A stretch of 64,000 bases of DNA, taken from contig OZ244881.1 in assembly GCA_965221305.1 (NCBI GenBank), positions 3,542,091-3,606,090 on the forward strand, given 5' to 3'. The notes under the pieces were generated by a model. That model did not search any database, had not been told where the DNA came from, and saw only the letters and a list, made by a program, of their open reading frames with translations. How positions within the stretch are numbered: position 1 is the first letter of the stretch; the number at the start of each line of letters is the position of its first letter. A program made the position numbers and the translations under genes. Shown piece after piece: positions 1 to 64,000 of this stretch. This DNA is from Vicinamibacterales bacterium (lineage in GTDB: Bacteria; Acidobacteriota; Vicinamibacteria; Vicinamibacterales; UBA8438).

Positions 1-2
1 GT

Positions 3-1358
3 TATTTCTCGATCGTGCGGCAGAGCTTCTTCGGCCCTTCGATCAACCCCAACCCGGTCCGCGAGCAGGACGACGAGGACTTCGTGGTGGCGGCTCGCGT
101 GAGGCGGGCGGGGCCTGCCTCGATGCCGCCGGGGGCGGACGAGGCGCCTGCGGGCGAGGCGGCCGGGAGCGAAGACGCCGCGGAGGGCGACGAGACCGCC
201 GCGACGGAAGAGTCGGCAACTGCGCCGGCCGCGGAGGACGCTGCGGCCACCGCCGCCGCGGAGCCGGCCGCGCCCGCGGACGGGGCGCCGGGCGAGTCCG
301 AATCGTCGGCCGCATCGGCGTCGTCGAACGAAGCGGAGGCCGCGGAAACGGAGACAGCGGCCGTAGGAGCTGCGGCAGAGTCGCAGCCCGAAACGTCGGG
401 CGAGTCCGAATTGTCGGCCGAATCCGTGGCGTCGTCGGATGAACCTTCGGAGACGCAGCCGCCAACAGAGCCCGGCGAGTCCGCTCCGTCGGGCCAGGGG
501 GCGGGAGCCGCGACCGGCACGGAGGCGATCGAGCCGGGCGCCTCCGAGCAGGACGCCGCCGGCGAGCCCGAGCTGCAGCAGGACGCGGCGCCGGCCCGGG
601 AGCCCGAAGCGGTCGAGCCGGATCCGGCGGAGCCCGAGGCCCCGGCCGCCGTCGCCGCCGTTGGGGGCGAGTCTCCCGAGGCGGAAGAGCTCGACCTGAC
701 CGCGAACGATGAGGGCGAGTCCGGATCGGACTGGGCCACGGAGGGCCCCCTGAACGTCGTGGTGGTCGCGGACCTCGATTTCATCAGCGAGCAGTTCTTC
801 CAGATTCGCGAGGTGGCCCCCGGCAACCTCAACTTCGACAACGTGACGTTCTTCCTGAACGCGATGGACTCGCTGCTCGAGGACGACTCGTTCATCGGGC
901 TGCGCAGCCGGCGCGCCCGCCACCGGACGTTGGAGCAGGTCGAGGCCCAGACCGCCGAGTTCATCGAGCAGCGCACCCTCGACGAGCAGCAGGCGGAAGA
1001 AGAGGCGGAGCAGGCGCTGACCGAGGCCCAGAACCGGCTGAACGAGCGGGTGGCCGAGGTGCAGAACCGCACCGACATCGACGCGCAGGCCAAGCAGATC
1101 ATGGCCCGCAACCTCGAGGAGGTCGAGAACCGCCGGCTGGCGGTGCTGTCGACCAACATCGAGACCGAGAAGCAGACGAAGATCCGGGCCAGCCTCGAGC
1201 GGATGGAGACCCAGATCCGCCGCATCCAGAGCTCGATCAAGACGTTCGCGATCCTGCTGCCGCCGGTGCCGGTGTTCGCCCTCGGCGTGGCGATCTTCGT
1301 GCGCCGGCAGCGGCGCGAGCGCGAGGGCGCGGCCGCGGCTCGGCGCCTGCGGGACTGA
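3..1358 (+). CDS. GldG-like ABC-transporter auxiliary protein, C-terminal part (5' end outside window)
   Basis: The frame is open from the window edge. The C-terminal half ([29 protein letters not shown], long coiled-coil, terminal TM helix [19 protein letters not shown] then RRQRRE) fits my recollection of GldG/ABC_transp_aux proteins. It is followed by a DUF4340 gene, as is typical. nt ~60-720 encode a long acidic A/E/S/P-rich insert. Confidence 0.6.
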
Positions 1359-1422
1359 GCCGCTTCACGTTCCGGGGAAGCCGGGCGCGGATCGCGCTGG
1401 CTTCGATCGACGGAGTGGAACC

Positions 1423-3105
1423 ATGACGGAGCTGGAAAAGACGACGGCATTCGGCGGCGCGGCCATCCTCGTCGTCGCCCTCGCCCTCGCCACCGCGCCG
1501 AGCCGCTCGGCGCCGGACGCGTTCTTCGACGTCGGCGAGACCTTCTTCCCCGACTTCACGGACCCCGAGGCGGCCACGTCGCTCGAGGTCGTCGAGTTCG
1601 ACGAGGACACCGCCGCCGCCGCCGTCTTCCGGGTGATGAACCGGAACGGCCTGTGGACCATTCCCTCGCATCACGACTACCCCGCCGACGGGGCGGAGCG
1701 GCTCGCGAGCACCGCGGCCGGCATGATCGCCATCACCAAGGACGACTTCCGCTCCGACAACGTGACCGACCACGAGGCGTTCGGGGTCATCGATCCCCTC
1801 GACGAGACCGTGAGCACCCTGCGCGGACGCGGGCGCCGGGTCACCTTCCGGGGGGCGAGCGAGGAGGTGCTGGCCGACCTCGTCATCGGCGACCCGGTCG
1901 AGGGGCGGCCGGGGCTGAACTTCGTGCGCGTGCCCGACCAGAACCGCGTCTACGCGGCGAGGACCGACATCGGCATCTCGACCGACTTCAGCGACTGGAT
2001 CGAGACCAACCTGCTCGGCGTCGAGCGCGACGACGTCAAGCGGGTCGAACTGAACGAGTACCAGGTCGACGAGCGCACCGGCAGCGTGGTGCGGCGGGGC
2101 GAGTTCATCGTCGACTGGGTCGAGCAGGACGTGTGGACGGGCAACGACGTGCCCGAGGGGAAGGAGGTCGACTACGTGCAGATGAACCTGCTCGTGGGCG
2201 GCCTGATGGGGCTGAGAATCGTCGGAGTGCGTCCCAAGCCCGAGGGCCTGTCGGGCAACCTTCGGCAGGCGTTCGAGGCGCGCACCATCACCAACGCCGA
2301 CCTGCAGACGATGCAGGCGCGGGGCTTCTATCCGACCCAGGCCGGCGACATGTTGTCCAACGAGGGCGAGCTGAAGGTCCGCACCGACCTCGGGGTGCTC
2401 TACACCCTGCGCTTCGGCGAGATCCTCTACGGCAGCGGCAACGCAGTGTCGATCGGCGACGAGACGAGCGACGACGAGGAGACCGGGGGCGGCGAGAACC
2501 GCTACGTCCTCATCAACGCCGAGTTCGACGCCGAGGCCCTCCCGGAGCCCGAGCGACCCGCCAACCGCGACTTCGACAACAAGGCAGAGTCGCAGTGGAC
2601 CGACGCCGACCGCGAGAATCGGGAGCGGGCGGACCTGCACGCGCAGTGGGAGCGCCGGACCGCCGACGGGCGCGCCCGCGCCGAGGAGCTCGCCACCCGT
2701 TTCGCGAGCTGGTACTACGTGATCTCCGCCGGCAGCTACAACCGGGTGCACAAGACCCGCGACGAGCTCCTGAAGGACATCGAGGACGCCGATGCCGCCT
2801 TCGAAGAAGACGGCCTGCACGTCGAGCCGGCCGCACCGGCCGCGCCGGTCGAGCCCGAGGAGGAGGCCGCGCCCGCCGCGCCCGCCTTGGAAGCCGAGAC
2901 CGCCGAGCCTGCCGCTTCGACCGGCGCCGCCGAACCGGCCGAGCCTGCCGCGGCGCCGGCCGAGCCTGCCGCGGCGCCAGCCGAGCCCGCCGAACCGGCC
3001 GAGCCAGCCGCTTCGACCGACCCCGCGGCGCCGGCCGAGCCTGCTGCACCGGCCGAGCCGGCCGCACCGGCCGAGCCGGCCGAGCCCGCCGCGCCGCCCG
3101 CGTAG
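1423..3105 (+). CDS. DUF4340 domain-containing protein with PAEPA-repeat C-terminal tail
   Basis: 560 aa ORF with an N-terminal TM/signal ([13 protein letters not shown]). Its position directly after a GldG-like gene and its overall sequence resemble DUF4340 family members (from memory). The last ~90 aa are low-complexity (PAEPA)n. Confidence 0.6.
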
Positions 3106-3182
3106 CCCGCGGCGTCGGACCGCCGTCGCCGCGATCACGAACCGCCGCCGCCCGCGGCCGATGTCGCGGGACAGGAAACCGC

Positions 3183-4568
3183 ATGGGCAGGACACTACTG
3201 AAGAAGGTCTGGGACCTCCACACGGTTCGCCCCCTGTCGACGGGTCAGACGCAGCTCTTCATCGGGCTGCACCTGATTCACGAGGTGACGACGCCGCAGG
3301 CGTTCGATATGCTGCGGTCGCGCGGCATCGGCGTGGCGTTCCCCGAGCGGACGTTCGCCACCACCGACCACATCATTCCCACCCTCGACCAGGCGAGACC
3401 GTTCGCCGACCCCCTGGCCGAGGCGATGCTCTCGGCCCTCGAGCGGAACTGCCGGGAGTTCGGCATTCCGCTCTGGAACCTCGACAGCGAGCGCCAGGGC
3501 ATCGTGCACGTCATCGGGCCCGAGCTGGGGCTCACCCAACCCGGCATGACCATCGCGTGCGGCGACAGCCACACTTCGACCCACGGCGCGCTGGGCGCCG
3601 TCGCGCTCGGCATCGGGACCTCGCAGGTGCGCGACGTGCTGGCCTCCCAGTCGCTGGCCATGAGTCCCCTCAAGGTGAGGCGCATCTCCGTCGACGGCGA
3701 GCTGGCGCCCGGCGTGTTCGCCAAGGACGTGGTGCTCGAGATCATCCACCGGCTCGGGGTGAAGGGCGGCGTCGGGCACGCCTACGAGTACGGCGGCGCC
3801 GTCGTCGACGGCATGAGCATCGACGAGCGCCTCACGGTCTGCAACATGTCGATCGAGGGCGGGGCGCGGGTCGGCTACGTGAACCCCGACGAGACGACGT
3901 TCGACTACCTGCGCGGGCGGCCGTTCGCGCCGGCCGGCGAGGCGTTCGACCGGGCCGTGTCGTGGTGGCGCTCGATGGCCTCGGACCCGGGGGCGGACTA
4001 CGACGACGTCGTCGAGATCGACGGCGCCGGCATCGAGCCGCGGGTGACCTGGGGCATCAATCCCGGCCAGTCGGTGGGGGTGAGCGAGCGCATCCCGGCG
4101 GCGGGGTCGAACGGCGGGGTGGCCGAGGCCCTGGCGTTCATGGGGCTCACCGGTGGCGATCCTATCCGGGGCACGAAGATCGACGTCGCCTTCGTCGGGT
4201 CCTGCACCAACTCGCGCCTGTCGGACCTGCGCGAGGCGGCGCGCATCGCGAAGGGGCAGCGGGTGGCGCGCCGCGTGAAGGCGCTGGTCGTGCCCGGCTC
4301 CGTGGCGGTGCGGGCGGCGGCCGAGGCGGAGGGCCTCGACCAGGTGTTCCGCGAGGCGGGGTTCGAGTGGCGCGGCGCGGGGTGCTCGATGTGCCTCGCC
4401 ATGAACCCCGACCGGCTCGAGGGCCGGCAGGTCTGCGCCTCGTCGTCGAACCGGAACTTCAAGGGGCGTCAGGGCAGCCCCACCGGCCGTACGCTGCTCA
4501 TGAGCCCCGCGATGGTCGCCGCCGCCGCGGTGGCCGGCGAGGTGACCGACGTGCGAACGGTGCTGTAG
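3183..4568 (+). CDS. leuC: 3-isopropylmalate dehydratase large subunit
   Basis: Starts at the internal ATG ([13 protein letters not shown]..) of track ORF 1653..4568. Classic aconitase-family LeuC motifs are present ([30 protein letters not shown]). The upstream part of the ORF is R/G/P-rich junk. Confidence 0.95.
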
Positions 4569-4651
4569 ACGCGTGAGCCGGCGCCGGAGAACGGCGCTGA
4601 CGCCCGGCGGATTCTCCGGGTGGCAATCGGCCGGACGGCGGCGTAAGCCCG

Positions 4652-5302
4652 GTGAGTGAGGATGGCCGGGTAGGCCCCGCCGGCGGCGAAGCGGACGGGA
4701 GGGAACCGTTGTCCAGGCGCGAGATCGACCGCATCGAAGGTACCGGAATACCCGTGCGCGGCGACAACATCGACACCGACCGCATCATTCCCGCGCGGTT
4801 CCTGAAGGCGATAACCTTCGATGGGCTCGGCGACCACGTCTTCGAGGACGATCGCGCGGCCATGCCCGATCACCCGTTCTCGAACCCCGCCTACGCGGGG
4901 GCGCGGATCCTGCTCGTGAACGAAAACTTCGGCTCCGGCTCGTCCCGCGAGCATGCCCCGCAGGCGCTGAAGCGCTGGGGCATCGGCGCGTGCGTCGGCG
5001 AGTCGTTCGCCGAGATCTTCCGGGGGAACTCGCTCGCCATCGGCCTCGCGTGCGTGACCGCCCCGCGTGACAGGATCGGTGGGCTGATGACCCGGGTCGA
5101 GACGGCTCCCGCCACTTCCCTGACCTTGTCGCTCTCCGAGCGCGTCCTCGACGCGGGAGGGGAGCGCGTCGCCGTCGGCGTCGAGGACCAGGTGCGCGAC
5201 GCCCTCCTCTCGGGGACGTGGGACGCCACGGGGCTGCTCCTCGACGACTTCGATGTCGTCCGCGGGGTCGCGTCCCGCGTGCCCTACGTCCGCGGCTTCT
5301 GA
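4652..5302 (+). CDS. leuD: 3-isopropylmalate dehydratase small subunit
   Basis: 216 aa. Shows VRGDNIDTDRIIPARFLK and NFGSGSSREHAPQAL motifs. Lies directly downstream of leuC. Confidence 0.9.
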   Translation: MSEDGRVGPAGGEADGREPLSRREIDRIEGTGIPVRGDNIDTDRIIPARFLKAITFDGLGDHVFEDDRAAMPDHPFSNPAYAGARILLVNENFGSGSSREHAPQALKRWGIGACVGESFAEIFRGNSLAIGLACVTAPRDRIGGLMTRVETAPATSLTLSLSERVLDAGGERVAVGVEDQVRDALLSGTWDATGLLLDDFDVVRGVASRVPYVRGF

Positions 5303-5378
5303 ACCGCCGGCGCCGGCCGTCCGGGCACGGCGCGGCCTCCCGTCTGCCCGGCTCGACCGCCCAGCCCGTCCCTCGCCG

Positions 5379-5570
5379 CCTCGGCTCCGTCCGGCGCCAA
5401 CCGACCCTCCGGGGATCCGCCCCGCTTCATGAGGAGATCCCCGGTGTCGCCGACGCGGCTTGCGGGGCAGGCGCCTCGGCTCCGTTCGGCGCCCAACCGA
5501 CCCTCCGGGGATCAGCGCCGCCTCATGAGGAGATCCCCGGTTTCGTCGCCGCGGCTTGCGGGGAGGGCGC
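5379..5570. repeat. Tandem duplication, 2 x ~95 bp, each unit with a 9-bp inverted repeat
   Basis: The unit cctcggctccgt(c/t)cggcgcc(c)aaccgaccctccggggatc..N18..gatccccgg..gcggcttgcgggg occurs twice back to back (starts ~5379 and ~5474). Each unit carries the hairpin CCGGGGATC-N18-GATCCCCGG. It lies in the convergent leuD/LysR gap, and copy 2 overlaps the LysR 3' end. Confidence 0.85.
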
Positions 5571-6479
5571 CGCCCGGCTGCCGCGGGGCCGTCTCCCGTC
5601 GGCCGCGTGCGCCCGGGCCGCCTCGAGAAAGGCGGCGGCGGCATGCGACGACTCCCCGGTCCGCCGATGGACGAGCCGCAGGTCGCGGGGAGCGCGCAAC
5701 TCGGGCACCGGAACCGCCGCGAGCTGCCCCCGGGCGATCTCCGAGAGCGCGCACCGTCGCGGCAGCAGCGCCACCCCCAGGTCCATCTCGACCGCCCGCT
5801 TGATGCCGTCGAGACTCGGCAGCGAGAGCTGGATGTTGATCGACGCGTGCTGCTCTTCGAAGAGCCGCAGGACGAGGTCGCGCCGCGGCGACGGGTCGTT
5901 GTGCGCGATGACCGTCTGTCGCCCGAACTCGCTCATCGTGATGGCGCGGCGTCGCGCCAGCGGATGCTCCGGATGGGTCAGCATCACCAGCTCGTCGACA
6001 CCCAGCCGCACCGACCTCAGCCCCCGCTCGCCGGGCGGATAGGTCACCAGGCCGAAGTCGAGGCTGCGGTCCAGAACCTCGCCCGGAATCTGCCGCGAGT
6101 GCACCCGCCGCATCTCGACCTGGGCGTGGGGGTGCTCCTGCCGGAACTGCACGACGATGGGCAGCAGCACGTGGACGGCTGCCTCGTTCACGCCGACGAC
6201 CACCCGTCCGCGCCGCAGCTCCTGCAGCTCGCGCACCGCCTCCACCGCCTCGTTCCCGAGGCGCGACATCCGCTCGGCGTAGTCGAGCAGGACCGCGCCC
6301 GTCTCGGTCAGCCGCCCGCCCTTCGACGACCGGTCGAACAGTCGCTCGCCGAGCTCGTCCTCCAACCGACGGATCGCCTGACTCACCGCAGGCTGGGTGC
6401 GGTGCAGCCGCGCCGCCGCCCGAGAGAAGCTCCGCTCGGCCGCGACCACCTGGAACACCTGAAGCTCGTACAGTTCCAT
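5523..6479 (-). CDS. LysR family transcriptional regulator
   Basis: N-terminal HTH MELYELQVFQVVAAERSFSRAAARLHRTQPAVSQAIRRLEDELG plus a LysR substrate-binding-like remainder. The ATG at 6479 is preceded by GGAAGG. The track ORF start at 6500 is an alternative. Confidence 0.9.
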   Translation of the reverse strand: MELYELQVFQVVAAERSFSRAAARLHRTQPAVSQAIRRLEDELGERLFDRSSKGGRLTETGAVLLDYAERMSRLGNEAVEAVRELQELRRGRVVVGVNEAAVHVLLPIVVQFRQEHPHAQVEMRRVHSRQIPGEVLDRSLDFGLVTYPPGERGLRSVRLGVDELVMLTHPEHPLARRRAITMSEFGRQTVIAHNDPSPRRDLVLRLFEEQHASINIQLSLPSLDGIKRAVEMDLGVALLPRRCALSEIARGQLAAVPVPELRAPRDLRLVHRRTGESSHAAAAFLEAARAHAADGRRPRGSRAAPSPQAAATKPGISS

Positions 6480-6502
6480 TTCGCCGCCTTCCATAAGCAA
6501 GT

Positions 6503-6527
6503 ATTATCAAATCGTAACGATTATAAG
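6503..6527. promoter_or_regulatory. Imperfect palindrome in the LysR/leuA divergent intergenic region (candidate LysR operator)
   Basis: TTATCAAATCGTAACGATTATAA (ATCG-TAA-CGAT core) sits inside the only AT-rich stretch between the divergent regulator and leuA. There is no experimental basis for this call. Confidence 0.3.
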
Positions 6528-6710
6528 CTTGACTTCTCGTCTGGCTGAACGTGAACTAGTAACGTGTCACACGAGCGAGCTGACGGTCGGCCCGTGAGCA
6601 GCCCGAGGCCTCAGCCCCGGGAACGGGGTCGGTTTCGGGCGGCAATCGGGGGCGTCGGCGGCGATTTTGCGGGCTGCTGACGAAGAGACGAGAATCGAGG
6701 GAGAGACACC

Positions 6711-7889
6711 GTGGCGGACGACAGACTGATCATCTTCGACACCACCTTGCGGGACGGCGAGCAGGCCCCCGGCTTCTCGATGAACACGGCCGAGAAGCTG
6801 CAGCTCGCGCGGCAGCTCCAGGTGCTGGGGGTCGACGTGATGGAGGCGGGGTTCCCGATCGCGTCGAAGGACGACGCCGAGGCGGTGCGCCTCATCGCCG
6901 CCGAGATCGACGGACCGGTCATCGCCGGCCTCGCCCGGTGCAACCCCGCCGACATCGAGTGCGCCGCCGAGTCGGTGAAGCCGGCCCGGCGATCGCGCAT
7001 CCACACGTTCATCGCCACGTCCGACCTGCACCTCGAGCGGAAGCTGCGCATTTCGCGCGAGGAGTGCCTGCAGTCCGTGGTCGACAACGTGAAGCTGGCC
7101 CGCTCGTTCACCGACGACGTGGAGTTCTCGGCCGAGGACGCGACGCGCAGCGACACCGACTTCCTGTGCCGGGTGGTCGAGACCGCCATCGACCGGGGGG
7201 CGACGACGATCAACCTGCCCGACACCGTCGGCTACTCCACGGCGGACGAGATCGAGCAGTTCTTCACCGGCATCATCGGGCGCGTCCCCAACGCCGACAA
7301 GGCCGTGTTCAGCGCCCACTGCCACGACGACCTCGGGCTGGCGGTGGCCAACTCGCTCGCCGCGGTGCGCGCCGGCTGCCGCCAGATCGAATGCACCGTC
7401 AACGGCATCGGCGAGCGGGCCGGCAACGCGTCGCTCGAAGAGCTGGTGATGGTGACGCGGGTGCGGAACGACCGGATGCCGTACGCTACGGGCATCCGGA
7501 CCACCGAGATCTACCCCACGAGCCGCCTGCTGTCCGAGCTGACCCACGAGCCGGTGCAGGCCAACAAGGCCATCGTCGGCCGGAACGCCTTCGCCCACGA
7601 GGCGGGCATCCACCAGGACGGGGTCATCAAGGACCGGCGCACCTACGAGATCATGCGCCCGGCCGACGTCGGGGTGGCCCAGTCGACCCTGGTGCTCGGC
7701 AAGCACTCGGGCCGCCACGCCGTCAAGCAGCGGTGCGAGCAGCTCGGTTTCGATCTGAGCCGCCTCGAGCTGGACCGCGTATATCGGGCCATGGTCGACC
7801 TCGCCGACCGCCGGAAGACGGTCGAGGACACCGACCTCGCCGCCATCGTCACCCGCCTGCAGGCCGACCAGTCGGCCGGCGCGGCCTGA
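6711..7889 (+). CDS. leuA: 2-isopropylmalate synthase, short form (catalytic TIM barrel plus subdomain only)
   Basis: Motifs FDTTLRDGEQAPG, HCHDDLGLAVANSLAAV and NGIGERAGNASLEE are present. It is only 392 aa and stops 9 nt before leuB, so no C-terminal LeuA_dimer/regulatory domain is encoded. Confidence 0.85.
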   Translation: MADDRLIIFDTTLRDGEQAPGFSMNTAEKLQLARQLQVLGVDVMEAGFPIASKDDAEAVRLIAAEIDGPVIAGLARCNPADIECAAESVKPARRSRIHTFIATSDLHLERKLRISREECLQSVVDNVKLARSFTDDVEFSAEDATRSDTDFLCRVVETAIDRGATTINLPDTVGYSTADEIEQFFTGIIGRVPNADKAVFSAHCHDDLGLAVANSLAAVRAGCRQIECTVNGIGERAGNASLEELVMVTRVRNDRMPYATGIRTTEIYPTSRLLSELTHEPVQANKAIVGRNAFAHEAGIHQDGVIKDRRTYEIMRPADVGVAQSTLVLGKHSGRHAVKQRCEQLGFDLSRLELDRVYRAMVDLADRRKTVEDTDLAAIVTRLQADQSAGAA

Positions 7890-7898
7890 GTCGGCGCG

Positions 7899-8987
7899 AT
7901 GAAGGCGACGATTGCCCTGCTGCCGGGCGACGGCATCGGACCGGAGGTCACGGCGGCGGCCGAGCAGGTCCTGCGAACCGTGGGCGAGCGGTTCGGCCAC
8001 GCGTTCACGATGACCTCGCATCCGGTGGGCGGGGCGGCCCTCCGCGCCGGCGGGCCGCCGCTGCCCGACGAGACCCGCGAGGCGTGTCTCGCCGCCGATG
8101 CGGTGCTGCTGGGGGCGGTGGGCGATCCGGCGTTCGATCGCGGGTCGAGCGAGGGGCGTCCGGAGACGGCGCTCCTGCAGTTGCGCCGGGCGCTCGGGGT
8201 GTTCGCCAACCTGCGGCCGGCGCGGGTGTGGCCCGGGCTCGAGGACGGCGGCGCGTTCAAGCCCGACCGCGTGGCGGAAGCGGACCTGCTCATCGTCCGC
8301 GAGCTGACCGGCGGCATCTACTACGGCGAGCCGCGCGGGGTGGCCGGCGACGGCCAGTCGGCGTTCAACACCATGCGGTACTCCCGGCCCGAGGTCGAGC
8401 GCATCGCCGAGGTCGCCTTCGAGAGCGCGCGGGCGCGCCGTTCGCGCGTGACGTCGGTGGACAAGGCCAACGTGCTCGAGACCTCCCGCCTTTGGCGCGA
8501 GGTGGTGACCGAGGTCGGTGCGCGTTACCCGGACGTAACGCTCGAGCACCAGTACGTCGACGCCTGCGCCCTCCTGCTCGCGACGAGCCCGAAGCAGTTC
8601 GACGTGGTGCTGTCCGGCAACCTCTTCGGCGACATCCTCTCGGACGAGGCCGGGGCCGTCGTCGGCTCGCTCGGGCTCCTGCCGTCGGCGAGCATCGGGG
8701 GACGCGGCGGGCTGTTCGAGCCCGTCCACGGGTCGGCCCCGTCGCTGGCGGGCCGGGACGTCGCCAACCCCGTCGGGGCCATCGCCTCGGCCGCGATGCT
8801 GCTGCGGCATGGCCTCGGGGCGCACGCGGAGGCCGATGCGGTCGAGCAGGCGATAGGATCGGCGCTGCGGGCCGGGCTCAGGACCGCCGACCTCGTGACC
8901 GACGGCGAGACGGCGCCGGCGAGCGGGTCCGCGATGGCCCGGGAGATAACGGCTCGCGTGAAGGACGGCGGGCCGCCCGAGGCGTGA
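7899..8987 (+). CDS. leuB: 3-isopropylmalate dehydrogenase
   Basis: 362 aa. Motifs LPGDGIGPEV, VRELTGGIYYG and NLFGDILSDEA are present. Confidence 0.95.
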   Translation: MKATIALLPGDGIGPEVTAAAEQVLRTVGERFGHAFTMTSHPVGGAALRAGGPPLPDETREACLAADAVLLGAVGDPAFDRGSSEGRPETALLQLRRALGVFANLRPARVWPGLEDGGAFKPDRVAEADLLIVRELTGGIYYGEPRGVAGDGQSAFNTMRYSRPEVERIAEVAFESARARRSRVTSVDKANVLETSRLWREVVTEVGARYPDVTLEHQYVDACALLLATSPKQFDVVLSGNLFGDILSDEAGAVVGSLGLLPSASIGGRGGLFEPVHGSAPSLAGRDVANPVGAIASAAMLLRHGLGAHAEADAVEQAIGSALRAGLRTADLVTDGETAPASGSAMAREITARVKDGGPPEA

Positions 8988-9117
8988 CCGGCGCGGGGCG
9001 GAGCCGTGTGAAGAGTCGTCGGTAAACGGCGCCCGCGGCGAATCCGTCTACTGACTGTCAAGGGCATTTCGTGCGGTTCCACGAACGGCGTCGTACGAAG
9101 TCGTCGAATCGACCATC

Positions 9118-12100
9118 ATGAGAATCTGCTGCCTCGCTGGTGTCCCCGGCCGCGTCGCCTTGCTGACCGCGGTCTCCACCGTCGCCACCGCGGCCGCCGC
9201 CGGCCAGGCTCCGCGCCTGGACGAGGCAGCGGCACTCGTGCCGGCCGCGGTGGTCGCCACGGCGGCCGCCGCCGGCCAGGCTCCGCGCCTGCTCGCATCG
9301 CCGGCGGTTCAGGCCGCCTCCGACGGCGGCTCCGCCGGATCGGCCGTCGGCGATTCGGTGGCGGTGATCCCGTTCACCAACATCTCGCGCGACGAACGGG
9401 ACGATTGGCTGGGGCACGGCCTAGCCGAGACGATCTCGGCCGACCTCGAGACGCGAGACGCCTTCACGGTGGTCGCACTGGAGCTTGTCGCGGCCGCCAT
9501 GGGCGGCGGCGCCGGCAACCGGGACGACACCTCGGCCGCGGCGCTCGGGCGCGAGCTGGGCTCCCGCTGGGTCGTGGCCGGCGGCTACCAGCGGATCGGG
9601 GACCGGCTGCGCATCACCGCGCGCCTCGTCGACACGCTGAGCGGCAACCTCGCCGCCACCGCGAGAGTCGACGGCGCCTTCTCCGACATCTTCGACCTGC
9701 AGGACCGGATTGCCGGCGAGCTGACTCGCAATGCCGGGGCCCGGACGAAGATGCGCGTCGCGCCGCCCGTGCCGCCGGTCGCCGCCGACCTGCCGCCGCT
9801 CGGCGAGGGGGAAGGGGATTTCGGGCGCGCCCGTGCGGACGGCCCGAGCCCCACCGGCCCGGCAAGCGAGGGCGACGTCGGCTTCAGGCCTCCCGGTGGC
9901 GGTAGCCGGGAGGCGTTCCGCGAGGGCGCGGCCGGCTTCGCGCCCGCCGACGGTGGTCGGCGCGCGGACGCGTCCGGCGAGGGTAACGCCGGCTTCCCCC
10001 CCGCTCCCCCTGACCGCCGCGCGGGGGCGTCAGGCGGAGGCGCGGGCCGCTTCGATATCGAACGCGCGATCAGGGAGAGTCGGTTCGGCCGGCCGGGGGG
10101 GCGGCCCGACCCGGGCGCCGGCGAGGCCCCTTCCCCGAACGCCGGCAACGGCGACGTGACGGAGGGCATAGTTCTGCCGCCGGGCATTCCGGCGAACGCC
10201 GCCGCCTCCGGCGACTCTCCCCGCCGCGGGCCGGAGGGCTCGCCCCGTGGACCGGCCGCCGGCGCGGCCGAGCGGCTCGGCATGGGCGGCCCGCGGCCCG
10301 CCGGCGCGACCGCGGCGGGTGGGTCGGCGTCCGCCCCCGAGGCCGGCTTCGCCTCGTCCGCCCCCGAGGCCGGCTTCGCCTCGTCCGCCCCCGAGGCCGG
10401 CTTCGCCTCGTCCGCCCCCGAGGCCGGCTTCGCCTCGTCCGCCTCGCTGGGTATCCTCGCCGGCCGCCCGAACGTCACCGCCGTCCGGACGGCCCAGGCG
10501 CCGACAATCGACGGCAACCTCGACGACGCGGTCTGGCAGCGCGCGACCCTCATCACCGATTTCGTGCAGCAGAGCCCCCTCGAGGGGCAGCCGGCGACCG
10601 AGGACACCGAGGTCTACATCGCCTACGACGACGAGCACCTGTATTTCGGGATCTACGCGCACTACTCGGAGCCCTCGATGATGCGCGCGAACCGGGTCGA
10701 CCGCGACCAGGCGTTCTTCGGCGACGATCTCATCTCGGTCTACTTCGATACCTTTCTCGACCAGCAGCGGGCCTACGTCTTCTCGGTGAACGGTTACGGC
10801 GTCCAGAACGACTCGATCCTGGAGGCGCGGGGCGGCGGTGGCAGCGGCCGTGGCGGCGGCGGCCGCGGCGGCCGGGGCGGGTTCTCCATGGGAGGCAGCT
10901 TCACCGGCGTGCGCTGGGGCGACCGGTCGTGGGACGCGCTGTACGAGACGGGCGGCGCCGTGGTGGACGACGGGTGGACGGCCGAGATGGCCATCCCGTT
11001 CAAGAGCCTGCGGTATCCCAGCAACCCGGCCCATCGCTGGGGGTTCCAGATTGCCCGGCGCATCCGCGGCAAGGACGAGACCGTCGTCTGGTCGCCGATG
11101 TCGCGCGACGTGTCCGGTCTGCTGCCCCAGATGGGGGTGATCGACGGGCTCAGCGGCCTGTCCACCAGCCGCAACCTGGAGATCCTGCCGACCGCCACCG
11201 CCATCCGGATCGACAGCCTCGACCGCAGCGCGGGCGGGCTCACCGACGAGGCGCAGCCGGAGGGCGGCGTCAACCTGAAGTACGGCGTGACGTCCAACCT
11301 CACCCTCGACGTCACCTACAACCCCGACTTCTCGCAGATCGAGTCCGACCGGCCGCAGATCGAGGTGAACCAGCGGTTCCCGCTGTTCTATCCCGAGATG
11401 CGCCCGTTCTTCCTCGAGGGGCAGGAGATCTTCAACATGCCGGGGCCGGTGAACTTCGTGCACACGCGCACGATCGTCGACCCCCGCTACGGCGGCAAGC
11501 TCACCGGCAAGGTCGGCAACACGACCCTGGGCGTGCTGGTCGCCAACGACGAGGCGCCGGGCAACCTCGGCGACGCCTACCGGGACAGCGACTTCCGCTA
11601 CGGGAAGACCGCCGACGTGGTCATCGGGCGGGTGCGCTACGACCTCTACGCAGAGTCGCACGTCGGGGCCATCGTCACCGATCGGGAGTTCCTCGGCGGC
11701 TACAGCCGGCTGGGCGGCCTCGACGGCAACTTCCGGCTGAGCGACGCGACGTCGATCGGGTTCCGGGCCATCACGTCGCAGAACCGCGACTGCGGGGCCT
11801 GGGGCGGGGAGGGCTGCCTGGAGGCGTTCGAAGACACGGGCGGGAACATGTTCGACGTCGGCCTCCGCAGCAACGGCCGCAACCTGACCTATTTCCTGGC
11901 CGGCTACACCATCGACCCGCAGTTCGACACCGCGGTCGGCTTCGTCCGCCGGCGCGACATCAAGGCGGGCGTCGGCAACGTCGGCTACCGCTGGTGGCCG
12001 GAGAGCTGGCTCATCAACTGGGGCCCGACGTTCAACTACACCCGGAACTGGAACTTCGAGAACGTCCTCGAGGACGAGATGGCCAGTGCGGGCGTGAACT

Positions 12101-12717
12101 TCTCGTTCGCCCGGAACATCCGCGTGAACGCCGGCTACAGCCGCGACATGGAGCGGTTCGGCGGCATCGACTTCGACAAGGAGTACTACTCGTTCGGCGG
12201 CAACGTCAGCACGATTCGGGAGCTCTCGATCGGCGGGTTCTTCAGCTACGGCGACCAGGTGCGGTACGACCTCGCGAACCCCGCGAACTCGTTCCTGGGG
12301 ACGGGCGGCCGCGGCGGCGTCTTCATGTCCCTCCGGCCCTTCAGCCGGCTCCAGTCGCAGGTCAACATCAACACGAGCAACCTGATCGATCCCTTCTCGG
12401 ACGTCGAGATCTTCGATGTCAAGATCTACAGGGCGTTGACCACCTTCCAGTTCACGGATCGGCTGCTCCTGCGCAACATCCTGGAATACAACACGTTTCA
12501 GCGGACCCTGGGAGCGAACGTGCTGTTCACGTACCGGATAAACTCCGGGACCGTGTTCTTCATCGGCTACGACGACCGGTACCAGCAGGGCGACCTGATA
12601 TTCGACACCACGAACAGCCGGTACGCGTACCAGGGCAACCCGGTCTTCTACACGACGGACCTCATGCGGACCAACCGCGCGTTCTTCACCAAGATCTCGT
12701 ACCTGTTCCGGTACTGA
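9118..12717 (+). CDS. Large secreted/outer-membrane protein: TolB-N-like module, low-complexity repeat region, and CBM9/DUF5916-like beta-barrel region
   Basis: 1199 aa. The N-terminal segment VAVIPFTNISRDERDDWLGHGLAE..GYQRIGDRLRITARLVD resembles TolB-N/FlgO-like periplasmic modules. TAQAPTIDGNLDDAVWQRA..YIAYDDEHLYFG resembles the DOMON/CBM9 start of DUF5916 proteins. The C-terminal beta-strand-rich end is ..FTKISYLFRY. Family names are from memory. Confidence 0.65.
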   Translation: MRICCLAGVPGRVALLTAVSTVATAAAAGQAPRLDEAAALVPAAVVATAAAAGQAPRLLASPAVQAASDGGSAGSAVGDSVAVIPFTNISRDERDDWLGHGLAETISADLETRDAFTVVALELVAAAMGGGAGNRDDTSAAALGRELGSRWVVAGGYQRIGDRLRITARLVDTLSGNLAATARVDGAFSDIFDLQDRIAGELTRNAGARTKMRVAPPVPPVAADLPPLGEGEGDFGRARADGPSPTGPASEGDVGFRPPGGGSREAFREGAAGFAPADGGRRADASGEGNAGFPPAPPDRRAGASGGGAGRFDIERAIRESRFGRPGGRPDPGAGEAPSPNAGNGDVTEGIVLPPGIPANAAASGDSPRRGPEGSPRGPAAGAAERLGMGGPRPAGATAAGGSASAPEAGFASSAPEAGFASSAPEAGFASSAPEAGFASSASLGILAGRPNVTAVRTAQAPTIDGNLDDAVWQRATLITDFVQQSPLEGQPATEDTEVYIAYDDEHLYFGIYAHYSEPSMMRANRVDRDQAFFGDDLISVYFDTFLDQQRAYVFSVNGYGVQNDSILEARGGGGSGRGGGGRGGRGGFSMGGSFTGVRWGDRSWDALYETGGAVVDDGWTAEMAIPFKSLRYPSNPAHRWGFQIARRIRGKDETVVWSPMSRDVSGLLPQMGVIDGLSGLSTSRNLEILPTATAIRIDSLDRSAGGLTDEAQPEGGVNLKYGVTSNLTLDVTYNPDFSQIESDRPQIEVNQRFPLFYPEMRPFFLEGQEIFNMPGPVNFVHTRTIVDPRYGGKLTGKVGNTTLGVLVANDEAPGNLGDAYRDSDFRYGKTADVVIGRVRYDLYAESHVGAIVTDREFLGGYSRLGGLDGNFRLSDATSIGFRAITSQNRDCGAWGGEGCLEAFEDTGGNMFDVGLRSNGRNLTYFLAGYTIDPQFDTAVGFVRRRDIKAGVGNVGYRWWPESWLINWGPTFNYTRNWNFENVLEDEMASAGVNFSFARNIRVNAGYSRDMERFGGIDFDKEYYSFGGNVSTIRELSIGGFFSYGDQVRYDLANPANSFLGTGGRGGVFMSLRPFSRLQSQVNINTSNLIDPFSDVEIFDVKIYRALTTFQFTDRLLLRNILEYNTFQRTLGANVLFTYRINSGTVFFIGYDDRYQQGDLIFDTTNSRYAYQGNPVFYTTDLMRTNRAFFTKISYLFRY
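9181..9291 (+). repeat. In-frame 39-nt direct repeat x2 (period 72) at the 5' end of the large OM protein gene
   Basis: gtcgccac(c/g)gcggccgccgccggccaggctccgcgcctg occurs at ~9181 and ~9253. It encodes VATAAAAGQAPRL twice. Confidence 0.85.
10330..10446 (+). repeat. Perfect in-frame 27-bp tandem repeat, 4.3 copies (SAPEAGFAS)n
   Basis: tccgcccccgaggccggcttcgcctcg is repeated four times with no mismatch, plus a partial fifth copy, inside the 1199-aa CDS. Confidence 0.9.
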
Positions 12718-12724
12718 TCGCGCA

Positions 12725-12764
12725 CCCCGGGCGCCGCCTAGACCGCTCTCCGCGGCGCCCGGGG
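12725..12764 (+). terminator. 13-bp perfect GC hairpin just after the 1199-aa gene stop (terminator-like, no U tract)
   Basis: ccccgggcgccgc - 14 nt - gcggcgcccgggg begins 8 nt after the stop at 12715-12717. Confidence 0.45.
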
Positions 12765-12947
12765 CGCCCGTCGGGCGCCGTTCGCGCCCGCCGACCTGCG
12801 GTCCGTACGAGAGTCCGGGGCGACAGGGCGCGGCATCCGTGCCCCCTCCGCGGCCCGGCTCGCCGTGACCCGGGCGCGACCGAAGCCGACCCGGGCTGCG
12901 TCATACCTCCCGATGGCATGTATGCTGTTTAGTGAGCTTCGTCGACC

Positions 12948-15305
12948 ATGAACCGACCACGCACCCCCGTCGCCCGTCTCGCCCTGCTCGCCTGGACCGT
13001 CGCCGCCACCGCATCCGCCCAGGGTCTCGGCACGTTGACCGGAACCGTGACGACGGTCGCGGGCACCCCGGTCGAGGGCCTGCGGCTGACCTTCACCGGG
13101 TCCGACGCCGTGCTGACGGCAGTGACCGACGCCGACGGCGACTTTCGGCTCGAAAGCCTCCAGCCCGGGCTCTACGACCCGACCATCGACGATCCGGCGC
13201 AGGCGGTGGAGCCCTCGTTCCCGATCACGGTGGTCGCCGACATCATCATCCGTCGGGACTTCACGCTGCGCAGCGCCGCCGACGTCCAGGTCCGGGTGCG
13301 CGGGAGGGACCGTCTGTTGGGGTCGGGCCCGGGGCTCACCACCACGGTCGAGGGCCTCGACGCGTTCGAGGCCCGTGACCACTCGGTCGCGACGTTCCTG
13401 CGGCGGGTGCCCGGCGTGAACATGAGCCGGGCCGGCGGCGTGGGCCACCCGACCGCCGTCCGGCTGCGGGGGGCGCCGGTCGGCGACCGGTTCCTGCTGA
13501 CCGACGGGCTGCCCTTTCCCGGATTCGCGGCGGAGCTCGACGTTCCGACGCACCTGGAATGGGCCGGGTTCGAGGCGGTCCGGGGCACGACGTCGACGCT
13601 GCACGGGGACCTCGGGGGCGGGGTTCAGCGCCTCGGGAAGGTGGCCGGCGACCCGCGGGCGCGGCGCGTGTCGGTGGGGATCGAGACCGGGGACCTGGGT
13701 TGGCGCCAGTATGAGGCGGCCACCACCGGCAGCCGGGGAGACTACGACTGGAGCATCGCGGGCCAGCACCTTGAGACCGCCAACGAGCAGCCGAACAGCG
13801 AGTTCGTGCGGACCGGGGTGGCCGGGACCGTCGGCCTCGCGCGCGAGAACCTGTCGATGGACTTCACGTTCCGCGGTGAGGTGGCGGCGGTCGGGCGGCC
13901 GGGACCGACGTCGCTCGTGCGCGCCGACTTGGATGCCTCGGAGGAGCGCACGCGGCTGATGTCCGGCGTCACGCTGGGGCTGCGCCGGGGCCGGAGCCTG
14001 CACGAGGGTCGTCTCCTCGTGTCTCGGACGGAGCGCGAGACTCTGAACCCGTTGGACTCCCGCGCCATCAGTATGTTTCCGGTCGACCGCGCGGGGATGC
14101 GGCTCGATCTGCCGGACTTCACGCTCGCGGACGGGTTCCGAGACGACCACCAGGCGGCTCGGCTCGCCTACGAGTGGTCCTTCCGGGCCGACGAGTTCCA
14201 TACGCTGGTGTTCGGCGGCTGGGCCGACGTGCAGGCCGGGCGATTCGGCGCCCCCCTGGTCGTCGATTCCACGGGGGACGCCGCGGACGGTACCGCGGAG
14301 GAGGTCGTGGACGACGCCGCGAGGGTCCCGGCGGGGTTCGACCAGCAGCGGCTCGACCTAGTGGCGTACGGCGAGGACCGCATACAGGTGTTCGACAACC
14401 TGACGGTCACCGCAGGGGGGCGGTTCGAGCGGCACGGGCCCTATCCGCTCGCGGTGATGCCGCGCGCGTCGGTGCGCTACGACCTCGGACCCGGCGTCTT
14501 CGTGCACGGCAGCGCGGGCACCGGGGCGGCGGCGCCGACGCTGGCGCAGCGGTTCCGGGACACCCTCTGGTTCCGCGGGAACCCCGAGCTGCAGATCGCC
14601 CGCAGCCGGGTGTTCGACGGCGGGCTGACCGCCTCCCTGTGGGGAGAGCGGGCCCAGGTCGATCTCACCGGGTTCCGGCACGCGTATCAGGACCTCGTCG
14701 TGTTGGGGGGGGTGGACCTTCCTGCCCTCGAGTCGCTCGCCGCGTTCCGCCGGCTGAGGCTGTCGGCGCGGCGGCAGCTCGTGGAGGACGTGCTGGCCGG
14801 ACTCCGCGACCCGCTGGTGGCCACCGCGACCTTCGACGAGGCCCGCACGAGTTTCGTCAACCTGCCGGCGAGCCGGGCGCAGGGCGTGGAGGCGTCGTTC
14901 ACGGCGACGCCGGTGTCCGCGGTCGAGCTCGGCGCCGCCTACGCGTGGACCGACAGCCTCGTGACCCGCGGCGTCGAGCGGATGGAGGCCGGCGAGTGGC
15001 TGCCCGGCGTGCCGCGGCACAAGGTCACGTTCACCGGCGCTCTCGACGTCGGACCCGTCGCCGTCGGCGCCACGATGACCTGGGTCGGGGAGCGGCGGCC
15101 GGACAGCGATTTCTTCAGCGAGGTGTTCGGCGTCGACATGCTGGCCGCCTACCGGCGATGGGACGCGTACGCCCAGGTGCGTCTCGGCGACCGCATCAGC
15201 GTGTCGGTCGTCGGCGAGAACCTGACCGACGAGCGGTACGAGGACTGGGCCGGTTTCCCGGCGCTGGGCCGCTTCGTCCGCGCGGGGGTGCAGGTGGGCT
15301 TCTAG
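12948..15305 (+). CDS. TonB-dependent receptor with N-terminal carboxypeptidase-regulatory-like domain
   Basis: Signal peptide (LALLAWTVAATASAQG). CarboxypepD_reg-like segment GTVTTVAGTPVEGLRLTF..TDADGDFRLESLQPGLY. Plug-like region (VEGLDAFEARDHSVATFLRRVPGVN). The C-terminus ends in aromatic ..RAGVQVGF. Confidence 0.85.
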   Translation: MNRPRTPVARLALLAWTVAATASAQGLGTLTGTVTTVAGTPVEGLRLTFTGSDAVLTAVTDADGDFRLESLQPGLYDPTIDDPAQAVEPSFPITVVADIIIRRDFTLRSAADVQVRVRGRDRLLGSGPGLTTTVEGLDAFEARDHSVATFLRRVPGVNMSRAGGVGHPTAVRLRGAPVGDRFLLTDGLPFPGFAAELDVPTHLEWAGFEAVRGTTSTLHGDLGGGVQRLGKVAGDPRARRVSVGIETGDLGWRQYEAATTGSRGDYDWSIAGQHLETANEQPNSEFVRTGVAGTVGLARENLSMDFTFRGEVAAVGRPGPTSLVRADLDASEERTRLMSGVTLGLRRGRSLHEGRLLVSRTERETLNPLDSRAISMFPVDRAGMRLDLPDFTLADGFRDDHQAARLAYEWSFRADEFHTLVFGGWADVQAGRFGAPLVVDSTGDAADGTAEEVVDDAARVPAGFDQQRLDLVAYGEDRIQVFDNLTVTAGGRFERHGPYPLAVMPRASVRYDLGPGVFVHGSAGTGAAAPTLAQRFRDTLWFRGNPELQIARSRVFDGGLTASLWGERAQVDLTGFRHAYQDLVVLGGVDLPALESLAAFRRLRLSARRQLVEDVLAGLRDPLVATATFDEARTSFVNLPASRAQGVEASFTATPVSAVELGAAYAWTDSLVTRGVERMEAGEWLPGVPRHKVTFTGALDVGPVAVGATMTWVGERRPDSDFFSEVFGVDMLAAYRRWDAYAQVRLGDRISVSVVGENLTDERYEDWAGFPALGRFVRAGVQVGF

Positions 15306-15473
15306 GCTTCCGGCGTCGTGGAAGCGGTGCGGCATTTCGGCAGGGCTGGTTGGGCGGCGAGGGGAGCCGTAGGCGACGCTCTCCGGGCCGGCGGTCCGGG
15401 GCCGGTCCCGCGCCGCCGGGCGCGAAGCCGGCGGGGGCCGAGGGCCGCCGGAGGGGTTACGGGGGAAGACCGG

Positions 15474-16010
15474 ATGTTGAAGAGACTCTGGCTCATCGGC
15501 CTGATCGCGGCCGCCGCATCGCTGGCCGCGTGCCAGGAGACCCCGCTCACGCCGACCGACGCGACGCCGCGACCCGATCCGGTCGTGATCTCCTCGGCGC
15601 CCGAGCCGCTCTACGCCGTCGCATCGACCGGGGTCACCTTCATGGCGGACGACGACGTGCGGGAGTACGCGTACCGCGTCTCGTTCGATCTCATCCTGCA
15701 GGCCCATCGCGACAACGAGATCGGCGTCATGCTGGAGTCCGATGGCGTCGTGCTGCAGCAGTTGCAGACCGTCACGCCGGACGGCGCCGGCGGCGGCGTC
15801 GACCGCGAGACCTATCAGTTCGAGGCGCGGTCGGGTGAAGATCGGATCCTGGCCGGCGAAGAGACGGCGCGAGCGTACGACGTCTGGTATACGCTGCCCA
15901 ACGGCGGGCGGGAGGTTCTCATCGCGGTGAGCCTGGATTTCGTCGACGACAACGGCACCCCCTTCAACCAGATTCGGCAGGTGGCGGTGGAGCCGTTGCC
16001 GGAGCCCTGA
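15474..16010 (+). CDS. Lipoprotein, function unknown
   Basis: Internal ATG of track ORF 15318..16010 giving MLKRLWLIGLIAAAASLAAC (lipobox LAAC). The upstream part of the ORF is R/G-rich. Confidence 0.6.
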   Translation: MLKRLWLIGLIAAAASLAACQETPLTPTDATPRPDPVVISSAPEPLYAVASTGVTFMADDDVREYAYRVSFDLILQAHRDNEIGVMLESDGVVLQQLQTVTPDGAGGGVDRETYQFEARSGEDRILAGEETARAYDVWYTLPNGGREVLIAVSLDFVDDNGTPFNQIRQVAVEPLPEP

Positions 16011-16112
16011 AGGCCGGGTGCACCGTCGTCGGAACCTGGCGGGGAAGCAGTCCGTGACCGGTAGCGAAGCACGCGGCGGCCGGCCCGGCATCGGTTCTCG
16101 GGGAGAGGTTCC

Positions 16113-17309
16113 ATGAGAAAACAACGATTCGGTCGTCTCTGCGGCGTCGTGCTGGTCGGGCTCCTGGCCGCGGCCGTGTCCGGAGTCGCCCAGGCGCAGG
16201 AGGTCGAGCGGTTCATCAAGGTGACCGACCGCGATCGCGCGCCGGTGACCGACCTCGGTGCGGACGATTTCACCGTCGAGCACGACGGCCAGCGCGTCGA
16301 CGACGTCCGGGTGGAACTCGTCGACCAGCCGTTGCGGGTAGCTCTGGTCGTCGACGACGCCGACGGCGCGCTGCCGTTCTTTCGGTATCTCCGCGACTAC
16401 CTGCCCGAGTTCGTGAGGGCCCTGCCCGACGACGCCGAGATCGGTCTGATCCTGCTGTCGGGCCGCCCGCGCACGATCGTCGACTACACGGCCGGGCGGG
16501 ACGAGCTAATCGAGGCGCTCGGCGAGTTCTTCGTGGAGGAAGACCGTGCCGCGGGGTTCTTCGCCGGCCTCGAGGAGACCGTGGACCGTTGGGACGAGGA
16601 CCGGCGGTGGCCGATCCTCGCGGTGGTCGCGACGGACGGGCCCGCGCAGAACCCGCCCACCGACGGCCGCTACCAGGCGGTCATGGAGCGCTTGTTCGAG
16701 CGCGGGGCGATCGTCAACTCACTGATCCTGATGCTCCCGACGCGGGCGTCCGGGGGCGGCTACCAGACCTCGGTCGCGAACAACGCGGCGCAGGTCACCG
16801 GCGGTTGGCACGACACCGTCCCCGGCCCCAGCCAGATCATCGGGGACAAGCTCCAGGAGATGGCGGCCGAGATCAGGCGGCAGTACGACGAGACCCGCTA
16901 TCAGTACGCGGTCTCCTACCAGGCGCCGAGGGGCGCCGACCCCGCGGCCAGCGCCTCGGCCGCCGTCCGGCGCTCCGGCGTGGGGTTGAGCATCTCGGCC
17001 AGCGGCCGACCCCGCGCCGCCGCGCCGGCGGTCGCCGACGCCGCCGACGTGGGGAACAGCCGCGAGGAGCTGTTCAACCAGGGCGAGGCGGAGTTCGCAG
17101 CCGGCAACAGCGCCGCGGCCGTCGAGTGGTTCCAGAAGGCCCACGACCGGGACCGGGGCTGGGTCCTGCCGCTGCACAGGCTGGGCCTGGTCTCGCTCAA
17201 CCTCGGCGACATCGAGGGGGCGAAGCAGTGGCTGCAGCAGGCCGTCGACGCGGACGCGAACTCGGCGGAGGGCCAGCAGGCGGCCGCGATACTCGCGTCG
17301 CTGCCGTAG
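16113..17309 (+). CDS. Secreted VWA-like domain protein with C-terminal TPR
   Basis: Signal peptide, then FIKVTDRDRAPVTDLGADDFTVEHDGQRVDDV..LRVALVVDDAD, which resembles the VWFA-related acidobacterial domain (TIGR03436, from memory). The C-terminal TPR-like segment is AAVEWFQKAHDRDRGWVLPLHRLGLVSLNLGDIEGAKQWLQQAV. Confidence 0.6.
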   Translation: MRKQRFGRLCGVVLVGLLAAAVSGVAQAQEVERFIKVTDRDRAPVTDLGADDFTVEHDGQRVDDVRVELVDQPLRVALVVDDADGALPFFRYLRDYLPEFVRALPDDAEIGLILLSGRPRTIVDYTAGRDELIEALGEFFVEEDRAAGFFAGLEETVDRWDEDRRWPILAVVATDGPAQNPPTDGRYQAVMERLFERGAIVNSLILMLPTRASGGGYQTSVANNAAQVTGGWHDTVPGPSQIIGDKLQEMAAEIRRQYDETRYQYAVSYQAPRGADPAASASAAVRRSGVGLSISASGRPRAAAPAVADAADVGNSREELFNQGEAEFAAGNSAAAVEWFQKAHDRDRGWVLPLHRLGLVSLNLGDIEGAKQWLQQAVDADANSAEGQQAAAILASLP

Positions 17310-17362
17310 CCCGCCAATCGTTCCTGTATGCTGATGGTCCCGTTTCCTGGTTGGAGGTTCAC

Positions 17363-18484
17363 GTGCACCGATCCATCTGCGGCCTCGCACTCGGCCTGAC
17401 CGTTCTCGCCGGCGTGGCTTCCGCGCAGGACGTCCACCTCGACCGGCTCACCCTGCCCGAGGGGTTCTCGATCGAGGTCTACGCCACCGGCGTGCCCAAC
17501 GCCCGGTCGATGGCCCGCTCGCCGGGGGGCACCCTCTTCGTCAGCACCCGCTCGCGCGGCGACGTCTACGCTGTCGTCGACGCCGACCGGGACCACCGCG
17601 CCGACGAGGTGCACGTCCTCGACACCGGGCTGAACATGCCGAACGGCGTCGCCTTCCGCGACGGGTCGCTCTACGTCGCCGAGGTGAACCGCGTTCTCCG
17701 CTACGACGGCATCGAGTCGCGGCTCGCCGACCCCCCCGAGCCGGTCGTCATCGACGACGAGTTCCCGACCGACCGGGCCCACGGTTGGAAGTTCATCCGC
17801 TTCGGGCCCGACGGCAAGCTCTACATCCCGGTGGGCGCGCCGTGCAACATCTGCGACAACACCGACGAGGACATCCGCTACGCCACCATCACTCGGATGA
17901 ACGCGGACGGCAGCGAGCAGGAGGTCTTCGCCCACGGCGTGCGGAACACCGTCGGCTTCGATTGGCACCCCGACACCGGCGAGCTGTGGTTCACCAACAA
18001 CGGGCGCGACTGGCTCGGCGACGAGAGCCCCGGCGACACGCTGCACCACGCGCCCGAGATCGACATGCACTTCGGCTATCCCTTCTGCCACGAGGGCGAC
18101 ATCGCCGACCCCGAGTTCGGCGACCGGCGGAGCTGCGACGAGTTCACGCCGCCGGCGCAGGTCCTCGGGCCCCATGTGGCGTCGCTCGGCATGCGGTTCT
18201 ACACCGGGTCGATGTTCCCGGCCGAGTACCGGCAGAAGATCTTCATCGCCGAGCACGGCTCGTGGAACCGCACCGACGAGGCCGGGCACACCGGCTACCG
18301 CATCACCGTCGCCACCCTCGACGGCGACGAGGTCACCGATTACTCGGTGTTCGCCGAGGGCTGGCTGAACCCCGACAACAGCTCGTGGGGCCGCCCCGTC
18401 GACGTCGAGGTCCTGCCCGACGGTTCGCTGCTCGTGACCGACGACCGGGCGGGGGCCATCTACCGCATCACCTACGAGGGGTGA
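17363..18484 (+). CDS. PQQ-dependent sugar (sorbosone) dehydrogenase family protein
   Basis: GTG start preceded by GGAGG (17354-58). Signal peptide is present. Motifs LPEGFSIEVYATGVPNARSMA, PNGVAFRDGSLYVAE, GWKFIRFGPDGKLYIPVGAPCN and GVRNTVGFDWHP are present. Confidence 0.85.
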   Translation: MHRSICGLALGLTVLAGVASAQDVHLDRLTLPEGFSIEVYATGVPNARSMARSPGGTLFVSTRSRGDVYAVVDADRDHRADEVHVLDTGLNMPNGVAFRDGSLYVAEVNRVLRYDGIESRLADPPEPVVIDDEFPTDRAHGWKFIRFGPDGKLYIPVGAPCNICDNTDEDIRYATITRMNADGSEQEVFAHGVRNTVGFDWHPDTGELWFTNNGRDWLGDESPGDTLHHAPEIDMHFGYPFCHEGDIADPEFGDRRSCDEFTPPAQVLGPHVASLGMRFYTGSMFPAEYRQKIFIAEHGSWNRTDEAGHTGYRITVATLDGDEVTDYSVFAEGWLNPDNSSWGRPVDVEVLPDGSLLVTDDRAGAIYRITYEG

Positions 18485-19845
18485 TGCCGAGGCGCACGGC
18501 AGGGGCCGGCAGGATGGCGCTCCGCAGGGTCCGGCGAATCGCGCTCGCCGGCGCCCTCGTCCTCGCGACGGGGGCGCCGGCCTCGGCGCAGCTCACGCCC
18601 GAGCTGATGCGCGCCCGCACCGAGCGCGAGTGGACGATCAAGGCCGACAAGATGCGGCGGCACCTGCTGCCGCTCATGCGCCGCCACGAGATCGACCTCT
18701 GGATCATCCTCAGCCGCGAGAACGCCCCCGACCCCGTCCTCGAGCTCTTCGGCGGCTATGGCGTCACCGGCTGGTACGGCCACCGCAACGCCTACCTGTT
18801 CTTCGATGCGGGGGGCGACGCCGGCCTCGAGACGACCGCCATCGGCACGCACCTGAGCGGTCATCTCCGCCCGTTCTACGACACCCGGACCCTCTACGGC
18901 GAGGAGGGGCTGATGCCCCACCTGAGCGAGTACCTCGCCGCGCGCGACCCCCGGCGCATCGCCGTCAACCAGTCGCGCACCATCAGCATGGCCGACGGCT
19001 TGACCGCCGAGCTCAAGGACTATCTGCTCGAGACCCTCGGCCCCGACCGCGCCGGCCGCCTCGTCTCGTCCGAGTCCCTCGTCGTCGACTACGCCTCCAC
19101 CCACACCGAGGCCGAGCACGAGGTGCAGCGCGAGGCCAGCACCGCCACGTTCGACATCCTGCGCCGCGCCTTCTCGAGCGACGTCATCACCCCCGGCCGC
19201 ACCACCCTGATGGACGTGCGCTACTGGATCACGGCCGAGTGGAAGCGCCTCGGCTTCGAGTTCAACTTCCCCGGCTCGCTCGACCTGCAGCGCCCCGGGG
19301 GCGTCAGCCTCGACGACTCGGACGACCCCGTCATCGAGCGCGGCGACCTCCTCCACGTCGACTTCGGGGTTCGCACGTCGGGCATCGTCGCCGACCAACA
19401 GAAGATGGCCTACGTGCTCCGCGAGGGCGAGACGGCCCCGCCCGAGGGGCTGATGCGGGCGTTCGAGGTCTCGTCGCGGGCGGCCGCGCTGATTCTCGAC
19501 GAGATGCGGGTCGGACGCACCGGCATCGCCATCAAGGAGGCGGCCGAGCGTCGCGCCGCCGAGGCCGGCATCGACCTCCTCGTCTACTCGCACGTCCAGG
19601 GCTACTGGGTGCACGACGCCGGCATGTGGGCGATCCACGACTGGCCCGAGCGTTACGGCGACCACCCTCGGTTCACGCTGAAGGACGGTGACTGGGTGTC
19701 GCTGGAGTTCGCGGTGACGGTAACGGTGCCCGAGTGGGACGGCCAGGCGGTCTCGATCATGCGGGAGGAGGACACGCTGATCAGGGCGGGGGCGGCGCCC
19801 GAGTACCTGTCGGGGCCGCAGGCGGGACTGTGGGTGATCCGGTGA
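18484..19845 (+). CDS. M24 family metallopeptidase (Xaa-Pro aminopeptidase-like), secreted
   Basis: The ATG overlaps the previous stop (GTGATG). Signal peptide is present. The pita-bread region shows DLLHVDFGV.., MAYVLREGE, YSHVQGYWVHDAG and SLEFAV. Confidence 0.75.
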   Translation: MPRRTAGAGRMALRRVRRIALAGALVLATGAPASAQLTPELMRARTEREWTIKADKMRRHLLPLMRRHEIDLWIILSRENAPDPVLELFGGYGVTGWYGHRNAYLFFDAGGDAGLETTAIGTHLSGHLRPFYDTRTLYGEEGLMPHLSEYLAARDPRRIAVNQSRTISMADGLTAELKDYLLETLGPDRAGRLVSSESLVVDYASTHTEAEHEVQREASTATFDILRRAFSSDVITPGRTTLMDVRYWITAEWKRLGFEFNFPGSLDLQRPGGVSLDDSDDPVIERGDLLHVDFGVRTSGIVADQQKMAYVLREGETAPPEGLMRAFEVSSRAAALILDEMRVGRTGIAIKEAAERRAAEAGIDLLVYSHVQGYWVHDAGMWAIHDWPERYGDHPRFTLKDGDWVSLEFAVTVTVPEWDGQAVSIMREEDTLIRAGAAPEYLSGPQAGLWVIR

Positions 19846-19865
19846 TGCTCGACGAGATGCGGGCA

Positions 19866-19975
19866 GCCGACACGGGGTCCGCGCTGGAAGGCGCGATGCG
19901 GCTCAACGAGGTCGAGTTCGGGCTCGGGCTGGCCGGGCGCCGACACGGGTCCGCGCTGGAAGGCGCGATGCGGCT
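19866..19975. repeat. 37-nt direct repeat x2 (period ~73) between the M24 peptidase stop and tRNA-Ser
   Basis: gccgacacgg(g)gtccgcgctggaaggcgcgatgcggct occurs at ~19866 and ~19939. Confidence 0.85.
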
Positions 19976-19980
19976 ATAAT
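19975..19980 (+). promoter_or_regulatory. TATAAT box ~44 nt upstream of tRNA-Ser (candidate -10)
   Basis: Perfect TATAAT in an otherwise GC-rich context. No convincing -35 element was found. Confidence 0.3.
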
Positions 19981-20024
19981 GGTCGATACGTAGCTCGCGC
20001 CCGCGGGCTGCGCACTACCGGCGT

Positions 20025-20118
20025 GGTGAGGTGGCCGAGCGGCTGAAGGCGGCGGTTTGCTAAACCGTTGAAGGGGCATAAACCTCTTCCCAGGGTTCGA
20101 ATCCCTGCCTCACCGCCA
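20025..20118 (+). tRNA. tRNA-Ser (anticodon GCU), CCA encoded
   Basis: Folded by hand. Acceptor GGTGAGG/CCTCACC. D stem GCC/GGC. Anticodon stem GCGGT/ACCGT with loop TTGCTAA. Long variable arm GAAGGGG..CCTCTTC. T arm CAGGG-TTCGAAT-CCCTG. Discriminator G plus CCA. Confidence 0.9.
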
Positions 20119-20360
20119 CCTCCGGTCCTGCAACCAGCCGGTCGTCGAAGGCCAGTGAAGGTGCGTCCGCCAACACGTGGGCGTTCCCGCCCGCCGAGCG
20201 CCTCGACGGGCTGGCTCTGACTCCCCTCATCGTTCCGGCCGAACCGCCACCTCCGGTCCTGCAACCAGCCGGTCGTCGAGGGGCCAGCGAAGGTGCGTCC
20301 GCCAACACGCCGGGCGTTCCCGCCCGCCGAGCGCCTCGACGGGCTGGCTCCGACTCCTCT
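20112..20360 (+). repeat. Tandem duplication (2 x ~115-131 bp) starting inside the tRNA-Ser 3' end
   Basis: accgccacctccggtcctgcaaccagccggtcgtcga..gtgcgtccgccaacacg..ggcgttcccgcccgccgagcgcctcgacgggctggctc occurs at ~20112 and again at ~20243. Both copies begin with the tRNA acceptor-3'/CCA sequence ACCGCCA. Confidence 0.85.
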
Positions 20361-20672
20361 CGACGGTCCAGCCGCCGCGTCGGTTCGCGAGCACGCCGCC
20401 CACCCGGCGGAGAGGACTTCGGCCGGTTCCGGCACGGTGCGGGTCGCCCGCTCCTCCGGGATTCCTGTCGGTTCACCACGACGCCGCGCCGACTCTTGCC
20501 GGGTAGACCAGGTGCAACCGGGCAAATCGGGGCTACGGGCTCCAAGGCACAGTAGCCGCGCGGCTGTCGCGAGCCGGGCCGCGCGAGACCGGGCGCGCGC
20601 AGGGAGCCCGCCGTGGAGCCGTCAGGATCGCGTCGGCAGTCGGGCGGGTACACTGCCGCAAGGAGGTCTGCC

Positions 20673-21560
20673 GTGGTCAGGATGGTGTGCTGGAACATCA
20701 ACCGCAGCCCCGACGCGTTCACCGAGCTCGGTGAGATGCCCGACGTCGACGTCGCCTTGTTGCAGGAAGTGGGCAAGGGCGCGGCCCGGCGAATAGCGGA
20801 CATCACCGGTGAACGAGTGCCCTGGAACTGGAACCGGTCGAGCAACTGGCCGGCGGTGGTGCGGCTGTCGGACCGGGTCCGGGTCGACCGGTTCGAGCCC
20901 GTCGCCGCCGAGCGTCAGGGCATGCCGCTGGACGCGATCGCGGTCAGCGATGCGCGCACCCTCGCGGCCGCGCGCGTCACGCCGCTGCGTGGCGGGAAGC
21001 CGGCCCTCGAGTCGTTCTTCGTCTTCTCGATGCACGCACGCTGGCTGTATCCGCATCCGCAGGCGGACCGCGCCCGCCCGCGGGGAGGCCAGGCCGTCCA
21101 TGCCTACACCGACGGCTCCGCGCACCGGATCATCTCCGATGTCTCGGCGTTCATCACGCACACGAATCCCTCGTCGCACCGCCTGTTGGCGGCGGGCGAC
21201 CTCGGCACGATCCACCAGGCGGCGGACAACAGCAGAATGGAGAATCCCGTCCGCGCGCGGACCATCTTCGACCGGATGCAGGCGCTGGGTCTGGTATTCA
21301 TGGGACCCCAGTGGCCGGATGCGAACCGACAGGCATATCCCCTCCCGCCGGGCGTGCCGAAAGACACGAGGAACGTGCCCACGTGGGTGGCCGGCCGGCA
21401 GCGGCGCCTCATGCTCGACGAGGACATCGTCAGCGGGTTTCAGTACGACTACGTGTTCGCCTCCCGGGGGTTCCACGACCGGGTGCACGTGCACGCCATG
21501 AACGATGCCGCGGGATTCGGGCCGAGCACCCACTGCCGGATACGGATCGACGTGGCGTAG
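20673..21560 (+). CDS. Endonuclease/exonuclease/phosphatase (EEP) family protein
   Basis: GTG start 6 nt after AAGGAGG. The N-terminal sequence VVRMVCWNINRS..DVDVALLQEV is typical of EEP-fold enzymes. The C-terminal H (STHCRIRIDV) is consistent with the catalytic His. Confidence 0.65.
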   Translation: MVRMVCWNINRSPDAFTELGEMPDVDVALLQEVGKGAARRIADITGERVPWNWNRSSNWPAVVRLSDRVRVDRFEPVAAERQGMPLDAIAVSDARTLAAARVTPLRGGKPALESFFVFSMHARWLYPHPQADRARPRGGQAVHAYTDGSAHRIISDVSAFITHTNPSSHRLLAAGDLGTIHQAADNSRMENPVRARTIFDRMQALGLVFMGPQWPDANRQAYPLPPGVPKDTRNVPTWVAGRQRRLMLDEDIVSGFQYDYVFASRGFHDRVHVHAMNDAAGFGPSTHCRIRIDVA

Positions 21561-21786
21561 AGTCGGCCAGGCGGTTGCGACGGCGGCGCGGGTCGACTAA
21601 CCTGCGCGAGATGAAGGCGCTGCTCCGGCGGCTTGCGTTCGCCATCGGAGCGGTGGCGGCCATCGGGGGGCTCGCCGCCGCGGCGCTGCCGGGCACCGCG
21701 CAGCGCGGCGGGTCGAGGTCGCGTCGCGGTCTCCGGGTTCACCGTGAGCACCTCGCGCGCTTGGCGCTTTCCTTCCGGAGTAACCG

Positions 21787-23319
21787 ATGAAACCGATGAA
21801 GACGCGACACATCCCGCTTCGGCCGGCATCCCGTACCACCGCGGTCGCCGTGCTTGCGCTCGTCCTGGCTGCCGGGCCTGCGCTCCACGGGCAGCAGTCG
21901 TCGGCGGACGACCCCGCCGTCGCCGATGCCCTTCATCTGCTCGACACCTGGATGGACGCGGCGCAGGCCTACGGGGGCATCCCGGGCGCCTCGCTGTCGG
22001 TGGTGCACGACCAGGAGCTCGTCTGGGCGAAGGGTTACGGGTACGCGCACGTCGAACGGGAAGAACCCGCGACGGCGTCGACCCTGTACTCCATCTGCTC
22101 CATCTCGAAGCTCTTCACCGCGGTCGGCGTGCTGCAGTTGCGCGACCAGGGCAAGGTGGCTCTCGACGACCCGATGGCGAAGCACCTCGACTGGTTCCAC
22201 ATCCAGGACCACGACCCCGAGACGGGCCCGGTCACCGTCGAGGGGCTGCTCACCCACACCTCGGGCCTCCCGCGCGAGGCGAAGGCGCCGTACTGGACCG
22301 GCCCCGACTATCCCTTCCCGACCCGCGAGGAGATCGTCGCGAGGCTGCCCACGCAGTCGATGCTGTATCCCCCGCGCACCTACTACCAGTACTCGAACCT
22401 GGGACTCACCCTGGCCGGCGAGATCGTGGCGGCTGGGTCGGGGCAGGCCTACGGCGACTACGTCCGCGCGAACATCCTCGACCCGCTGGGGATGACGAGC
22501 ACCTTCACCGACCACGAGGACCGCTTCCGCGGCAACCGGCTCGCGAGCGGCTACACCGCGCGAGGGCGCGACGGCGAGCGCAAGCTGGTTCCCGACTACC
22601 GGGTGCGCGGCATCAGCCCCGCCGCCGGGTTCATCTCGACGGTGGAGGACCTGGCGCGCTTCGCGTCGTGGCAGTTCCGCGTGCTCGACGGCGACGACGC
22701 CCTGCTCGACCGCAGCACGCTGCGCGAGATGCACCGCGTGCACTGGCTCGAGCCCGACGGCGAGACCACCTACGGGCTCGGCTTCTCGGTGTGGAAGTCG
22801 GACGGCGACACCTTCGTGGGGCACGGCGGCTCGTGCCCGGGGTACCGCAGCCACCTCCTGCTGCGCCCGCAGGACGAGGTCGCCACCGTGTTCATGACCA
22901 ACGGAGGGGGCGTCAACGCCCGCCGGTTCGCGCAGACCGCCTACGACATCGTCGCGCCCGCCCTGCGCGCGGCGGCGGGGAAGGCGGACGGCGATACTGC
23001 CGCCGATGAGGCTCCGGAAAGCACCGAGGGCGGCGTCGCGCCGGCTCGCGAGACCCTGGAGCGCTTCACCGGCGCTTACCAGCGGCCTCTCGGGGGAGAG
23101 AGCGCGGTGCTCGTGCGGGAAGGCGATCTGCACGTGCTGTCGCTCCCCACCGACAACCCGCTGAGCGCCCTGACCCGGCTCCGCCACGTCGAGGGCGGCG
23201 CCTTCCGGCGGGTGCGCGACAACGGCGACCTGGGCGAGGAGTTCGTCTTCGAGGAGCTGTCCGACGGGCGGATGTTGATGTGGCGCAACGAGAACTACAG
23301 CGTCCGCGCGGCCGAGTGA
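21787..23319 (+). CDS. Serine hydrolase, beta-lactamase/PBP4-like family, secreted
   Basis: Signal peptide is present. SxxK motif (CSISKLF), YSNLG motif and a HGG triad-like motif are present. 510 aa with an extra C-terminal domain. Confidence 0.8.
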   Translation: MKPMKTRHIPLRPASRTTAVAVLALVLAAGPALHGQQSSADDPAVADALHLLDTWMDAAQAYGGIPGASLSVVHDQELVWAKGYGYAHVEREEPATASTLYSICSISKLFTAVGVLQLRDQGKVALDDPMAKHLDWFHIQDHDPETGPVTVEGLLTHTSGLPREAKAPYWTGPDYPFPTREEIVARLPTQSMLYPPRTYYQYSNLGLTLAGEIVAAGSGQAYGDYVRANILDPLGMTSTFTDHEDRFRGNRLASGYTARGRDGERKLVPDYRVRGISPAAGFISTVEDLARFASWQFRVLDGDDALLDRSTLREMHRVHWLEPDGETTYGLGFSVWKSDGDTFVGHGGSCPGYRSHLLLRPQDEVATVFMTNGGGVNARRFAQTAYDIVAPALRAAAGKADGDTAADEAPESTEGGVAPARETLERFTGAYQRPLGGESAVLVREGDLHVLSLPTDNPLSALTRLRHVEGGAFRRVRDNGDLGEEFVFEELSDGRMLMWRNENYSVRAAE

Positions 23320-23383
23320 GGCGGACGGGCGGCTTCGAAGCCGGACCCCCCGGCGCACCCGCCGGTGGTAGACTGGGCGCACC

Positions 23384-23914
23384 ATGCAAGTAGCCATCCG
23401 AGCCGTCGTCGTCGTCGTTTGCCTGCTGCTCGTCCCGGTGACCGCGGTCCTCACCGCGGCCGTCAAGCAGCGCTTCGCCGACGGCCCGAACCGGCTGTTC
23501 TCGGGCGGGCCGCTCGAGGCGGGCGAGCTGTACGCCGGCCCTGAGCCGGACTGGAGCTTCGTCGCGGACATCCCGACGATCGAGCTGCAGTTGATGGACC
23601 CGCCTCGGTCGCGGCGCATCTGGGTCCAGGAGCACGACGGAAAGCTCTACGTCTGGTCCGGCTATATGGGCACGGTGGTTGGCCGGATGTGGAAGAAGTG
23701 GCCGGACCAGGCCGAGCGGGACGGTCGTGCGGTGCTGCGCATCGAAGGCAAGCGCTACGAGCGGCAGCTCGTGCGCATCGAGTCGGGCGCCGTCCTCGAC
23801 GGCATCACCGGCGCGATCAGGGCCAAGTACCCGTCGCAACTCACTCGGGCCGGCGTGGAGGCCGGAGACTCGTGGGTATTCGAGGCGGCGCCGCGCCGGG
23901 CGCCGGCGCCGTAG
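23384..23914 (+). CDS. Membrane-anchored hypothetical protein
   Basis: N-terminal TM helix AVVVVVCLLLVPVTAVLTAAV and high GC3. There is a weak resemblance to DUF385/split-barrel proteins only. Confidence 0.5.
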   Translation: MQVAIRAVVVVVCLLLVPVTAVLTAAVKQRFADGPNRLFSGGPLEAGELYAGPEPDWSFVADIPTIELQLMDPPRSRRIWVQEHDGKLYVWSGYMGTVVGRMWKKWPDQAERDGRAVLRIEGKRYERQLVRIESGAVLDGITGAIRAKYPSQLTRAGVEAGDSWVFEAAPRRAPAP

Positions 23915-24066
23915 AGCGGCGCCGCCTCCGGAGGCGGCGCAGACTCGCTGCAGGGTCGGTCAGGCGCCGAGCGGAGGCCACGACGCGACCTGGCGGTCAG
24001 GTTTCGGCGACGGCCGGCGGGCGAGGCCTCTGCGTGAGGCGGTACTGACTCCTGGAGGTTTCGGCC

Positions 24067-24243
24067 ATGGGACTCGCGAGCGACGATCTTCGGGGCGCCA
24101 TCATGGGACATCCCATGAAGTACTTCTACCTGGGCGTCGCGGGGGTGCTCGCGGCGACGGTTCTTGCGGTTCTGTTCATGCCCGGTGTGGACGATTTCGT
24201 GGAGCGGACGTTCCAGGGCTACGTCGGCCGCGCCGCCCGCTGA
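24067..24243 (+). CDS. Possible small membrane protein (58 aa)
   Basis: Below the track size cut-off. One TM helix (YLGVAGVLAATVLAVLFM). It ends 9 nt before the DUF1499 gene. Confidence 0.3.
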   Translation: MGLASDDLRGAIMGHPMKYFYLGVAGVLAATVLAVLFMPGVDDFVERTFQGYVGRAAR

Positions 24244-24251
24244 GACCCGCC

Positions 24252-24953
24252 ATGAAGTTGAAGTCTTGGGTGGCCTGGGGCGCGGCGGCGGGCAGCGCCG
24301 CCGTCGTCCTCGCGCCGCTCGCCTATCGCGTCGGCGCGCCGCTGGGGCTGGCCTTTCTGCTGCTCGCCGGCGGCTTCCTCGCGGCCGCCGTCTGCGGACT
24401 TCTCCTCGTGCTGCGGATGGTGCGGCGGACGGGGCTGCGCGACCGCGAGGCCGGGGCCGTCCTCGCCGCCGCCGTCGTCGTGGGCGCCTTCCCGATCGCG
24501 GCGCTGCTCTCGGGCGGCGGCGCCCCGCCCATCCACGACATCACCACCGACACCGACGACCCGCCTGCGTTCGTCGCCGCGGTCCCGCTGAACGCGCCGG
24601 GCCGCACCGACTACGACCCGGCCGTGGGCGATCAGCAGCGGGCCGCCTATCCCGACCTCGCGCCGGCGATGCTAACGCTGGCGCCGGCCGCCGCGTTCGA
24701 CCGGGCCCTCGCGGTGGTCGACGAGATGGGCTGGGAGATGCTTGCCGCTGACGCCGGTGAGCTCCGTATCGAGGCGACGGACCGCTCGTTCTGGTTCGGG
24801 TTCGCCGACGACGTCGTCGTCCGCGTCGAACCCGACGGCGAGGCCGGCAGCCGCGTCGACGTCCGCTCGCTGTCCCGCGTCGGCGGCGGTGACCTCGGCG
24901 TCAACGCCCGCCGCGTGCGCGCGTTCGTCGACGCGCTGAGCGAGCCGCGGTGA
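24252..24953 (+). CDS. DUF1499 domain-containing membrane protein
   Basis: Internal ATG of track ORF 23679..24953. Two or three TM helices are followed by PPIHDITTDTDDPPAF..DRSFWFGFADDVVVRV..RSLSRVGGGDLGVNARRVRAF, which I recall as the DUF1499 signature. Confidence 0.7.
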   Translation: MKLKSWVAWGAAAGSAAVVLAPLAYRVGAPLGLAFLLLAGGFLAAAVCGLLLVLRMVRRTGLRDREAGAVLAAAVVVGAFPIAALLSGGGAPPIHDITTDTDDPPAFVAAVPLNAPGRTDYDPAVGDQQRAAYPDLAPAMLTLAPAAAFDRALAVVDEMGWEMLAADAGELRIEATDRSFWFGFADDVVVRVEPDGEAGSRVDVRSLSRVGGGDLGVNARRVRAFVDALSEPR

Positions 24954-25057
24954 CGCGACTCCGTCGAGCTCGCCGGCCTCGGCCAACCTCGTCGAGGCGG
25001 CGGCGTCATGAGCTGCTGCCGGAGCGGGGCGACGACGAAACGAACTCCGCCGGCCGG

Positions 25058-26068
25058 TCAGCGGTGGCGATCGAGGTAGGCGCGCAGCCGCGCCGCCTCG
25101 CCGGCCGCCGCGGGGTCGCGTTCCACCTGGTGCAGCCGGGTCCGGACCACGAACAGGTCCATGTCCTTCTCGCTCGGCGCGTCGCGATCGACGATCTCCT
25201 GCACCTTCCGCACGAAGAAGCTGCCCCAGTCCGGCCGGCGACCGTCCACGTCGGTGAAGCCGTACTCCTTCGCCAGCCCCCAGCTCGAGAATAGGCCGCC
25301 GCTTCTGGCCCCGACGTCGGGGTCGGCGGCCAGCGCCGCCACCGCGCGCCCGACGTAGCATGGCGTCTCGGACTCGGCGAAGTAGGGGTCGTCGGCGATG
25401 GCGTCCCGCCAGTTCGCCTCGGCGACTCCGAAGTGGTCGAGCACCGCCTCGGAGCGCAGCATGCCCGGCGTGAGGGCCACCGCCGTCACCCCGTGCGCAT
25501 GCAGGTCGGCCGCCATCGCGTAGGCGAGACGGATGACCGCGTTCTTCGCGAGGTCGTAGAAGAGGTTGCCGCGGTACCCGAGCGTATCGCCGTCGGTGAT
25601 CTCGACGACGAGCCCGGCGTTGCCCTCGACCATCAGCGGGACGCCGTGCCGGCTCGTGACGATGTGGCTGTGGACCGCTCCTTCCAGCAGCGCGAGTCCC
25701 TGCGGGGTAGAGAGCTCCCAGAAGGGGCTGCCCCATTCGGTCAGGGCGTCGCCGCCCCAGACGTCGTTGACCAGGACGTCGAGCCGGCCCTGCTCCTCAC
25801 GGACGCGGGCGAAGAGCCGCTCGACCTCGGCCTCGTCGGTGTGGTCGGTCCGGACGGCGATGCCGCGGCCCCCCGCCCCCGTCACCAGGTCCGCCGTCTC
25901 CTCGATGGTCTCGGGCCGCCCCGCGGTGGCGGGCCGCCCCCGCACGCTGCGGCCGGTGCAGTAGACGGTGGCGCCGGCCGCTCCCAGCATGCGGGCGATG
26001 CCGCGCCCGGCGCCGCGGGTGGCCCCGGCGACGACGGCGACCTGGTTCAGGAGAGGCTGGTCGGGCAT
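25058..26068 (-). CDS. SDR family oxidoreductase
   Basis: N-terminal Rossmann motif VAVVAGATRGAGRGIA, plus NAV..YDLAK (YxxxK). Confidence 0.85.
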   Translation of the reverse strand: MPDQPLLNQVAVVAGATRGAGRGIARMLGAAGATVYCTGRSVRGRPATAGRPETIEETADLVTGAGGRGIAVRTDHTDEAEVERLFARVREEQGRLDVLVNDVWGGDALTEWGSPFWELSTPQGLALLEGAVHSHIVTSRHGVPLMVEGNAGLVVEITDGDTLGYRGNLFYDLAKNAVIRLAYAMAADLHAHGVTAVALTPGMLRSEAVLDHFGVAEANWRDAIADDPYFAESETPCYVGRAVAALAADPDVGARSGGLFSSWGLAKEYGFTDVDGRRPDWGSFFVRKVQEIVDRDAPSEKDMDLFVVRTRLHQVERDPAAAGEAARLRAYLDRHR

Positions 26069-26256
26069 GGCGCTCCCTTCGGGTCGGGCTGCTCGTCCGG
26101 TCCGTCGATGGTATCGACAGGCGCGTGGAGGTCAGCGCTTCCGCGCGCCGGCGTGCGGTCGATTTCGCTGTCGTACAGGCTGCCAAGAATGCTGTCAGCC
26201 AGAGCATGTCCATTCGCATAAGTCGCTTTTTTTCAGTATTTTGAACTGTCGCAAAA

Positions 26257-26301
26257 GGCGTCATGAACGGTGCCATGAAAGGCGTCATGAACGGTGCCAT
26301 G
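26257..26301 (+). repeat. 24-bp tandem duplication x1.9 at the start of ORF 26263
   Basis: ggcgtcatgaacggtgccatg(aaa) occurs twice in the lowest-GC part of the window (~42-52% GC). Confidence 0.85.
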
Positions 26302-26697
26302 TTACGCGCCGTGGACTGGAGGCGGTTCAGTTTCGAGTGCCAGCTCCGCATCAAGACCAAGCTGAACCGCGTGGTCTACCGTTCCACCCTGGTCCGGGCC
26401 TTCAACCAGCGGGCCGGCAAGCGCCGCCGCGTCATCAACCAGCGCGAGTACCGCTTCCTGGATTTCCTCCTGAAGGAAACCGAGCCCGTCGATCCCTTTG
26501 CCGAGGAGCCTTCGTTGAAGATCGCGTACTCGGAACTTCGCCAGGCGCCGTACGTCCGAGGCGTGTACCGCAACGTCAAGCCCCGCACGTTCCATCGCGA
26601 GCTGACGAGGCTGGCCGAAATGGGGTTCATCAGGTTCCTGGTCCGGCAGCCGGAGCCCACCATCGAGATCGATTTCGGGGCAATCGGCAAGTACTGA
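26263..26697 (+). CDS. Hypothetical protein with probable C-terminal winged-helix (possible gene remnant)
   Basis: 144 aa with high GC3, so probably real coding sequence. KPRTFHRELTRLAEMGFIRF resembles the wHTH at the C-terminus of Fic-type proteins (weak, from memory). No recognisable N-terminal domain. Confidence 0.5.
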   Translation: MNGAMKGVMNGAMLRAVDWRRFSFECQLRIKTKLNRVVYRSTLVRAFNQRAGKRRRVINQREYRFLDFLLKETEPVDPFAEEPSLKIAYSELRQAPYVRGVYRNVKPRTFHRELTRLAEMGFIRFLVRQPEPTIEIDFGAIGKY

Positions 26698-26738
26698 GCG
26701 CGCGTCCGCTCCGGTGCGCGGACGTCGGCGGTTCAGGC

Positions 26739-26791
26739 CAGCACGGGATGCCGAATCGGTTCGTTCTGGCACGCGTGAGCGCCCTGCCACG
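26739..26791. repeat. Left copy of an imperfect direct repeat bracketing the BREX cassette
   Basis: ~40/53 identity to 42396..42448, including the perfect 14-mer GCCGAATCGGTTCG (26750-26763 versus 42407-42420). Confidence 0.6.
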
Positions 26792-26960
26792 TCAGAGTTG
26801 AGCCGGCGTTCGAAGCCCGAGCTGCCAGCCGTACCGCTGCCCGCCCAACCCATCCTGTACCGAGTCGCCGTCGTCCCCGGAGCGGCGCGCCGCCCCAGCT
26901 CCGCCAACCGTTGCCTGCGGCTCCGCTTGGCGCTTGCTACGGCGCAGGTCCTGAGCTTCG

Positions 26961-29723
26961 TCAACCGCGAAGACCGAACTGCACATCGAGCAGATCGCGG
27001 TTGAGCTCGACGGTCTCGGACGATTCGTCGACCGACAGCACGGCGTGGCCGTCGACGTTCAGCACCCGGCGCAAGGCGGAGACGATGCCGCCGAGCCGGA
27101 ACAGTGGGACGCCGAGGCTCTCGGCCAGGGCGCGACCCGTGAGCTTGCCGCCGCGGGCGTCGAGCGCGGTCAGGATGACTCGGATGCGCTCGTCGGGTAG
27201 CGCCGTCCCCGCCGCCTGCCTGCGTTGCTCGGCGAACAGATCCGCTTCGAAGAGGCGGTCGATCCACGTTGCTGCCGTGCGCGACGGCTCGGGTTCCAGA
27301 TCCGCGAACAGGTTCCCCGTCTCCCCCCGGGGCGTCGGGCGGCGCGCCGGCGCCCGCGTTCGGGCTTCGTCCGCCCCGGCGCTCGCGGGGGCGGCCGTCC
27401 CATCCCGCGCCAGCGTTGCGGATGCGGGCGGCGCGTCTGCCCCGGCCCGCCGTCGCCACCAAGCTGGTTCGTCCGGCCCGGCTTCGCGCCAGCCGGCGAG
27501 CTGCGAGGTCGTCTCCGGCAGCGCGAAGATGCCGAGCGGCAGCACTACCTCCTGCGGCGAGGCGCCCCCGTGGTAGCCGTTCTTCTTCATGCCGAAGCGG
27601 ACGCGTTCGCTCCATGGCGCCAGCAGGCGACCGCCTTCGGCCACGACGCGCGGACCCTGCAGCAGCACTTCGTCGTCGGCGGGTTCCCCGCTGGCCGGGC
27701 GCCAACGCTCCGCGCTCTCGGCGATGTCGCGCAGCGCCGTTCCACGCTCCAGCACGTGGCCATGGTCACTCGCGAGCACCACGGCGCGGCCGCAGGAGCG
27801 ACAGGCTTCGAGCAACTCCTCCAAAGGGTGGATGTGCTGCACGGTCCAGGGGAAGCGCACTTGGTCCCCCTTCGCAAGGTGGTCATCGACCGCGTTGATC
27901 ACCACGCCCACGACGCGGCGGTCGGGGTCGGCGATGGCCTCGGCCACACGCGGGGAGACGCCGGCCACGCCGGTCTCGCGCAGGTCTCCCTTGTGGAAGA
28001 GCACCGGTGGTGCGCCGGCCGCGCAGGTCGAGCGCAGGCCGGCGTGTTTGGAGAAGCCGTCCTTCTCCTTCGACGCGTTTCCCGACGTGACCGCGCCGCA
28101 TAACAGGCTCGTCCGCGACACTTCCGTCACCGTGGGCAGGGCGGCGACGACCACGGGACGCTCCGGCGCGTCCTCCGCTACCAGCTCGATCCATCCACGC
28201 CACACCAGATCGTGTTCGAGCTCTCGGAAGACCGCCATGCTCATCGCGTCGACGACCAGGAACAGCACCGGCTGCACGCGGGCGAGGGGTGTGACGCACC
28301 GGTCGAGGACCGCCTCGACGCCGAGCAGGCTCCGCTCGTGCGGTCCCGAACCCGGCCAGTCGGCCAGTTGCCTGCCGAATTCCAGATTCTCTTCTTGGCG
28401 CGCTTCGTCAGCCCGCTCCGCCAGGGTCGCGTAGGCCTCGGCGACGACCGGTGATGGGTCGCCGTCCCAGAGCCGCGCGCGAGCCAAGTCGACGAAGCCA
28501 CCCTCGCACCGATAGGCGCGCACGGCGTTGCCGAAAGACCGCCGGTTTTCGCGGCCGCCGCTCCTCACCGCGAGCCAGCCGGACAGTCGCAGGGCCATCC
28601 GGACGCCGTCGGCGCGACGCCGTTCGCCTGCGGCGAGCGCGTGGTCGAGCACGCGACCGGCGGCGTCGCGCAGCTCGCCCGGGAGCTCGCGCGCATCGCC
28701 TGCGACGAACGCGGTCAGCTCTCTCGCGAAACCGGCGAGGCGCTGATCGAGGCCCATCCGCAGAATCTTGCTGCGGCCGGCGAGACTCTCGGCGCCGAGC
28801 TTGCGGAGCAGGTCGTCCGCATCGGTGAGCACCGCCTCGATCTCGTCGCGCGGTACCCCCGCCGCGGATCGAGACAGCCTGCGCCGGACCACCTGTTCCG
28901 CAGCGTCGGTCCACGCGCGGGCGAGGGCTTCGTCGAGGTCGTCGAGTTCGAGCAGCGCCTCGAGCTTGCCAAGAGATCTGGCCGCCCGGTCATCGCCCCC
29001 GCCGCCCTCGTCGAACAGGACCCGCGCGACGAGGCCGACGGAGACGGCCCGGCGCCCGTGCCGGCCGGCGCACGCCAGAATCGCCCGCGCCGCGGGTCCC
29101 GCGCTGTGCCCAGCGGCGATCACCAAACCGTCGCGCACGGCTTCAGACCGGGTGGCCAGACGCTGCACCGGGTCGTCGTCCAGCGCCCACGCGAGCAGCG
29201 TCTCGGGGTCGCGCTCGCCACGCGGAATACCCGTGAGGCCCTCGAACAGCCGGCGCCAAGCCGTCTCGGCATCCAGAAAACCGCTCGGCGCCGGGGGGTA
29301 ACCGGCCTCCGGCTCCGCGTCGAGGAGCGCCCGCGCCGCCCACTCGTGACGTTCGACAAGGCGCGGGTCGACGAAATGGGCCTTGAACCGTTCCTTCACA
29401 AGCTGCCACGCGTCGATCGAGAACAGCCTGCGGTGGGCGAGCCGCGCGGACAGATCCGCGCCGAGCTGGGGATCCGTCAGATCGGTCAACACCACGATCG
29501 GCGGCCCAGCGGCGGGCAGGTCGACGAGGCGTTCGCGCAACGCCAGCACCGAGCGGCTGCGGACGACCGGGAGTTCCTCGTCGCCGATGCGGAGCGCGGC
29601 CGGCGCCGGGGCGGCCTCATCGAGGACCGGCACGGAGATTCCGATGACCCGTGCGTCCGGGTACCGTTCGCGGATCGACTTTACCTGGGCGTGTATCTGC
29701 GCCGACGATGGGACGACGGTCAT
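26961..29723 (-). CDS. pglZ: BREX/Pgl alkaline-phosphatase-superfamily protein PglZ
   Basis: ATG at 29723 overlaps the pglY stop (ATGA). PglZ-type motifs are present: LFLVVDAMS, LPTVTEVSRTSLLCG, VINAVDDHL and VLASDHGHV. It is the last gene of the pglWXYZ order. Confidence 0.9.
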   Translation of the reverse strand: MTVVPSSAQIHAQVKSIRERYPDARVIGISVPVLDEAAPAPAALRIGDEELPVVRSRSVLALRERLVDLPAAGPPIVVLTDLTDPQLGADLSARLAHRRLFSIDAWQLVKERFKAHFVDPRLVERHEWAARALLDAEPEAGYPPAPSGFLDAETAWRRLFEGLTGIPRGERDPETLLAWALDDDPVQRLATRSEAVRDGLVIAAGHSAGPAARAILACAGRHGRRAVSVGLVARVLFDEGGGGDDRAARSLGKLEALLELDDLDEALARAWTDAAEQVVRRRLSRSAAGVPRDEIEAVLTDADDLLRKLGAESLAGRSKILRMGLDQRLAGFARELTAFVAGDARELPGELRDAAGRVLDHALAAGERRRADGVRMALRLSGWLAVRSGGRENRRSFGNAVRAYRCEGGFVDLARARLWDGDPSPVVAEAYATLAERADEARQEENLEFGRQLADWPGSGPHERSLLGVEAVLDRCVTPLARVQPVLFLVVDAMSMAVFRELEHDLVWRGWIELVAEDAPERPVVVAALPTVTEVSRTSLLCGAVTSGNASKEKDGFSKHAGLRSTCAAGAPPVLFHKGDLRETGVAGVSPRVAEAIADPDRRVVGVVINAVDDHLAKGDQVRFPWTVQHIHPLEELLEACRSCGRAVVLASDHGHVLERGTALRDIAESAERWRPASGEPADDEVLLQGPRVVAEGGRLLAPWSERVRFGMKKNGYHGGASPQEVVLPLGIFALPETTSQLAGWREAGPDEPAWWRRRAGADAPPASATLARDGTAAPASAGADEARTRAPARRPTPRGETGNLFADLEPEPSRTAATWIDRLFEADLFAEQRRQAAGTALPDERIRVILTALDARGGKLTGRALAESLGVPLFRLGGIVSALRRVLNVDGHAVLSVDESSETVELNRDLLDVQFGLRG

Positions 29724-32700
29724 GGGCCGTCCTTCGCGTCGCGCAGCAGCTTCCAGGTGATCTCCATTCGCGCGCCCGGCTGCTTGCGCAGCAGGTCCTC
29801 CAGCTCCGCTGCGAGTTCGCTCAGCTGTCGGCAATCCAGGTCGCGGCGCGACCCCTCGGGCGGGATGGCGTCGCCGCCCAGGTCGGTTACCTCGCGTACA
29901 GTGGCCCCACCACTGCCGGTTCCTTGGCCGGCCGTCGGCCGATGCGGCGCTGGGGGCGCCGGCGAGCGCGCCAGCAGTTTGGCGGCCCGGCCGACAAGAT
30001 CGGACAGTCGGGGGGCCAGCGCCACGGCGTACTCGTCGGCGGCCAGCGCCGCCGCCAACTCGCGGCGAACGCGCTGCGCGTCGTCAGCGCGATCGTCCTT
30101 CAATTCGGCGAGCGGGGCGAAGATCTGCCAATGCGTGCGCTCCAGCACGTCCGCGAGCTCTCCCGCCTTGGCGATGCTCGTCCGCATCGCCTCCAGCGAG
30201 GTCACCGGCTCCAACGCTGCGAGCTTCTCGACCCGCACCCGGCCGTGGAGACCCGCGAGAGACTGCACGAGGGCGCCGCTCGCGCGGGCGGTGCGGAGTC
30301 GGTTGGCGGTCTTCGCGTCGATGGAGACGTCCGCTCCAACGGCAGCGAGTCGTTCGATCAGTGCGTCGCAGGCAGCGCTTTGCTTCGTCGCCGTCTCGCC
30401 GAGCTGTTCCGCGAGGTCGCTCACGTTGCTCGCGTTGCGCAACGGCGACCCCGTCAGCCCGAACAGCCGCTTGGCCCGCTCGACGGCGGCGGTCCACTCG
30501 TCCGCGGACGGCAGCGCCTCTTCGCGCAGCTCGACGTCATCCGGCAGGTCGTCGAGCTTCGCCGGCCACGAAGCCCCGTGCCGCCGGAACGCGAGGTTGG
30601 CCTGATCCGCGTAGACGAGGATGACGAGGTTCGCGGCGGCGTTCGGGAGCCCCATGCGCTGCGGCTCGTCCACGGCCTCGCGGAGCCTGCCGACGGTCAG
30701 TGGCTTTTCCAGCCGCTCGAAGTGGCTGAACCAGTGCCGGCCGACCACGAAGTGGGTCTCGCCCATCTCGCCGAGCCGCAGCGGGGCGGCGATCTGCATC
30801 ATCGCCGGGCGGAGCGGCTTGTCGATGGCGACGCGTCCCTCCGGTTCCTGCACGGCGCGCGACACCTGCTCGTGCACGCGGCGCAGCGCCGCCGCTCCTA
30901 TCGGGGCACCGAAGTCGGGGTGCGCCGGGAACTGGCTCGCACACATCTGCTCGAACAGGTTCGCGAGCGCCTCCCGCAGATTCGCTCGTGCCGGGGGGCG
31001 GGGCTCGAATCTCGGATCGAGGGACTGGAAGTGCTCTGCCGGCGGGAGCGACTCGTCGACCGACCCGGGTACGGGACTCTCCACGCCGTAGGCGCCCTCC
31101 AGGTGCTGGACCAGCCGCTGCCGGAGCTGGCTCTGCTGGTTCCGCATGAGCTCACGGGCGGACGTCTGCTCGGCCGGCGAGAGATGCGCCGCGAATTCGC
31201 GCAACCGCTCGCCGGCCAGGACATAGTCGATACGCACCAGCGTCCCGAGATCCTTCTGCGCAGACGTGCTCAGGAAGGACGGCAACCAGACCAGCGTCCG
31301 CGCCCCGGCATCACGCCCACGAAACTCCTTGAGGCGTGCGAGGTCATCGGCCGGCGTATGCCCCGGATCGTCGAAGGGGAAGTCGATGACTACCTTGCGT
31401 TCGTCCCCCCGCGTCGTCAACGACTCGTCGGGCAACTCCCGTACGTTGGCGAAGATCACCTCGAAGCGGCGCCGCGTGCCCCGCCACGTCGTCTCGTGGT
31501 AGAGAACGAGTTCGTCGCGATCCTCGATGCCGAGCGCGTCGAACAGGACCCTCCGGATCAGGCGGCGCCGGTTGCCGGCGTTGTCGTGCCGGCTGGCGTC
31601 GGCGAGGATGCTCTCGGTGTCTACGGCCGAGAGCTGAATGGCGATGATCGGATCGGCCGGGTCGTCACCAATCCGGACCTCCCCGATCTCGGCTGCCCAG
31701 GCGCGACAGCGCCGCAGCACTTCCTGCCCCTCGCGCCCCTCGATCGGCGTACGTATGGACCCGTGATTGAGCGCCGCGAGCCGCGCCGCGTTCAGATTCT
31801 TGAGCGCGTCGACCTCGGGGGTCAGGGCCGACAGCAGCAGCGTCTTGGCTAACCGATCGTCCGCACGGAGGGCGCGGGCCGCCCCGTCGTCCTTCGGTCG
31901 CGCCGCCGCCGCCGTCTTCGAGATCCCGCGCTCGTTCTCGATGAGCGGGAGGAGTTTCCGGCGGTAGAGGTTCCGCGCGTTCTCGAAGTGGTGGCGTGCA
32001 CTCTCGGTGAACGGCTCGTCGCCCTCGGCCAGCGCGTCGAAGAGGTCGCCGACCGGTACGATTTCGCCCAGCTCGAGCGTCTCGCGCCCGTCGACGAGGA
32101 TCTGGAGCATCACCCTCAGCGCCGTCCGTTCGCGTTGGAGGAGTGAGGAGACCGCGACCAGGGTCTCGACCAGGGCCGGACTGAAGGGGTAGACCTTGCG
32201 GAACGCGGCGGTGTCGGCGCGCGGGGTGAGCAGTGTCTCGAAGACCTCCCGGCGCACTCTCTCGGTCTGCGCGTAGGCGTCGTCGATCTCCCGTCGCGCC
32301 GCCTCGTTCCGCGGCCGCAGCAGGCGGCGCGCCGCTATGTCGGGCAGGTTCCGGTCCTCCAGCGTGATGCGCTCGAAGCGGGCCTCCCACCACTGCAGCA
32401 CGTCCGCGAAGCCGAGCTGCAGCGCGCCCGTCACCTGTTCACCCACGAGTTCGCGCAGGTCGCGCTGGCGCGCGACGAAGCTGACGATCGGGATCGCTCG
32501 CCCGGCCGTCTCCGCCTCGACGAGCTTCGAGACCTTCGGGCCCTCCTTGTTGAGGAACTGGAGATCGGCGGCGTGAGTGGCGAGCCAGAGGATCAGCTCG
32601 TCGAGAAAGAGCACCAGGGCGTCGTAACCCAGGTCGTGCGCGTGCCGGGCCACCACCGCCAGGCCGTCGTCCAGCGGGACGAATGCCTCTTCGCTTCCTC

Positions 32701-33409
32701 GCATCACGTCGCGGTAGCTGCTGAAGAACGAGCCGAGCAGCGCCGCGACCAGCCGGATCCGCTCTTCAGCTACGGCGGGGGCGTCGAGCGCGGCCTCGAA
32801 GCTCGCGGCGTCCCACTGCGTTGACAGATTGCCCCAGCCGGCGGCGGCTCCTGCTGCGCTCGCGGCAGTCTCGTTCAGGCGGGCGAAGAACGTCTCGTCG
32901 CCGACTTCCTTCCGCAGCCTCCGGGCGTCCTCGAACAGCCCGGCGCTGCGGTACACTCCCGGTGCGGGTGCGTCGGGATGCAGCTCGGCGACGCGCGCCG
33001 CGTAGCCCCCGAGCACCGCCGCTTCCAGGCTCGGTTTCCCGATCATGTGATAGGGAACCAGCAGGAAGCGCCGATCGGCGAGCCAGTCGTCGTGCCGCGT
33101 GACGACGCCTTCCAGGCCTGCGGTGGCGCGGGCCTCCGCCTCCTGCTGCAGCAGGAGGTGGAGTACCGCCATGAAGTGGCTCTTGCCGCTGCCGAAGCTC
33201 CCGTGCAGGTAGGCCGCCTTGCTCGATCCGCTCTCCACCGCGGTCTTGATCAGACCGAGGGCGCGGTCGAAAGCGCCGGCGAGCTGCGGCGTCACGACGT
33301 AGGTCCGCAGCGTCTCTGCGGGCTTCGCCACGCCCTCGGCAAGCCGCAGGACGAAGTCGTCGCGGTGCACCCGCTCGGGGATGTCGATCAGGTCGCGGAG
33401 CGGCGTCAT
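29720..33409 (-). CDS. pglY: BREX/Pgl P-loop ATPase PglY
   Basis: ATG at 33409 overlaps the stop of the NTase-HEPN ORF (ATGA). Walker A is GSFGSGKSHF and Walker B-like is LVLFLDELILW. About 1229 aa. The upstream 131 codons of the track ORF are R/G-rich and overlap the HEPN gene. Confidence 0.85.
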   Translation of the reverse strand: MTPLRDLIDIPERVHRDDFVLRLAEGVAKPAETLRTYVVTPQLAGAFDRALGLIKTAVESGSSKAAYLHGSFGSGKSHFMAVLHLLLQQEAEARATAGLEGVVTRHDDWLADRRFLLVPYHMIGKPSLEAAVLGGYAARVAELHPDAPAPGVYRSAGLFEDARRLRKEVGDETFFARLNETAASAAGAAAGWGNLSTQWDAASFEAALDAPAVAEERIRLVAALLGSFFSSYRDVMRGSEEAFVPLDDGLAVVARHAHDLGYDALVLFLDELILWLATHAADLQFLNKEGPKVSKLVEAETAGRAIPIVSFVARQRDLRELVGEQVTGALQLGFADVLQWWEARFERITLEDRNLPDIAARRLLRPRNEAARREIDDAYAQTERVRREVFETLLTPRADTAAFRKVYPFSPALVETLVAVSSLLQRERTALRVMLQILVDGRETLELGEIVPVGDLFDALAEGDEPFTESARHHFENARNLYRRKLLPLIENERGISKTAAAARPKDDGAARALRADDRLAKTLLLSALTPEVDALKNLNAARLAALNHGSIRTPIEGREGQEVLRRCRAWAAEIGEVRIGDDPADPIIAIQLSAVDTESILADASRHDNAGNRRRLIRRVLFDALGIEDRDELVLYHETTWRGTRRRFEVIFANVRELPDESLTTRGDERKVVIDFPFDDPGHTPADDLARLKEFRGRDAGARTLVWLPSFLSTSAQKDLGTLVRIDYVLAGERLREFAAHLSPAEQTSARELMRNQQSQLRQRLVQHLEGAYGVESPVPGSVDESLPPAEHFQSLDPRFEPRPPARANLREALANLFEQMCASQFPAHPDFGAPIGAAALRRVHEQVSRAVQEPEGRVAIDKPLRPAMMQIAAPLRLGEMGETHFVVGRHWFSHFERLEKPLTVGRLREAVDEPQRMGLPNAAANLVILVYADQANLAFRRHGASWPAKLDDLPDDVELREEALPSADEWTAAVERAKRLFGLTGSPLRNASNVSDLAEQLGETATKQSAACDALIERLAAVGADVSIDAKTANRLRTARASGALVQSLAGLHGRVRVEKLAALEPVTSLEAMRTSIAKAGELADVLERTHWQIFAPLAELKDDRADDAQRVRRELAAALAADEYAVALAPRLSDLVGRAAKLLARSPAPPAPHRPTAGQGTGSGGATVREVTDLGGDAIPPEGSRRDLDCRQLSELAAELEDLLRKQPGARMEITWKLLRDAKDGP

Positions 33410-34293
33410 GTGGGGTCCGGCGCTGCGGCCGGCAGGAGCGACGCGACACGCCCGACCGCCCAACCGACGACGGTTGCTGCATTCGCCATGGCCTGCTCGT
33501 ATTCCGCCATCGTTGTCGGTTCCTGCTCGTCGCTGACATCCGGGTACCGTCCACCGTCGCCATAGAGCGTCAGCGCCGCCCCCTGCCGCACGTCGTCGGG
33601 AATCACCTCGCCGACCTGTTCCGCCCGGTCGAGCAGACGACCGATGTCGTGCACATATGGAAACGGTTCGCCGTGCGCGATGATGACGGCCTTGACGGCC
33701 TTTTCGGCTCCGTAGTGGGCCTCCGAGCACAACAACCGGAGGTTCAGTCCTGGTTCGTGCCTTGCGGCGATCTTCAGGTGATCTTGCGCTTCCGTAATCC
33801 ACAGTCGAGCGGCATCCGCTTCGAGCGCGCGGCGCGGGTTCATGGCAGCGCTACTCCCCTGGAGAGGAACCGGCGCCGCCGAACCGTCAGGCTCGATCCG
33901 TTTCGGTGGTGAGGGCGGCCCGGGCGAGCTTCCCCGGCCCCGGAGCGCCGATTGACCTGCCTGTTTCGATGGCTCTTCATGGATCGTCCTGCCCTCCCGC
34001 AGCGCCGGCGCGATGACCAGCCAGTGCGAATCGCGGTGCCTGACGAGATCCTCGGGCCAGACCACCACCACATCGACAGCGGGTCGCGGCCGGGGCAGAC
34101 CGAGGTAGATGCGGGCCGCCGTCTTCCTCCGATGACACTTGTCCTTGACGACAAGCAGGTCGACGTCACTCGACGACGTCATCTCCCCCCGGGCGGCGGA
34201 ACCGAACAGGATGATCTTCTCCGGCGCCACCGCGTCAACGATGCTCTCGACGATGCGTTCAAGGACGCCGTTCGGCAGTGCTCGATCCATCAT
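33406..34293 (-). CDS. Fused nucleotidyltransferase (MNT-like) - HEPN domain protein
   Basis: A single 295-aa ORF. The N-terminal part carries the NTase signature GSAARGEMTSSSDVDLLVV. A P/S/G-rich linker follows. The C-terminal part is HEPN-like: AEKAVKAVIIAHGEPFPYVHDIGRLLD ... LYGDGGRYP. An internal ATG at ~33843 could also express HEPN alone. Confidence 0.8.
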   Translation of the reverse strand: MMDRALPNGVLERIVESIVDAVAPEKIILFGSAARGEMTSSSDVDLLVVKDKCHRRKTAARIYLGLPRPRPAVDVVVVWPEDLVRHRDSHWLVIAPALREGRTIHEEPSKQAGQSALRGRGSSPGPPSPPKRIEPDGSAAPVPLQGSSAAMNPRRALEADAARLWITEAQDHLKIAARHEPGLNLRLLCSEAHYGAEKAVKAVIIAHGEPFPYVHDIGRLLDRAEQVGEVIPDDVRQGAALTLYGDGGRYPDVSDEQEPTTMAEYEQAMANAATVVGWAVGRVASLLPAAAPDPT

Positions 34294-34350
34294 CGCGATT
34301 ATGCCGCCTTGGCAGGCGCGTCGACAATCCCCGCCGAAACGCCGGCCGGA

Positions 34351-37300
34351 TCACGTGGCCCTTCCGCGGCGGCCGCGCTTTGCCGCACCGCCCGGCGGCG
34401 CCCAGCCCCGGAGCGACTCACGGGTCAGCGAGAGCGACCGCGCCTCGTCGTCGATGAACGCCTCGAAGTAGTCGCCCATCCCCACGTCGAACTCGGGGTC
34501 GGGCGCATTGTGGTACTGCCGTACCCACGGCAGCAGCTCCAGCAAGGCCGCCAGGAGGGGCGCCAGCCGCTCGGCCGTCCAGCCCTCCTGCTCCCGCATC
34601 CGGTTATAGTACCCGGCAACGGCCCGGCTTTGCGCCAGCGCGTCCCAGCCCGCCCAGGCGACGACCAGGGAAGGGTCGGCGTCGCGCTCGCAGCCCGGCA
34701 GACTCACGAAGCGCTCCTTCGGCACGTCGAGCTTGCCCCGCAGGCGCCACCAGTGGCTCTTGCGGAAGTCGGCCGACGCATAGCGCGGCGGGCCGGGGAC
34801 CGGGCCCACCTCCTCCGCCTTGAGTGCCACCGCTGCTTCCGCGGTCAGGCGCTCAGGGTCCCCCGCGGGCAGGGTGACCCGTGCGTCGATGGCGTCCTCC
34901 CTCCGCTGCAACGCCCAGGTGCGCTCCCAGGCGGCGCGCTTGCGGAGCCCGGACGGCCTGTAGCGCAACACCGGGAGCAGCGGGACGCTCTCGTCGTCGA
35001 TCAGTCGGGCGACCAGCTTCGCAACATCGAAGTCGGCGCGCCCGGCATACAGCGCCGCCACCTGCTGGAACTCGGCGTCGTCCCGCACGCGGTCGGCCAG
35101 CGCCGCGGTGGTCGTGAGGCGCCGCTCCGACCAGAGCGCGGGCGCTTCGAGTCGGTCGAGCAACCAACCCCGCAGCGCCCGTTCCTGCTGCGCCTCCCAC
35201 GGCTCGTCGTTCCAGCGGCGCTTGTACTCGGGCCGCTCGATCAGGGCGACGTTGGCGTTTCGCTCGATGGTCTCGATGCGCCGCCGGACGAGTGCGCGGT
35301 AGGCGGCCGGCCAGTGCGCCGGGATCTCGGTGATCGGCGTCGAGCCGTGGCGTTCGAACCACTTCGTCTCGATCTCGCCGGCCGCCATCTTTCGCGCGAG
35401 GACGATCTCGAAGGCACGCTCGCCGAGGCGGACAGCGGGCACGTCGGTGCTCTTCGCGGAAGGCACGCAGAGCGCGCTATCGGTCACGCCGTAGAGCCCG
35501 TAGCAGCGCCAGTCGAGTTCTTCCTGGAGGGCGATCATCTGTTCGCGAAGCTCACCGCATCGAGCGCGCGCCGTGTCCAGGTCAGCGGCTGAAGGCGTAC
35601 TACGTTCGGCAATTGAGGCTGGAAGGGACTGAGCCCTGTCGGCTGCGGCGGAGTCAAGTATTCGTGCGAATTCGAGTGGCGTGTCGCTGGGTATCGGACA
35701 ACGGTGGAGTTTCGTGCCATCGAACTCGTAGAACTGTTCCCATTCCTCGGTCGCCAAGCCGCCACCAATCCCCCCGCCACCCTTGTTGTGAAGGGCCTGT
35801 TTCATCCAGAAACAAGCCGTCGAACTATTGAGTAAGCCCAGCAGTTCCAGATGGTCGTCCTCGGTGGCGTCTGCGGGAAGCTTGATCACCGGTGCTGTTC
35901 GCTTGAAGACCTTGCCTCCGCGGTCGAGCACGAAGTGATTGTGCGTTGTAACGAAGGCAAAAGTAATGGAGAGCGGATTTCGAAATCGTTCACGAAAGAA
36001 CATAGAGTACTCATACCATGTCAGTCCGCGTTCGATCTGCGATTGTCCATAAGCAATACGTTGAACAAGTCGAGATCGCCAGGGCCACAGAGACTTTAGT
36101 ACCGCTGGGTCCGCGATTGTCTCCAGGGTTTGGGAATCGTATGGCCAAATCGCACCCACCGATTCACAGATGGTCCAGTCACGAACATCCTCGCCCGCCG
36201 TGAGCGGACGAATCTGATCCGCTCCGATGCTCCGACGCTTGGCAACTCGCGTTCCGAGGCGGAATGCTTCATCCTCGCGCGTAACCGCTCCGAAGCCTAT
36301 CTCCGTGGCCATATCGCCGAGCGTCTTTGGTGCCCACTGTGCAAGGTGCTCCTTCAGTTCTGCAGCTCCCCCCCCGCCGACGCTCCAGGGATGCGTGTGG
36401 AACCGTTCTCTCTGCACATCCGACGCGCTCACGAACTTGCTCTGTGATCCAGGATAGTCGACCTGTTCGATGATCGCCGACCAGACAAGTCCACGCGCTG
36501 GATTCTCCGGTGTCGTCGGCTCACCATGGATGCCCATCACTGTGCGCACGTTCCTGTCGACTGGCCGGCGGTGTCGTCCGAAGAGGATCACCGTGGGTGT
36601 CCCGTGGCCGGGGATGTAGGCGCCGGAGGTGTCCACGACGTGGGTCAGGTCCCAGCGCGGGACAAACGTTTCGATTAGACATTTGCCGAACTCTCTCTTC
36701 ATGAACGAGTTGGCGGTGATCATCCCAACGAACCCGGCCGGCTCCGTGGAGCCGGCCGGGGAGACGTGGGCGAGGTCGAAGAGACGCTCGGTGAACGGCA
36801 CCGCCAGCGAGTACTGCCGGTAGCAGGACTTGAAACGCCTGCGGTACTCGTCGTTCACTGCCTTGTCCTTGGCGGTGATGTATGGCGGGTTGCCGACCAC
36901 CGCGTGGTAGCGGCGGCCGAGGATGACCCGCAGTGCGGAGGCGTCCTCCGTGCGGTAGACGTGACCCAGCGGGTCGCGTTCGGGATCGAGGTACTCCTGC
37001 CGCGCACCGGCTGTCCCGGCACGCGGGCCGTGGAGCAGGGCGTCGCCGGTCGCCACGTGAATCTCGAACGCGGGTGCGTCGGCGAGGCGCTGCACGCCGG
37101 CCGCATGGAGGGCCGCGACGCACAGGCGGAAGCGGGCTATCGCGGTCGCGAACGGGTTCAGGTCGACGCCGGCCACTTGCCGGAGAACACGGCTCGCCCG
37201 GTTGCGAGCGTTCGTGCCGGGCTCGTGCCGCGCCCAGAGCGCGTCCAGTCTTCGGAAGGCGCCGAGCAGGAAGTGTCCGGAGCCGCAGGCGGGGTCGATC

Positions 37301-38016
37301 AGGCGCACGTCGCGGAAACCGAACTCCTCGATGGCGGGATCGAGTGTGCGGTCGAGGATGAACTCCTCCACGAACGCGGGCGTCTGGAGCAGCGCGTACC
37401 GTCGGCGGGCGCTGTCGGAGAGGTCCTGATAGAGGTCGCCGAGAAAGCGCGTGTCCCAGGCCGTGTCGGTGAAGTCGTGCGCGAGGGCGCCGGAATCGGG
37501 GTCTATGCGTTGCCACAGGCCGAGCAGCCGGCCCGCGGCGTCACCCGAGGGAGCGCGAAACTGCTGGCCCGGCGGTTCGAGCGACCAGATGGGATTGTGG
37601 GCTTCGTCGAAGATGCGGTCGGCGACGGGCAGCGCGGCCACCTTGCGAAACACGTGGAGCAGGTAGTCGCGGTCGCTCTCTTTGGGGTTCGCCCGGAAGT
37701 AGAGGGTGTGCTCGTCGAGCGCCCGCCGGCGCCGGTCGCCGGGACCCGACAACCGCGGTGGGTCGATGAGGGCGTTGTCTTCGAGAAACCGCACGAAGAC
37801 GCAGCCGAGAATCCAGGCTACGGCGACCTGGGTCAGGTGCTCGTCGCGCCAGGAATCGTACGGCTCGGCGGTGCGTTCGTGCGCGCGCGCCTCGTTGTGC
37901 ATGCGTCGGAGGTGAACATCCAGCCGCGGCTCCTCGCCGCAACACGCCCGCAGGTCGTCCTCCAGGTCCGCCCGCAGACGCTTCAGGTCGGCGAGCAGGC
38001 GGTCGCTGTCGATCAC
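34351..38016 (-). CDS. pglX: BREX/Pgl N6-adenine DNA methyltransferase PglX
   Basis: SAM motif I is IDPACGSGHFLL and motif IV is VVGNPPYI (nt ~36881-36892). About 1221 aa. The proposed GTG start at 38016 overlaps the pglW stop (GTGA). The track start at 38088 is an alternative. Confidence 0.9.
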   Translation of the reverse strand: MIDSDRLLADLKRLRADLEDDLRACCGEEPRLDVHLRRMHNEARAHERTAEPYDSWRDEHLTQVAVAWILGCVFVRFLEDNALIDPPRLSGPGDRRRRALDEHTLYFRANPKESDRDYLLHVFRKVAALPVADRIFDEAHNPIWSLEPPGQQFRAPSGDAAGRLLGLWQRIDPDSGALAHDFTDTAWDTRFLGDLYQDLSDSARRRYALLQTPAFVEEFILDRTLDPAIEEFGFRDVRLIDPACGSGHFLLGAFRRLDALWARHEPGTNARNRASRVLRQVAGVDLNPFATAIARFRLCVAALHAAGVQRLADAPAFEIHVATGDALLHGPRAGTAGARQEYLDPERDPLGHVYRTEDASALRVILGRRYHAVVGNPPYITAKDKAVNDEYRRRFKSCYRQYSLAVPFTERLFDLAHVSPAGSTEPAGFVGMITANSFMKREFGKCLIETFVPRWDLTHVVDTSGAYIPGHGTPTVILFGRHRRPVDRNVRTVMGIHGEPTTPENPARGLVWSAIIEQVDYPGSQSKFVSASDVQRERFHTHPWSVGGGGAAELKEHLAQWAPKTLGDMATEIGFGAVTREDEAFRLGTRVAKRRSIGADQIRPLTAGEDVRDWTICESVGAIWPYDSQTLETIADPAVLKSLWPWRSRLVQRIAYGQSQIERGLTWYEYSMFFRERFRNPLSITFAFVTTHNHFVLDRGGKVFKRTAPVIKLPADATEDDHLELLGLLNSSTACFWMKQALHNKGGGGIGGGLATEEWEQFYEFDGTKLHRCPIPSDTPLEFARILDSAAADRAQSLPASIAERSTPSAADLDTARARCGELREQMIALQEELDWRCYGLYGVTDSALCVPSAKSTDVPAVRLGERAFEIVLARKMAAGEIETKWFERHGSTPITEIPAHWPAAYRALVRRRIETIERNANVALIERPEYKRRWNDEPWEAQQERALRGWLLDRLEAPALWSERRLTTTAALADRVRDDAEFQQVAALYAGRADFDVAKLVARLIDDESVPLLPVLRYRPSGLRKRAAWERTWALQRREDAIDARVTLPAGDPERLTAEAAVALKAEEVGPVPGPPRYASADFRKSHWWRLRGKLDVPKERFVSLPGCERDADPSLVVAWAGWDALAQSRAVAGYYNRMREQEGWTAERLAPLLAALLELLPWVRQYHNAPDPEFDVGMGDYFEAFIDDEARSLSLTRESLRGWAPPGGAAKRGRRGRAT

Positions 38017-41000
38017 GCCGTGGCCACTCCCGACGGCGGCGCCGCCGGGCCGTTGGCGGCGAGCCACGTCGGGGGAATGCGAGCCCACTGCGCGGCCGTG
38101 AACACGGGGACGGGTGCGCCATCGACCATGGGGCGCGACTCCTGTGCATCGGACGGAACGAGCAGCCAGACGCCGGGCGGCCCGTCCGGTCCTCCCGCAG
38201 CATCCCGGAGGTGGTCGAGCAGCGTCATCTGGTCGTAGCGGGCCAACAGACCCAGGTTCGTCAGCAGCAACGGGCGCGGTGCGGCGGCCAGCTCGGCCCG
38301 CACGCGCGGCAGGGCGCGGTGGCTGACCAGGCGCATGAGGGCGGCCCAGTCGGCGCTGCCGCGCGGCTCGTCGTCAGCGCGCAGAACGATACCCCAGTCC
38401 GCGCCAGCTTCGTCGGCGGCGGCCTTCATATGTCGGATCAGCAGCTCGTCGGCACTGCGGGCGTCGATGGCGAATTGCGAGACCAGGGCACGCTCCGCGT
38501 CCGCGAGCCGGCGGGGCGATACCGTCAGGGCGAGGAAAGCCTGGTTCTGCAAGGCGCGTCGCAACCGTTCGTCGAAGGCGTCGGTAGCATCCATTCCGGC
38601 GCCGCTTCCGGCGACCCGTGCGGCGCCATGGCTGGCACGGGTATGGCTCGTGGCCGAGCCGATGGTCACGAAGCCCCGGAGCGGCGAGCGGTATGTGCCT
38701 AGCCCGTCAGCGGTGTCCGGCGCCCAGACCAGCTCGCTGCCCGCGTCGTGGAGCAGGGTGTCGAGTTCGGGCCGGTCGGGCAGGGGCGCCGCTTCGGGGT
38801 AGCGCCCGGCCACGCGCCTACGGATTTCTTCGGGGGTGAGGTTGCGGGCGCCCGCGAGTGCCCCCAGTGCGAGCCGCAGCGCCCGGTCGGCCGGCATGCC
38901 GCGCGGATAGAGCTCGAGCCGACTGGAGAGCTCGGCGTTCTGGGAAACCGCGGCGGCGAGCGTGAGCAGCCGGTTCGGCGCCAGGGGCGCGATTCCGGAC
39001 GGGGTCGCGACGCCCTGCAGCTCGTCCAGGACCCGCGCCGGCGAGAGCAGCGGGTCGGCGGCCGACAGCCCGTCGGCGGTGCGGCCGAGGCGTTGGGCGA
39101 AGTCGGCGAGCCGTTGGCCATCGACGCGCAGCTCGCCGCGTTCGTCGCCCACGTCGCGCGCCAGGAGGGCGCCGGCGGGGCCGTCCAGGCGGCGCACGAT
39201 CCAGCGTGGCGCCGCGCGCTGGCGCTCGACCTCGACCGCGGCGCGAACGCACGCGTCGGCGTAGCGCGAACGAAGCGGATCTTCCTGCACCGACCCGCGG
39301 CGCGCCAAGAGCGCGGAGGCAAGCTCCGTCCGGGTCATCACGTTCCCGTATGCCGCGAGCATCTCGACGACGTCGTTTCGCAGACGGGTCAGCGCGCCGA
39401 GCTTGTTCCAGCGCCGCCGCGACCGCGCCGCCGCCTGGCTGACCGCCGTCGGGGTGACCCCGAGCCACCGGGCGACGTCGCTCTGGCTCGGCCAGGGCGC
39501 CGCGGGCGCGTCGTCGCGCAGCCCCAGCAGGGTCCCCGCCAAGTCCGCGTCGCGCCGCGACTGCGCGGTTCGGCCGGCGGGCAGAAGCAGCCGCCGAAGC
39601 TCGTCTACGCTCTCGTGCCCCGCGTCGGCGGTAACGTCGGCGTCGTCTCCGGTGGAGGAGACCTTCGGCGCGCCGGCCACCCCCGGGAACCGCTCGGCCA
39701 GCCGCCGGGCCAGATCGGTGATCTCGCGGCGGGTCCGAATGCCGACGCCGCGCATCCGGTTCACCTGGATGAGCGGGAACCGCAACAGGTCGCCAACGGA
39801 GTGGACGCCCATCCGCTCGACGGCGTTCATGGCGCGGGCGCTGAGCTTCATGGCCGCCAACAGCGTGTCGAGACGCGCCTGCTCGATGCCGCTGAACGTG
39901 GGCTCTGCGCCCACGGGGTCGGTGTCGGTCTCGGGCCGCGCCGCCGTCGCGAAGAGCCGCCGCCAAGCGCGCAGCATCTCGTCGGCGTTGTCGAAGCGCT
40001 GGCGGTAGTCGCGGCGCAGCGCCTTTTGGAAGAACGCGGTCAGGTCTTCGCGGACGGCTGGCTCGAAGGCGTCGGCGTCGACGGTGGCTTCGCACTCGAG
40101 GACCGCGGGCTCACTCTGCCCGTCGCCCCAACACGGCAGCGATCCAGCCGCCATCTGGTGCAGCGTGACGGCCGCCGCGAACCGTTCCGCGTGCGTGTCC
40201 CAGCGCGGCGGCTTGCGCGTCCGGAGGAACGGGTCGAGGTAGTGGCGCGTGCCCGCCAGGACGTTCTCGGCCGGTGTATGCGCCAACGAGAAGTCGAAGA
40301 GCACGAGATGGAGCTGGTTGCCAATCTTGGCGGTTCCCAGGTTCTCGGGCTTGATGTCGCGGTGCGGAATGCCCTTCTGCTCCAGCCAGTCGATGGTGGC
40401 CAGCAGGTCTTCGCCGAACCGCTCGAGCAGCTCCAGGTGCAGGCGGCCCTCGTCGCGCAGGCGGTCCGCGAGCGTGCAGTCGCCGGCGCGGGCCATGAGC
40501 AGCCCGACGCGTTCGCGGCCCGCGCCGTGGCGGAACGTCAGCTCGTCGTGGAGCTCGACGATGTACTGATGCCGCAGGCGGCGCATGACGTCCGCCTCGG
40601 CACGCAGGCGGTCGTTGTGGTCGGGAGACAGCGCCACCTTGAGCACATGCTCCCGCCCGTCGCGTTCGACGAGGAGGGCCACCGCCGTCGAGCCCTTGCC
40701 GAGCCGCCGCTTCATGACAAGGCCGTGGCCGAGATCTTCTTCGGGGCGGGCCTCGATCGGGTCATGTCGGCGACCCTCGTCGGGCCGGGTCAGCTCTTCC
40801 TCGACGCTTCCGAGCTCGTTCAGGAACTCGCCGACCGACCCGAGCCGCGTCGTCACTTCGGGATGAGTGGCGTACTGCACGAGAAGCTGAAGGCTCTCGC
40901 ACGCGCCGTCGAGGTCGGAGGATAGCTGCAGCCCCTGCTCCTTCAGGAGCCGCTCGGTCATGGCGGCGAGACCCGTCGCCGGCGGGCGGCCGGAGAAGAG

Positions 41001-42272
41001 GTGGTACGCGATGGCGCCGACCGAGAACACGTCGATCTGCTCGCCTGCCGCGCCGCGCTCGGTCACCGCCTCGGGCGCCATGTAGACCCAGGCGGCCTCT
41101 TCGACGAACGGGTCGAGGCGGCTCGCCCCCGTCGTGGCCGGCCCGGGCGTCCCGGTGTCGGCCGCGTGGCGTGCCCCGGTCTGCCAGTTGAAGATCTGGA
41201 CGCGCGGCTGGGCGGCCTCGGGGTCGAAGACGAGGATGCTCTGAGGCGACAACGCCCGGTGGACAAGGTGCTTCGCATGGGCGAAGCGCACGGCTTCCGC
41301 AACTTGGCGGAGGAGATGCAGCCGGGTGTCGACGTCGAGGCGCGTGCCGTGCTCGGCGAGCCAGTGGTCGAAGCGCTGCGAGTCTTCCCGGTGCTCGAAG
41401 ACGAGCGCCGGCCCGCGGACGTGCTCGGTGTACGCCTTGGCCGCGAGGATGCCGTCGTGGCGCACATCGCTCAGGATCTGGTACTCGCGCTGGGCCGCCC
41501 GTTGCAGCGCCGCCCGTTCGTCGTCCGACGCGTCTGGGGGAATCGCGTAGATTCGGACCCGCGCGTGCTCGCCCTCGATCGCCGCGTGACGCGCTGTCCA
41601 GTCCTGGTAGTTCGGCCCTTCGAAGAGGAGTGCGTCGAGCCGGTAGTCGCCCACCCGGTGCTTGCCCTGCGACGGGCGGATGCCCGCTTCCTGCATGGCC
41701 CGGCTGACAGCCTTGGCCATCGGCCGATCGATACGCGCGCGGTGCGGCGTCCCGGCGCTGTGCCGGGTGAGGGCGGCAACGATGCCAGGGCGCTCGTTCC
41801 GCCCCTTGCCTTCGTCACGGCAGTGGACGTGGTTGCGCAGGTCGTCCGTGAGCCGGCAGTCGACGTCCTCGTGCGACAGGAAGACCTGGGCTTCCAGGAA
41901 AGGGCTCGCCGCCTTCCGCAGCGCCGGCTGACGGCGCAGGAGCGAAACGAGCTTCTTCGCCTTCCGGTTCGCGAGCAGCAGCGGGTTGTCGACCGTCTGC
42001 GGGCGCCCGTCGCCCCGCCAGACCCACGTGCCCTGGTCGCCCTCCACGGTGCCGGGGCGGCTCTTGATCTCGACGAGGTAGAAGCCCTTCGGCGTCAGCG
42101 CGAGCAGGTCGACTTCGTTGATCGAGCCGTCGTCGGCGATGAACTCGAAGTTCGCCCAGGCGCGGTACGGCTCGTGGTCGGGCAGCCGGTCGCGCACGAA
42201 CGCCAGCGCGTCCCGCTCCCAGGGGAACGCCGAGTCGGTGACCGCCTGCCAGCGGGGCGAAGTTGCTTCCAT
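38013..42272 (-). CDS. pglW: BREX/Pgl serine/threonine kinase PglW (NERD, degenerate kinase, canonical kinase, HhH/HTH, C-terminal region)
   Basis: N-terminal NERD-like segment (WERDALAFVRDRL..EVDLLALTPKGFYLVEIKS). The first kinase-like domain lacks the catalytic Asp (HRALSPQSIL). The second is canonical (LGKGSTAV, VLKV, HRDIKPEN, DFS). LSARAMNAVERMGVHSVGDLL is an alpha-CTD-like helix-hairpin-helix. Start taken at MEATSPRWQ. Confidence 0.9.
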   Translation of the reverse strand: MEATSPRWQAVTDSAFPWERDALAFVRDRLPDHEPYRAWANFEFIADDGSINEVDLLALTPKGFYLVEIKSRPGTVEGDQGTWVWRGDGRPQTVDNPLLLANRKAKKLVSLLRRQPALRKAASPFLEAQVFLSHEDVDCRLTDDLRNHVHCRDEGKGRNERPGIVAALTRHSAGTPHRARIDRPMAKAVSRAMQEAGIRPSQGKHRVGDYRLDALLFEGPNYQDWTARHAAIEGEHARVRIYAIPPDASDDERAALQRAAQREYQILSDVRHDGILAAKAYTEHVRGPALVFEHREDSQRFDHWLAEHGTRLDVDTRLHLLRQVAEAVRFAHAKHLVHRALSPQSILVFDPEAAQPRVQIFNWQTGARHAADTGTPGPATTGASRLDPFVEEAAWVYMAPEAVTERGAAGEQIDVFSVGAIAYHLFSGRPPATGLAAMTERLLKEQGLQLSSDLDGACESLQLLVQYATHPEVTTRLGSVGEFLNELGSVEEELTRPDEGRRHDPIEARPEEDLGHGLVMKRRLGKGSTAVALLVERDGREHVLKVALSPDHNDRLRAEADVMRRLRHQYIVELHDELTFRHGAGRERVGLLMARAGDCTLADRLRDEGRLHLELLERFGEDLLATIDWLEQKGIPHRDIKPENLGTAKIGNQLHLVLFDFSLAHTPAENVLAGTRHYLDPFLRTRKPPRWDTHAERFAAAVTLHQMAAGSLPCWGDGQSEPAVLECEATVDADAFEPAVREDLTAFFQKALRRDYRQRFDNADEMLRAWRRLFATAARPETDTDPVGAEPTFSGIEQARLDTLLAAMKLSARAMNAVERMGVHSVGDLLRFPLIQVNRMRGVGIRTRREITDLARRLAERFPGVAGAPKVSSTGDDADVTADAGHESVDELRRLLLPAGRTAQSRRDADLAGTLLGLRDDAPAAPWPSQSDVARWLGVTPTAVSQAAARSRRRWNKLGALTRLRNDVVEMLAAYGNVMTRTELASALLARRGSVQEDPLRSRYADACVRAAVEVERQRAAPRWIVRRLDGPAGALLARDVGDERGELRVDGQRLADFAQRLGRTADGLSAADPLLSPARVLDELQGVATPSGIAPLAPNRLLTLAAAVSQNAELSSRLELYPRGMPADRALRLALGALAGARNLTPEEIRRRVAGRYPEAAPLPDRPELDTLLHDAGSELVWAPDTADGLGTYRSPLRGFVTIGSATSHTRASHGAARVAGSGAGMDATDAFDERLRRALQNQAFLALTVSPRRLADAERALVSQFAIDARSADELLIRHMKAAADEAGADWGIVLRADDEPRGSADWAALMRLVSHRALPRVRAELAAAPRPLLLTNLGLLARYDQMTLLDHLRDAAGGPDGPPGVWLLVPSDAQESRPMVDGAPVPVFTAAQWARIPPTWLAANGPAAPPSGVATA

Positions 42273-42395
42273 GGCGTGGCGCACTCGCGGTGCCCCGAGC
42301 AGTCGCGGACCGCCCGGCACGCCCGAATCCTAGCCCGTCGAGCGGGCGGAGTCACCCACCATCGACAAGGCTGGCCTGCGAAAGCCTCATCACGC

Positions 42396-42448
42396 CCGCA
42401 CGACAGGCCGAATCGGTTCGCTCGGGCAGGCGCGGACGCCCCGCGCGG
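42396..42448. repeat. Right copy of the imperfect direct repeat bracketing the BREX cassette
   Basis: See 26739..26791. This copy lies 125-175 nt upstream of the pglW start. Confidence 0.6.
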
Positions 42449-42477
42449 CGGGTTGCATCGAGTAGTAGATGTCGCGC

Positions 42478-42948
42478 TCATCCCTGATCGGCGGTCCGCC
42501 GGCTGTCCGGGGCCCGCGGGTGGCCGTCCCCCGGCCCTTCCGTCGCTATCATCACGTCGGTCGCCTTGATCAGGGCCGTCGCGGCGTCGCCGCGCCGGAG
42601 GCCCAGCTCGTCGAGAGCGTCGCGGGTGATGACGGCGGTCAGCCACTGGTCGCCGATGCGGAGGCGCACTTGGGCGACGAGGCCCTCTCGGCGGACCTCG
42701 TCGACGACGCCCTGCAGCCGGTTGCGGCCGCTGATGCGGACGAGCACGCCGCCGCCGCCGCGGCCGCCGGGGTGGGTGGGCGGCCGGCCGGTGCGGGCGA
42801 GCAGGCGCTCGACCTCGGTTTCGGCCAGGCGGTGATGCCCGCCCGCGGTGCGGGTGGTGCGGACCTCGCCCCGGTAGATCCAGTGCTTGAGGGTGGAGTA
42901 ACCGATGCCGAGACGCTCCGCCGCCTGCCGCACCGTCAGGGTGGCCAT
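42478..42948 (-). CDS. HTH (excisionase/MerR-like) plus TOBE/Mop-domain molybdate-responsive regulator
   Basis: The MATLTVRQAAERLGIGYSTLKHWIYRGEV HTH is followed by a TOBE-like ISGRNRLQGVVDEV..LTAVITRDALDELGLRRGDAATALIKATDVMI. It is divergent from modA. Confidence 0.8.
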   Translation of the reverse strand: MATLTVRQAAERLGIGYSTLKHWIYRGEVRTTRTAGGHHRLAETEVERLLARTGRPPTHPGGRGGGGVLVRISGRNRLQGVVDEVRREGLVAQVRLRIGDQWLTAVITRDALDELGLRRGDAATALIKATDVMIATEGPGDGHPRAPDSRRTADQG

Positions 42949-43018
42949 GCTTCCTGCGCTCCCTTGTGCCCCGGTCTCATGACACTCGACATCAGTCGGC
43001 AAACTCAATCCGAATCGC

Positions 43019-43048
43019 TTGGTGAATCGAATCGAATCATACTATATT
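43019..43048 (+). promoter_or_regulatory. Candidate modA promoter/operator (TTGGTG-N18-TATATT with GAATC repeats)
   Basis: An AT-rich island, ccgaatcgcttggtgaatcgaatcgaatcatactatattgtg, lies between the divergent regulator and modA. Confidence 0.3.
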
Positions 43049-43162
43049 GTGCACGTGACAGGCTGTCAGATCGCCCTCGGCGGCGCACCGTGCGGGTCCG
43101 CGAGGCGCGGGGCGGAAGTCCGGGAGGCCGCCGGCGGGGCCGACGGCGGTCGGTGGTTCGCC

Positions 43163-44032
43163 ATGGGACCGGCGGCGTTGGCGGGACTCGTCGCCGCGGC
43201 GGTGCTGGCTGCCTGCGCGGACCCGGGCGCTTCGCCGGCGGGTCGGGTCCGGGTGTCGGCGGCGGTCAGCCTGACCGGGCCGCTGGAGCGCGTGGCGGGG
43301 GACTTCGAACGGGTCACCGGCACCGCGGTCGAGCTGAACCTGGGCGGCTCCAGCACCCTGGCTGCGCAGATCCTGGCCGGGGCCCCGGTCGACGTGTTCT
43401 TCAGCGCCGACGAGCGGCAGATGGACCGGGTGGCCGCGGAATCGCTGGTCGTCGCGGAGACGCGGGGGGTGCTGCTGTCGAACCGGCTCGCGGTGGTGGT
43501 GCCGGCGGGTGCGGCCGCGCCTGGGAACGGGGCGGGGCTGCGCGCGGCGGCGTTCCGCCGTATCGCGGTCGGAGACCCGGCCGGCGTTCCCGCCGGCGTC
43601 TACGCCCGCTCCTACCTGTCGTCGCTCGGCCTGTGGGAGGCGCTGGGCCCCCGCATCGTGCCGACCCGCAGCGTCCGGGCGGCGCTGGCCGTGGTCGAGG
43701 CGGGCGACGCCGACGCCGGCATCGTCTACCGCACCGACGCCCTGTCGTCGCTTGAAGTCGCGGTCGCGTTCGAGGTGCCGGAGGACGAGGGGCCGGCCAT
43801 CGCCTATCCGGCCGCCGTTCTCGTCGACGCTCCGAACCCGGCGGGGGCGGCGCGGTTCCTCGACTATCTGCGAAGCGCGGCCGCTCGCCGCGTGTTCGGG
43901 CAGGCCGGCTTCATCGTGCCCCGTCCCGCCCGCACCTCGCGTGCCCTGGCGCCATCGACCACACCCCCTCCGTCGTCCCCTATCGCCATGACCGAAGTGG
44001 CGGTCGTCGACGACGAGGCGACCGGGCCATGA
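43163..44032 (+). CDS. modA: Molybdate ABC transporter substrate-binding protein
   Basis: Internal ATG with a lipoprotein-type signal (AAAVLAAC). Motifs VSAAVSLTGPLE, GGSSTLAAQI, VFFSAD and GIVYRTDA are present. Confidence 0.85.
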   Translation: MGPAALAGLVAAAVLAACADPGASPAGRVRVSAAVSLTGPLERVAGDFERVTGTAVELNLGGSSTLAAQILAGAPVDVFFSADERQMDRVAAESLVVAETRGVLLSNRLAVVVPAGAAAPGNGAGLRAAAFRRIAVGDPAGVPAGVYARSYLSSLGLWEALGPRIVPTRSVRAALAVVEAGDADAGIVYRTDALSSLEVAVAFEVPEDEGPAIAYPAAVLVDAPNPAGAARFLDYLRSAAARRVFGQAGFIVPRPARTSRALAPSTTPPPSSPIAMTEVAVVDDEATGP

Positions 44033-44688
44033 ACGACGTCCTTCCCGTCGCCCTGTTCACGGTGGGCATGGCCGCCCTCGCCACCGCCGTCATGCTGCCC
44101 CCCGGCCTCGCCGTCGCGTGGGTGCTCGCCCGCCGCCGCTTTCCGGGGCGCGCGGTGCTGGAGACCCTGGTGTCGCTGCCCCTGGTGCTCCCGCCGGTGG
44201 CGACGGGGCTCATCCTCATCACCGTCCTGGGACGGCGGGGCTTCCTCGGGGGGCTCCTCGAGCGGATGGGCATCGAGGTGATGTTCACGTGGCGGGCGGT
44301 GGTGGTGGCGATGGCGGTGATGGGGCTGCCGCTCCTGGTGCGCTCGGCGCGGGCGGGGTTCGAGCAGGTGGACCGGCGCTACGAGCAGATCGCGGCGACC
44401 CTGGGGGCGCGGCCGGTGCGGGTCTTCCTCACGGTGAGCCTGCCCCTGGCCCGAAGGGGGGTGCTCGCGGGTTCGCTGCTGGGTTTCTCGCGGGCGCTCG
44501 GCGAGTTCGGCGCCACGATCATGGTGGCGGGCGCCTTGCCGGACACCCGGACCATCGCCGTCGCCATCTACACCTATACCGAGACCGGCCAGAACGCCGC
44601 CGCGGCGGCGATGCTGGCGGTGTCGGCGGCCATCGCCTTCGGGGCCCTGCTGGCGTCGAACCGGCTGGTCGTGCATCGAGCGGCCTGA
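44029..44688 (+). CDS. modB: Molybdate ABC transporter permease
   Basis: 219 aa, multi-TM. EAA-like loop ARAGFEQVDRRYEQIAATLGA. ATGA overlap with modA. Confidence 0.85.
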   Translation: MNDVLPVALFTVGMAALATAVMLPPGLAVAWVLARRRFPGRAVLETLVSLPLVLPPVATGLILITVLGRRGFLGGLLERMGIEVMFTWRAVVVAMAVMGLPLLVRSARAGFEQVDRRYEQIAATLGARPVRVFLTVSLPLARRGVLAGSLLGFSRALGEFGATIMVAGALPDTRTIAVAIYTYTETGQNAAAAAMLAVSAAIAFGALLASNRLVVHRAA

Positions 44689-44701
44689 GACCGGTGCCGC
44701 G

Positions 44702-45493
44702 ATGACCGAAACGCCCGCCGACCCCGCGCGCCAGTCGAACGCGTGGTTCCCGGCCGCCCCGCTCGAAACGCCGGCGTCCGGCGCGTCCCGCGGCGGTGCG
44801 GCCGGCGTCATCACCCTCGATTTCGCCCTCCATCAGGGGGGGTTCGTGCTGGAGATGCGCGAGCGCATCGAGGCGAGGGTCGTCGCCCTCTTCGGTCCGT
44901 CGGGAGCGGGCAAGACGACGGTGCTCGAGTCGATTGCGGGGCTGCGCCGGCCGCGGCGCGGCGTCATCCGCGTCGGAGAGCGCACCCTCTTCGACGCCGC
45001 GGCCGGGGTGGACGTGCCCTGCCACCGCCGGCGCGTCGGCTACGTGCCCCAGGACCTCGCCCTCTTTCCCCACATGAACGTGCGCCGCAACATCCTCTAC
45101 GGCGCGGGGTCGGGGCCGGGCGGCGGGTTCGACCACGTCATCGCGTTGCTCGAGCTCGGCCCCCTGCTCGACCGGGGCGTCGCCGGCCTGTCGGGCGGCG
45201 AGCGCCAGCGCGTCGCCCTCGCCCGCGCGCTGGCCGCATCGCCGGCCTTGCTCCTGCTGGACGAGCCCCTCGCCGCCCTCGACGCGACCCTGCGTTCGCG
45301 CATCCTGCCCTGCCTGGAGCGCATCCGCGACGACTTGGCCATCCCCATGCTCTACGTGTCCCACGCCGAGGCCGAGGTGCGGGCCCTCGCCGACTGGGTG
45401 GTCGTGCTCGACGCGGGCCGCGTCGTGCGGTCCGGGGCCGGGCTCCGAGGGTTCGGTTCGGAAGGCCCGCGTGGAGCTCGCGACGTGCGCTAG
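44702..45493 (+). CDS. modC: Molybdate ABC transporter ATP-binding protein (no C-terminal TOBE domain)
   Basis: Walker [10 protein letters not shown], signature [15 protein letters not shown], Walker B LLLLDEP. Confidence 0.8.
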
Positions 45494-45591
45494 GATCTCG
45501 ACATCCGGACAGGAGCTCGGCTGGCTCTGCCGCGGTACGCAGGCTCTGGCCGTATTACCATGAGCGTGCCCATGCCCTTGCAGGAGCGGAG

Positions 45592-46800
45592 ATGAGCAGT
45601 TCTGCGCCGCCGCGGGTCGAGTCTCTGCGGGTCAAGAACTACCGCGCCTTGCGCAGCGTCACCCTGGATCGCCTGACGCCGCTCACGGCACTGCTCGGCC
45701 CCAACGGCAGCGGGAAGTCCACCGTCTTCGATGTTTTCGCATTTCTCTCGGAATGCCTATCCGACGGCATCCGCAAAGCCTGGGATCGCCGTGGCCGCTT
45801 CCTGGAGCTGCGCAGCCGCGACAGCACCGGCCCGATCGTCATCGAGCTGAAGTACCGCGAGCGAAGCGAGCATCCGAAGTCGCCGCTGATCACATACCAC
45901 TTGGAGATCGACGAAGAGCGGGGCCGGCCCGTCGTGTCTCACGAGTTCCTGCGCTGGCCCCGAACCGGCGGGTCCGGCAGGCCGTTCAACTTCCTGGACT
46001 ACCGGCGCGGGGACGGCGAAGTGGTCACCGGGGAGACTCCCGAGAAGGACGACAAGCGGGTTCCCCGCCCACTGTCCGGCCCGGACGTGCTGGCGGTCAG
46101 CACGCTCGGCACCCTCGCGGAGAACCCTCGCGTGATCGCGTTGCGCACGTTCATCACGGACTGGCATCTCTCCTACCTCTCGGCCGACGATACCCGCGGC
46201 AACCCCGAGGCAGGAGCCGAGGAACGCCTGTCCCCCAACGGCGACAACCTCCCGAACGTCATCCAATACCTGCGCGAGCAGCATACCGACCGCCTGGATC
46301 GGATCTTCGAGGCCATGCGGCGGCGGGTCCCGCGGATCGAACGGGTCGAGGCCGAGACGCTTGCCGACAGCCGCCTGCTGCTGCGTATCAAGGACGCGCC
46401 CTTTGCGCAACCGGTGCTGTCGCGCTTCGCCTCAGACGGCACCTTGAAGCTGCTGGCCTACCTGACGATCCTCCACGACCCCGCGCCGCCCGGGCTGATC
46501 GGCATCGAAGAGCCCGAGAACTTCCTGCACCCGCGCCTGCTGCCCGAGCTCGCCGAAGAGTGCCTGGAGGCGGCCGAGCGCGGGCAGCTCATCGTCACCA
46601 CGCACTCGCCGTACTTCATCGACGGATTACGGCCCGAGGACGTGCGCGTGCTCTCTCGCGGTCACGACGGTTACACGCAGGCCTATCGCGTCTCGAAGAT
46701 GCCGGGGATCAAGGCGTTCATGGATCAAGGGGCGAAGCTCGGCGAGCTCTGGATGGAGGGGCACTTCGAGCATGGCGACCCCCTCGCCGAGTCGGACTGA
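45592..46800 (+). CDS. ABC-type (AAA_15/21-like, OLD/RecF-like) ATPase
   Basis: The sequence begins [14 protein letters not shown]... Walker A is GPNGSGKS. A signature-like segment is [13 protein letters not shown]. Walker B/D-loop is [14 protein letters not shown]-loop is IVTTHSP. About 402 aa. Local GC is lower at the 5' flank. Confidence 0.8.
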
Positions 46801-47408
46801 TGCCCCGCCTGGACGTGCTGGTCGAAGAGCCGTCGGCCGAGGCCGCACTACGCCATCTGCTGCCGAAGCTGGTGCCCGACACCGTGCGCTGGAAGATCGT
46901 GAACTTCAGAAGCAAGTCGAGGCTTCTGAAGGAGCTCGCCGCGCGCCTTCGTGCCTACCGGGTCCGTGTGGAGCGAGGCGAGGACGTCCGGGTCATCGTG
47001 CTCGTGGATCGCGATGATGACGACTGCCGGGAGCTGAAGCGCCGGCTGGACACCGCTGCGGCGCAGGCACCATTGTCGTCGCGATCCCGCCCGGATCCGG
47101 GCGGAGGCTTCCGTGTAGTCAACCGCGTCGTCGTGGAAGAGCTGGAGTCGTGGTTCCTGGGCGACCCGGCGGCGCTTCGCGAGGCATTTCCCAGCCTTCC
47201 GCCCGCCAAACCGGCCTCCGGCCCGTTCCGCAGCCCGGACCGAGGCGACTGGAAGGCGCTCCACCGTTATTTGAGAAAGCACGGCGTCTACCGAAAGCGG
47301 TATCTGAAGATCGACGCGGCCTTGAGAATCGCGCCGAAAATGGACGTGGACGCGAATCGCTCGCCCAGCTTCCGCCAGTTCCGCACCGGCCTCGCGGGGC
47401 TGGTGTAA
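46800..47408 (+). CDS. DUF4276 family (Toprim-like) protein
   Basis: The start overlaps the ATPase stop by 1 nt (TGATG). The N-terminal LDVLVEEPSAEAAL supplies a conserved Glu, and VIVLVDRDDDDC supplies a DxD-type acidic cluster. Together these give a Toprim-like pattern. The DUF4276 assignment is from memory of this gene pair. Confidence 0.7.
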   Translation: MPRLDVLVEEPSAEAALRHLLPKLVPDTVRWKIVNFRSKSRLLKELAARLRAYRVRVERGEDVRVIVLVDRDDDDCRELKRRLDTAAAQAPLSSRSRPDPGGGFRVVNRVVVEELESWFLGDPAALREAFPSLPPAKPASGPFRSPDRGDWKALHRYLRKHGVYRKRYLKIDAALRIAPKMDVDANRSPSFRQFRTGLAGLV

Positions 47409-47596
47409 GGGGAGGCCATGGTTCCTGGCTTTGATTCGGTCGCTCTCGCGAATCGTGCGACGGGTCCATGCCCGCGGGCCGGTGATGGGCTCCCGGATCA
47501 TGCGGGGCGCGGGGCTCCAGGCCCCGCCGAGCACCCTGCCCGGGTCATGAAGGAGGTCGGCGCTGGCGGCCCGCCGGCATCTTTTATCGGCCCCGA

Positions 47597-48358
47597 TCAC
47601 GGCGCGCGGGAGTGCTCGCGGAAGAAGGCGGCGATCCGCTCGCTGGTGCCGCGCGGGTAGACGTGGGCGCCGGGGTGGATCCAGGTCATGACCGGCGCCG
47701 CCGTGCCCGCTCCGTACACCGTGCAGCCGGCGCCGCAGCCGGTCGCCGCATCGACGCCGTTCACGTCGACGGCGACGGCTATCGCGGCTTCCTGATCGGA
47801 GAAGCGGACCACCCGGTCGCGCTCCCCGGCCACGTGGAAGACGGGGCGGGGCTCGGTGGGCCGTACCGAGGGGCGGAGGCGGGCCGCCACCGGGGCGTAG
47901 GCGGCGAACACGCCGGGCCGCTCCGCCCAGAGGAGGTAGGTGAACATCCCGCCGTTCGAGTACCCCGTCGCATAGATGCGGTCGTCTTCGATGTCGTACG
48001 TCTCGCGCAGCGACGCCAAGGCGGCGTCGACGAGCGCGAGGTCGGGGTTGCCGACGCCGGGCTCCACCTGCCAGCCGGGGAGGCCGCGGCGTGTCGGAAG
48101 CCCCTGGAAGTACACGACGACCGCCTCGGGCCACGCCGCGTGCAGGTTCGTGTACTGGAAGTTCTGCGCGTTGTCGCCGAACCCGTGGAAGGACAGGACC
48201 AGCGGAGACCCTTCCGGCCGTGGTGCGGCGGGCGCGTGGACGATGGCTTCGCGCGTCCGGCCGTCGACCTGCCATCGCACCACCTGCGCGGCGGCGTCCC
48301 GGACGCCGGGAACGAGCAACAGGCCGACCAGTGCCGCGTGCGTCAGGCGAGTTCTCAT
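47597..48358 (-). CDS. Secreted alpha/beta hydrolase (PHB depolymerase / esterase LpqC-like)
   Basis: Signal peptide is present, along with LVLSFHGFGDN and GYSNGGMF (GxSxG nucleophile elbow). Confidence 0.75.
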   Translation of the reverse strand: MRTRLTHAALVGLLLVPGVRDAAAQVVRWQVDGRTREAIVHAPAAPRPEGSPLVLSFHGFGDNAQNFQYTNLHAAWPEAVVVYFQGLPTRRGLPGWQVEPGVGNPDLALVDAALASLRETYDIEDDRIYATGYSNGGMFTYLLWAERPGVFAAYAPVAARLRPSVRPTEPRPVFHVAGERDRVVRFSDQEAAIAVAVDVNGVDAATGCGAGCTVYGAGTAAPVMTWIHPGAHVYPRGTSERIAAFFREHSRAP

Positions 48359-48494
48359 CCGCTGCCTCCACGTTCTCGTTCACCGGCCACCGTGTCCGCC
48401 GGGCCGCTTCCGGCGGTCCGGATCCGGCTGCCGGCGCCGCGGGAGGTGGCGCACTGCTGCGGCCGAAATGCAGGCCCCCTCCACCGCGCGCGAC

Positions 48495-49799
48495 TCACAC
48501 CCCGATGCCGAGCACGCTGAACAGCAGCCACGACACCAAGCCCCCCACGACGGTCATCGACAGGCCCCACGCCATCAGCTTGTTGAACAGGTCGCGCGTG
48601 TCCACGCTGGGGTGGGCGGCGGCCATGCACAGGGCGCCGAGGGTCGACAGCGGCGAGACGTCGACGAGGTGTCCGCCCACGTTCATCGCCGAGGCGAGGG
48701 CGATGGGCTCGACCGAAAGCCGCTGCCCGAGTTCGGCCACGGTGGGGAGGAATGCGGGCAGCACGACCCCCGAGGTGCTGCTGTAGATCGAGATGAACCC
48801 GGTCGACGCGGCCATGATGAACGTGGGGGCGATGGCCGCGGGGCGCTCGATGAGGTCGGTGAACAGGTCGAGCCCGCCGGTCCGGCCGAGCACCTCGATG
48901 AGCACGGTCACCCCGCACACCATCATGATGACCCGCCACGGCATGATCTTCACCGCCTCGATCTCGTCGCCGGCCTTGAGCAGGCTCAGCAGCACCGCGC
49001 CCGCGAACGCCCCGAGCCCGACATCGACGTCGAAGAAGATGACGCTCACGATGAGGGTCGCGATGACGGCCAGGGTCACGAGATGCGTCCGCGAGAACGT
49101 GACGGAGCCGGCGCCGTCGCCGCCCTCGCTCCCGTCGCTCGACGGCACGTCCACCGCGCCCTCGTGGTGGCGGCCGAGCAGCTTCAGCCCGCCGAAGGCG
49201 AAGTAGGCGGTGAACACCACGACGGTGTGCGCCAGCATGTTGTTCAGGTAGTTGTAGAGCTCGTAGCCGCCCATCCCGAACTGCTCCATCACGCCGTTGA
49301 CGATGACGCCGGTCGGTGCGATGGGCGAGAGCGACCCCGCGTTGGCGCCCATGCCCGTCATGATCGCCATCAGGAACGCCGGCACCCCCACCTGTCCCGC
49401 CACCGCCATCGACATGGGGGCGATGATCGCGGTCGAGGCGATGTTGCCGGGCCCGATCGACGCGAGGAGGAACGCCAGGAGGAAGAACATCATCGGCATG
49501 ACGCCGACGTTGCCGCGGGCGTAGCTGACGGCGCGGTGGGCGATCCGGTCGAGGGTGCCGTTGAGCTGGGCCATCGAGAACAGCAAGGTGACACCGGCCA
49601 GGGTCAGGAAGAGCCGCGCCGGGAAGCCCGCCATCACCTCGCGCGCGCTCATCCCGGCGGCGTAGACGCCGACGAGCCAGGCCAGCGAGATGGCCAGGAA
49701 GCCGACGTGCAGCCGGATGGTGCAGCTGACGACGATGGCCACCGCGAGGGCGCCGAGGGAGATGGCCGCCACCGGGTCTACCGAGCTGAACAGGTCCAT
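48495..49799 (-). CDS. Anion permease of the ArsB/NhaD-SLC13 superfamily (dicarboxylate carrier MatC-like)
   Basis: 434 aa, about 12 TM. Repeated GPGNIAST / SSTSGV hairpin-like motifs are present. Confidence 0.7.
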   Translation of the reverse strand: MDLFSSVDPVAAISLGALAVAIVVSCTIRLHVGFLAISLAWLVGVYAAGMSAREVMAGFPARLFLTLAGVTLLFSMAQLNGTLDRIAHRAVSYARGNVGVMPMMFFLLAFLLASIGPGNIASTAIIAPMSMAVAGQVGVPAFLMAIMTGMGANAGSLSPIAPTGVIVNGVMEQFGMGGYELYNYLNNMLAHTVVVFTAYFAFGGLKLLGRHHEGAVDVPSSDGSEGGDGAGSVTFSRTHLVTLAVIATLIVSVIFFDVDVGLGAFAGAVLLSLLKAGDEIEAVKIMPWRVIMMVCGVTVLIEVLGRTGGLDLFTDLIERPAAIAPTFIMAASTGFISIYSSTSGVVLPAFLPTVAELGQRLSVEPIALASAMNVGGHLVDVSPLSTLGALCMAAAHPSVDTRDLFNKLMAWGLSMTVVGGLVSWLLFSVLGIGV

Positions 49800-49881
49800 G
49801 GCGGGCGATCATATCGCGGATGCCGGCGCGCCCCAGGGTTGACCCGGTGCGTCGGCCGCGCCATCCTCTGACCGCCGGCCG

Positions 49882-50331
49882 ATGTTCTTCTATCTCGTCC
49901 ATCACGGAGACGCGCTCGGGCCCGAGGTCGACCCCCGGCGGCCGTTGTCGTCGCGCGGGCGCGGGCAGGCCGACGCCCTCGCCGCCCAGGCCGCAGCGCG
50001 CGGGGTGCGCCCCGCCGCCGTCTGGCACAGCGGCAAGCTGCGGGCCCGGCAGACGGCCGAGGCGTACTGGCGCGCCTGCAACCCGCTGGCCGAGTTCACG
50101 GCCACCCGGTGGGCGCAGCCTGGCGACCCGCCGCGGCTCGCCGACCTGCTCGAGGTCGAGAGTCGTGACGTGATGCTGGTCGGCCACATGCCGCACGTCG
50201 ACCGGCTGCTGCGCCGGCTGCTGGGCGAGGACGCGGGCCTGTCGCCGTTCCCGGTCAACGGGCTCGTGGCGGTCGAGCGGATGGACGAGGCGTGGGTCGA
50301 GCGCTGGCGGCTCGCCGCCCCGCCGCCGTGA
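49882..50331 (+). CDS. Phosphohistidine phosphatase SixA-like (histidine phosphatase superfamily)
   Basis: MFFYLVHHGDA (RHG-like HHG motif) and MLVGHMPH are present. 149 aa. Confidence 0.7.
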   Translation: MFFYLVHHGDALGPEVDPRRPLSSRGRGQADALAAQAAARGVRPAAVWHSGKLRARQTAEAYWRACNPLAEFTATRWAQPGDPPRLADLLEVESRDVMLVGHMPHVDRLLRRLLGEDAGLSPFPVNGLVAVERMDEAWVERWRLAAPPP

Positions 50332-50417
50332 GCTGGCGCGGATCGCCGTTCGCCGCGCCGCCGCGGTGAGCTGGCGCGGATCGCCGTCTCGCCGCCGTGA
50401 GCTGGCGCGGATCGCCG
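50328..50417 (+). repeat. Triplicated 21-nt box including the SixA-like gene stop codon
   Basis: gtgagctggcgcggatcgccg occurs at ~50328, ~50366 and ~50397 (periods 38 and 31). The first copy contains the gene's TGA. Confidence 0.85.
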
Positions 50418-50535
50418 CCTCGGGGCCTCGCCATCGAGTCGGCGGGCCGCGGCTGCCGCGGCTTGGCGCGCTCGGGCCAGCCCTGGGACCGGCTTCCCGG
50501 GCAGGGTTGACGGGGCGCGTCGTCGAGGCGGGCCG

Positions 50536-52068
50536 TCAGGCGGGCGGCCGAGGACCGTGTTCGGGGCGGCCCGTCATGTCGGCCGCGGGCCCTTGGTGCA
50601 GCCGGTCGAGGTGCTCCTGCAGCAGCTCCCACGCCCGGCGGACGTGGCGTTCCTCGGTGCGGATGTGCCCGACGGCGAGCCGAAGGGCGAAGCGGTCGTC
50701 GAGCCGCGTGTGCGACAGGAATACCTCGCCGGTGGCGTTCACGGCGTCGAGCAGCCGGGCGTTCAGATCGTCGAGACCGCCGGCCGGCTCGGCCGGATTC
50801 GCGCGGAAGCAAACCACCGAGAACGGGACGGGGGCGAGCCGCTCGAAGCGGCCGTCGGCGTCGATCCACTCCGCGAAGAGCCGGGCGAGCCGCATGTGCT
50901 CGGCGAGGCGCCGGCGGATGCCGTCGGCGCCGAAGTAGCGCATCACCATCCAGAGCTTCAGGGCGCGGAAGCGGCGTCCGAGCTGCACGCCGGTGTCCAT
51001 GAGGTTGCGGACCGCCCCCGGTTCGCGGCTCTGCAGGTAGTCGGGGGTCAGGGCGAAGGCCTCCTCGAGCCGGTCCATGCGCCGGCAGTAGAGGGCGCTC
51101 AGGTCGAAGGGGATGAACAGCCACTTGTGGGGGTTGACGACCAGCGAGTCGGCGCGGTCGCACCCCGCCAGCGTCTCCTCGTGGCCGGGCACCATGGCCG
51201 CCGCGCCCGCGTAGGCGGCGTCGACGTGCAGCCACAGCTTCTCGCGGGCGCAGACGTCGGCGATGGCCGGCACCGGGTCGACGCTGGTGACCGCCGTCGT
51301 GCCCACCGTCGCCACCACTGCCAGCGGGGTGACCCCGTTCCGCCGGTCTTCCTCGATGGCCGCGGTCAGCGCGTCGGGCCGCATGCGGAAGCGCTCGTCG
51401 GTGGGGATGCGCCGGAGCCCGTCGTGTCCCAGCCCCAGGGTCATCACGGCTTTGTCGACCGACGAGTGGGCGTGCTCGGAGCAGTAGATGCGCGGCGCCG
51501 GGAGGTCGGGGCGGCCGGCAAGGCCGCGCCCGCGCACGTCGGGCACCGCCTGCCGGGCCGCGGCGAGCGCGTGCAGGGTCGAGATCGAGGCGGTGTCGTA
51601 GATGACTCCCTCGAAGCCGTCGGGCAGCCCGAGCAGGCGCCGCAGCCAGCCCAGGGCCACCTCTTCGAGCTCGGTCACCGCCGGCGAGGTGCGCCACAGC
51701 ATGCCCTGGGCATTGAAGGCGGCGCTCAGGAAGTCGGCGAGGATGCCGGGGCCGCTGGCGCTGATCGCGAAGTAGGCGAAGAAACCGGGGTGGTTCCAGT
51801 GGGTCAGACCGGGGACGAGAATGCGCTCGACGTCGTCGCGGATGGCGCTCCACGGCTCGCCGGCGTCGGGCGCGGCCGGGGGCAGGGCGTCGCGGACCTC
51901 GCCCGGCTTCACCCGCGACAGCACGGGGTAGTGTTCGGCCTCTTCGAGGTACCGGGCGATCCAGTCGACCAGCTCGTGGCCGGCCTGCCGGAACCCCGCC
52001 GCGTCGATGTCGCCGAGATGGGGCGATGACGGAGGTGGCGGCAGACCGCCGGGGGAGTGTGCGGACAT
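50536..52068 (-). CDS. Pyridoxal-dependent (group II) aromatic-L-amino-acid/tyrosine decarboxylase
   Basis: Internal ATG (MSAHSPGG..) of track ORF 50536..53148. Motifs HWNHPGFFAYF, SEHAHSSVDKA, HVDAAYAG and SLVVNPHKWL (PLP Lys) are present. Confidence 0.85.
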   Translation of the reverse strand: MSAHSPGGLPPPPSSPHLGDIDAAGFRQAGHELVDWIARYLEEAEHYPVLSRVKPGEVRDALPPAAPDAGEPWSAIRDDVERILVPGLTHWNHPGFFAYFAISASGPGILADFLSAAFNAQGMLWRTSPAVTELEEVALGWLRRLLGLPDGFEGVIYDTASISTLHALAAARQAVPDVRGRGLAGRPDLPAPRIYCSEHAHSSVDKAVMTLGLGHDGLRRIPTDERFRMRPDALTAAIEEDRRNGVTPLAVVATVGTTAVTSVDPVPAIADVCAREKLWLHVDAAYAGAAAMVPGHEETLAGCDRADSLVVNPHKWLFIPFDLSALYCRRMDRLEEAFALTPDYLQSREPGAVRNLMDTGVQLGRRFRALKLWMVMRYFGADGIRRRLAEHMRLARLFAEWIDADGRFERLAPVPFSVVCFRANPAEPAGGLDDLNARLLDAVNATGEVFLSHTRLDDRFALRLAVGHIRTEERHVRRAWELLQEHLDRLHQGPAADMTGRPEHGPRPPA

Positions 52069-52320
52069 CGGGCCTTGGTATGCGAGGACCGAAAATTGTA
52101 GCATCAGGTTCCGGAGACGCCGGGAGGCGGGACCGGGGGCGGTGGACGCCCCGGGTCGGCGGCCTTGTCCGGCCATGTCGGCGCCCGCCGAGAGCCCGAG
52201 CGGACCCGCGTTGCGCTGTGCCCGAAGGGCGCCCAAGGGGCGGCAGCGATCGGGACGCAGGGCGGGTTCGCAGGCTGCGGATTCTCGCGGCTCCCGGACG
52301 CGGACGCACGGAGGAATCTG

Positions 52321-52791
52321 GTGGCAGAAGCAGCGGTAGTACACACGAGCCGGCTGCGGATCGAGCGTATCGGCGGTCCGCTGCGGCACGCGTATCTCGA
52401 GGGTTTCGACGAGCCGATCCGGTTCGGTGTCCACGGGGGCATCAAGGCGTTCTACGGCGTCGAACCTCCGGAGGACGTGCCGGCCACCCTGGACTACATG
52501 GTCGGCGCCGTCGGCGGTTGACTGCTCGGCACCCTTGCACGCGCACTGGAGGTGCGCGACATCCCGGCGCCGACGGAGAAGCTGCAGGCCAGCGTCGAGG
52601 GCGACATCCAGGCCATCGACAACGTGCTGCGCATCACGACGATCCGCGTGCGGTACCGCATCCGCGTTCCCTCCGGCGCCCTCGAGCGGGCCCGGCGGGC
52701 GGTCGACACCCACGCGACGAAGTGCCCCGCCGCCAACAGCGTGCGCGGTTGCATCGACCTCGACATCGACGCCGACATCACGGAGGAGTGA
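52321..52791 (+). CDS. OsmC/Ohr-family peroxiredoxin-like protein with in-frame UGA (candidate selenocysteine) at 52519-52521
   Basis: GTG start 5 nt after GGAGGA. Track ORFs 52165..52521 and 52552..52791 are in the same frame, separated only by one TGA. Read-through gives ..LDYMVGAVGG-U-LLGTLARAL.., where OsmC proteins carry the first conserved Cys. The second Cys motif (ATKCPAANS) is intact. A SECIS-like hairpin follows. Confidence 0.6.
52540..52558 (+). promoter_or_regulatory. Candidate bacterial SECIS hairpin for the OsmC-like gene
   Basis: A 7-bp stem CGCGCAC/GTGCGCG with loop TGGAG. The loop starts 25 nt after the UGA. Confidence 0.45.
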
Positions 52792-52854
52792 GCCCCCCGG
52801 GTGACCGTCGATGCCGACATCACGGAGGAGTGAGCCCCCCGGGTGACCGTCGAT
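52771..52854 (+). repeat. Perfect 42-bp tandem duplication including the OsmC-like gene's last codons and stop
   Basis: gccgacatcacggaggagtgagccccccgggtgaccgtcgat occurs twice. Confidence 0.9.
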
Positions 52855-52955
52855 CGGCATGCTTCCGGTGCGTCTCGGCATCGCGGCGGCGCGGCGACCG
52901 GGCGCTGCGGCTGGGTCGGAGAGGGTCGAGCGATGTTCGGGTGCTACCGGTGAAG

Positions 52956-53030
52956 TGCCGGTGCGGCGGCTCCGGAGTCGACGGTGCGACCCAATGCCGG
53001 TGCGGCGGCTCCGGAGTCGACGGTGCGACC
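52956..53030 (+). repeat. 35-nt direct repeat x2 (period 39) upstream of the DUF255 gene
   Basis: tgccggtgcggcggctccggagtcgacggtgcgacc occurs twice. Confidence 0.9.
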
Positions 53031-53056
53031 TTGGTGGCGGCGGCCCATACAGCGTG

Positions 53057-54661
53057 ATGCCTGCGGCCGAATCGATCGCCTGGCTCGGCTGGGGAGCCGA
53101 CGCCTTCGCGCGCGCAACCGCGGAACGGAAGCCGGTGCTGCTGTTCATCGGCGCCGCGTGGTGCCGGTGGACGGCGGAGATGGAGCGGTTCAGCTACCGC
53201 GACCCGAGGGTCGTGCGTCTCGTGGCCGACCGCTTCCTGCCGGTGCGGGTCGACGCCGAGCGACGGCCCGATGTCAGCGCCCGCTACGCCCTCGACGGCT
53301 GGCCGACCACTGCGTTCCTCACCCCTGACGGCGACCTGCTGGGAGGCGGCACGTATCTCGACGCGGACGCCCTGGCGACGGTGCTGGCCGACGTGGCCGA
53401 AGCGTTCGCCGAGCGGCGCGCCGACATAGAGGGCCGCGCGGCTGCGGCCCGCGGCGCCGTGCCCGGGCGGTCCGGTTCCGGGGGGGGTGTGGACCCCGAC
53501 GAAGAGGGGGCGGGCGGCGGCGGAACCGGTTTCGGGCCGGAGTCGGCTCGCGCCGGCGCCGCCGCGACCGCCCGCCCGCCGGCCGGTGGCGTCGGGCTGG
53601 ACGATGGCGCGGGGCCGTGGCTCCATGATCTGCTCCTGGCGCGCTTCGACGCGACCTCGGCCGGCTTCGGCGACGGGCTCAAGCGGGTCGAGGCCGACGC
53701 CCTCGCCGCCGCCCTCGTGCTGTGCCGCGAGCACGACGGTCGCGACCTGACCCGCGTCGTTACCCGCACCCTCGACGCGATGGCCGCCGGCGGCCTGTGG
53801 GACCCCATCGACGGCGGCTTCTTCCGTTACTGCGCGGGTCGCGACTGGTCGGACCCGGCGCCGGAGAAGCTGCTCGCGCCGAACGCACGCCTCCTCGACC
53901 TCTACCTGACCGCGTCGACGCTCTTCGAGCGCGAGGACTACGCGGAGAGAGCGCGAGCGCTCGTCCGCTTCGCGCACGGGACGCTGGCCGACCCCGAGGG
54001 CGGATTCTTCGCCAGCCAGCGCGGGGAGCCCGACCCGGACCACCCCGGGCGCTCTCCGGCGCCGGGGGCCGGAGCCGTCGACCGGACCGTCTACACCGAT
54101 GCCACCGCGGTCATGGCCTCCGCCTACGTGCACGGCGCGTCGGTGCTCGACGACGACTCGTTGCTGGAGTTCGCGGCCGAATCGGTCGACCGAGTGGTGA
54201 TGGCCACCTACGAGCGCGGCCGCGGTGTCGGGCATGCGGCGACCGACGGATCGAGCCCCCGCGGCCTCCTCGCCGACCAGGTGCTGGCCAGCGCCGCCCT
54301 CCTCGATCTCTACGAGGCGACGGGCCAGCCCGTCTATCTCGACATGCCCCGCGAGCTGATGGCCTACTGCCGGCACGCCCTGTGGGACGAGACCGGCGGC
54401 TTCGCCGACCGGGACCCGAGGCTGCAAGGGCCCGATGCTCCGGTCGGTCTGCTGCGCGACCCCGTCTACCCGCTCGACCTCAACTGCCGCGCCGCGATGG
54501 TTCTGGCCCGCCTCGCCGACCTCGCGGAAGAGCCCGGTCATCTCGACCTCGCCCGCTGCGCGCTCATGCGCCGGACGCCGACGTACCGCGAGCTGGGGTT
54601 GGATGGCGCCGCCTATGTCGTTGCGTTCCACGCGCTGTCGCGCACGTCGACCCTGCCGTGA
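53057..54661 (+). CDS. Thioredoxin-domain protein, DUF255/YyaL (SPATA20-like) family
   Basis: Internal ATG. The thioredoxin-like N-terminal segment is KPVLLFIGAAWCRWTAEMERFSYRDPRVV..WPTTAFLTPDG. The remainder looks like an (alpha/alpha)6-barrel. Confidence 0.75.
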   Translation: MPAAESIAWLGWGADAFARATAERKPVLLFIGAAWCRWTAEMERFSYRDPRVVRLVADRFLPVRVDAERRPDVSARYALDGWPTTAFLTPDGDLLGGGTYLDADALATVLADVAEAFAERRADIEGRAAAARGAVPGRSGSGGGVDPDEEGAGGGGTGFGPESARAGAAATARPPAGGVGLDDGAGPWLHDLLLARFDATSAGFGDGLKRVEADALAAALVLCREHDGRDLTRVVTRTLDAMAAGGLWDPIDGGFFRYCAGRDWSDPAPEKLLAPNARLLDLYLTASTLFEREDYAERARALVRFAHGTLADPEGGFFASQRGEPDPDHPGRSPAPGAGAVDRTVYTDATAVMASAYVHGASVLDDDSLLEFAAESVDRVVMATYERGRGVGHAATDGSSPRGLLADQVLASAALLDLYEATGQPVYLDMPRELMAYCRHALWDETGGFADRDPRLQGPDAPVGLLRDPVYPLDLNCRAAMVLARLADLAEEPGHLDLARCALMRRTPTYRELGLDGAAYVVAFHALSRTSTLP

Positions 54662-54710
54662 CCGACTGACCGGCCGACCGGCCAGGAAAGAGCTCGTCGA
54701 TCGCCGGGCC

Positions 54711-54990
54711 GGCCCTACATCCGCGCGCGTGGGGTTACGCAACGCCATGACATCGCGTGGCCGTGGACCACGGGCCCTACTCCGCGCGCGCGGGGTTACG
54801 CCGCCCCGTCGGCCCGCTGGCGGACCCCGATGTTGCCTACTTTCGCGCGCGCGGGGTTACGCCTCTTCATGTCGTCGCCTCCTCCGCCGCCCTCACCCCT
54901 ACTTCACTTCCGCCGGGCGCGGGGTTACGCCTAGGATCGCCGCCAAGCCGGCGTGTCGGCGGCTCACTCCGCCGCGCGCGGGGGGGCACG
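54711..54990. CRISPR. Small degenerate orphan CRISPR-like array (5 repeats of ~29 nt, 4 unrelated spacers of ~32-33 nt)
   Basis: The consensus repeat is GGCCCTACTCCGCGCGCGCGGGGTTACGC. Repeats end at 54740, 54801, 54862, 54930 and 54990, giving periods of 61, 61, 68 and 60. Repeat 4 carries a ~6-nt insertion and repeat 5 is degenerate. The spacers share no similarity with each other. There are no cas genes in the window. Confidence 0.5.
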
Positions 54991-55125
54991 AGAGGAGTGC
55001 GCGACAGCATTGTCGGCTGACGGGCAGGTTCGGCCGGTGGGCGTTCGGGGCCGCGTCCAACCTTCCTGTCGTGTACCGGCACGAGAGTCACGGGCTGACG
55101 TCATGGGGAATGCTATGATGCAGCC

Positions 55126-55386
55126 GTGCGGGCTGAACCGGCCATCGCCCACGACACCCTGCGCGAGCTGAAGGCGCTCACGCCCGAGATCGGCGTGTCG
55201 CTGGCGCATGCGGTGAACGGCACGCCGCGCGTCGGGCTGGGCCGTCGCTCCTCCGCCCGCCGGCGACGCAATCGGGAAGAAGTGCCGGCCTCGCCCTTTC
55301 CGTTCGTCGGCCTCGATCGCGCCCGCCGGATCGCTGCGTGGCTCGACGGCGAAGAGCCGCTTCACAAGCCTGAGCAACGCACGTGA
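55126..55386 (+). CDS. Small hypothetical protein (86 aa), stop overlapping the transketolase start
   Basis: High GC3. GTGA overlap with the transketolase start at 55383. No recognisable family. Confidence 0.4.
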   Translation: MRAEPAIAHDTLRELKALTPEIGVSLAHAVNGTPRVGLGRRSSARRRRNREEVPASPFPFVGLDRARRIAAWLDGEEPLHKPEQRT

Positions 55387-57260
55387 CCTTGGTCGATCGC
55401 CCCACGCTCTCCGCGCTCCGCAACGTCGCGACCCGGCTCCGGATCGAGTCGGTCCAGGCCACGAGCCGGGCCGGGAGCGGTCATCCCACGAGCTGCTGCT
55501 CGGCCGCCGAGATCATGGCGGCGCTGTTCTTCGGGCAGATGCGGTTCGACCCGCGGGACCCCGACCACGAGGACAACGACCGCTTCGTGCTCTCGAAGGG
55601 TCACGCGGCGCCGGTGCTCTACGCGGCGTGGGCCGAGGCGGGCGTCATCGGGCGCGACGAGCTCGCCGCCCTGCGGGAGATCGGCTCCGATCTGGAGGGG
55701 CATCCGACGCCGCGGCTGCCGTTCGTGGACGTGGCGACGGGCTCGCTCGGCCAGGGCATCTGTGCTGCGGTGGGGATGGCCCTGAACGCGCGGCGCATCG
55801 GGTCGGCCTATCGCACCTACGTGCTCCTCGGAGACGGCGAGTCGGCCGAGGGATCGGTGTGGGAGGCGGCGCAGGCGGCGGCGGCGATGGGGCTCGACAA
55901 TCTCTGCGCGATCACCGACGTCAACGCCCTCGGGCAGAGCCGGGTCACCCAGTGGGGGCACGACATGGCCGCTTACGAGCGGCGGTGGCAGGCGTTCGGG
56001 TGGCACGCGCTGGTGGTGGACGGGCACGGCATCGGCGCCCTCCTCGACGCGCTGGACGAGGCGGCGCGCACCGTGGGGCGGCCGACGATGATTCTGGCGC
56101 GCACCCTGAAAGGCAAGGGCGTGTCGTTCGCCGAGGGGCGCGACGGCTGGCACGGCAAGCCGTTCAAGGGAGACGACCTCGATCGGGCGCTGCGGGAGCT
56201 GGAAGGGCAGCTCGGCGCGCCGACCGAGAACCCGCCGATCCCGCCGCCGCCGGCGCGTGCGGGGGCGGTGCCCGCCGGGGATGCACTCCGCCTCCCGTCG
56301 TACGAGCCGGGGGCCAAGGTCGCGACGCGCGAGGCCTACGGCGCGGCCCTCGCCGCGCTGGGGGCGGCCGACCCGCGCGTCGTCGCTCTCGACGCCGACG
56401 TCAAGAACTCGACCTTCAGCGACAAGTTCGAGCAGCGGCATCCGGACCGCTTCTACCAGACCCATATCGCCGAGCAGGTCATGGTGGGGGCGGCTCTCGG
56501 CCTCGCGAGCCGCGGTGCGATCCCCTTCCCGTCGACGTTCGCCGCCTTCCTCACCCGGGCCGCCGACTTCATCCGCATGGGGGGCATCGGCAACGTCAAC
56601 GTCAAGCTCGCGGGCTCGCACGCGGGGGTGTCGATCGGCGAGGACGGTCCGTCGCAGATGGCCCTCGAGGACCTCGCGATGATGCGGGCGGTGCCCGGCT
56701 GCGTGGTGCTCTACCCGTGCGACGCGGTCAGCACGTCGGCGCTCGTCGCGGCGGCGGCGGCGCACGACGGCATGACCTACATCCGGACCTCGCGGCCCAA
56801 GACCCCGGTCGTCTACGCGGCGGACGAGGTGTTCCCCGTCGGCGGGTCCAAGACCCTGCGGGAGAGCGCATCGGACTCGTGCACCGTGGTCGCGGCGGGG
56901 GTGACCGTCTTCGAGGCGCTCGCCGCCTGCGACACGCTGGCCGAGGCCGGAGTGCGCATCCGCGTCGTCGACGCCTACTCGCTGCAGCCCATCGACGTCG
57001 ACGGCCTCGTCGCGGCTGCGCACGCCACCGGCGGCCGTCTCGTCACCGTCGAGGACCACTACGCCGCGGGCGGGCTGGGCGACGCCGTGAGCGATGCCGT
57101 CGCGTCCCACGGCATCAGCGTGCACCGCCTCGCGGTTCGCGACGTGCCCCGCAGCGGCAAGCCGGCCGAGCTCCTCGACCGCTACGGCATCTCGGCCCGC
57201 CACATCGTGGCCTCGGTCACCGCCCTCGTCGATGCCGCGCCGGGGCGGACCACGACCTGA
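55383..57260 (+). CDS. tkt: Transketolase (single-chain, ~625 aa type)
   Basis: Motifs SGHPTSCCSAAE, LSKGHAAP, GDGESAEGSVWEA, GEDGPSQMALEDLAM and RVVDAYSLQPID are present. Confidence 0.9.
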   Translation: MTLVDRPTLSALRNVATRLRIESVQATSRAGSGHPTSCCSAAEIMAALFFGQMRFDPRDPDHEDNDRFVLSKGHAAPVLYAAWAEAGVIGRDELAALREIGSDLEGHPTPRLPFVDVATGSLGQGICAAVGMALNARRIGSAYRTYVLLGDGESAEGSVWEAAQAAAAMGLDNLCAITDVNALGQSRVTQWGHDMAAYERRWQAFGWHALVVDGHGIGALLDALDEAARTVGRPTMILARTLKGKGVSFAEGRDGWHGKPFKGDDLDRALRELEGQLGAPTENPPIPPPPARAGAVPAGDALRLPSYEPGAKVATREAYGAALAALGAADPRVVALDADVKNSTFSDKFEQRHPDRFYQTHIAEQVMVGAALGLASRGAIPFPSTFAAFLTRAADFIRMGGIGNVNVKLAGSHAGVSIGEDGPSQMALEDLAMMRAVPGCVVLYPCDAVSTSALVAAAAAHDGMTYIRTSRPKTPVVYAADEVFPVGGSKTLRESASDSCTVVAAGVTVFEALAACDTLAEAGVRIRVVDAYSLQPIDVDGLVAAAHATGGRLVTVEDHYAAGGLGDAVSDAVASHGISVHRLAVRDVPRSGKPAELLDRYGISARHIVASVTALVDAAPGRTTT

Positions 57261-57268
57261 CGGGTCTC

Positions 57269-57528
57269 GCGGCGGTCGCCGCCATCCCCTCCCGCACGAG
57301 CGGTGCTCGACTCGGCGCCGCCGCGAATACGGAACCGGGCTCCGGCCCTCCCCAGCGGCGGTCGCCGCCATCCCCTCCCGCGCGAGCGGTGGCTCGACTC
57401 GGCGCCGCCGCGAATACGGAACCGGGCTCCGGCCCTCCCCAGCGGCGGTCGCCGCCATCCCCTCCCGCGCGAGCGGTGGCTCGACTCGGCGCCGCCGCGA
57501 ATACGGAACCGGGCTCCGGCCCTCCCCA
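57269..57528. repeat. 87-bp tandem repeat x3 immediately after the transketolase stop
   Basis: gcggcggtcgccgccatcccctcccgcgcgagcggtggctcgactcggcgccgccgcgaatacggaaccgggctccggccctcccca starts at ~57269, ~57355 and ~57442. Copies 2 and 3 are identical. Copy 1 has a few substitutions. Confidence 0.9.
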
Positions 57529-57596
57529 TGCGCGCGACCGGGCGGTCGGCAAGGCCGGCCGCGGCCGCCTGTTTGCCGACGGAGTACGCGGCGCCC

Positions 57597-58541
57597 TCAG
57601 CGCCGCACGGCGCGCCACGCGGTGATGCCGGCCGGCGTCCGCGCGGTGCCGCTCATGGTCGATCCGACGACGCGGCCGGTGTACGGGACCCCGCCCGCGT
57701 CGAAGCCGATCGCCTCGCCGCGCAGCCGCCCGCCGGTGATCGGGATGGTCTCGCCCGCGACCCGGAGCTCGCCGGATACCTCCTGGAACCGCTGCTGGAG
57801 CACCAGCTCGCCGGCGTCCATCCGCCAGGAGCCCGCCACCTTGGCGGGAACGATCCAGAGCAGCGAGGTGCACCAGGTGGGGCAGGGGTCGAGCACCACG
57901 GTCGTGTCCGCGACCCATCCCGGGGCGTCGAGATCGGTCTCGGACCCGCGCAGGTCCCAGGTGTTCGAGACGATGCGGGTGCCCGGGCGCAGGTCGAAGA
58001 GGGCGGGGCGCAGCCGGTAGTTGATATCCGGCAGCAGGAACATCGTGACCACGGTGGCCGGGGAGAGGTCGAAGTCGAACAGGTCGGCGGCGACGAACTC
58101 GGTCCGGTCGGACACGCCGGCTTCCGTCGCGCGGCGCTCGGACAGGGCCACGAGGTTCGGCGCGAGCTCGACCCCGACGGCCCGCGCGCCGAGTCGGGCC
58201 GCCGCGATGACGAGGCGGCCGTCGCCCGAGCCGAGGTCGATGACGAGGTCGTCGGCCGTCACCTCGGCCATCTCCAGCATCTTGTCGACGAGCACGTCGG
58301 GCGTCGGCACCCAGGGGACGTCCTTGCCCTCCTGGCCGATCTCCGGCTCGGGCGCCGGTCGGCCGGTCGCGTCGGGCGGCTGCGGCGCCGCCTCGGCCGG
58401 CGGCCAGGAAGCGCATGCCAGCGACAGGGCGATCAGGGCGACGGCGGTCCGCGGGAACGCTCGGGGCCGGCGATTCGCTGCGATCGGCCGGCGTTGGGCG
58501 GGGCGGTTGACTCGCCATCGCGGTGGCGGGTACATGGGCAC
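57597..58541 (-). CDS. Class I SAM-dependent methyltransferase with N-terminal signal/anchor
   Basis: SAM motif I VIDLGSGDGRLVIAAA and post-I GVELAP are present. There is an N-terminal hydrophobic segment. Confidence 0.75.
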   Translation of the reverse strand: MPMYPPPRWRVNRPAQRRPIAANRRPRAFPRTAVALIALSLACASWPPAEAAPQPPDATGRPAPEPEIGQEGKDVPWVPTPDVLVDKMLEMAEVTADDLVIDLGSGDGRLVIAAARLGARAVGVELAPNLVALSERRATEAGVSDRTEFVAADLFDFDLSPATVVTMFLLPDINYRLRPALFDLRPGTRIVSNTWDLRGSETDLDAPGWVADTTVVLDPCPTWCTSLLWIVPAKVAGSWRMDAGELVLQQRFQEVSGELRVAGETIPITGGRLRGEAIGFDAGGVPYTGRVVGSTMSGTARTPAGITAWRAVRR

Positions 58542-58658
58542 TCAGCGATGTTCTTGCCGTGTTCGAACGGGACGCGCCCGCTGACGGGGTGTTCGCGCTC
58601 TTGTCGATCCCGGCCTGCGCGGCTCCGCGCGGAGCCTCACCGTGGGCTCCGGGACGGT

Positions 58659-59321
58659 TCAGCGCACTGCGTCGCTCTCCAGGCGGTCGTCCGGCACGAA
58701 CCGGTCGCGCGCGGGCATGACGACATCAGGCAGCGTGGCCGCGTTCATCACTGCATCGTCGTCGATGATCCGGTTCTTCGCCAAGATCCAGGCGACGAGC
58801 CCGTACACCTCGTCCGGGGTCAGCGTCCCGGGGGCGTTGCCCGGCATCGCGCGGTAGACGTAGTCGTAGAGGGTAGTGGCGTACGGCCAGTAGTTGCCGA
58901 CGGTGGGCGGGCGCGCGGCCGGGTCGCGGCCGACGACGGGGGCGGCGATGCCGCCTTCGCCTTCCGGTCCATGGCATGCTCGGCACGCACGGTCCCAGAC
59001 GCGCGCGCCGTCGGCGACGGTGCCGCCGCCGAGGGGCAGACCGGCGCCGTCGGGCCGGATGTCGATGTCGAGGGCGGCGACCTCCTCCGCCGTCGCGGCG
59101 CGCCCCAGCCCCAGCGGGCTCGCCGCAGCCTCTTGCGGCGCCTGCCCGGCCGCCGCCGCCGGGATGCCTGCCACCACCAGGAGGGCCGGTCCCAGGAGCC
59201 AGCGCATGCGTGCCCGCCGCGTGCTGCCGGCAATGCGTCCCGCCCGGGCGTCGCCCGCGGTTCGGTCCGGGTCGCCAGGCGACGGGCGGCCGAGCCCACA
59301 GGACAGCGTCGTCCGCATCAT
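58659..59321 (-). CDS. Monoheme c-type cytochrome, SoxD/SorB-like partner of sulfite dehydrogenase
   Basis: CRACH heme site, plus WPYATTLYDYVYRAMP. The ATG at 59321 overlaps the SoxC-like stop (ATGA). An alternative start at 59207 (MRWLLGPALL..) lies directly before the signal peptide. Confidence 0.7.
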   Translation of the reverse strand: MMRTTLSCGLGRPSPGDPDRTAGDARAGRIAGSTRRARMRWLLGPALLVVAGIPAAAAGQAPQEAAASPLGLGRAATAEEVAALDIDIRPDGAGLPLGGGTVADGARVWDRACRACHGPEGEGGIAAPVVGRDPAARPPTVGNYWPYATTLYDYVYRAMPGNAPGTLTPDEVYGLVAWILAKNRIIDDDAVMNAATLPDVVMPARDRFVPDDRLESDAVR

Positions 59322-60550
59322 GACCGCAGCCTCTCCGCCCCGAAGAGCACCCGACCGTCGGCGCCGACGGTCCACGAGGTGATGGGATTCCAGTGATACC
59401 GGGTCCCGAGCCCCCGGGCGGCGACGAGCGCCTCCCAGGTCGGCTGGACGTAGCCGGTCTCGTCGGTCGCCCGGCTCATGATCTCGGCCGCGCCGCCCGC
59501 CCACCGCCACGGCGCGCGGAACCGGACGTGAGCCTTGGGCAGCACCGGCGCCTGCAGCTCCGCCTCGCGCCACGTCACCCCGCCGTCGGTGCTGACGTCG
59601 ACGCGGGCGATGCTGCCGCGTCCGCTCCAGGCCAGCCCCCGGATCTCGTGGAAGCCGGGCGTCAAGACGCGCGGAAAGGCGGGGTCGGTGACGATGGAGC
59701 GCGCGTCCATGACGAAGCTGAATTGGCGCGACCGGCTCCCGTCCCCGAGGGGGTCGGTGTACTTCGATGTCTCCTCGCGGGTCATGAACGGGCCGTCGGC
59801 GAGCTCGATGCGGCGCAGCCACTTGACGCTGGCGTTGCCCTCCCAGCCCGGCAGCAGCAGCCGGACCGGATAACCGTTACCGGGCATGAGGGCGTCGCCG
59901 TTCTGCGCGTAGACGAGCATGGCGTCGTCGAACGCCTTCTCCATCGGCACGCTGCGGGTCATCACTGCCGCATCCTGGCCCTCGGCGAGGAACCAGGTGG
60001 CGGCGGGCCGCGCGCCGACCTCGCGCAGCACCGTCGACAGCAGCACGCCCGTCCATTCCGTCTGGCTCGTCAGCCCGCAGACCATCTGGGGCAGCGTTTC
60101 CGGACCGCCGCGGCGGAGGTTGCCCGAGCACTCCAGGAAGCAGATGCGCGACGTGGCGGGGAACCGCTTCAGGTCGTCCAAGGTGAAGACGGTCGGGCGG
60201 TCGACGAGTCCGTGGACGAGCAGCTCGTAGCGGTCGGGGTCGATCGAGGGTACGCCGCCGTGGTGTCGCTCGAAGTGCAGGTCGGCCGGGGTGATCGTGC
60301 CCCGCAGGTCCTGCAGCGGCGTGCGCGACGATGTCGAGCTCGGGTCGCGCCGCGGGTCCACGAAGGGCGAGCGCTCGCCGCGGTCGCTCGGCAGTGGTCC
60401 GGGCCGTCGGGTGGTCTCGATGGCTTGCTGCGCCGCCGCCGGCACCGCCGCCGCGCCCACCGCTCCGGCCGCCCCGGCGATCACCTGCCGGCGAGTCGGG
60501 CCCGTCCGCCGCGGTCGAGAGGAGTTTGCCGATCGGTCGCGGTACGCCAT
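59318..60550 (-). CDS. Molybdopterin sulfite dehydrogenase/oxidase family protein (SoxC/SorA-like), Tat signal
   Basis: The start at MAYRDRS.. is preceded by AAGGGGGTGG. A twin-arginine segment TRRQVIAGAAG is present. The Mo-co region shows FLECSGN and GYPVRLLLPGWEGN. Confidence 0.8.
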   Translation of the reverse strand: MAYRDRSANSSRPRRTGPTRRQVIAGAAGAVGAAAVPAAAQQAIETTRRPGPLPSDRGERSPFVDPRRDPSSTSSRTPLQDLRGTITPADLHFERHHGGVPSIDPDRYELLVHGLVDRPTVFTLDDLKRFPATSRICFLECSGNLRRGGPETLPQMVCGLTSQTEWTGVLLSTVLREVGARPAATWFLAEGQDAAVMTRSVPMEKAFDDAMLVYAQNGDALMPGNGYPVRLLLPGWEGNASVKWLRRIELADGPFMTREETSKYTDPLGDGSRSRQFSFVMDARSIVTDPAFPRVLTPGFHEIRGLAWSGRGSIARVDVSTDGGVTWREAELQAPVLPKAHVRFRAPWRWAGGAAEIMSRATDETGYVQPTWEALVAARGLGTRYHWNPITSWTVGADGRVLFGAERLRS

Positions 60551-60661
60551 GACTTGGCCACCCCCTTGTAGGTCGAGTAGAGGCCGGCCCTGCGCGCCAC
60601 GTCGGCGGGTCCGGCGCCCCGTTGCGTACGACAAGCTCCGGGGGCAGTCCGCCAGTGAACT

Positions 60662-60867
60662 GTCCCAGAGCTTGCTTTGCCGTCCTGTCGCTGGTTCTCG
60701 CTGGCAAACGCCGCGAAGACGCCCCGCGACATGGGCAGCCTCTCTCAGGGACGGTAGACTGGTGGACCGTCCCTGAGTTTCCTTCGCCGTCGTGCCGCTG
60801 GCTTTTCGCTGGTCAGCGCCGCGAAAACCCCCCGCGACATGGGCAGCTTCTCTCGGGAACGGTCAAC
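60662..60867. repeat. ~100-bp direct repeat x2 (period 107) with a 10-bp hairpin at the junction
   Basis: gtccc(a/t)gag..gccgcgaa(g/a)ac(g/c)ccccgcgacatgggcagc(c/t)tctctc..ggt occurs at ~60662 and ~60769. The junction forms CAGGGACGGT-N10-ACCGTCCCTG. It lies between the SoxC-like start and the SelW-like stop. Confidence 0.85.
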
Positions 60868-61103
60868 TAGGCGGTGGGGACGGCGAGCGAGCGCAGCGCC
60901 CCGATGACCTCGTCGGGCTCGGGGAACCGCTGCTCCTTCTGCTTCGAGAAGATCAGTTCGCCGTCGGCGACCACGTCGAACTGTCCGCGGCCGCCGACCA
61001 CCACGTCGGCTTCGACCCCGAGCGCATCCTGAATCGCGGCCGCCAGACTGGTGGCCTTGGGCAGGTAATTTCAAACCTTGCAGTAGCTGATCGACACCTT
61101 CAT
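60867..61103 (-). CDS. SelW/SelT/Rdx-family small redox protein with CxxU (in-frame UGA at 61071-61073)
   Basis: Hand translation of the minus strand gives MKVSISYCKV-U-NYLPKATSLAAAIQDALGVEADVVVGGRGQFDVVADGELIFSKQKEQRFPEPDEVIGALRSLAVPTA. This matches the Rdx pattern (xxVxIxYCxxC/U..., GxFEVxvdGelifSK, FPexxEv) as I recall it. It is absent from the ORF track because of the TGA. Confidence 0.75.
61038..61056 (-). promoter_or_regulatory. Candidate SECIS hairpin for the SelW-like gene
   Basis: The mRNA reads GGCCACC-AGUCU-GGCGGCC (6 of 7 stem positions paired, with one A.C mismatch). The loop starts 21 nt after the UGA. Confidence 0.45.
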
Positions 61104-61134
61104 GACGCGCCGATCGTACCGCATCCACCTCCCC

Positions 61135-61249
61135 TCGCGCAACGGCCGCCGATCGCCGAGCCTGAGTCGGGAACTTGCGCAGCGTCTGGCCCCTCCTTGA
61201 CGGATGGATGGGTCGCGCAACGGCCGCCGATCGCCGAGCCGGAGTCAGG
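61135..61249. repeat. 36-nt direct repeat x2 (period 78) between the SelW-like and gluconolactonase genes
   Basis: tcgcgcaacggccgccgatcgccgagcc(t/g)gagtc(g/a)gg occurs twice. Confidence 0.85.
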
Positions 61250-62258
61250 GCATCAGGCCTGCGACCCGCGTGCGGACCCGGTAGAGGCCGGTCTGCGCGG
61301 TCATGTAGAGGGTCGTGCCGTCGTTGCCGAAGGCCGCGTTCGCGGGCTGTTCGGCCAGCCGCACGGTGCCGAGGTGGTTGCCCTCCGGGCTGATGACCAC
61401 GATGCCGCCGGGGCCGCTCGCCCACAGGTTCCCCGACGTGTCGACCGCGAAGCCGTCGGGTACGCCGCGGTCGGCGCTGCCCGTCAGGTCGAGGAGCACG
61501 CGGCCCTCGCCGACCCCGAGGTCGTCGTCGACGGGATAAGCCAACCAATTCCGGGCTGCGCCGTCCGAGTTGGCGACGTAGAGCGTACGCTCGTCGGGCG
61601 AGAGCCCGATGCCGTTCGGCCGCGTCTGGCCGTCGGCCAAGAGGTGGACCGAGCCATCGGGATCGAGACGGTAGACGCCGTTCCAGTCGAGTTCGGCCGC
61701 GTCGGGGGAGGCGAGGCCGTACGGCGGATCAGTGAAGAAGGCGGCGCCGCTCGAGTGGTAGACGATGTCGTTGGGACTGTTGAGACGCCGCCCCTCGTAG
61801 CGGTCGGCCAACGTGATCCTGGAGCCGTCGGCTTCGATCCGCGCCAGGCGCCGGTTGCCGTGCTCGCACAGAACGAGGCGGCCGTCGAGATCGAGGGTCA
61901 GCCCGTTCGAGCCGCCCCGGCCGCCGGTCTCGAGCTCGGGCAGGAAGACCGGGTTGAGGAATACGCTGGTGCCGTCCGCCTCCGACCACCGGTAGACGGT
62001 GTCTCCGGGAATGTCGCTGAAGAGCAGGTGGCCGTCGCTCGCGTCCCCGACCCACACCGGCCCTTCGATGAACTGGAACCCGTCCGCGATCCGTTCGACC
62101 GTCGCATCGGCCGCCACTAGGTCGTCGAGGCGCGGATCGAGCCGCTCTATGGTCCCCGCCTCGCCCGCCGCCGGCTGCGCCGCCGCCGGCCGCGTGATCG
62201 CCGTCGCCGCCGCCACGATGAGAGTCACGCCCAAACCGATCGATGTCCGTCGTCTCAT
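61245..62258 (-). CDS. SMP-30/gluconolactonase/LRE family protein, secreted
   Basis: Start taken at MRRRTSIGLG (RBS GGGAGGA). Motifs FIEGPVWV, LLFSDIP, PNDIV, PNGIGLSPDE and GVPDGFAVD are present. Confidence 0.85.
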   Translation of the reverse strand: MRRRTSIGLGVTLIVAAATAITRPAAAQPAAGEAGTIERLDPRLDDLVAADATVERIADGFQFIEGPVWVGDASDGHLLFSDIPGDTVYRWSEADGTSVFLNPVFLPELETGGRGGSNGLTLDLDGRLVLCEHGNRRLARIEADGSRITLADRYEGRRLNSPNDIVYHSSGAAFFTDPPYGLASPDAAELDWNGVYRLDPDGSVHLLADGQTRPNGIGLSPDERTLYVANSDGAARNWLAYPVDDDLGVGEGRVLLDLTGSADRGVPDGFAVDTSGNLWASGPGGIVVISPEGNHLGTVRLAEQPANAAFGNDGTTLYMTAQTGLYRVRTRVAGLMP

Positions 62259-62260
62259 GA

Positions 62261-62598
62261 TGCAGTCCTCCCGCCGAGTCACCAAGGTGGTGACATGATA
62301 CGGCCCCGGAGCTTCGAGCGGGTTGCGGCCCGGTGGCGTCGTGGGGGCGGCCGGGGCGGTTCGCGCATGCGATGCAGTCTTCCCGCCGAGTCACCAAGGT
62401 GGTGACATGATGCGCCCCCCGGGGCTCCGAGCGAGTTGCGGCCCCGTGGCGTCGTGGCGTCGGCCGAGGCGGTTCGCGCATGGGTTGCAGTCCTCCCGCC
62501 GAGTCACCAAGGTGGTGACAGGATACGACCCCGGAGCTTCGAGCGTGTTGCGGCCCGGCGGCGCCTTGCGGCGGCCGGGGCGGTTCGCGCATGCGACG
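62261..62598. repeat. ~113-bp tandem repeat x3 abutting the gluconolactonase start codon
   Basis: Units start at ~62261, ~62373 and ~62486. Each contains the reverse complement of the gene's own SD region (cgggaggactgca) and a hairpin GTCACCA-AGG-TGGTGAC. Confidence 0.9.
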
Positions 62599-62780
62599 AC
62601 CGTCGCGCGTCGACGGGAGACCGCCGCGGCGGTGATGTTCGTCCGGGTCGCGCCGATGAGTGAGAGGCCGATGTCCGAACGGCGTTCGCCGGAGGCGGTC
62701 ACGGGCTCGCCCGCGATCTCGGCGGGACGGTATGGTACGAGAGTCGCGACAGCCCATCCGGACCTCATCGTCCGGACGGG

Positions 62781-63224
62781 TCACGGCGCGGCGACTTCGA
62801 CGTGCGGCCTCGCGGCGGTGTGGGGCGTCAGGCGTCGGTCGAGCGTCAGGAGCACGGCGTTGTTGGTTGCCGCCACCGCCAGCAGGTAGGCATCCGTCAC
62901 CTGTCGGTGCCCGAGGAGGTGTCGGAAGTACTTGTCCACCTGTCCCGGGGGTGGAAGCCGCCCGACGTAGCGGTGCCGGCGGTCGCGAACCAGTCTGGCC
63001 AGTACATCGAGCGCCTGCGCGGGGGTCTGGCGCACGCCGACCACGGCCGGATTCGACGAGAGGCGCACGAAACCGAGCTGGGTGAGGGCGCAGGTGGACC
63101 ACTCGGGGGCGGGCCGTTGCTCGAGTCGGCTCAGCACCGTCCGGTGAAACTGGTGGTTGGGCCACGCGAGCGCCAGGAGCGCGTTGACGTCGAGGAGCAA
63201 CGGGCGGCTCTCAGACGACCCCAT
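62781..63224 (-). CDS. vapC: PIN-domain toxin VapC
   Basis: LLLDVNALLAL (first acidic residue), QVTDAYLLAVA, and C-terminal LLTLDRRL. Confidence 0.8.
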   Translation of the reverse strand: MGSSESRPLLLDVNALLALAWPNHQFHRTVLSRLEQRPAPEWSTCALTQLGFVRLSSNPAVVGVRQTPAQALDVLARLVRDRRHRYVGRLPPPGQVDKYFRHLLGHRQVTDAYLLAVAATNNAVLLTLDRRLTPHTAARPHVEVAAP

Positions 63225-63456
63225 CGTCGTCGAGCGCCTTCTGTATCCGGGAGGCGGGAATCACGCCCGCGTTGCGGGGCACGTCGAACGTGGCGAAGCG
63301 CCCCGTGGATCTGCGTTCCCCGAGACCCTGCAGCTCGGGTTGCAGCGCCTGCCGCGCCATGTCCGACAGGACGCGTCCGAGCCGCTGACCGGTGGCGCGG
63401 GCGTGACTGAGGGCCGCTTCGTAGACGTCGTCGTCGAGGGTCACGGTCGTGCGCAT
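63211..63456 (-). CDS. vapB: VapB-type antitoxin
   Basis: 81 aa starting MRTTVTLDDDVYEAAL. It overlaps vapC by 14 nt. The start is an internal ATG of track ORF 63211..63597. Confidence 0.7.
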   Translation of the reverse strand: MRTTVTLDDDVYEAALSHARATGQRLGRVLSDMARQALQPELQGLGERRSTGRFATFDVPRNAGVIPASRIQKALDDDGVV

Positions 63457-63516
63457 GGCACGATGATACACTGATGCACTTGCATCGGTCGCGCCGGTCG
63501 CACTCCACGAGAGCAG

Positions 63517-63620
63517 CGGCACACACCCGACGGTCCGACGGTTCTCCTTTACACACTTCCCGAACGAGCAACCAGACCGGCGATTCGGGCGGCACACACC
63601 CGACGGTCCGACAGTTCTCT
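63517..63620. repeat. 31-nt direct repeat x2 (period 73) upstream of vapB
   Basis: ggcacacacccgacggtccgac(g/a)gttctc occurs twice. Confidence 0.85.
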
Positions 63621-63621
63621 C

Positions 63622-64000
63622 TTATCGCCGGCTCCGGCGTTCCCCGAGCCGGATCTCGTTCAACAGGCGCTGCGGCCCGGGAGCGCCGGGAACCAGCCGC
63701 ACGAGGGCGGTGGCGAGCTCCTCCGCCTCGCTCCACCGCTGTTCGTCCATCAGTAGGCGGGCGAGGGCGAGCACGACGTCGGGGTCGCGGTCGTCGCGCC
63801 GGCGGGCCGCGCGTAGCGCCGCCTCCGCCTCCTCGAGGCGGCCCGCCAACTGGAGAGCGAGTCCGTAGTTGTAGTGCACGCGTGCGCGGGCGGCGGGGAC
63901 GGCGGCGCGGGCGAGGCTCTCGATCGCCTCGTCGAGCCGGCCTTCCTCGGCGAGCAGGAGGCCGAGCGAGTAGTGCAGCTCCGGCTCGTCGGGGTCGTGA
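63622..64000 (-). CDS. TPR-repeat protein, C-terminal part (5' end outside window)
   Basis: The frame stays open to the window edge. Repeated TPR-like units are present (LHYSLGLLLAEEGRLDEAIESL, VHYNYGLALQLAGRLEEAEAAL). Confidence 0.6.
   Translation of the reverse strand, partial: HDPDEPELHYSLGLLLAEEGRLDEAIESLARAAVPAARARVHYNYGLALQLAGRLEEAEAALRAARRRDDRDPDVVLALARLLMDEQRWSEAEELATALVRLVPGAPGPQRLLNEIRLGERRSRR

Follow-up and report, generated by a model that had tools for sequence, protein, structure and literature searches.

The window analysed here, 64,000 nt of the genome of a soil-type Vicinamibacterales acidobacterium, contains five co-directional genes on the minus strand: pglW (38013..42272), pglX (34351..38016), a fused NTase-HEPN gene of 295 aa (33406..34293), pglY (29720..33409), and pglZ (26961..29723). 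Judged from PADLOC profile HMMs and Pfam, the locus is a full-length chromosomal type 2 BREX (Pgl) anti-phage operon. Stop and start codons overlap as GTGA between pglW and pglX (38016-38013) and as ATGA between the NTase-HEPN gene and pglY (33409-33406) and between pglY and pglZ (29723-29720), and at every one of these 4-nt overlaps the profile match starts from the overlapping start codon. The single operon with overlapping junctions described in the first-pass annotation can thus be read directly on the sequence. A spacer of 57 nt separates the stop of pglX (34351) from the ATG of the NTase-HEPN gene (34293), and a sigma-70-like promoter match in it, TTGTCG-18-CATAAT (34298..34327, minus strand), ends 5 nt before this ATG. 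This site may serve the NTase-HEPN gene and pglYZ as an internal promoter; the scan of the region gave 4 sites against 0.5 expected, all of them consensus matches only. Transcription of the NTase-HEPN gene probably starts from a promoter of its own, and its translation is probably coupled to that of pglY.

The same annotation had called the locus a Pgl/type 2 BREX cassette, and the profile searches returned type 2 PglW, PglX, PglY, and PglZ over their full length rather than another family or subtype. PglW, the signature specific to type 2 BREX, matched PDLC02512 over profile positions 2-1395 of 1403 (1590 bits), and its ATG at 42272 agrees with the start of this profile. In Pfam it shows a NERD domain, two Pkinase domains, and an RNA_pol_A_CTD-like domain (alpha-CTD-like HhH), followed by a C-terminal sensor half. 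Read on the translation, the first kinase (HRALSPQS) lacks the catalytic Asp and is an inactive pseudo-kinase, and the second, a Ser/Thr/Tyr kinase with HRDIKPEN and DFS, is of the active type. PglX, which begins at a GTG, matched PDLC02529 (1664 bits, positions 2-1186 of 1189); it is a predicted N6-adenine DNA methyltransferase with Eco57I and MmeI_Mtase methylase matches, a C-terminal DUF7008, and the NPPY motif in VVGNPPYI. PglY, a BrxC-family ORC/Cdc6-like AAA+ ATPase, matched PDLC02488 (BrxC-PglY; 1496 bits, positions 2-1238 of 1240), and its Walker A (GSFGSGKSH) and Walker B (LFLDEL) are invariant in the PglY alignment. The alkaline-phosphatase-fold protein PglZ matched PDLC02565 (857 bits, positions 1-908 of 910) and carries the motifs VVDAMS and SDHGH; its Pfam PglZ domain scored 23.9 bits, slightly below the cut-off of 25.

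One part of pglX differs from the rest of the gene. The central segment, aa 501-850 (35467..36516, minus strand), presumed to be the target-recognition region, has an atypical composition, with a GC3 of 0.46-0.68 compared with 0.84-0.96 elsewhere in the gene. It is only 49-58% identical to PglX proteins of the same genus and close relatives, whereas the N- and C-terminal parts reach 77-87%, and its dS relative to the sister species G005 is 1.34, against 0.35-0.44 in the flanking parts. We interpret the central third of PglX as a recombinant replacement of foreign composition.

The insertion of an NTase-HEPN gene in the operon was also confirmed, since Pfam finds NTP_transf_2/Polbeta and HEPN (PF05168, 55.6 bits) in the 295-aa ORF. 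The protein consists of a minimal nucleotidyltransferase (aa 1-110), a P/S/G-rich disordered linker (aa 111-150), and the HEPN domain (aa 151-295), and its AF2 model has two confident domains joined by a linker with pLDDT below 50. Fused homologues occur at 81-83% identity, and relatives with the split form (L086 and G005) have separate overlapping genes of 111 aa and 163 aa. What joins the two halves is a linker insertion of about 137 nt, which is in frame and retains the HEPN ATG. An assembly frameshift was rejected as its origin, because the insertion is in frame and because it is common to independent assemblies (L087, the P0126 cluster with 32 sequences, and G004).

The product of this gene most likely acts as a module sufficient in itself, either a backup effector or one resembling a toxin-antitoxin pair. 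Taken singly in fold searches, its domains also match the antitoxins (MNT) and toxins (HEPN) of toxin-antitoxin complexes with known structures (8xeo, 7bxo, 7ae9, and 8xeh), and the overlapping genes of close relatives have the classic layout of an MNT-HEPN pair. We consider it possible, although rather unlikely, that the protein is instead a KNTase/HalB-type two-domain nucleotidyltransferase and not a toxin-antitoxin RNase, in which the HEPN fold would be only the substrate-binding half of an enzyme that modifies a small molecule or a protein or produces a nucleotide signal. The best full-length folds point in this direction, being all two-domain nucleotidyltransferases (Hailong HalB, E 2e-5; ANT(4'); AadA; ANT(9)) with no toxin-antitoxin complex at the top, but their TM-scores are low (0.3-0.4). 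The nucleotidyltransferase active site GSx(10)DxD is intact (FGSAARGEMTSSSDVDLLV), and a conserved Rx4-6H RNase motif is absent from the HEPN domain in an alignment of 19 sequences. The only Rx6H, R186...H193, varies across this alignment, and the conserved polar residues are E197, K201, H215, R249, and Y250. Against an enzyme of this kind stands also the related genome G004, where the module has outlived the rest of the cassette, like an addictive module. For this protein the fold search told more than the PDB sequence search, in which it matched an MntA chain, with only weak NTase matches there.

The junction between pglX and pglY is a hotspot for cargo genes. The gap between them exceeds 200 bp in 34 of 60 type 2 loci, and the genes found there encode Fic/DOC, GmrSD, Uma2, AAA_21/DUF4276, Schlafen, and NTase proteins.

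Comparison within the genus places the operon in a fixed variable site between modE and a short-chain dehydrogenase (SDR) gene. The conserved right border is a modE-like regulator (HTH and TOBE; 42478..43041, minus strand) that lies 205 nt upstream of pglW and points in the same direction. Most of the same-genus genomes searched have an orthologue of this regulator, with 82-87% DNA identity (18 among the matches listed). The SDR gene (25058..26131, minus strand; Pfam adh_short) is the conserved left border, with orthologues 91-92% identical beside the site in G002, G004, and G005. ModE and ModABC flank one side, and an orphan ORF, the SDR, a beta-lactamase-fold protein, and an EEP-fold protein the other. 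Synteny of the flanks was found within the genus only, with none shared with 80 distant type 2 loci. At the same site, the sister species G005 has the order modE-pglW-pglX-NTase/HEPN-pglY-pglZ-brxD-brxHI-SDR. G004 retains modE, an NTase-HEPN gene (85% identity), a 77-aa pglY stub, N- and C-terminal stubs of brxHI, and the SDR gene, and G002 has about 2 kb from modE to the SDR gene, free of pgl and brx genes.

Since the site is complete in G005, holds stubs in G004, and is empty in G002, brxD and brxHI were deleted in the genome studied here. In place of the roughly 6 kb that hold brxD and brxHI in G005, there is an 852-nt deletion/replacement scar (26089..26940) that is unique to this genome, as defined by blastn and tblastn against G005, G004, and G002. 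We conclude from these alignments that about 6 kb carrying brxD-brxHI were exchanged for 0.85 kb of unrelated sequence. The scar contains an orphan ORF (26245-26697, plus strand) with no Pfam or PADLOC match. Relative to G005, dS is 0.40-0.42 for pglW, pglY, and pglZ and 0.19-0.38 for flanking genes, and by this comparison the cassette was inherited from an ancestor common to at least one sister species.

An imperfect 55-nt direct repeat brackets the operon (26733..26787 and 42390..42444, plus strand), its right copy lying in the intergenic stretch that separates modE from pglW. The two copies are 78% identical, and their 14-nt core, GCCGAATCGGTTCG, has only 2 occurrences in the genome. Borders of a mobile element were considered and set aside, as the flanks carry no integrase or transposase. 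ARAGORN called two tRNAs 2-7 kb from the cassette, and the Rfam scan gave tRNA-Ser only.

Most type 2 loci carry, beside the core genes, brxD for an ATPase and brxHI for a Ski2/Lhr-like helicase. No brxD or brxHI was found within the window by tblastn with authentic BrxD and BrxHI or by a genome-wide PF10923 scan, nor were they hidden in flanking ORFs according to Pfam and PADLOC scans. A search of all six frames of the 4.59-Mb genome, which covers any revision of the adjacent gene calls, recovered distant paralogues only and no true copy of either gene. The absence noted in the first-pass annotation therefore extends from the operon to the whole genome.

None of the four core genes is interrupted or truncated, and substitution rates indicate that they have evolved under purifying selection. 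Relative to G005, the four pgl genes have dN/dS values of 0.24-0.28 and the flanking genes 0.20-0.41, averages that span the entire period after divergence from G005 and are blind to selection after the deletion. For these reasons we think that the four-gene system is probably still active, like the approximately 10% of type 2 loci without the dyad, which assumes that BrxD and BrxHI are dispensable. A caveat is that in this genome, with 71% GC, chance keeps reading frames open for longer than elsewhere. The locus might instead be a true type 2 BREX by descent that has lost its defence, an outcome we hold to be less than even odds and somewhat improbable. The loss of brxD and brxHI would then have disabled restriction and left an early remnant on the way to the state of G004, at most an orphan methyltransferase with an addictive NTase-HEPN module. 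Decay of pgl genes is indeed frequent in the genus, with a stop codon in pglW of G013, fragments in G009, G020, and G021, and in G004 a near-total deletion that spared NTase-HEPN; the operon studied here may have just entered the same path. All other same-genus genomes with an intact PglW carry a true BrxD (more than 620 bits), making this the sole exception. The genome is also the second smallest of the genus set (4.6 Mb compared with mostly 4.9-7.3 Mb, the only smaller one being an 84%-complete assembly), which is consistent with deletion bias, and a 2026 survey of 1309 type 2 taxa (PMC12839542), of which 91% keep BrxHI and 88% keep BrxD, suggests that the two proteins are important. Against decay, 13.4 kb of coding sequence in four large genes has remained full-length, with no stop codon or frameshift and all catalytic motifs intact. 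Moreover, W-X-Y-Z without the dyad has been kept across speciation in other lineages, and Pgl resistance in Streptomyces coelicolor was defined by the four genes pglW, pglX, pglY, and pglZ, according to genetic studies cited in PMC4365076.

It is very unlikely that BrxD and BrxHI functions are provided in trans by a cluster 1.5 Mb away (G000:C1:2062356-2068372), since its resemblance to the dyad, namely PF10923 matches on three adjacent ORFs for tandem BrxD-like ATPases and a 734-aa helicase with 247 bits on the PADLOC BrxHI profile PDLC02503 and 32-33% identity to true BrxHI, comes with only 28-82 bits on the BrxD profile versus about 670 for true BrxD, and since similar weak BrxD-like matches in congeners without PglW (G001 and G004), as well as beside a true BrxD in G013, make the cluster look independent of Pgl.

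Overall, an inherited type 2 BREX operon whose dyad was deleted, whose PglX segment was swapped, and which carries an NTase-HEPN cargo gene is the best explanation of the locus, with a probability of roughly 80%. By analogy with established BREX/Pgl systems, PglX would methylate adenines in a specific motif, set by the central segment that recombination has exchanged in this lineage. PglY, the phosphatase-fold and nuclease-like PglZ, and PglW, contributing a NERD nuclease, a kinase, and a DNA-binding sensor, would read this mark and block phage DNA, in this genome after loss of the downstream brxD-brxHI dyad. NTase-HEPN is accessory cargo lodged at the pglX-pglY junction, fused here and encoded by two overlapping genes in close relatives. 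A more ambitious reading, which we consider quite doubtful, is that of a naturally minimised four-gene Pgl that functions in a diderm host with neither BrxD nor BrxHI, and in which the fused MNT-HEPN, coupled in translation to pglY, serves as an integrated abortive-infection backup. The NTase, tethered in cis, would restrain the HEPN effector until it is set free by a phage or by Pgl, for instance by the PglW kinase. If this were true, the series of sites (full, dyad-less, NTase-HEPN only, and empty) would be a natural dissection of the parts that type 2 BREX needs.

The diderm nature of the host was correctly recognised at first pass, as a TonB-dependent receptor (Plug and beta-barrel in Pfam) is encoded at 12936-15305, but the features implied to be odd proved ordinary. 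Loci anchored on PglY were found in six phyla or more, and diderm hosts are common (Pseudomonadota, Planctomycetota, Verrucomicrobiota, Cyanobacteriota, and Acidobacteriota). Actinomycetes make up 1039 of the 1309 type 2 taxa in the survey (PMC12839542). Contiguous W-X-Y-Z is the usual order, many actinomycetes included, and the dyad is missing from about a tenth of type 2 loci (PMC12839542), in agreement with our own set of 63 species-level loci, where both genes are present in 57 and neither in 5. Among these 5 are Azoarcus indigens and Ca. Competibacter denitrificans, which form a sister pair. In the PglY tree, the operon groups with Vicinamibacterales, sister to Chromatiaceae, and all 23 actinomycete loci lie on the other side, for which reason a recent transfer from Actinobacteria was rejected.

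The operon is thus intact yet ordinary for type 2 BREX, and its weight as a new finding is small. The 2026 survey (PMC12839542) had already described type 2 BREX in hosts other than actinomycetes, dyad-less loci, and HEPN or MNT-HEPN auxiliaries within BREX loci. What is added here is the dyad deletion established by sister-species comparison, the cargo hotspot between pglX and pglY, and the recombinant PglX segment. One genus presents, at the same site, a six-gene system, a four-gene system, the cargo alone, and an empty state. Such a comparison set is of practical use for asking if BrxD and BrxHI are required and in what way the specificity of PglX changes, given the clearly swapped recognition segment, and it is useful in a system hardly studied experimentally.

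The BREX classification reportedly goes back to Goldfarb et al. in 2015. As in the Pgl system of S. coelicolor, PglW, PglX, PglY, and PglZ are full-length with a matching domain layout, but the host is an acidobacterium and not an actinomycete. The gap between pglX and pglY, which we take to be several kb in S. coelicolor and which measures 6.5-8.3 kb in Micromonospora loci, holds here a single cargo gene of 0.9 kb. The W-X-Y-Z order is that of most type 2 loci, from which the operon differs by the missing brxD and brxHI and by a PglY that branches with other diderm phyla. The closest cassettes, those of the Vicinamibacterales G005, L007, and L086, also have NTase and HEPN lodged at the pglX-pglY junction, where a stop codon again overlaps the start of pglY. 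G005 shares the modE-SDR insertion site as well, with 74-81% protein identity for the four Pgl proteins (up to 85% for PglY in L086). Unlike the operon studied here, these relatives retain brxD and brxHI directly after pglZ and two unfused NTase and HEPN genes, and their PglX differs in the central segment. Compared with MNT-HEPN (HepT/MntA, type VII) pairs, the cargo protein has the same minimal NTase with GS...DxD and four-helix HEPN-fold domain, but in one ORF with a disordered linker of about 40 aa and with a PF05168 HEPN that lacks their conserved Rx4-6H. Its embedding in a BREX core locus recalls the "backup effector" HEPN modules, sometimes MNT-fused, that are counted among the auxiliary effectors of BREX loci (PMC12839542). 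Type 1 BREX systems with accessory genes, such as the GmrSD-family BrxU of plasmid pEFER (PMC8565348), likewise carry defence or toxin-antitoxin genes inside the operon; they belong to another BREX type and use another junction, and genes of the GmrSD family are also found between pglX and pglY in type 2 relatives.

Five co-directional open reading frames occupy positions 26961-42272 (minus strand) of the window, whose GC content is about 71%. Four of them were matched over their whole length by PADLOC profiles: pglW (38013-42272; PDLC02512, 1590 bits), pglX (34351-38016; PDLC02529, 1664 bits), pglY (29720-33409; PDLC02488, BrxC-PglY, 1496 bits) and pglZ (26961-29723; PDLC02565, 857 bits). According to Pfam, PglW carries a NERD domain, two kinase domains (the first degenerate, the second canonical) and an alpha-CTD-like domain, PglX an Eco57I/MmeI methylase and DUF7008, and the fifth frame, of 295 aa (33406-34293), NTP_transf_2/Polbeta and HEPN domains. 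The NPPY motif of PglX, Walker A and B of PglY and the metal-site motifs of PglZ are intact in the translations. The profile searches thus place the four large proteins in PglW, PglX, PglY and PglZ, and the type 2 BREX/Pgl cassette pglW-pglX-[NTase-HEPN]-pglY-pglZ proposed in the first-pass annotation is confirmed. The three start/stop overlaps it described are all present (GTGA at 38016-38013, ATGA at 33409-33406, ATGA at 29723-29720), each where a profile match begins; 57 nt separate pglX from the NTase-HEPN gene. It also stated that brxD and brxHI are absent and that the host is probably diderm: neither BrxD nor BrxHI is encoded in any frame of the window, and the host is a Vicinamibacterales acidobacterium, hence diderm, with a TonB-dependent receptor encoded within the window.

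The features singled out there are all already on record, since a 2026 survey (PMC12839542) and our comparison of 80 loci cover them. Of the 1309 taxa in which the survey counts type 2 BREX, 1039 are actinomycetes; PglW, BrxHI and BrxD are present in about 80%, 91% and 88%, respectively. A PglY-anchored scan of one genome per species gave at least 311 loci, and the best 80 include, besides Actinomycetota, members of Pseudomonadota, Planctomycetota, Verrucomicrobiota, Cyanobacteriota and Acidobacteriota. The implied unusualness was overstated: by tblastn, the order pglW-pglX-pglY-pglZ is the norm in the best 80 loci, and where 4 kb or more of sequence follows pglZ (63 loci), five loci lack both brxD and brxHI, 57 carry the two genes directly downstream of pglZ and one has a partial set. 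The closest PglY locus among the best 80 lies on OY761475.2, which was deposited as the chromosome of a Vicinamibacterales bacterium. The PglY tree rules out recent acquisition from Actinobacteria: it nests the window within a Vicinamibacterales group (support 100), with Chromatiaceae as sister (support 100), apart from the actinomycete loci, all 23 of which fall on one side.

The operon is flanked on one side by modE and modABC and on the other by an orphan ORF, an SDR gene and further housekeeping genes. Orthologues of modE, with 82-87% DNA identity, were found in most of the same-genus genomes searched (18 listed), and four states of the modE-SDR site could be compared. In the sister species (G005), the site holds pglW-pglX-NTase/HEPN-pglY-pglZ-brxD-brxHI. 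The window has the same gene set without brxD and brxHI, with 852 nt of unrelated sequence (26089-26940) in place of about 6 kb. All that remains in a third genome, G004, is the NTase-HEPN gene in fused form (85% identity), a pglY stub of 77 aa and N- and C-terminal stubs of brxHI, and in a fourth, G002, the site spans about 2 kb in which a search for pgl and brx genes found none. True BrxD occurs in every other same-genus genome with an intact PglW; several same-genus genomes carry decayed pgl genes. Relative to the sister species, dS was 0.40-0.42 for pglW, pglY and pglZ and 0.19-0.38 for flanking genes, and dN/dS ranged from 0.24 to 0.28 across the four pgl genes and from 0.20 to 0.41 across flanking genes. 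Together, the four site states and these rates indicate that the cassette was already at the site in the ancestor common to the window and the sister species, that it has evolved under purifying selection and that brxD and brxHI were deleted in the window's lineage.

Within the sequence replacing brxD and brxHI lies an orphan ORF (26245-26697, plus strand; about 150 aa) with tandem 12/24-nt repeats at 26254-26301. It had no match in Pfam or PADLOC and no homologous DNA at the site in G002, G004 or G005; it may be what is left of a longer gene. The whole pgl operon lies between the two copies of a 55-nt imperfect direct repeat (26733-26787 and 42390-42444, 78% identity), whose 14-nt core, GCCGAATCGGTTCG, occurs in the 4.59-Mb genome only in these two copies. 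The repeat was not found at the corresponding site of G005, G004 or G002, and one 84% match lies elsewhere in G013. Two other congeners differ in layout: G015 has both pglW and brxD twice in full length and so presumably two type 2 BREX copies, one of which adjoins modE, and in G010 about 25 kb separates pglW from brxD.

The surroundings gave further observations. Just past modABC, a two-gene HEC-01 candidate defence pair (45592-47408, plus strand) encodes an ABC-type ATPase, which scores 523 bits against HEC-01A, and a DUF4276 protein, which scores 218 bits against HEC-01B, so that defence genes lie on both sides of the molybdate operon. ARAGORN called a 94-nt tRNA-Val(GAC) at 24717-24810 (plus strand) that had no match in the Rfam gathering search, which confirmed only tRNA-Ser (20025-20115); the former may be a false call. 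The genome is in 8 contigs. Only one of the 22 same-genus genomes (mostly 4.9-7.3 Mb) is smaller, and that assembly is 84% complete, whereas this one is 98% complete.

PglX is a mosaic. Across aa 501-850 (35467-36516), GC3 is 0.46-0.68, against 0.84-0.96 in the rest of the gene; identity to same-genus and close PglX proteins is 49-58%, against 77-87%; and dS relative to the sister species is 1.34, against 0.35-0.44. The sharp GC3 trough coincides with a three-fold higher synonymous divergence: the stretch that links the methylase core to DUF7008 has been swapped by recombination. Target recognition presumably resides in this stretch, so PglX of the window and PglX of the sister species probably methylate different motifs.

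Going by the BREX/Pgl literature, the cassette whose gene content, integrity, descent, deletion and PglX mosaic are documented here would mark DNA at a specific motif through PglX, and PglY, PglZ and PglW would use this mark in restricting phage DNA. We put at about 0.6 the probability that the four-gene form works without BrxD and BrxHI, because it has persisted through speciation in other lineages. That the window copy is instead a disabled early remnant is the less likely reading. Complementation in trans is unlikely: 1.5 Mb from the window, G000:C1:2062356-2068372 of the same genome (L005:6357-12372, minus strand) does encode three tandem BrxC_BrxD-family (PF10923) ATPases of 392, 429 and 455 aa, which score 28-82 bits against PADLOC BrxD, and then a 734-aa BrxHI/SngC-like helicase (247 bits on BrxHI), but congeners show equally weak BrxD-like matches, some of them tandem, whether or not they have Pgl. 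This cluster, whose GC3 is below that of its surroundings, is a candidate for a defence module in its own right, BrxD/BrxHI-like or Shango-like. The pgl locus is of use mainly within the natural comparative series of modE-SDR site states, and of minor interest alone.

In the closest relatives, L086 and the sister species, the pglX-pglY interval holds two overlapping genes, one for the NTase (111 aa) and one for the HEPN protein (163 aa), and the HEPN stop overlaps the pglY start. A single fused ORF of 295-296 aa is found in the window, in L087, in G004 and in a cluster of 32 metagenomic sequences. By the DNA alignment, the fusion arises from about 137 nt inserted in frame, which encode a P/S/G-rich linker and leave the HEPN ATG in place; the AlphaFold model has two confident domains with a disordered linker between them. 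The best full-length fold matches were two-domain nucleotidyltransferases (Hailong HalB, ANT(4') and AadA); taken singly, the domains matched MNT antitoxins and HEPN proteins. The NTase retains an intact active-site motif; the HEPN alignment conserves E197, K201, H215 and R249-Y250 and has no conserved Rx4-6H. A promoter-like site (34298-34327, minus strand; a sigma-70 consensus match) ends 5 nt upstream of the ATG. We read the gene as a putative autonomous toxin-antitoxin-like or backup module, and its lone survival in G004 is compatible with an addictive element.

Type 2 BREX loci have a cargo hotspot at the pglX-pglY junction. Among the best 80 of at least 311 loci (L006-L085), the gap exceeds 200 bp in 34 of 60 and reaches 8.3 kb, with cargo that includes Fic/DOC, GmrSD, Uma2, AAA_21/AAA_15 with DUF4276, Schlafen, NTase, HTH and SNF2 proteins (e.g., L009:2977-10001, L053:5072-10001 and L060-L063). 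Auxiliary effectors embedded in BREX loci have been reported to include HEPN (sometimes MNT-fused), GmrSD and Schlafen proteins (PMC12839542). Embedded accessory genes are known from type 1 BREX, and the type 2 pglX-pglY cargo is their counterpart.

Follow-up and report, generated by a model that had tools for sequence, protein, structure and literature searches.

A fused MNT-HEPN gene between pglX and pglY of a type 2 BREX locus in a Vicinamibacterales bacterium

The locus and its coupling to pglY

The window analyzed here, a 64,000-nucleotide stretch of contig OZ244881.1 (assembly GCA_965221305.1) from a Vicinamibacterales bacterium, carries on its minus strand a BREX type 2 gene string in which a single frame with a minimal nucleotidyltransferase (MNT) and a HEPN domain lies between pglX and pglY. 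The genes and their junctions are as follows.

38013..42320, minus: pglW (NERD-kinase; NCBIfam)
34351..38016, minus: pglX; a probable GTG start at 38016 overlaps the pglW TGA (GTGA)
34298..34327, minus: promoter-like site TTGTCG-18 nt-CATAAT, ending 4 nt before the MNT ATG
33406..34293, minus: fused MNT-linker-HEPN ORF in full (295 aa and stop codon), with an ATG start and no internal stop
33406..33409, minus: ATGA stop/start overlap of the MNT-HEPN gene (TGA 33406-33408) and pglY (ATG 33407-33409)
29720..33409, minus: pglY, BREX-2 ATPase, 1229 aa (NCBIfam NF047891)
26961..29723, minus: pglZ; a probable ATG start at 29723 overlaps the pglY TGA (ATGA)

Full-length PglW (Ser/Thr kinase), PglX (adenine methyltransferase), and PglZ (phosphatase) identify the system as BREX type 2, with near full-length NCBIfam matches and scores of 1598 bits for PglW (cut-off 990), 1654 for PglX (400), and 805 for PglZ_2 (200). 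PglY reaches 1061 bits against NF047891, below the equivalog cut-off of 1700, with protein residues 4-1221 aligned to model positions 3-1294; it is 84-85% identical to PglY of sister BREX-2 loci, and its start agrees with the homologue consensus MTxIRDLIDIPERVH. A tblastn search of the window with BrxD and BrxHI of the sister locus L005 found neither BrxD nor a BrxHI helicase, and downstream of pglZ lie a Fic remnant and then adh_short.

The overlap of the MNT-HEPN stop codon with the pglY ATG, on which the original prediction was built, is kept in every related locus aligned (the window, L001, L002, L004, L005, L006, and L169). At the other end of the gene, the promoter-like site sits in the 57-nt spacer between pglX and MNT; the search for such sites returned 2 against 0.0 expected, and the CATAAT block is invariant in five loci. 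Further, GGCGGCATAAT precedes the MNT-HEPN gene in L001-L003 and L168-L172, irrespective of which gene lies upstream. The conserved sequences mark the cassette as a self-contained unit with its own putative -10/-35-like element. Because pglY translation is coupled to the cassette and the promoter-like site lies upstream, pglYZ probably also take expression signals from the cassette.

The two domains and their relatives

The domains and the residues discussed below map as follows.

33970..34293, minus: MNT domain, aa 1-108 (Pfam PF01909/PF18765)
34159-34203, minus: MNT motif GSx10DxD, with the third catalytic residue, Asp74, at 34072-34074
33409..33843, minus: HEPN domain, aa 151-295, classical PF05168 type (Pfam; profile match to TT1696/1ufb)
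33703-33705 and 33649-33651, minus: HEPN residues E197 and H215
33541-33549 and 33529-33531, minus: HEPN residues R249-Y250-P251 and D255

Both domains were recovered by Pfam within the one uninterrupted 295-aa frame, as had been proposed. In the N-terminal half, the NTP_transf_2/Polbeta matches span aa 12-105 (E 1e-8 and 3e-8) and exceed the gathering scores, at 35.8 bits for PF01909 (cut-off 21) and 34.1 bits for PF18765 (cut-off 26.9). The catalytic GSx10DxD motif, which the original prediction had singled out for checking, is present as G31-S32...D43-V-D45 with D74 as the third acidic residue, and all five residues are invariant among 42 fused homologues. Pfam score, motif, and third acidic residue together identify a minimal nucleotidyltransferase of the Pol-beta superfamily whose catalytic residues are, by sequence, intact. 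Homologues reach E 1e-150, which, like the substitution ratios given below, speaks against a chance ORF. Many MNT relatives are fused to HsdS, and PADLOC returned only weak matches, of the MNT part to the candidate family PDC-S09.

The HEPN half matches PF05168 at aa 162-280 (E 7e-15, 55.6 bits, cut-off 22), has profile E-values of 1.9e-18 to 1ufb, 5e-14 to 1wol, and 9e-12 to 1o3u, and matches the fold of 1wol with a Foldseek TMt of 0.78; Pfam score and homology to solved HEPN-T structures make it a classical HEPN ("HEPN-T"). The MNT-associated HEPN pairs to which these structures belong (TT1696/1ufb with 1wot, ST0689/1wol, TM0613/1o3u) share the family and carry RYP at the same position. The profile alignment places the RYP of the window on RYPDAH (Rx4H) of TT1696; the window protein carries Ser at +5 and Asp at +6 instead. 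The active-site check thus came out divided: R249 and E197 are present, and the canonical His of Rx4-6H is absent, the site reading RYPDVSD with V, S, and D at +4 to +6. Across the wider family there is likewise no conserved His or Asp at this site, and only R249, H215, and E197 are conserved. The motif of a catalytically competent HEPN RNase (Rx4-6H plus a helix-2 acidic residue) is therefore incomplete, and RNase activity cannot be assumed. An orthologue 80% identical to the window protein (P0002) does have a canonical Rx5H, RYPDVAH. The dN/dS ratio is about 0.2 for MNT (0.1-0.25 across pairs) and 0.26-0.5 for HEPN; both domains are under purifying selection.

In type VII HepT/MntA systems the HEPN protein is toxic alone and is neutralized by MNT-catalyzed (oligo)AMPylation of a Tyr. 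The window gene resembles these pairs (Shewanella SO_3166/3165; Aphanizomenon HEPN/MNT, PDB 7ae9, 7bxo) in its MNT-then-HEPN order, its intact MNT catalytic triad, and a conserved Tyr beside the HEPN Arg motif, and single-domain fold matches to them exist. It differs in that type VII pairs use another HEPN family and assemble as hetero-oligomers, whereas here the domains are fused. In NCBIfam, NF047752 (MntA) reaches 27.8 bits where the cut-off is 60, and DUF86/PF01934 was not found in the window protein by Pfam, so that it falls outside the HepT/MntA equivalogs.

Among the closest described systems is FhepTA, a fused MNT-HEPN toxin-antitoxin of the Shewanella prophage CP4So, in which the HEPN part alone is toxic, the full-length protein is non-toxic, and a Tyr is oligoAMPylated intramolecularly (Yao et al., NAR 2026, PMC13000451). 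Both are single polypeptides with an N-terminal MNT bearing GSx10DxD and a C-terminal HEPN, and both have highly similar two-gene forms in related genomes and occur in mobile or defense contexts. Yet the FhepTA HEPN is of HepT/DUF86 type with R-phi-xxxHxY, rather than PF05168 with RYPDVSD; its linker consists of 3-8 hydrophobic residues essential for self-AMPylation, compared with 43 disordered P/S/G-rich residues in the window; it has no internal RBS or ATG, while the window gene keeps both a Shine-Dalgarno-like element and an ATG; and it lies outside BREX, whereas the window gene is embedded in it. The window gene thus shares the single polypeptide and the close two-gene relatives of FhepTA, and lacks its short hydrophobic linker, its freedom from an internal RBS and start, and its HepT-type motif.

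A quite different reading, possible but unlikely, is that the protein is a domesticated two-domain nucleotidyltransferase enzyme and not a toxin-antitoxin at all, with HEPN serving as a non-catalytic substrate-binding lobe as in KNTases and HalB; its target might be a small molecule, a nucleic acid, or a protein, with a phage component or a Pgl protein among the candidates, or else it might make a nucleotide signal. Hailong HalB and the aminoglycoside/kanamycin nucleotidyltransferases do have a comparable two-lobe fold, with an NTase and a helical C-terminal domain. Foldseek searches with the whole chain returned HalB (E 8e-6), ANT(9), ANT(4'), AadA, KNTase, LinB, and DrrA, the best matches (HalB, ANT(9), ANT(4'), AadA, KNTase) being enzymes rather than toxin-antitoxin complexes, and the AlphaFold2 pTM of 0.78 suggests a defined two-lobe arrangement. 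The missing HEPN His points the same way, as does the statement that MNT-fused HEPN domains are typically catalytically inactive (Anantharaman et al., PMC3710099). The fold matches, the missing His, and that statement, with the failure to qualify as a HepT/MntA equivalog, are also points against a toxin-antitoxin reading. However, the whole-chain TM-scores are low (0.35-0.48, rmsd 8-13 A), and the weak NCBIfam matches fall far below their cut-offs (HalB 26.4 bits vs 190, ANT(9)-Ic 17.2 vs 505, ANT(9) 15.2 vs 340); as modeled, the resemblance to HalB and ANT is at the fold level only. The enzymes are compact, unlike the window protein with its disordered linker and internal start, and the canonical Rx5H of the 80%-identical orthologue likewise argues against a purely structural HEPN lobe.

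Linker, internal start, and fused and split forms

Between the two domains lies a segment with the following features.

33844..33969, minus: linker, P/S/G-rich, predicted to be disordered (AF2 pLDDT), aa about 108-150
33976..33982, minus: direct repeat CCATGAA, first copy (7 nt), at the end of MNT
33839..33845, minus: direct repeat CCATGAA, second copy (7 nt), containing the internal ATG
33854..33859, minus: GGGGAG, Shine-Dalgarno-like, 10 nt upstream of the internal ATG
33841-33843, minus: internal ATG, Met151

The linker, expected at about 45 aa, has 43, of which 23 are P, S, or G, and AlphaFold2 pLDDT is 47-60 over residues 111-150 vs 84-98 across most of both domains. It lacks the coding GC3 signature, and its dN/dS is about 0.7 for most pairs (0.40-0.75; 1.86 in one very close pair), a nearly neutral value unlike that of a compact enzyme; nonetheless four diverged orthologues keep the frame with no indel and no stop. 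An origin as a repeat, a MITE, or a local duplication was considered and set aside, blastn against the window and all 172 loci giving only orthologous linkers.

In two sister Vicinamibacterales loci (L004 and L005) the same place is occupied by two overlapping genes, an MNT of 111 aa and a HEPN of 163 aa. These nearest relatives, in the MNT-then-HEPN order typical of toxin-antitoxin pairs, are difficult to reconcile with the enzyme described above. The alignment shows a gap of 137 columns in the split loci, of which segment the linker is a part, and the two CCATGAA copies of the window are exactly 137 nt apart, the length of the indel, which equals 2 modulo 3. The split HEPN gene starts at MNxRRALEA, which is Met151 of the window. 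The internal ATG, at which the original prediction suspected separate expression of HEPN, is therefore meaningful, being the orthologous start codon of the separate HEPN gene of the sister loci. The GGGGAG position is purine-rich also in L001 (GGGGGG) and L002 (GGGAGG), and a 46-codon ORF in another frame runs from the first CCATGAA copy to an ATGA on Met151. Deletion between the CCATGAA copies, converting fused to split, and insertion, converting split to fused, are both compatible with this arrangement. Split pairs predominate in the wider family, though among distant relatives there are many fusions whose linkers are unrelated.

That the fusion might be an artefact or a pseudogene, a frameshift falsely joining an MNT/HEPN pair or a dead read-through product, would fit the split state of close relatives and the almost neutral linker without coding signature. 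But the difference from the split loci is a 137-nt segment and not a slip of 1-2 nt, and dN/dS of both domains is well below 1. Moreover, a record from a 4.43-Mb contig contains the identical 295-aa product, a cluster of fused proteins at 83% identity comprises 32 members from many independent contigs, and the same fused frame without indel or stop occurs in L001, L002, and L168-L172 at 75-85% nucleotide identity. A sequencing-error fusion is effectively refuted by the 137-nt difference and the independent fused orthologues, and the artefact reading as a whole is improbable in the extreme.

A more elaborate design, a long shot, is one in which a single gene would act as a dual-product, CapRel-like immune sensor wired into BREX-2, with the full-length protein as its latent form. 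A HEPN-only protein would come from the internal Shine-Dalgarno-like element and ATG, or from termination-reinitiation after the 46-codon alternative-frame ORF; the ratio of products, or cleavage of the exposed linker by a phage or host factor, would set off the cutting of RNA once BREX is inhibited or overwhelmed, and the output of pglYZ would be bound to that transcript through the ATGA overlap. On this view, the 137-nt indel between the repeats would have served in evolution to switch one defense module from one regulatory design to another.

The cassette within and beyond BREX

The history of related loci indicates how closely the cassette is bound to its surroundings. An identical 286-aa product is found on 21 contigs, and in the five of its places examined pglW and pglX are gone and pglY and pglZ are truncated where the contig reaches them; the cassette outlives the surrounding BREX genes. 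Such persistence would also be expected for any independently useful gene. A decayed copy with the same promoter motif lies outside BREX, in a housekeeping region adjoining an RHH gene. In L006, MNT is intact and ATGA-coupled to pglY, and HEPN is lost except for "RRALDA...DPT", an MNT kept alone that also speaks against the enzyme reading. Toxin-first loss is the usual decay order of toxin-antitoxin loci.

The wider family extends the same picture. In a metagenome scan, whose query was an alignment of fused proteins only, 68 of 80 loci were split overlapping pairs in heterogeneous neighborhoods that include PIN, Cas1, and IS200. Counted by hand among cluster representatives at 50% identity (the 150 best), about one third are fused in MNT-HEPN order and some 10 more in reverse order. 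In a DUF499/Hma system, one fused homologue (P0037) is flanked by the helicase and the DUF1156 methylase and overlaps the methylase start; five more loci have DUF499-type contexts, and other relatives stand in ordinary neighborhoods. Among annotated plasmids (PLSDB, tblastn) there was no match at E<=1e-8. The MNT-HEPN module is not BREX-specific, and the family behaves like a mobile toxin-antitoxin family; the tally and the scattered neighborhoods largely bear out what would have told against the original prediction, namely that such fusions are widespread among homologues and have no tie to BREX loci.

What lies at the pglX-pglY junction elsewhere was surveyed in 60 species-level BREX-2 loci having both genes. 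Unrelated inserts occupy the junction in 34, including Fic, GmrSD, Uma2, OLD-type ATPase/DUF4276, Schlafen, RT, and HNH; the two genes are <=120 nt apart in 26; and MNT/HEPN is present in only 2. The junction is thus a place where accessory genes of many unrelated kinds tend to insert, MNT-HEPN being a rare one among them, and the survey adds support to the view of this site in type 2 BREX as a docking site for add-on defense genes. Fusions of the classical HEPN family to MNT and their clustering with R-M operons had been listed in 2013 (PMC3710099), the HEPN genes noted there in Pgl operons being of other families (pEK499_p136, RloC). A recent account describes "backup effector" genes lodged within BREX loci and their relatives, with HEPN genes, sometimes MNT-fused, inside the core gene string, and GmrSD, OLD-ATPase, and Schlafen are in its survey as at the present junction (NAR 2026, PMC12839542). 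Its statement on MNT-fused HEPN is generic, and no explicit type 2 pglX/pglY insert of the window's family was found in the text searched. With this account and that of FhepTA, the view of such an insert as undescribed no longer holds in general.

Could the gene nonetheless be an integrated BREX-2 component, a regulator that gates the production or activity of PglY/PglZ and for example balances PglX toxicity, or a sensor of BREX inhibition, translational coupling being the point of the arrangement? Every locus of the lineage keeps the ATGA to pglY, even where HEPN is deleted, the promoter-like element would drive MNT-HEPN-pglY-pglZ as one unit, the fused relative before the DUF499/Hma methylase is in an analogous coupled position, and a Magnetococcales BREX-2 has, at this junction too, another HEPN-then-MNT pair that is unrelated. 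Against this stand the rarity of MNT/HEPN among the surveyed loci, the many in which pglX and pglY abut, the pglX-pglY gap of 3 nt in L007 (PglY 79% identical), the nearest Vicinamibacterales locus that lacks the cassette, and the survival of the cassette in ruined loci and away from BREX, all of which leave an integrated component improbable. The claim that the module is part of the BREX operon and not a neighbor stands insofar as the gene lies inside the pgl string and is coupled to pglY; integration was overstated, given its own promoter-like element, its persistence in decayed BREX, and the non-BREX copies.

The explanation preferred here, with somewhat better than even confidence, is that the gene is the fused form of an ordinary MNT/HEPN toxin-antitoxin-type cassette, lodged before pglY-pglZ of BREX-2 in one Vicinamibacterales lineage. 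By analogy with type VII HepT/MntA and fused FhepTA, we infer that HEPN would be a growth-arresting effector, probably an RNase active as a dimer, and that the attached MNT would hold it off by nucleotidylylation or by blocking dimerization, with the invariant Tyr250, beside the invariant Arg249, as a candidate acceptor. The toxin might be released by ATP depletion, by linker cleavage removing MNT, or by excess HEPN from the internal start, and the cassette may in effect be selfish, as an addiction module, or may stand beside BREX as a back-up that acts by abortive infection, or may do both. As it stands, the finding does not change what is known of BREX or of MNT-HEPN systems. If the PF05168-type fusion proves to function in abortive infection or as a toxin-antitoxin, the largest and least understood HEPN family would come under the FhepTA concept. 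At one chromosomal site, a single lineage presents a toxin-antitoxin-type cassette that is fused, split, stripped of its toxin part, and orphaned by BREX decay.

The fused gene within the type 2 operon

Across the window, where G+C is ~70%, NCBIfam BREX-2 models and Pfam define five consecutive genes on the minus strand:

38013-42320, minus strand: pglW (NCBIfam BREX-2 models/Pfam)
34351-38016, minus strand: pglX (NCBIfam BREX-2 models/Pfam)
33406-34293, minus strand: MNT-linker-HEPN ORF, 295 aa (Pfam)
29720-33409, minus strand: pglY (NCBIfam BREX-2 models/Pfam)
26961-29723, minus strand: pglZ (NCBIfam BREX-2 models/Pfam)

A GTGA overlap joins pglW to pglX, ATGA overlaps join the 295-aa ORF to pglY and pglY to pglZ, and a 57-nt spacer lies between pglX and the ORF. 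Pfam places an NTP_transf_2/Polbeta domain, the minimal nucleotidyltransferase (MNT), at aa 12-105 and a HEPN domain (PF05168) at aa 162-280. The linker comprises 43 residues (aa 108-150, 53% P/S/G), and in the AlphaFold2 model (mean pLDDT 85, pTM 0.78 overall) its pLDDT is 47-60 over residues 111-150 as against 84-98 for most of both domains. The original prediction of a fused MNT-HEPN ORF was right in all its factual items, namely the domains, the linker, the ATGA overlap and the BREX-2 neighbours, to which the minus-strand orientation is to be added.

The fusion is real. The exact 295-aa product is recorded on a 4.43-Mb contig. Clustering at 90% groups 32 proteins (286 or 296 aa; ENA, JGI and Logan assemblies) under a fused representative with 83% identity to this product, and one of the 32 occurs on 21 contigs. 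The same reading frame, free of indels and stops, runs through four fused orthologues (nucleotide identity 75-92%). Pairwise dN/dS is 0.1-0.25 for the MNT, 0.26-0.5 for the HEPN and ~0.7 for the linker in most pairs (0.40-0.75; 1.86 in one very close pair); given that linker substitutions are also spread evenly across codon positions, that a GC3 signature is absent and that no indel or stop intervenes, the linker behaves like a spacer under weak constraint that nonetheless stays in frame.

Missing from the window are brxD, a phosphoribosyltransferase gene and brxHI, and a Fic gene is largely gone. The first three are present at the corresponding site in sister loci with the fused gene (L168, L169) or a split one (L005), so that the BREX-2 of the window consists of the four core genes, its distal part having been lost. 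The Fic remnant, just the C-terminal 115 residues, lies between pglZ and adh_short (26350-26694, plus strand; 25058-26068, minus strand). Just past the adh_short flank of the island, tRNA-Ser(GCT) and tRNA-Val(GAC) occupy 20025-20118 and 24717-24810 on the plus strand.

Catalytic residues and predicted control of HEPN

Among 42 fused homologues, MNT residues G31, S32, D43, D45 and D74 are invariant. The HEPN is of the classical family, with a profile E-value of 1.9e-18 to TT1696/1ufb; 1wol, 1o3u and sacsin 3o10 are matched as well. Its invariant R249-Y250-P251 lines up with RYPDAH of TT1696, which identifies R249 as the Arg of Rx4-6H. The His of this motif is absent from the window HEPN (RYPDVSD, with Asp at +6), the orthologue P0002 reads RYPDVAH, and the wider family has no conserved residue at the Rx4-6H His positions; the family does conserve a helix 2 glutamate, E197, and the histidine of the FPYxHD loop, H215. 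On these residues the domain is at most a candidate RNase. The missing His, together with Foldseek matches to HalB and aminoglycoside nucleotidyltransferases, speaks for the main rival explanation, that the protein is a domesticated two-lobe nucleotidyltransferase; every corresponding family model, however, scores far below cut-off.

The simplest reading is that the cassette is a mobile, promoter-bearing unit of the MNT/HEPN toxin-antitoxin type. By analogy with type VII HepT/MntA and with the experimentally studied fusion FhepTA (PMC13000451), the MNT would silence HEPN in cis, through nucleotidylylation of Tyr250, a block to dimerisation, or both. HEPN might then be released by loss of ATP, by linker cleavage, or as an internally initiated product.

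Fused and split forms

The next-closest relatives (~70% identity) are HEPN-only proteins of 163 aa, starting MNxRRALEA at the window's Met151. In the two split loci, L004 and L005, the gene order is pglW-pglX-MNT(111 aa)-HEPN(163 aa)-pglY-pglZ(-brxD-brxHI), with 23 nt shared between the MNT and HEPN genes, which are read in different frames. On DNA alignment, fused and split forms are one 137-nt segment apart (137 = 2 mod 3), plus a 54-nt C-terminal indel. In the window this segment is flanked by a 7-nt direct repeat, CCATGAA, with copies at ORF nt 312 and 449. Either direction of change fits this arrangement: deletion between the repeat copies would turn the fusion into the exact overlapping two-gene form, and insertion of the segment would turn the split form into the fusion.

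That an internal ATG preceded by GGGGAG could express HEPN alone had been proposed at the outset, and this codon is indeed a conserved HEPN start, since the 163-aa HEPN-only proteins begin exactly there. Its purine-rich leader is retained in two related fused loci, L001 and L002. Within window positions 33840-33980 (minus strand), an out-of-frame ATG in the first CCATGAA copy, just downstream of the strong GGGAGGGCAGGA in the codons for REGRT, starts a 46-codon alternative-frame ORF that spans the linker. The TGA of this ORF overlaps the internal HEPN ATG (CC-ATGA), an arrangement that could permit termination-reinitiation at Met151.

The wider family consists mostly of split pairs (68 of 80 metagenome loci, with 3 of the 80 fused). 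Numerous distant relatives are fused through unrelated linkers, and both domain orders are found; reverse-order fusions, with HEPN N-terminal and MNT C-terminal (260-290 aa), stand among the top matches (e.g., the homologues P0032 and P0262-P0269). Given that fusions occur in reverse order too, MNT and HEPN have been joined more than once. At 50% clustering, 374 representatives match the profile at E<=1e-30, a number that rises to 8475 when the cut-off is E<=1e-10; by manual tally MNT-then-HEPN fusions make up about one third of the best 150.

Autonomy of the cassette and the pglX-pglY junction

A promoter-like TTGTCG-18-CATAAT ends 4 nt ahead of the ATG (0.0 expected in shuffles). Ahead of the gene, irrespective of upstream content, L001, L002, L003 and L168-L172 have the GGCGGCATAAT block. 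The last five loci, from among 21 contigs that encode an identical 286-aa product in a widespread sister lineage, carry an island at the window's chromosomal site, with a ModE-like HTH_17/TOBE gene on one side and adh_short on the other. There pglW and pglX are lost and pglY/pglZ are truncated wherever the contig extends that far, the fused gene remaining intact; in L169 (7154-10250) a 364-aa N-terminal piece of pglY abuts a 399-aa C-terminal piece of pglZ. L003 holds a frameshifted copy with a matching promoter block in a housekeeping region.

More distant homologues occupy varied settings. In L086 (2488-12634), a BREX-related 'Hma'/type 1 BR (DUF499/Hma) system, a 38%-identical fused MNT-HEPN gene (6001-6768) is flanked by genes for an SNF2 helicase and a DUF1156 methyltransferase and overlaps the start of the latter, with a DUF499 ATPase following. 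Five short metagenome contigs (L093, L124, L127, L134, L158) hold fragments of a DUF499/Hma-type neighbourhood, another homologue lies amid small genes of no known function, and 22 longer metagenome loci have mixed neighbours (radical SAM, ABC transporters, Cas1, PIN, IS200). Type I HsdS subunits (PF01420) are a frequent fusion partner of MNT relatives (P0072, P0081, P0094, P0097, P0109, P0110, P0114-P0116), and other MNT-family matches are joined to wHTH regulators.

A PglY profile gave 80 species-level BREX-2 loci, in each of which pglX, pglY, MNT and HEPN were located; in 60 of them pglX lies upstream of pglY on the same strand.

Size of the pglX-pglY gap in the 60 loci
Gap <=120 nt: 26 loci
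Gap 0.3-5 kb: 28 loci
Gap >6 kb: 6 loci

ORFs in these gaps match Fic/SoFic, GmrSD, Uma2, AAA_21/AAA_15 with DUF4276, Schlafen, ParA-like ATPases, reverse transcriptase and HNH. The variety of gap ORFs and gap sizes marks the junction as an accessory-gene hotspot, in agreement with a 'backup effector' survey (PMC12839542). MNT/HEPN genes occur there in just two loci. In L006, from Vicinamibacterales, the MNT (9642-10004, 120 aa, ending ...YESASSRRRALDATDPT before the stop) is intact and keeps its ATGA overlap with pglY, and of HEPN there remain just a few codons from either end; a transposase interrupts pglX here, and upstream are two additional small genes, one RHH-like, the other aspartyl-protease-like. 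L016, a Magnetococcales BREX-2 locus, has an unrelated pair (2839-3530; HEPN 128 aa, then MNT 108 aa), apparently an independent acquisition. L007, the nearest relative without the cassette, has a pglX-pglY gap of 3 nt. A dedicated BREX regulatory role for the cassette is possible but disfavoured, both by the scarcity of MNT/HEPN in the junction survey (2/60) and by persistence of the cassette without BREX. As a mobile toxin-antitoxin-type unit, it would have lodged in front of pglY in one Vicinamibacterales lineage and taken over the coupled pglY start; in that lineage it is found fused, split or with the toxin part deleted.

PF05168 HEPN-MNT fusions (PMC3710099), a characterised fused MNT-HEPN toxin-antitoxin (PMC13000451) and, in the backup-effector survey (PMC12839542), BREX-embedded MNT-fused HEPN genes have already been published. 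What is new is the particular family and its position at the head of type 2 pglYZ, the long disordered linker and retained internal start in such a fusion, and the series of cassette states within one lineage.

Some 3 kb past pglW, and separated from it by modA/modB-like genes, the window holds a second candidate defence pair, an OLD/ABC-type ATPase (AAA_21/AAA_15; ~45610-46800, plus strand) followed by a DUF4276 protein (46806-47408, plus strand), with PADLOC matches of both proteins to the candidate system HEC-01A/B (E 9e-157 and 4e-64).

Follow-up and report, generated by a model that had tools for sequence, protein, structure and literature searches.

A predicted OsmC-like selenoprotein gene with an in-frame UGA and a SECIS-type hairpin in Vicinamibacterales bacteria

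The window analysed in this study, a stretch of 64,000 nucleotides from a Vicinamibacterales bacterium, has a G+C content of 71.4%, and its coding sequences have a GC3 near 0.9. The listing of its open reading frames (ORFs) places 52165..52521 and 52552..52791 on the + strand in one common frame, and the translation of 52321-52791(+) gave 156 codons with a single internal stop, the TGA at 52519-52521 (VAEAAVVHTSRLRIERIGGPLRHAYLEGFDEPIRFGVHGGIKAFYGVEPPEDVPATLDYMVGAVGG, the internal stop, then LLGTLARALEVRDIP...THATKCPAANSVRGCIDLDIDADITEE and the terminal stop), in the context ...DYMVGAVGG(stop)LLGTLARALEV.... The features of the locus that are considered below are as follows.

52310..52315, + strand: Shine-Dalgarno-like GGAGGA, read from the sequence and putative in its role, 5 nt 5' of the GTG start
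52321..52791, + strand: predicted OsmC-like selenoprotein coding sequence of 156 codons, with Sec67 and Cys135, a GTG start and a terminal TGA at 52789-52791
52519..52521, + strand: in-frame UGA, the predicted Sec67 codon, in the context GGU-UGA-CUG
52540..52558, + strand: predicted SECIS hairpin, with the stem at 52540-52546/52552-52558 and the loop UGGAG at 52547-52551
52723..52725, + strand: codon of the second conserved Cys (Cys135, in TKCPAAN), the predicted resolving residue
53057..54661, + strand: DUF255/thioredoxin-fold gene directly 3' of the OsmC gene (Pfam Thioredox_DsbH; monothiol W-C-x-W-T/S)
60867..61103, - strand: predicted gene for a second selenoprotein of Rdx/SelW-like type (CxxU motif), with the UGA at 61071-61073 and a predicted SECIS hairpin at 61038-61056

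The order of the genes around the OsmC-like gene is common to the window and a related locus that is 69% identical (L001): a ModE-like regulator, ModABC, CitMHS, a pyridoxal phosphate (PLP) decarboxylase, OsmC, the DUF255 thioredoxin and a transketolase. The longest ORF of the DUF255 gene starts at 52859, with homology from near 53057, and this gene is the immediate downstream neighbour of the OsmC gene, in the same orientation, in 75 of the 81 related loci; no terminator-like site was found in the stretch between the OsmC and DUF255 genes. Odd tandem duplications occur in the window right beside the OsmC-like gene. When the whole window was scanned for TGAs that lie in frame between stretches of coding-type GC3, only two sites were returned, the one at 52519-52521 and one at 7887. 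The latter was rejected as a Sec site, because an HMGL-type synthase gene truly ends there and a separate gene, for an isopropylmalate/isocitrate dehydrogenase, adjoins it in the same frame. Most genes in the window end in TGA as an ordinary stop, so that the code is not globally reassigned.

When Cys was placed at the internal stop, the read-through protein matched the Pfam OsmC domain (PF02566) over residues 56-149 with 45.4 bits (cut-off 27.5; E = 1.1e-11). In the alignment of the family profile with proteins of solved structure, the column of the stop coincided with the first Cys of 1lql (the OsmC-like protein of M. pneumoniae), 6d9n (Ohr) and 4mh4 (OsmC-like), and TKCPAAN coincided with their second Cys (xCPxxN); the two columns were consistent with each other, at E-values that were weak (0.03-0.5). 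An AlphaFold2 model of a homologue with Cys in place of the stop (P0002, 64% identical to the window protein) had a pLDDT of 70.8, and the top 50 PDB matches that Foldseek returned for this model were all OsmC/Ohr proteins (E from 9e-8, TM 0.5-0.6). Against the more specific models TIGR03561 (Ohr), TIGR03562 (OsmC) and TIGR03563 (SACOL1771), the window protein scored 13.7-23.6 bits, below their cut-offs of 86-166. An earlier note on this DNA had described two ORFs of the same frame split by a single TGA, which on read-through would restore an OsmC fold of about 156 residues with the TGA at its first conserved Cys and with the second, in TKCPAAN, retained. The ORF listing and the translation agree with the former part of this description, and the domain match, the structure-based alignment and the codon at 52723-52725 agree with the latter.

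Ohr and OsmC proteins use their first Cys as the peroxidatic residue and their second Cys as the resolving one. Compared with P. aeruginosa Ohr (1n2f), E. coli OsmC (1nye/1qwi) and M. pneumoniae 1lql, the window protein is predicted from modelling to have the same fold, and it has both catalytic columns in the conserved position, so that similar peroxidatic and resolving chemistry would be expected, whereas the sequence similarity is marginal and Sec would stand in place of the peroxidatic Cys. A peroxidase function is thus what distant homology suggests for this protein.

A scan of species-representative genomes returned more than 534 relatives of the gene, and the best 80 of these, all of which are Vicinamibacterales, Vicinamibacteria or 'Acidobacteria' MAGs and many of which are closed chromosomes, were examined for the TGA. 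These 80 species-level Vicinamibacterales/Acidobacteriota genomes and one ENA contig make up the 81 related loci (66-97% protein identity), which together with the window constitute subfamily 1, and TGA was found at the identical codon in 82/82 sequences. The part after the TGA always has 89-90 codons and no further stop, and the terminal stop varies (TAG in 40, TGA in 35 and TAA in 7) with the internal codon invariant. Cys135 was also invariant in the alignment (A2), with the motif xCPAAxS matched in 73 of the 82 sequences. In the sister clade (subfamily 2), a divergent MMGTLA clade about 50% identical to the window protein and the seed of a metagenome scan, TGA was found in 81 of 83 loci, namely in 80/80 loci from that scan, which come from sediments and wetlands and have 44-68% G+C, and in L082. 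The exceptions are the two contigs that encode P0004 (L083 and L084), which carry TGC.

The protein databases showed the same break from the other side. A protein search gave 37 relatives, mostly half-length: every N-terminal fragment ends in ...GAVGG or ...AAVGA, and the C-terminal fragments have (L)LGTLA, MMGTLA or ARALEV as their first residues. Four relatives were full-length, two with Cys in the column of the stop (AITSCLLGTL in P0002 and AATAGCMMGTL in P0004) and two with Trp, although the 'Trp' of P0003 is a TGA in its DNA (L082). A search of 1.84 billion cluster representatives with a profile gave 1033 relatives (384 at E <=1e-10), and the best 150 of the 1033 (50%-identity representatives) included about 38 N-halves, which stop just before the Sec/Cys column, 17 C-halves, which begin immediately behind it, and 24 full-length proteins with Cys, which read ...GGC[LM]xGT... 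at the column of the UGA. A conserved UGA with Cys homologues in the same column is the classical signature of a Cys/Sec pair, and the alignment with Cys-containing homologues that had been proposed as a check does place the UGA in the Cys column.

The hairpin CGCGCAC-UGGAG-GUGCGCG begins 18 nt after the TGA. In the RNAfold prediction, an extra U.G pair extends the stem to 8 bp and leaves a GGA loop, and only 1 of 200 shuffled sequences folded equally well (z = -3.7). By the published consensus for bacterial SECIS (bSECIS) elements, a stem of 4-16 bp carries a loop of 3-9 nt that has a G within its first two positions (mostly N1-G-(G/U)-N-N2 with N1/N2 pairing) and lies 16-37 nt from the UGA, and the minimum free energy (MFE) is -7.5 kcal/mol or lower (PMC13188914). 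With a stem of 7-8 bp, the loop UGGAG, a spacing of 25 nt between UGA and loop and an MFE of -12.1 kcal/mol, the hairpin agrees with the consensus in each of these respects, and the GC stem of 7 bp to which attention had been drawn earlier holds in its position as well as in its shape. A search with Rfam around the UGA, also at permissive E-values, gave noise only and no SECIS match, as would be expected from the diversity of bacterial SECIS elements.

Over 59 distinct sequences, 98.8% of the pair cells of the stem were standard pairs, compared with 1-70% in controls slid along the alignment. The basal pair changes from C-G to G-C in four sequences, a compensatory switch that needs coupled R-to-G and D-to-Q amino-acid changes and that makes it the one pair in all that varies on both sides; three other pairs vary through G.U only, and in 5 of the 59 sequences the basal position is a C.A mismatch. 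The covariation is thin because the element is nearly invariant, and the synonymous sites give a stronger signal of selection at the RNA level than covariation does. Among 69 conserved codons with at least 4-fold degeneracy (median synonymous entropy 1.3 bits), the lowest entropy was found in the hairpin codons +6 to +12 (GCA CGC GCA CTG .. GTG CGC), which include two GCA despite the genome GC3 of about 0.9; GGT and CTG, the codons on either side of the UGA, recorded as invariant, likewise had some of the lowest values. In the sister clade the hairpin is a different one, CUGGCCA-CGGUGC-UGGCCGG, which is shifted by two codons to a spacing of 19 nt (-10.4 kcal/mol), and out of 57 codons the least variation falls on those that form it (+4 to +10). 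In the Cys-form contig L083, 6 of the 7 pairs of this sister-clade hairpin are still present, and the pairing there could thus be partly a by-product of coding for L-A-T-V-L-A, or a fossil SECIS.

The gene at 60867..61103(-), which lies 8.5 kb from the OsmC gene, has 78 codons (MKVSISYCKV-UGA-NYLPKA...) and matched Pfam Rdx (PF10262) in full, with 59.9 bits (E = 2.8e-16). It was found in 26 related loci, and the TGA is present in 27/27 sequences when the window is included. Its hairpin, GGCCnCCA-GUC-UGGCGGCC at +18 to +36, shows compensatory changes from GGCC/GGCC to GGCU/AGCC and to AGCC/GGCU. The 62-nt fold around this UGA was no stabler than those of shuffled sequences (z = +0.8), and the hairpin is visible solely by comparative analysis, not by fold stability. 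Few selenoproteins of prokaryotes are as common as those of SelW-like type (PMC1088965), and Sec-using Acidobacteriota are on record (PMC1794560, PMC12013277). The resemblance to prokaryotic SelW-like/Rdx (CxxU) selenoproteins belongs to this neighbouring gene, which encodes a protein other than the OsmC-like one. With its fully conserved TGA and covarying hairpin, the second Sec candidate that had been mentioned at this distance is a real one, and it offers good evidence, independent and indirect, that UGA may be decoded as Sec in this organism.

The Sec machinery itself was sought in the window and in related loci. Neither ARAGORN nor Rfam gave a tRNA-Sec in the 64-kb window, Pfam found no SelA, SelB or SelD domains in about 30 ORFs of the window, ARAGORN found no tRNA-Sec in 60 related loci, and tblastn with E. 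coli SelA, SelB and SelD gave no match in about 1.9 Mb of related loci. In a database search with E. coli SelA, the best 120 matches were all from enteric bacteria. A faint SepSecS match in the window was set aside as cross-talk between families, as it lies under a strong PLP-decarboxylase match.

We consider it very probable that 52321-52791 is one gene for a 156-residue selenoprotein of the OsmC/Ohr fold, and its internal UGA, as judged from conservation, column and hairpin, would almost certainly encode selenocysteine at the predicted catalytic site. It is quite unlikely that the UGA is read through as a residue other than Sec, whether by an allo-tRNA, by a SelC*-type tRNA-Cys acting via SelB, or by hairpin-stimulated insertion of near-cognate Trp or Cys. 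Such read-through has a precedent in the acidobacterial allo-tRNAs, possible nonsense suppressors, and in the SelC* tRNA-Cys that mimics tRNA-Sec, both described by Mukai et al. (PMC5389517), and it is compatible with the negative searches for Sec machinery in the 64-kb window and the fetched related loci. Against it stand the location of the codon at a redox-active Cys column, which it shares with the known OsmC-like family that contains Sec, the agreement of the hairpin with the bSECIS model of SelB type, the presence of a classical SelW-like CxxU gene nearby and the absence of any allo-tRNA from the window. (A 94-nt 'tRNA-Val(GAC)' reported by ARAGORN at 24717-24810 was considered as an allo-tRNA and rejected as a false positive; it is coding-like and has no tRNA-model match at E <=10.) That an acidobacterial suppressor tRNA (allo-tRNA/SelC*-like), not the canonical SelA/SelB/tRNA-Sec system, reads the UGA together with the hairpin seems very unlikely; if it were true, the 'selenoprotein' genes of Vicinamibacterales would represent programmed, structure-guided opal recoding to another residue.

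A split gene, in which translation stops at the UGA and re-initiates downstream so that two polypeptides assemble an OsmC-like fold without the first catalytic residue, is highly improbable. Gene callers predict both halves, and in the sister clade the TGA is directly followed by ATG ATG, but in the window subfamily the next codons are CTG CTC, and neither a start codon nor a Shine-Dalgarno sequence is present there; moreover, the break would fall exactly at the catalytic Cys column and delete it, whereas the Cys homologues are uninterrupted, and the conserved, synonymously constrained hairpin would have no role. As for the plain nonsense pseudogene that the earlier note had named as the alternative, or an error of sequencing or assembly at the TGA, with the ORFs as decaying remnants, there is practically no chance of either in spite of the half-length entries of public annotation (e.g. 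P0006 and P0009, 85-residue 'OsmC family protein') and the adjoining tandem duplications, since the stop is kept at one codon across 66-97% identity and in both sets of independent loci (82/82 and 81/83) with Cys homologues in its column, and both halves are under purifying selection with the downstream frame intact, no second stop and a varying terminal stop.

OsmC-like selenoproteins as a type have been known since 2005, when Zhang, Fomenko & Gladyshev reported three sequences with the motif UxxT (COG1765) from the Sargasso Sea (PMC1088965). Five Sec forms against 161 Cys forms were reported from the GOS data in 2008 (PMC2398784), and the type appears also in reviews of 2022 and 2026; the precedent in marine metagenomes that the earlier note had cited proved to be correct. 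The window protein has the Pfam domain PF02566 in common with the Sargasso Sea family, and when it is compared with the published sequence AACY01145085 (...AGIGFuLLTQLKRY...KQGCFAENL...; PMC1088965 supplement), the Sec falls in the homologous column (..IGF-U-LLTQL.. and ..VGG-U-LLGTL.., respectively) and the second Cys is aligned (KQGCFAEN and TKCPAAN). The Sargasso gene likewise has a short GC hairpin with a G-containing loop after the UGA. However, the identity of the two proteins is 27% in a stretch of 118 residues, and with the NCBIfam model NF041052 'OsmC-related (seleno)protein' (cut-off 95) AACY01145085 scored 157 bits whereas the window protein scored 25.6 bits; among its relatives, P0001, P0002 and P0004 scored 16-25 bits and P0003 gave no match. 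The motif of the window subfamily is U-x-x-x-T (ULLGT/UMMGT) instead of UxxT, its hosts are high-GC Vicinamibacterales and sediment bacteria instead of low-GC marine plankton, and its clade has a conserved neighbourhood of its own, with a divergent PLP decarboxylase upstream and DUF255 downstream. The score below the NF041052 cut-off places the window protein in a separate OsmC subfamily, a distant sister of the known family. Judged by its sequence, the window gene would work in the manner of the known family, and it is a member of a distinct and unannotated subfamily of a selenoprotein type that is already known.

The insertion of Sec, the peroxidase chemistry, the substrate and the reductant are what we infer for this protein from the established bacterial mechanism and the Ohr/OsmC family, as follows. 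During translation, SelB.GTP.Sec-tRNA(Sec) would bind the hairpin at 52540-52558, and the bound complex would deliver selenocysteine at the UGA 52519-52521 without termination. Sec67 would replace the peroxidatic Cys of the two-Cys Ohr/OsmC hydroperoxide reductases and attack a hydroperoxide, giving a selenenic acid, which Cys135 (TKCPAAN) would resolve to an intramolecular selenenylsulfide. A thiol reductant would then reduce the selenenylsulfide. It is tempting to speculate that the redox partner or reductant is the conserved downstream monothiol DUF255 thioredoxin-fold protein, and the Sec-containing OsmC and its DUF255 neighbour could form a previously undescribed selenium-dependent pair for the reduction of peroxides.

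The predicted selenoprotein would leave present knowledge of selenoprotein biology and of OsmC/Ohr chemistry unchanged, and a specialist would not be surprised by it. Its recognition would add a second OsmC-type clade to the prokaryotic selenoproteome and would mark Vicinamibacterales, a major acidobacterial order of soils and sediments, as Sec users, and it would be useful for annotation and for mapping the use of selenium in this order. As the number of relatives from the genome scan indicates, several hundred species-level genomes have a gene of this OsmC subfamily, which is also abundant in sediment and wetland metagenomes. Recognition of the selenoprotein would also correct split gene models: in public databases its members are entered as two unconnected pieces, about 64-107 and 85-92 residues long, or have Trp where the UGA stands (e.g. 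P0003), and the NCBI pipeline annotates the window subfamily as an 85-residue 'OsmC family protein'.

The window contains another gene interrupted by an in-frame TGA, in addition to the OsmC-like selenoprotein gene (Sec-OsmC), with the following features:

60867-61103, minus strand: gene for an Rdx/SelW-like selenoprotein (motif CxxU), its ORF interrupted by an in-frame TGA
61071-61073, minus strand: the UGA of this gene
61038-61056, minus strand: its hairpin, downstream of the UGA

The TGA of the Rdx/SelW-like gene was kept in all of the related loci (27/27), and compensatory changes were present in the hairpin downstream of it. As a different reader of UGA, an acidobacterial allo-tRNA was considered at 24717-24810 (plus strand), where ARAGORN called a 94-nt 'tRNA-Val(GAC)'. 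This candidate was rejected as a false positive, because the call sits within coding-like sequence and did not match the Rfam tRNA model at any E value up to 10.

Public JGI protein records of the Sec-OsmC family have Trp at the Sec position (the full-length protein P0003 and probably P0001). The corresponding codon in the DNA locus of P0003 (L082, 833-1303) is TGA, and therefore the source pipeline rendered UGA as Trp. In the divergent sister clade, the form of the gene with TGC (Cys) at this position (contigs L083 and L084, protein P0004) retains six of the seven base pairs of the SECIS-like hairpin, which could be a fossil SECIS left after a recent switch from Sec to Cys.

The gene directly 3' of the Sec-OsmC gene is the following:

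53057-54661, plus strand: DUF255/thioredoxin-fold protein gene

This gene occupies the same position in 75 of the 81 related loci, and its product, which has a monothiol W-C-x-W-T/S motif at the site where other DUF255 proteins have CxxC, may be a redox partner of Sec-OsmC.

Near-perfect tandem duplications were also found around the Sec-OsmC gene:

52766-52854, 52956-53030 and 50311-50396: tandem duplications, 42 bp, 39 bp and 38 bp long respectively

The duplication at 52766-52854 copies the final seven codons of the OsmC gene with the stop codon and 18 nt of the 3' flank. It is not present in the closest relatives (loci L002, L003 and L004), although L002 has a similar duplication of its own, located further downstream. 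The three duplications may be real slippage events or artefacts of long-read assembly.

Elsewhere on the minus strand, very long ORFs that did not pass the GC3 coding filter extend over about 11 kb (26700-38100), adjoining a large ORF:

38013-42329, minus strand: 1,438-codon ORF in which a nuclease-related NERD domain occurs together with two domains of the protein-kinase type and one that resembles the RNA polymerase alpha CTD

Another TGA on the plus strand (7887-7889) separates two same-frame ORFs, with coding composition on either side. This TGA is the true stop codon of an HMGL-like (homocitrate/isopropylmalate synthase-type) gene, and an Iso_dh dehydrogenase gene begins immediately 3' of it.

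Follow-up and report, generated by a model that had tools for sequence, protein, structure and literature searches.

The locus described here raises a single question: is the UGA codon that interrupts a short minus-strand reading frame, lying beside genes for a putative sulfite dehydrogenase, read as selenocysteine (Sec) or as a stop? We addressed it within the 64,000-nt (64-kb) stretch of Vicinamibacterales (Acidobacteriota) DNA that was analyzed as a whole (hereafter, the window), using the translated frame, profile and structure comparisons, the equivalent loci of related organisms, and public DNA and RNA assemblies. We are confident that the frame is a SelW-like gene whose in-frame UGA specifies Sec, and that it belongs to a known family rather than being a discovery. 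The gene exceeds what chance would produce, as a family profile (PF10262) matches across the UGA and the TGA is kept in 85 of 85 related loci.

A short gene with one in-frame UGA

The features of the gene itself are as follows.

60867..61103, minus strand: predicted SelW-like (Rdx family) selenoprotein gene, from its translation, PF10262, TIGR02174, an AF2 model and Foldseek
61103-61101 and 60869-60867, minus strand: ATG start and TAG stop of the SelW-like gene
61071..61073, minus strand: in-frame UGA (codon 11, predicted Sec; second redox residue of C8-K-V-U11), TGA in 85/85 loci and Cys in 2ljk and 2fa8

Translation of the minus strand gave a frame of 78 codons with a single in-frame TGA, which is codon 11. 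The frame opens with ATG AAG GTG TCG ATC AGC TAC TGC AAG GTT TGA AAT TAC CTG, continues with CCC AAG GCC ACC AGT CTG GCG GCC and runs on to TAG; with TGA written as U, the protein reads MKVSISYCKVUNYLPKATSLAAAIQDALGVEADVVVGGRGQFDVVADGELIFSKQKEQRFPEPDEVIGALRSLAVPTA. The codon of Cys8, the first redox residue, lies at 61082-61080. An earlier note on this DNA had proposed a 78-residue minus-strand protein with one TGA read as Sec, and the translation of 60867-61103 matches the sequence it quoted. It had also stated that the track of open reading frames overlooks the gene; we found its fragments in the standard list as 61071..61220 (49 aa) and 60867..61004 (45 aa), and the gene went unlisted because both are shorter than 60 aa. 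A 1565-nt contig assembled independently from the best-matching DNA run (X1), which may be the source sample of the sequence, showed no differences (0) over 60800-61200, and the TGA is therefore no consensus error.

Family membership and predicted fold

The Pfam profile PF10262 (Rdx) matched residues 2-71, spanning the UGA, at an E value of 2.8e-16 and 59.9 bits (cut-off 22.6), and the NCBIfam model TIGR02174 (CXXU_selWTH) scored 50.4 bits, above its cut-off of 34.2. With the Campylobacter-type equivalog NF041051 (SelTWH_Campy) the score was 83.1 bits, narrowly below the cut-off of 88, so the gene is not filed there. Searching the sequences of the PDB matched MIEN1 and bacterial SelW-related proteins, and position 11 of the query aligned with the second Cys of their CxxC motifs (CEPC in MIEN1, 2ljk; CTQC in Atu0228, 2fa8).

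An AF2 model built on 73 homologues, among which C8 and position 11 are invariant, had a pLDDT of 89.2 and comprised a strand (residues 3-8), the CxxU loop, a helix (14-28), three further strands and a C-terminal helix, that is, beta1-loop-alpha1-beta2-beta3-beta4-alpha2. The best 21 Foldseek matches of this model were all bacterial Rdx crystal structures (3dex, 2fa8, 2ojl, 2oka, 2p0g and 2obk; TM 0.8-0.9), followed by MIEN1 and mouse SelW (2npb) and then by thioredoxins at a TM of about 0.5. The modelled fold is the thioredoxin-like SelW/Rdx fold, beta-alpha-beta-beta-beta-alpha. Profiles, PDB matches, model and structural neighbors agree with the Rdx/SelW assignment made in the earlier note, and the alignment of U11 with the second Cys of CxxC homologues bears out its reading of the motif as CxxU with Sec in the second place. 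The product would be a 78-residue, cytoplasmic, SelW-like (Rdx) thiol/selenol oxidoreductase of thioredoxin-like fold, with a redox centre Cys8-x-x-Sec11 in the loop between strand 1 and helix 1.

Conservation of the UGA and of the reading frame

TGA occupies the CxxU codon in all 85 homologous loci, comprising 9/9 loci from metagenomes and 76/76 from genomes. The genome loci came from a scan of one genome per species with the pattern GQFDVVAD, which lies 30 codons downstream of the TGA, and the search pattern therefore cannot favour TGA. The genomes behind these loci are named and cover at least seven phyla; the proteins are 36-97 % identical to the query. By record title the loci belong to Acidobacteriota (Vicinamibacteria, Terriglobia and Thermoanaerobaculia), Actinomycetota, Planctomycetota, Polyangiaceae and other deltaproteobacteria, with further loci from Anaerolineae, Binataceae and Verrucomicrobiia. 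Each of the nine metagenome loci reads M(K/Q)(V/I)SISYCKV-TGA-NYLPKA, and different clades share no related sequence ahead of the ATG.

Within the Vicinamibacteria clade, variable columns in codons 2-10 numbered 4/9, 3/9 and 8/9 at the first, second and third codon positions, as against 10/10, 10/10 and 9/10 in the 30 nt upstream of the ATG. After the UGA the corresponding counts were 23/58, 18/58 and 50/58, and synonymous codon differences (382) outnumbered non-synonymous ones (237). Because the variation is codon-periodic on both sides of the UGA, a single frame appears to be translated across it. A frame that is not conserved beyond the UGA had been named in advance as grounds for abandoning the selenoprotein reading, and we found it conserved on both sides in all homologues. 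The UGA almost certainly encodes selenocysteine.

The annotations in public collections suggest a different product, a shorter protein of 65 aa from a Leu codon after the UGA, or of 45 aa from the GTG at 61004, with everything upstream untranslated; the gene callers of ENA, JGI and NCBI give precisely such fragments. In the large protein collection, members of the family are fragments of 42-65 aa, with the exception of P0004; most of the fragments open just past the UGA, and the closest ones begin at (M/L)PKA, directly after the UGA position. At the annotated start, a start codon is not conserved: CTG stands here, relatives have TTG or CTG, locus L015 has CTC, and non-start codons occur elsewhere. 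Proteins of this kind would lack strand 1 and the entire redox motif of the Rdx fold, and they leave unaccounted for the codon-periodic constraint on the ten codons before the UGA, which ends at the ATG. We regard a shorter product as extremely unlikely and retain the full-length, Sec-containing one; NCBI already labels two of the orthologue fragments (P0008 and P0012) as selenoproteins.

The exception, P0004, is the sole apparently full-length homologue and carries Y in place of U. It comes from a marine contig (Tara; 516 nt, 0.74x coverage), and its similarity to the family starts only at the codon following the UGA; we left it out as a probable chimera or decayed copy. The loci L086 (200-433) and L087, from the same Tara contig, begin with the ten codons MRRGHTSSQY where the family has ...SISYCKVU, and they keep the hairpin described below. 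A second in-frame stop occurs 32 codons into L084 (7788-7955; RLDVD*VLEP), a locus of an uncultured-bacterium MAG that may represent a pseudogene or a sequencing error. The codon preceding the UGA (61074-61076) is GTT in nearly all Vicinamibacteria, while GTT makes up only 3.9 % of the Val codons of the window's genes; selection acting on the UGA context may explain this preference.

A conserved hairpin downstream of the UGA

The element that might direct decoding of the UGA is the following.

61038..61056, minus strand: bSECIS-like hairpin GGCCACC-AGUCU-GGCGGCC, within the coding sequence (codons K16-A22), with covariation

Its loop occupies 61049-61045, with the invariant loop G at 61048, and begins 21 nt past the UGA (22 nt with an A-U pair closing a GUC triloop). 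A hairpin of this sequence with its loop 21 nt past the UGA was part of the earlier proposal; its location proved exact, and its covariation lies well over the controls. The bSECISearch model allows spacings of about 16-37 nt, and the spacing here fits. Homologues with one extra codon have the loop 24-25 nt after the UGA, and the same hairpin is predicted at the equivalent place in nearly all distinct homologues.

Across 65 distinct aligned sequences, the eight specified pairs form in 92.7 % of cells. Sliding the 3' partner by 1-3 columns lowers this to 37-51 %, and shuffling the columns lowers it to 79 %; none of the shuffles (0/500) reached the observed pairing. Compensatory changes occur in five of the eight pairs (at one position, for example, 40 sequences have G-C and 25 have C-G), and cells with double changes number 58 in the hairpin against at most 20 in the slid controls. 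Pairing in the stem survives changes in the encoded peptide, for example ATSLAA versus VTSLVN. Of 86 sequences, 68 have AGUCU as the loop pentamer, and the loop G is invariant; the Ser codon of the loop is always AGU, a triplet that accounts for 2.6 % of Ser codons in the high-GC3 genes of the window. Contigs from other samples that carry more distant members of the family match the gene only over 61033-61074, which comprises the UGA and the hairpin.

Searches of Rfam returned no match to the hairpin, either for the gene region at E values up to 10 or for the whole window at gathering scores. Folding of the single sequence over the 71 nt after the UGA was no better than shuffles (z = 0.02), and it is therefore the comparative evidence alone that supports the hairpin, which on that evidence is a conserved, covarying, bSECIS-like element. 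Three other CCAGUCU sites occur in the window, none with an upstream UGA. The 10-mer CCACCAGUCU, which covers the loop of the predicted SECIS together with the 5' half of its stem, has just two copies in the window; the second (60765-60756) forms the loop in an intergenic hairpin of 12 bp that lies 107 nt past the SelW-like stop. We rejected this copy as a second SelB site, as it is absent in 31/31 relatives checked; it is probably due to chance or to local duplication.

We propose that translation begins at the ATG at 61103 and that codon 11 is not read as a stop, with the hairpin at 61056-61038 (apical A-GUC-U) acting as a bacterial SECIS. It would presumably be bound by SelB carrying Sec-tRNA(Sec), so that selenocysteine is delivered to the ribosome; SelB binding and actual incorporation of selenium, like the promoter described below, are what we infer. 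Since the SECIS would lie within the coding sequence, it would constrain the encoded peptide to A-(A/T/S)-S-L-A-A and fix the rare Ser codon AGU.

The same hairpin could be read merely as a stimulator of readthrough, with a near-cognate Trp or Cys tRNA or a suppressor tRNA inserting some other residue. This is exceedingly improbable, given that the UGA falls on the second redox position of the CxxC/CxxU motif and is aligned with Cys in the solved homologues, and that the position of the hairpin and its small, G-containing loop are as in bacterial SECIS elements. The Sec/Cys pair is a classic criterion for selenoproteins, and SelW-like proteins are an established CXXU family (PMC1088965). Bacterial SECIS elements are stem-loops directly downstream of the UGA with a small, G-containing apical loop (PMC1088965).

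Probable selenocysteine decoding and a second, apparently recoded gene

The window contains a second gene that is apparently recoded.

52321..52791, plus strand: OsmC-like gene, predicted to be UGA-recoded (UGA at 52519-52521), with PF02566 matching residues 56-149 across the UGA (E 1.1e-11)

A GC-rich hairpin, CGCGCAC-UGGAG-GUGCGCG, lies about 25 nt downstream of its UGA. The orthologue in locus L001 is split into two gene calls. Scans of the window for coding signal through a UGA and for a UGA followed by a hairpin found no recoded UGA beyond those of the SelW-like and OsmC-like genes; the in-frame UGA at 7887 was considered and rejected, being the end of a gene with the start of the next in frame. 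OsmC-like and SelW-like proteins are both established selenoprotein families (PMC1088965, PMC1794560), and Acidobacteria are recorded with selenoproteins (PMC1794560). A literature search on selenocysteine in Vicinamibacter found nothing relevant.

The gene might also be a relic of an organism that has lost Sec decoding, in which case the UGA would terminate translation after ten codons and the remainder would be an untranslated fossil. Consistent with this, neither sel genes nor a tRNA-Sec occur within the 64-kb window; a tRNA-Sec was likewise lacking from the 85 related loci, and signature motifs of SelA, SelB and SelD were not found in 1.48 Mb of related-locus DNA, which is a weak negative. 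Loss of the Sec trait normally leads to decay of the gene or to replacement of the UGA by a Cys codon, and neither was seen in any of the 85 loci (0/85). Here the frame, 97 % identical to those of relatives, is intact, as is the hairpin, and differences across the clade are mostly synonymous. The OsmC-like gene is intact as well, and the persistence of both recoded genes in intact form, 8.5 kb apart, speaks against the trait having been lost. A relic is thus very unlikely, and we keep to the reading of a gene that is decoded with Sec.

Expression and a candidate promoter

In four of four metatranscriptomes (sponge and marine), a contig about 94-96 % identical to the gene spans 60867-61104 or 60867-61123 continuously with the UGA unchanged; these RNA contigs are sequences of relatives, and carry-over of DNA is possible. 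Most of the public runs that share words with the window (X2-X20) are sponge metagenomes and metatranscriptomes, and the Vicinamibacterales lineage studied here may be sponge-associated. Upstream of the gene we noted a promoter candidate.

61113..61142, minus strand: candidate sigma-70-like promoter, TTGCGC (61142-61137), 18 nt, TACGAT (61118-61113)

The candidate ends 9 nt before the ATG, and a Shine-Dalgarno sequence is absent, an arrangement that suggests a near-leaderless mRNA from the predicted promoter; homologues of the Terriglobia type have a GGAGAA Shine-Dalgarno sequence instead. Across Vicinamibacteria loci, TTGCnC and TA(C/A)(G/C)AT recur at constant spacing while the flanking bases diverge. 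A scan with the consensus promoter did not call the candidate, which matched at 8/12 positions. The RNA contigs could not be used to place the 5' end of the transcript, because they have no direction and some run far upstream of the promoter candidate.

The segment that carries the candidate -35 element (61135-61171, 37 nt) is duplicated 78 nt upstream at 61213-61249 with 95 % identity, and the upstream copy overlaps with the terminal part of the SGL lactonase gene. At the 61135-61249 duplication, one X1 contig contains a joint that goes back 66.

The sulfite dehydrogenase neighbourhood

Two genes downstream of the SelW-like gene resemble those of a sulfite dehydrogenase.

59318..60550, minus strand: SorA/SoxC-like sulfite-oxidase-family molybdoenzyme (PF00174, E 3e-47; PF03404, E 3.5e-14)
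58659..59321, minus strand: monohaem cytochrome c, SorB-like partner (PF13442, E 2e-11)

The molybdoenzyme and cytochrome c matches confirm the adjacency to sulfite dehydrogenase genes that the earlier note had reported. The SorA-like gene lies 316 nt downstream of the SelW-like gene and encodes a Tat-type TRRQVI N-terminus; a methyltransferase gene follows that of the cytochrome c on the same strand, and the SGL-family lactonase gene lies upstream of the SelW-like gene. The order Rdx, SorA, cytochrome c and methyltransferase recurs in most Vicinamibacteria loci (L001, L005-L038), with TldD/PmbA genes inserted between Rdx and SorA in some. In three closely related loci (L002-L004), SorA genes are absent and transposase genes lie downstream. 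Outside Vicinamibacteria, the linkage of Rdx to SorA was absent in all phyla represented among the loci.

It is conceivable, and in our judgement unlikely, that in Vicinamibacteria the SelW-like gene is the promoter-proximal member of a sorAB transcription unit and works with it, for example in cytoplasmic thiol protection or repair under sulfite stress, or with the molybdoenzyme as its target prior to Tat export. The conserved one-strand order speaks for such a unit, as does the lack of any predicted intrinsic terminator in the 316-nt gap between Rdx and SorA here; the confinement of the linkage to Vicinamibacteria and the TldD/PmbA insertions of some relatives speak against it. A direct partnership of the two proteins is further disfavored by the Tat signal, which is present on SorA and absent from the Rdx protein.

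The gap has features of its own. Within 60695-60868, a 66-nt unit whose start coincides with the Rdx stop codon recurs 108 nt on with 83 % identity, and about 50 other contigs of the best-matching run match 60821-60870 at 90-95 %, with depth about 100x that of the surroundings. The unit thus belongs to a dispersed repeat family (REP- or MITE-like), of which the window has these two copies only. The whole 330-nt gap downstream of the SelW-like gene folds better than shuffles (z = -2.8).

Comparison with known selenoproteins and significance

The prokaryotic SelW-like family has been known since 2004-2005. With 48 genes of the CXXU type, it outnumbered every other selenoprotein family in the Sargasso Sea data set (PMC1088965), and its close relatives include few or no Cys forms (PMC1794560). 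The gene described here resembles these selenoproteins in its N-terminal CxxU after strand 1, its length (about 75-80 aa), its Rdx fold, the small hairpin with a loop G that follows the UGA, and the rarity or absence of Cys forms. It shows no difference of kind from them and represents a GQFDVVADG-type branch found in Vicinamibacteria and in other soil, marine and sponge lineages.

Cys-containing bacterial Rdx proteins of solved structure include Atu0228 (2fa8), SAV_2001 (3dex), Q7WAF1 (2ojl), the PA3341-type protein (2oka), a Vibrio cholerae SelW-related protein (2p0g) and a Pseudomonas fluorescens protein (2obk). They share the position of the redox motif with our model and superpose on it closely (TM 0.8-0.9, rmsd 1.0-2.7 A), but they carry CxxC without a UGA or SECIS, are about 100-108 aa long as deposited and are 22-33 % identical to the query. 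Mammalian SelW (2npb, TM 0.70) and MIEN1 (2ljk, TM 0.79) share its family and fold, and SelW is also a CxxU protein. MIEN1 differs in having CxxC, and eukaryotic SelW differs in having a SECIS of another type in the 3'-UTR (PMC1088965).

Bacterial SECIS elements of the E. coli fdhF type are comparable in layout, with a hairpin directly 3' of the UGA, within the coding sequence, and a G-U-containing apical loop. The element here is shorter (8 pairs, 19 nt), and its binding by SelB is predicted.

The SelW-like gene is a sound annotation correction and not a discovery, and it raises no new biological question. The value of the correction lies in annotation, as the public entries are fragments of 42-65 aa without the redox centre. 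The 65-sequence SECIS alignment offers a clean case of an RNA signal shaping a protein, through A-x-S-L-A-A and the rare AGU, and could be the starting point for a covariance model with which to search for genes of this kind. Because the orthologues are listed as fragments, the selenoproteomes of Vicinamibacterales, and of several other soil, marine and sponge-associated lineages, are under-counted.
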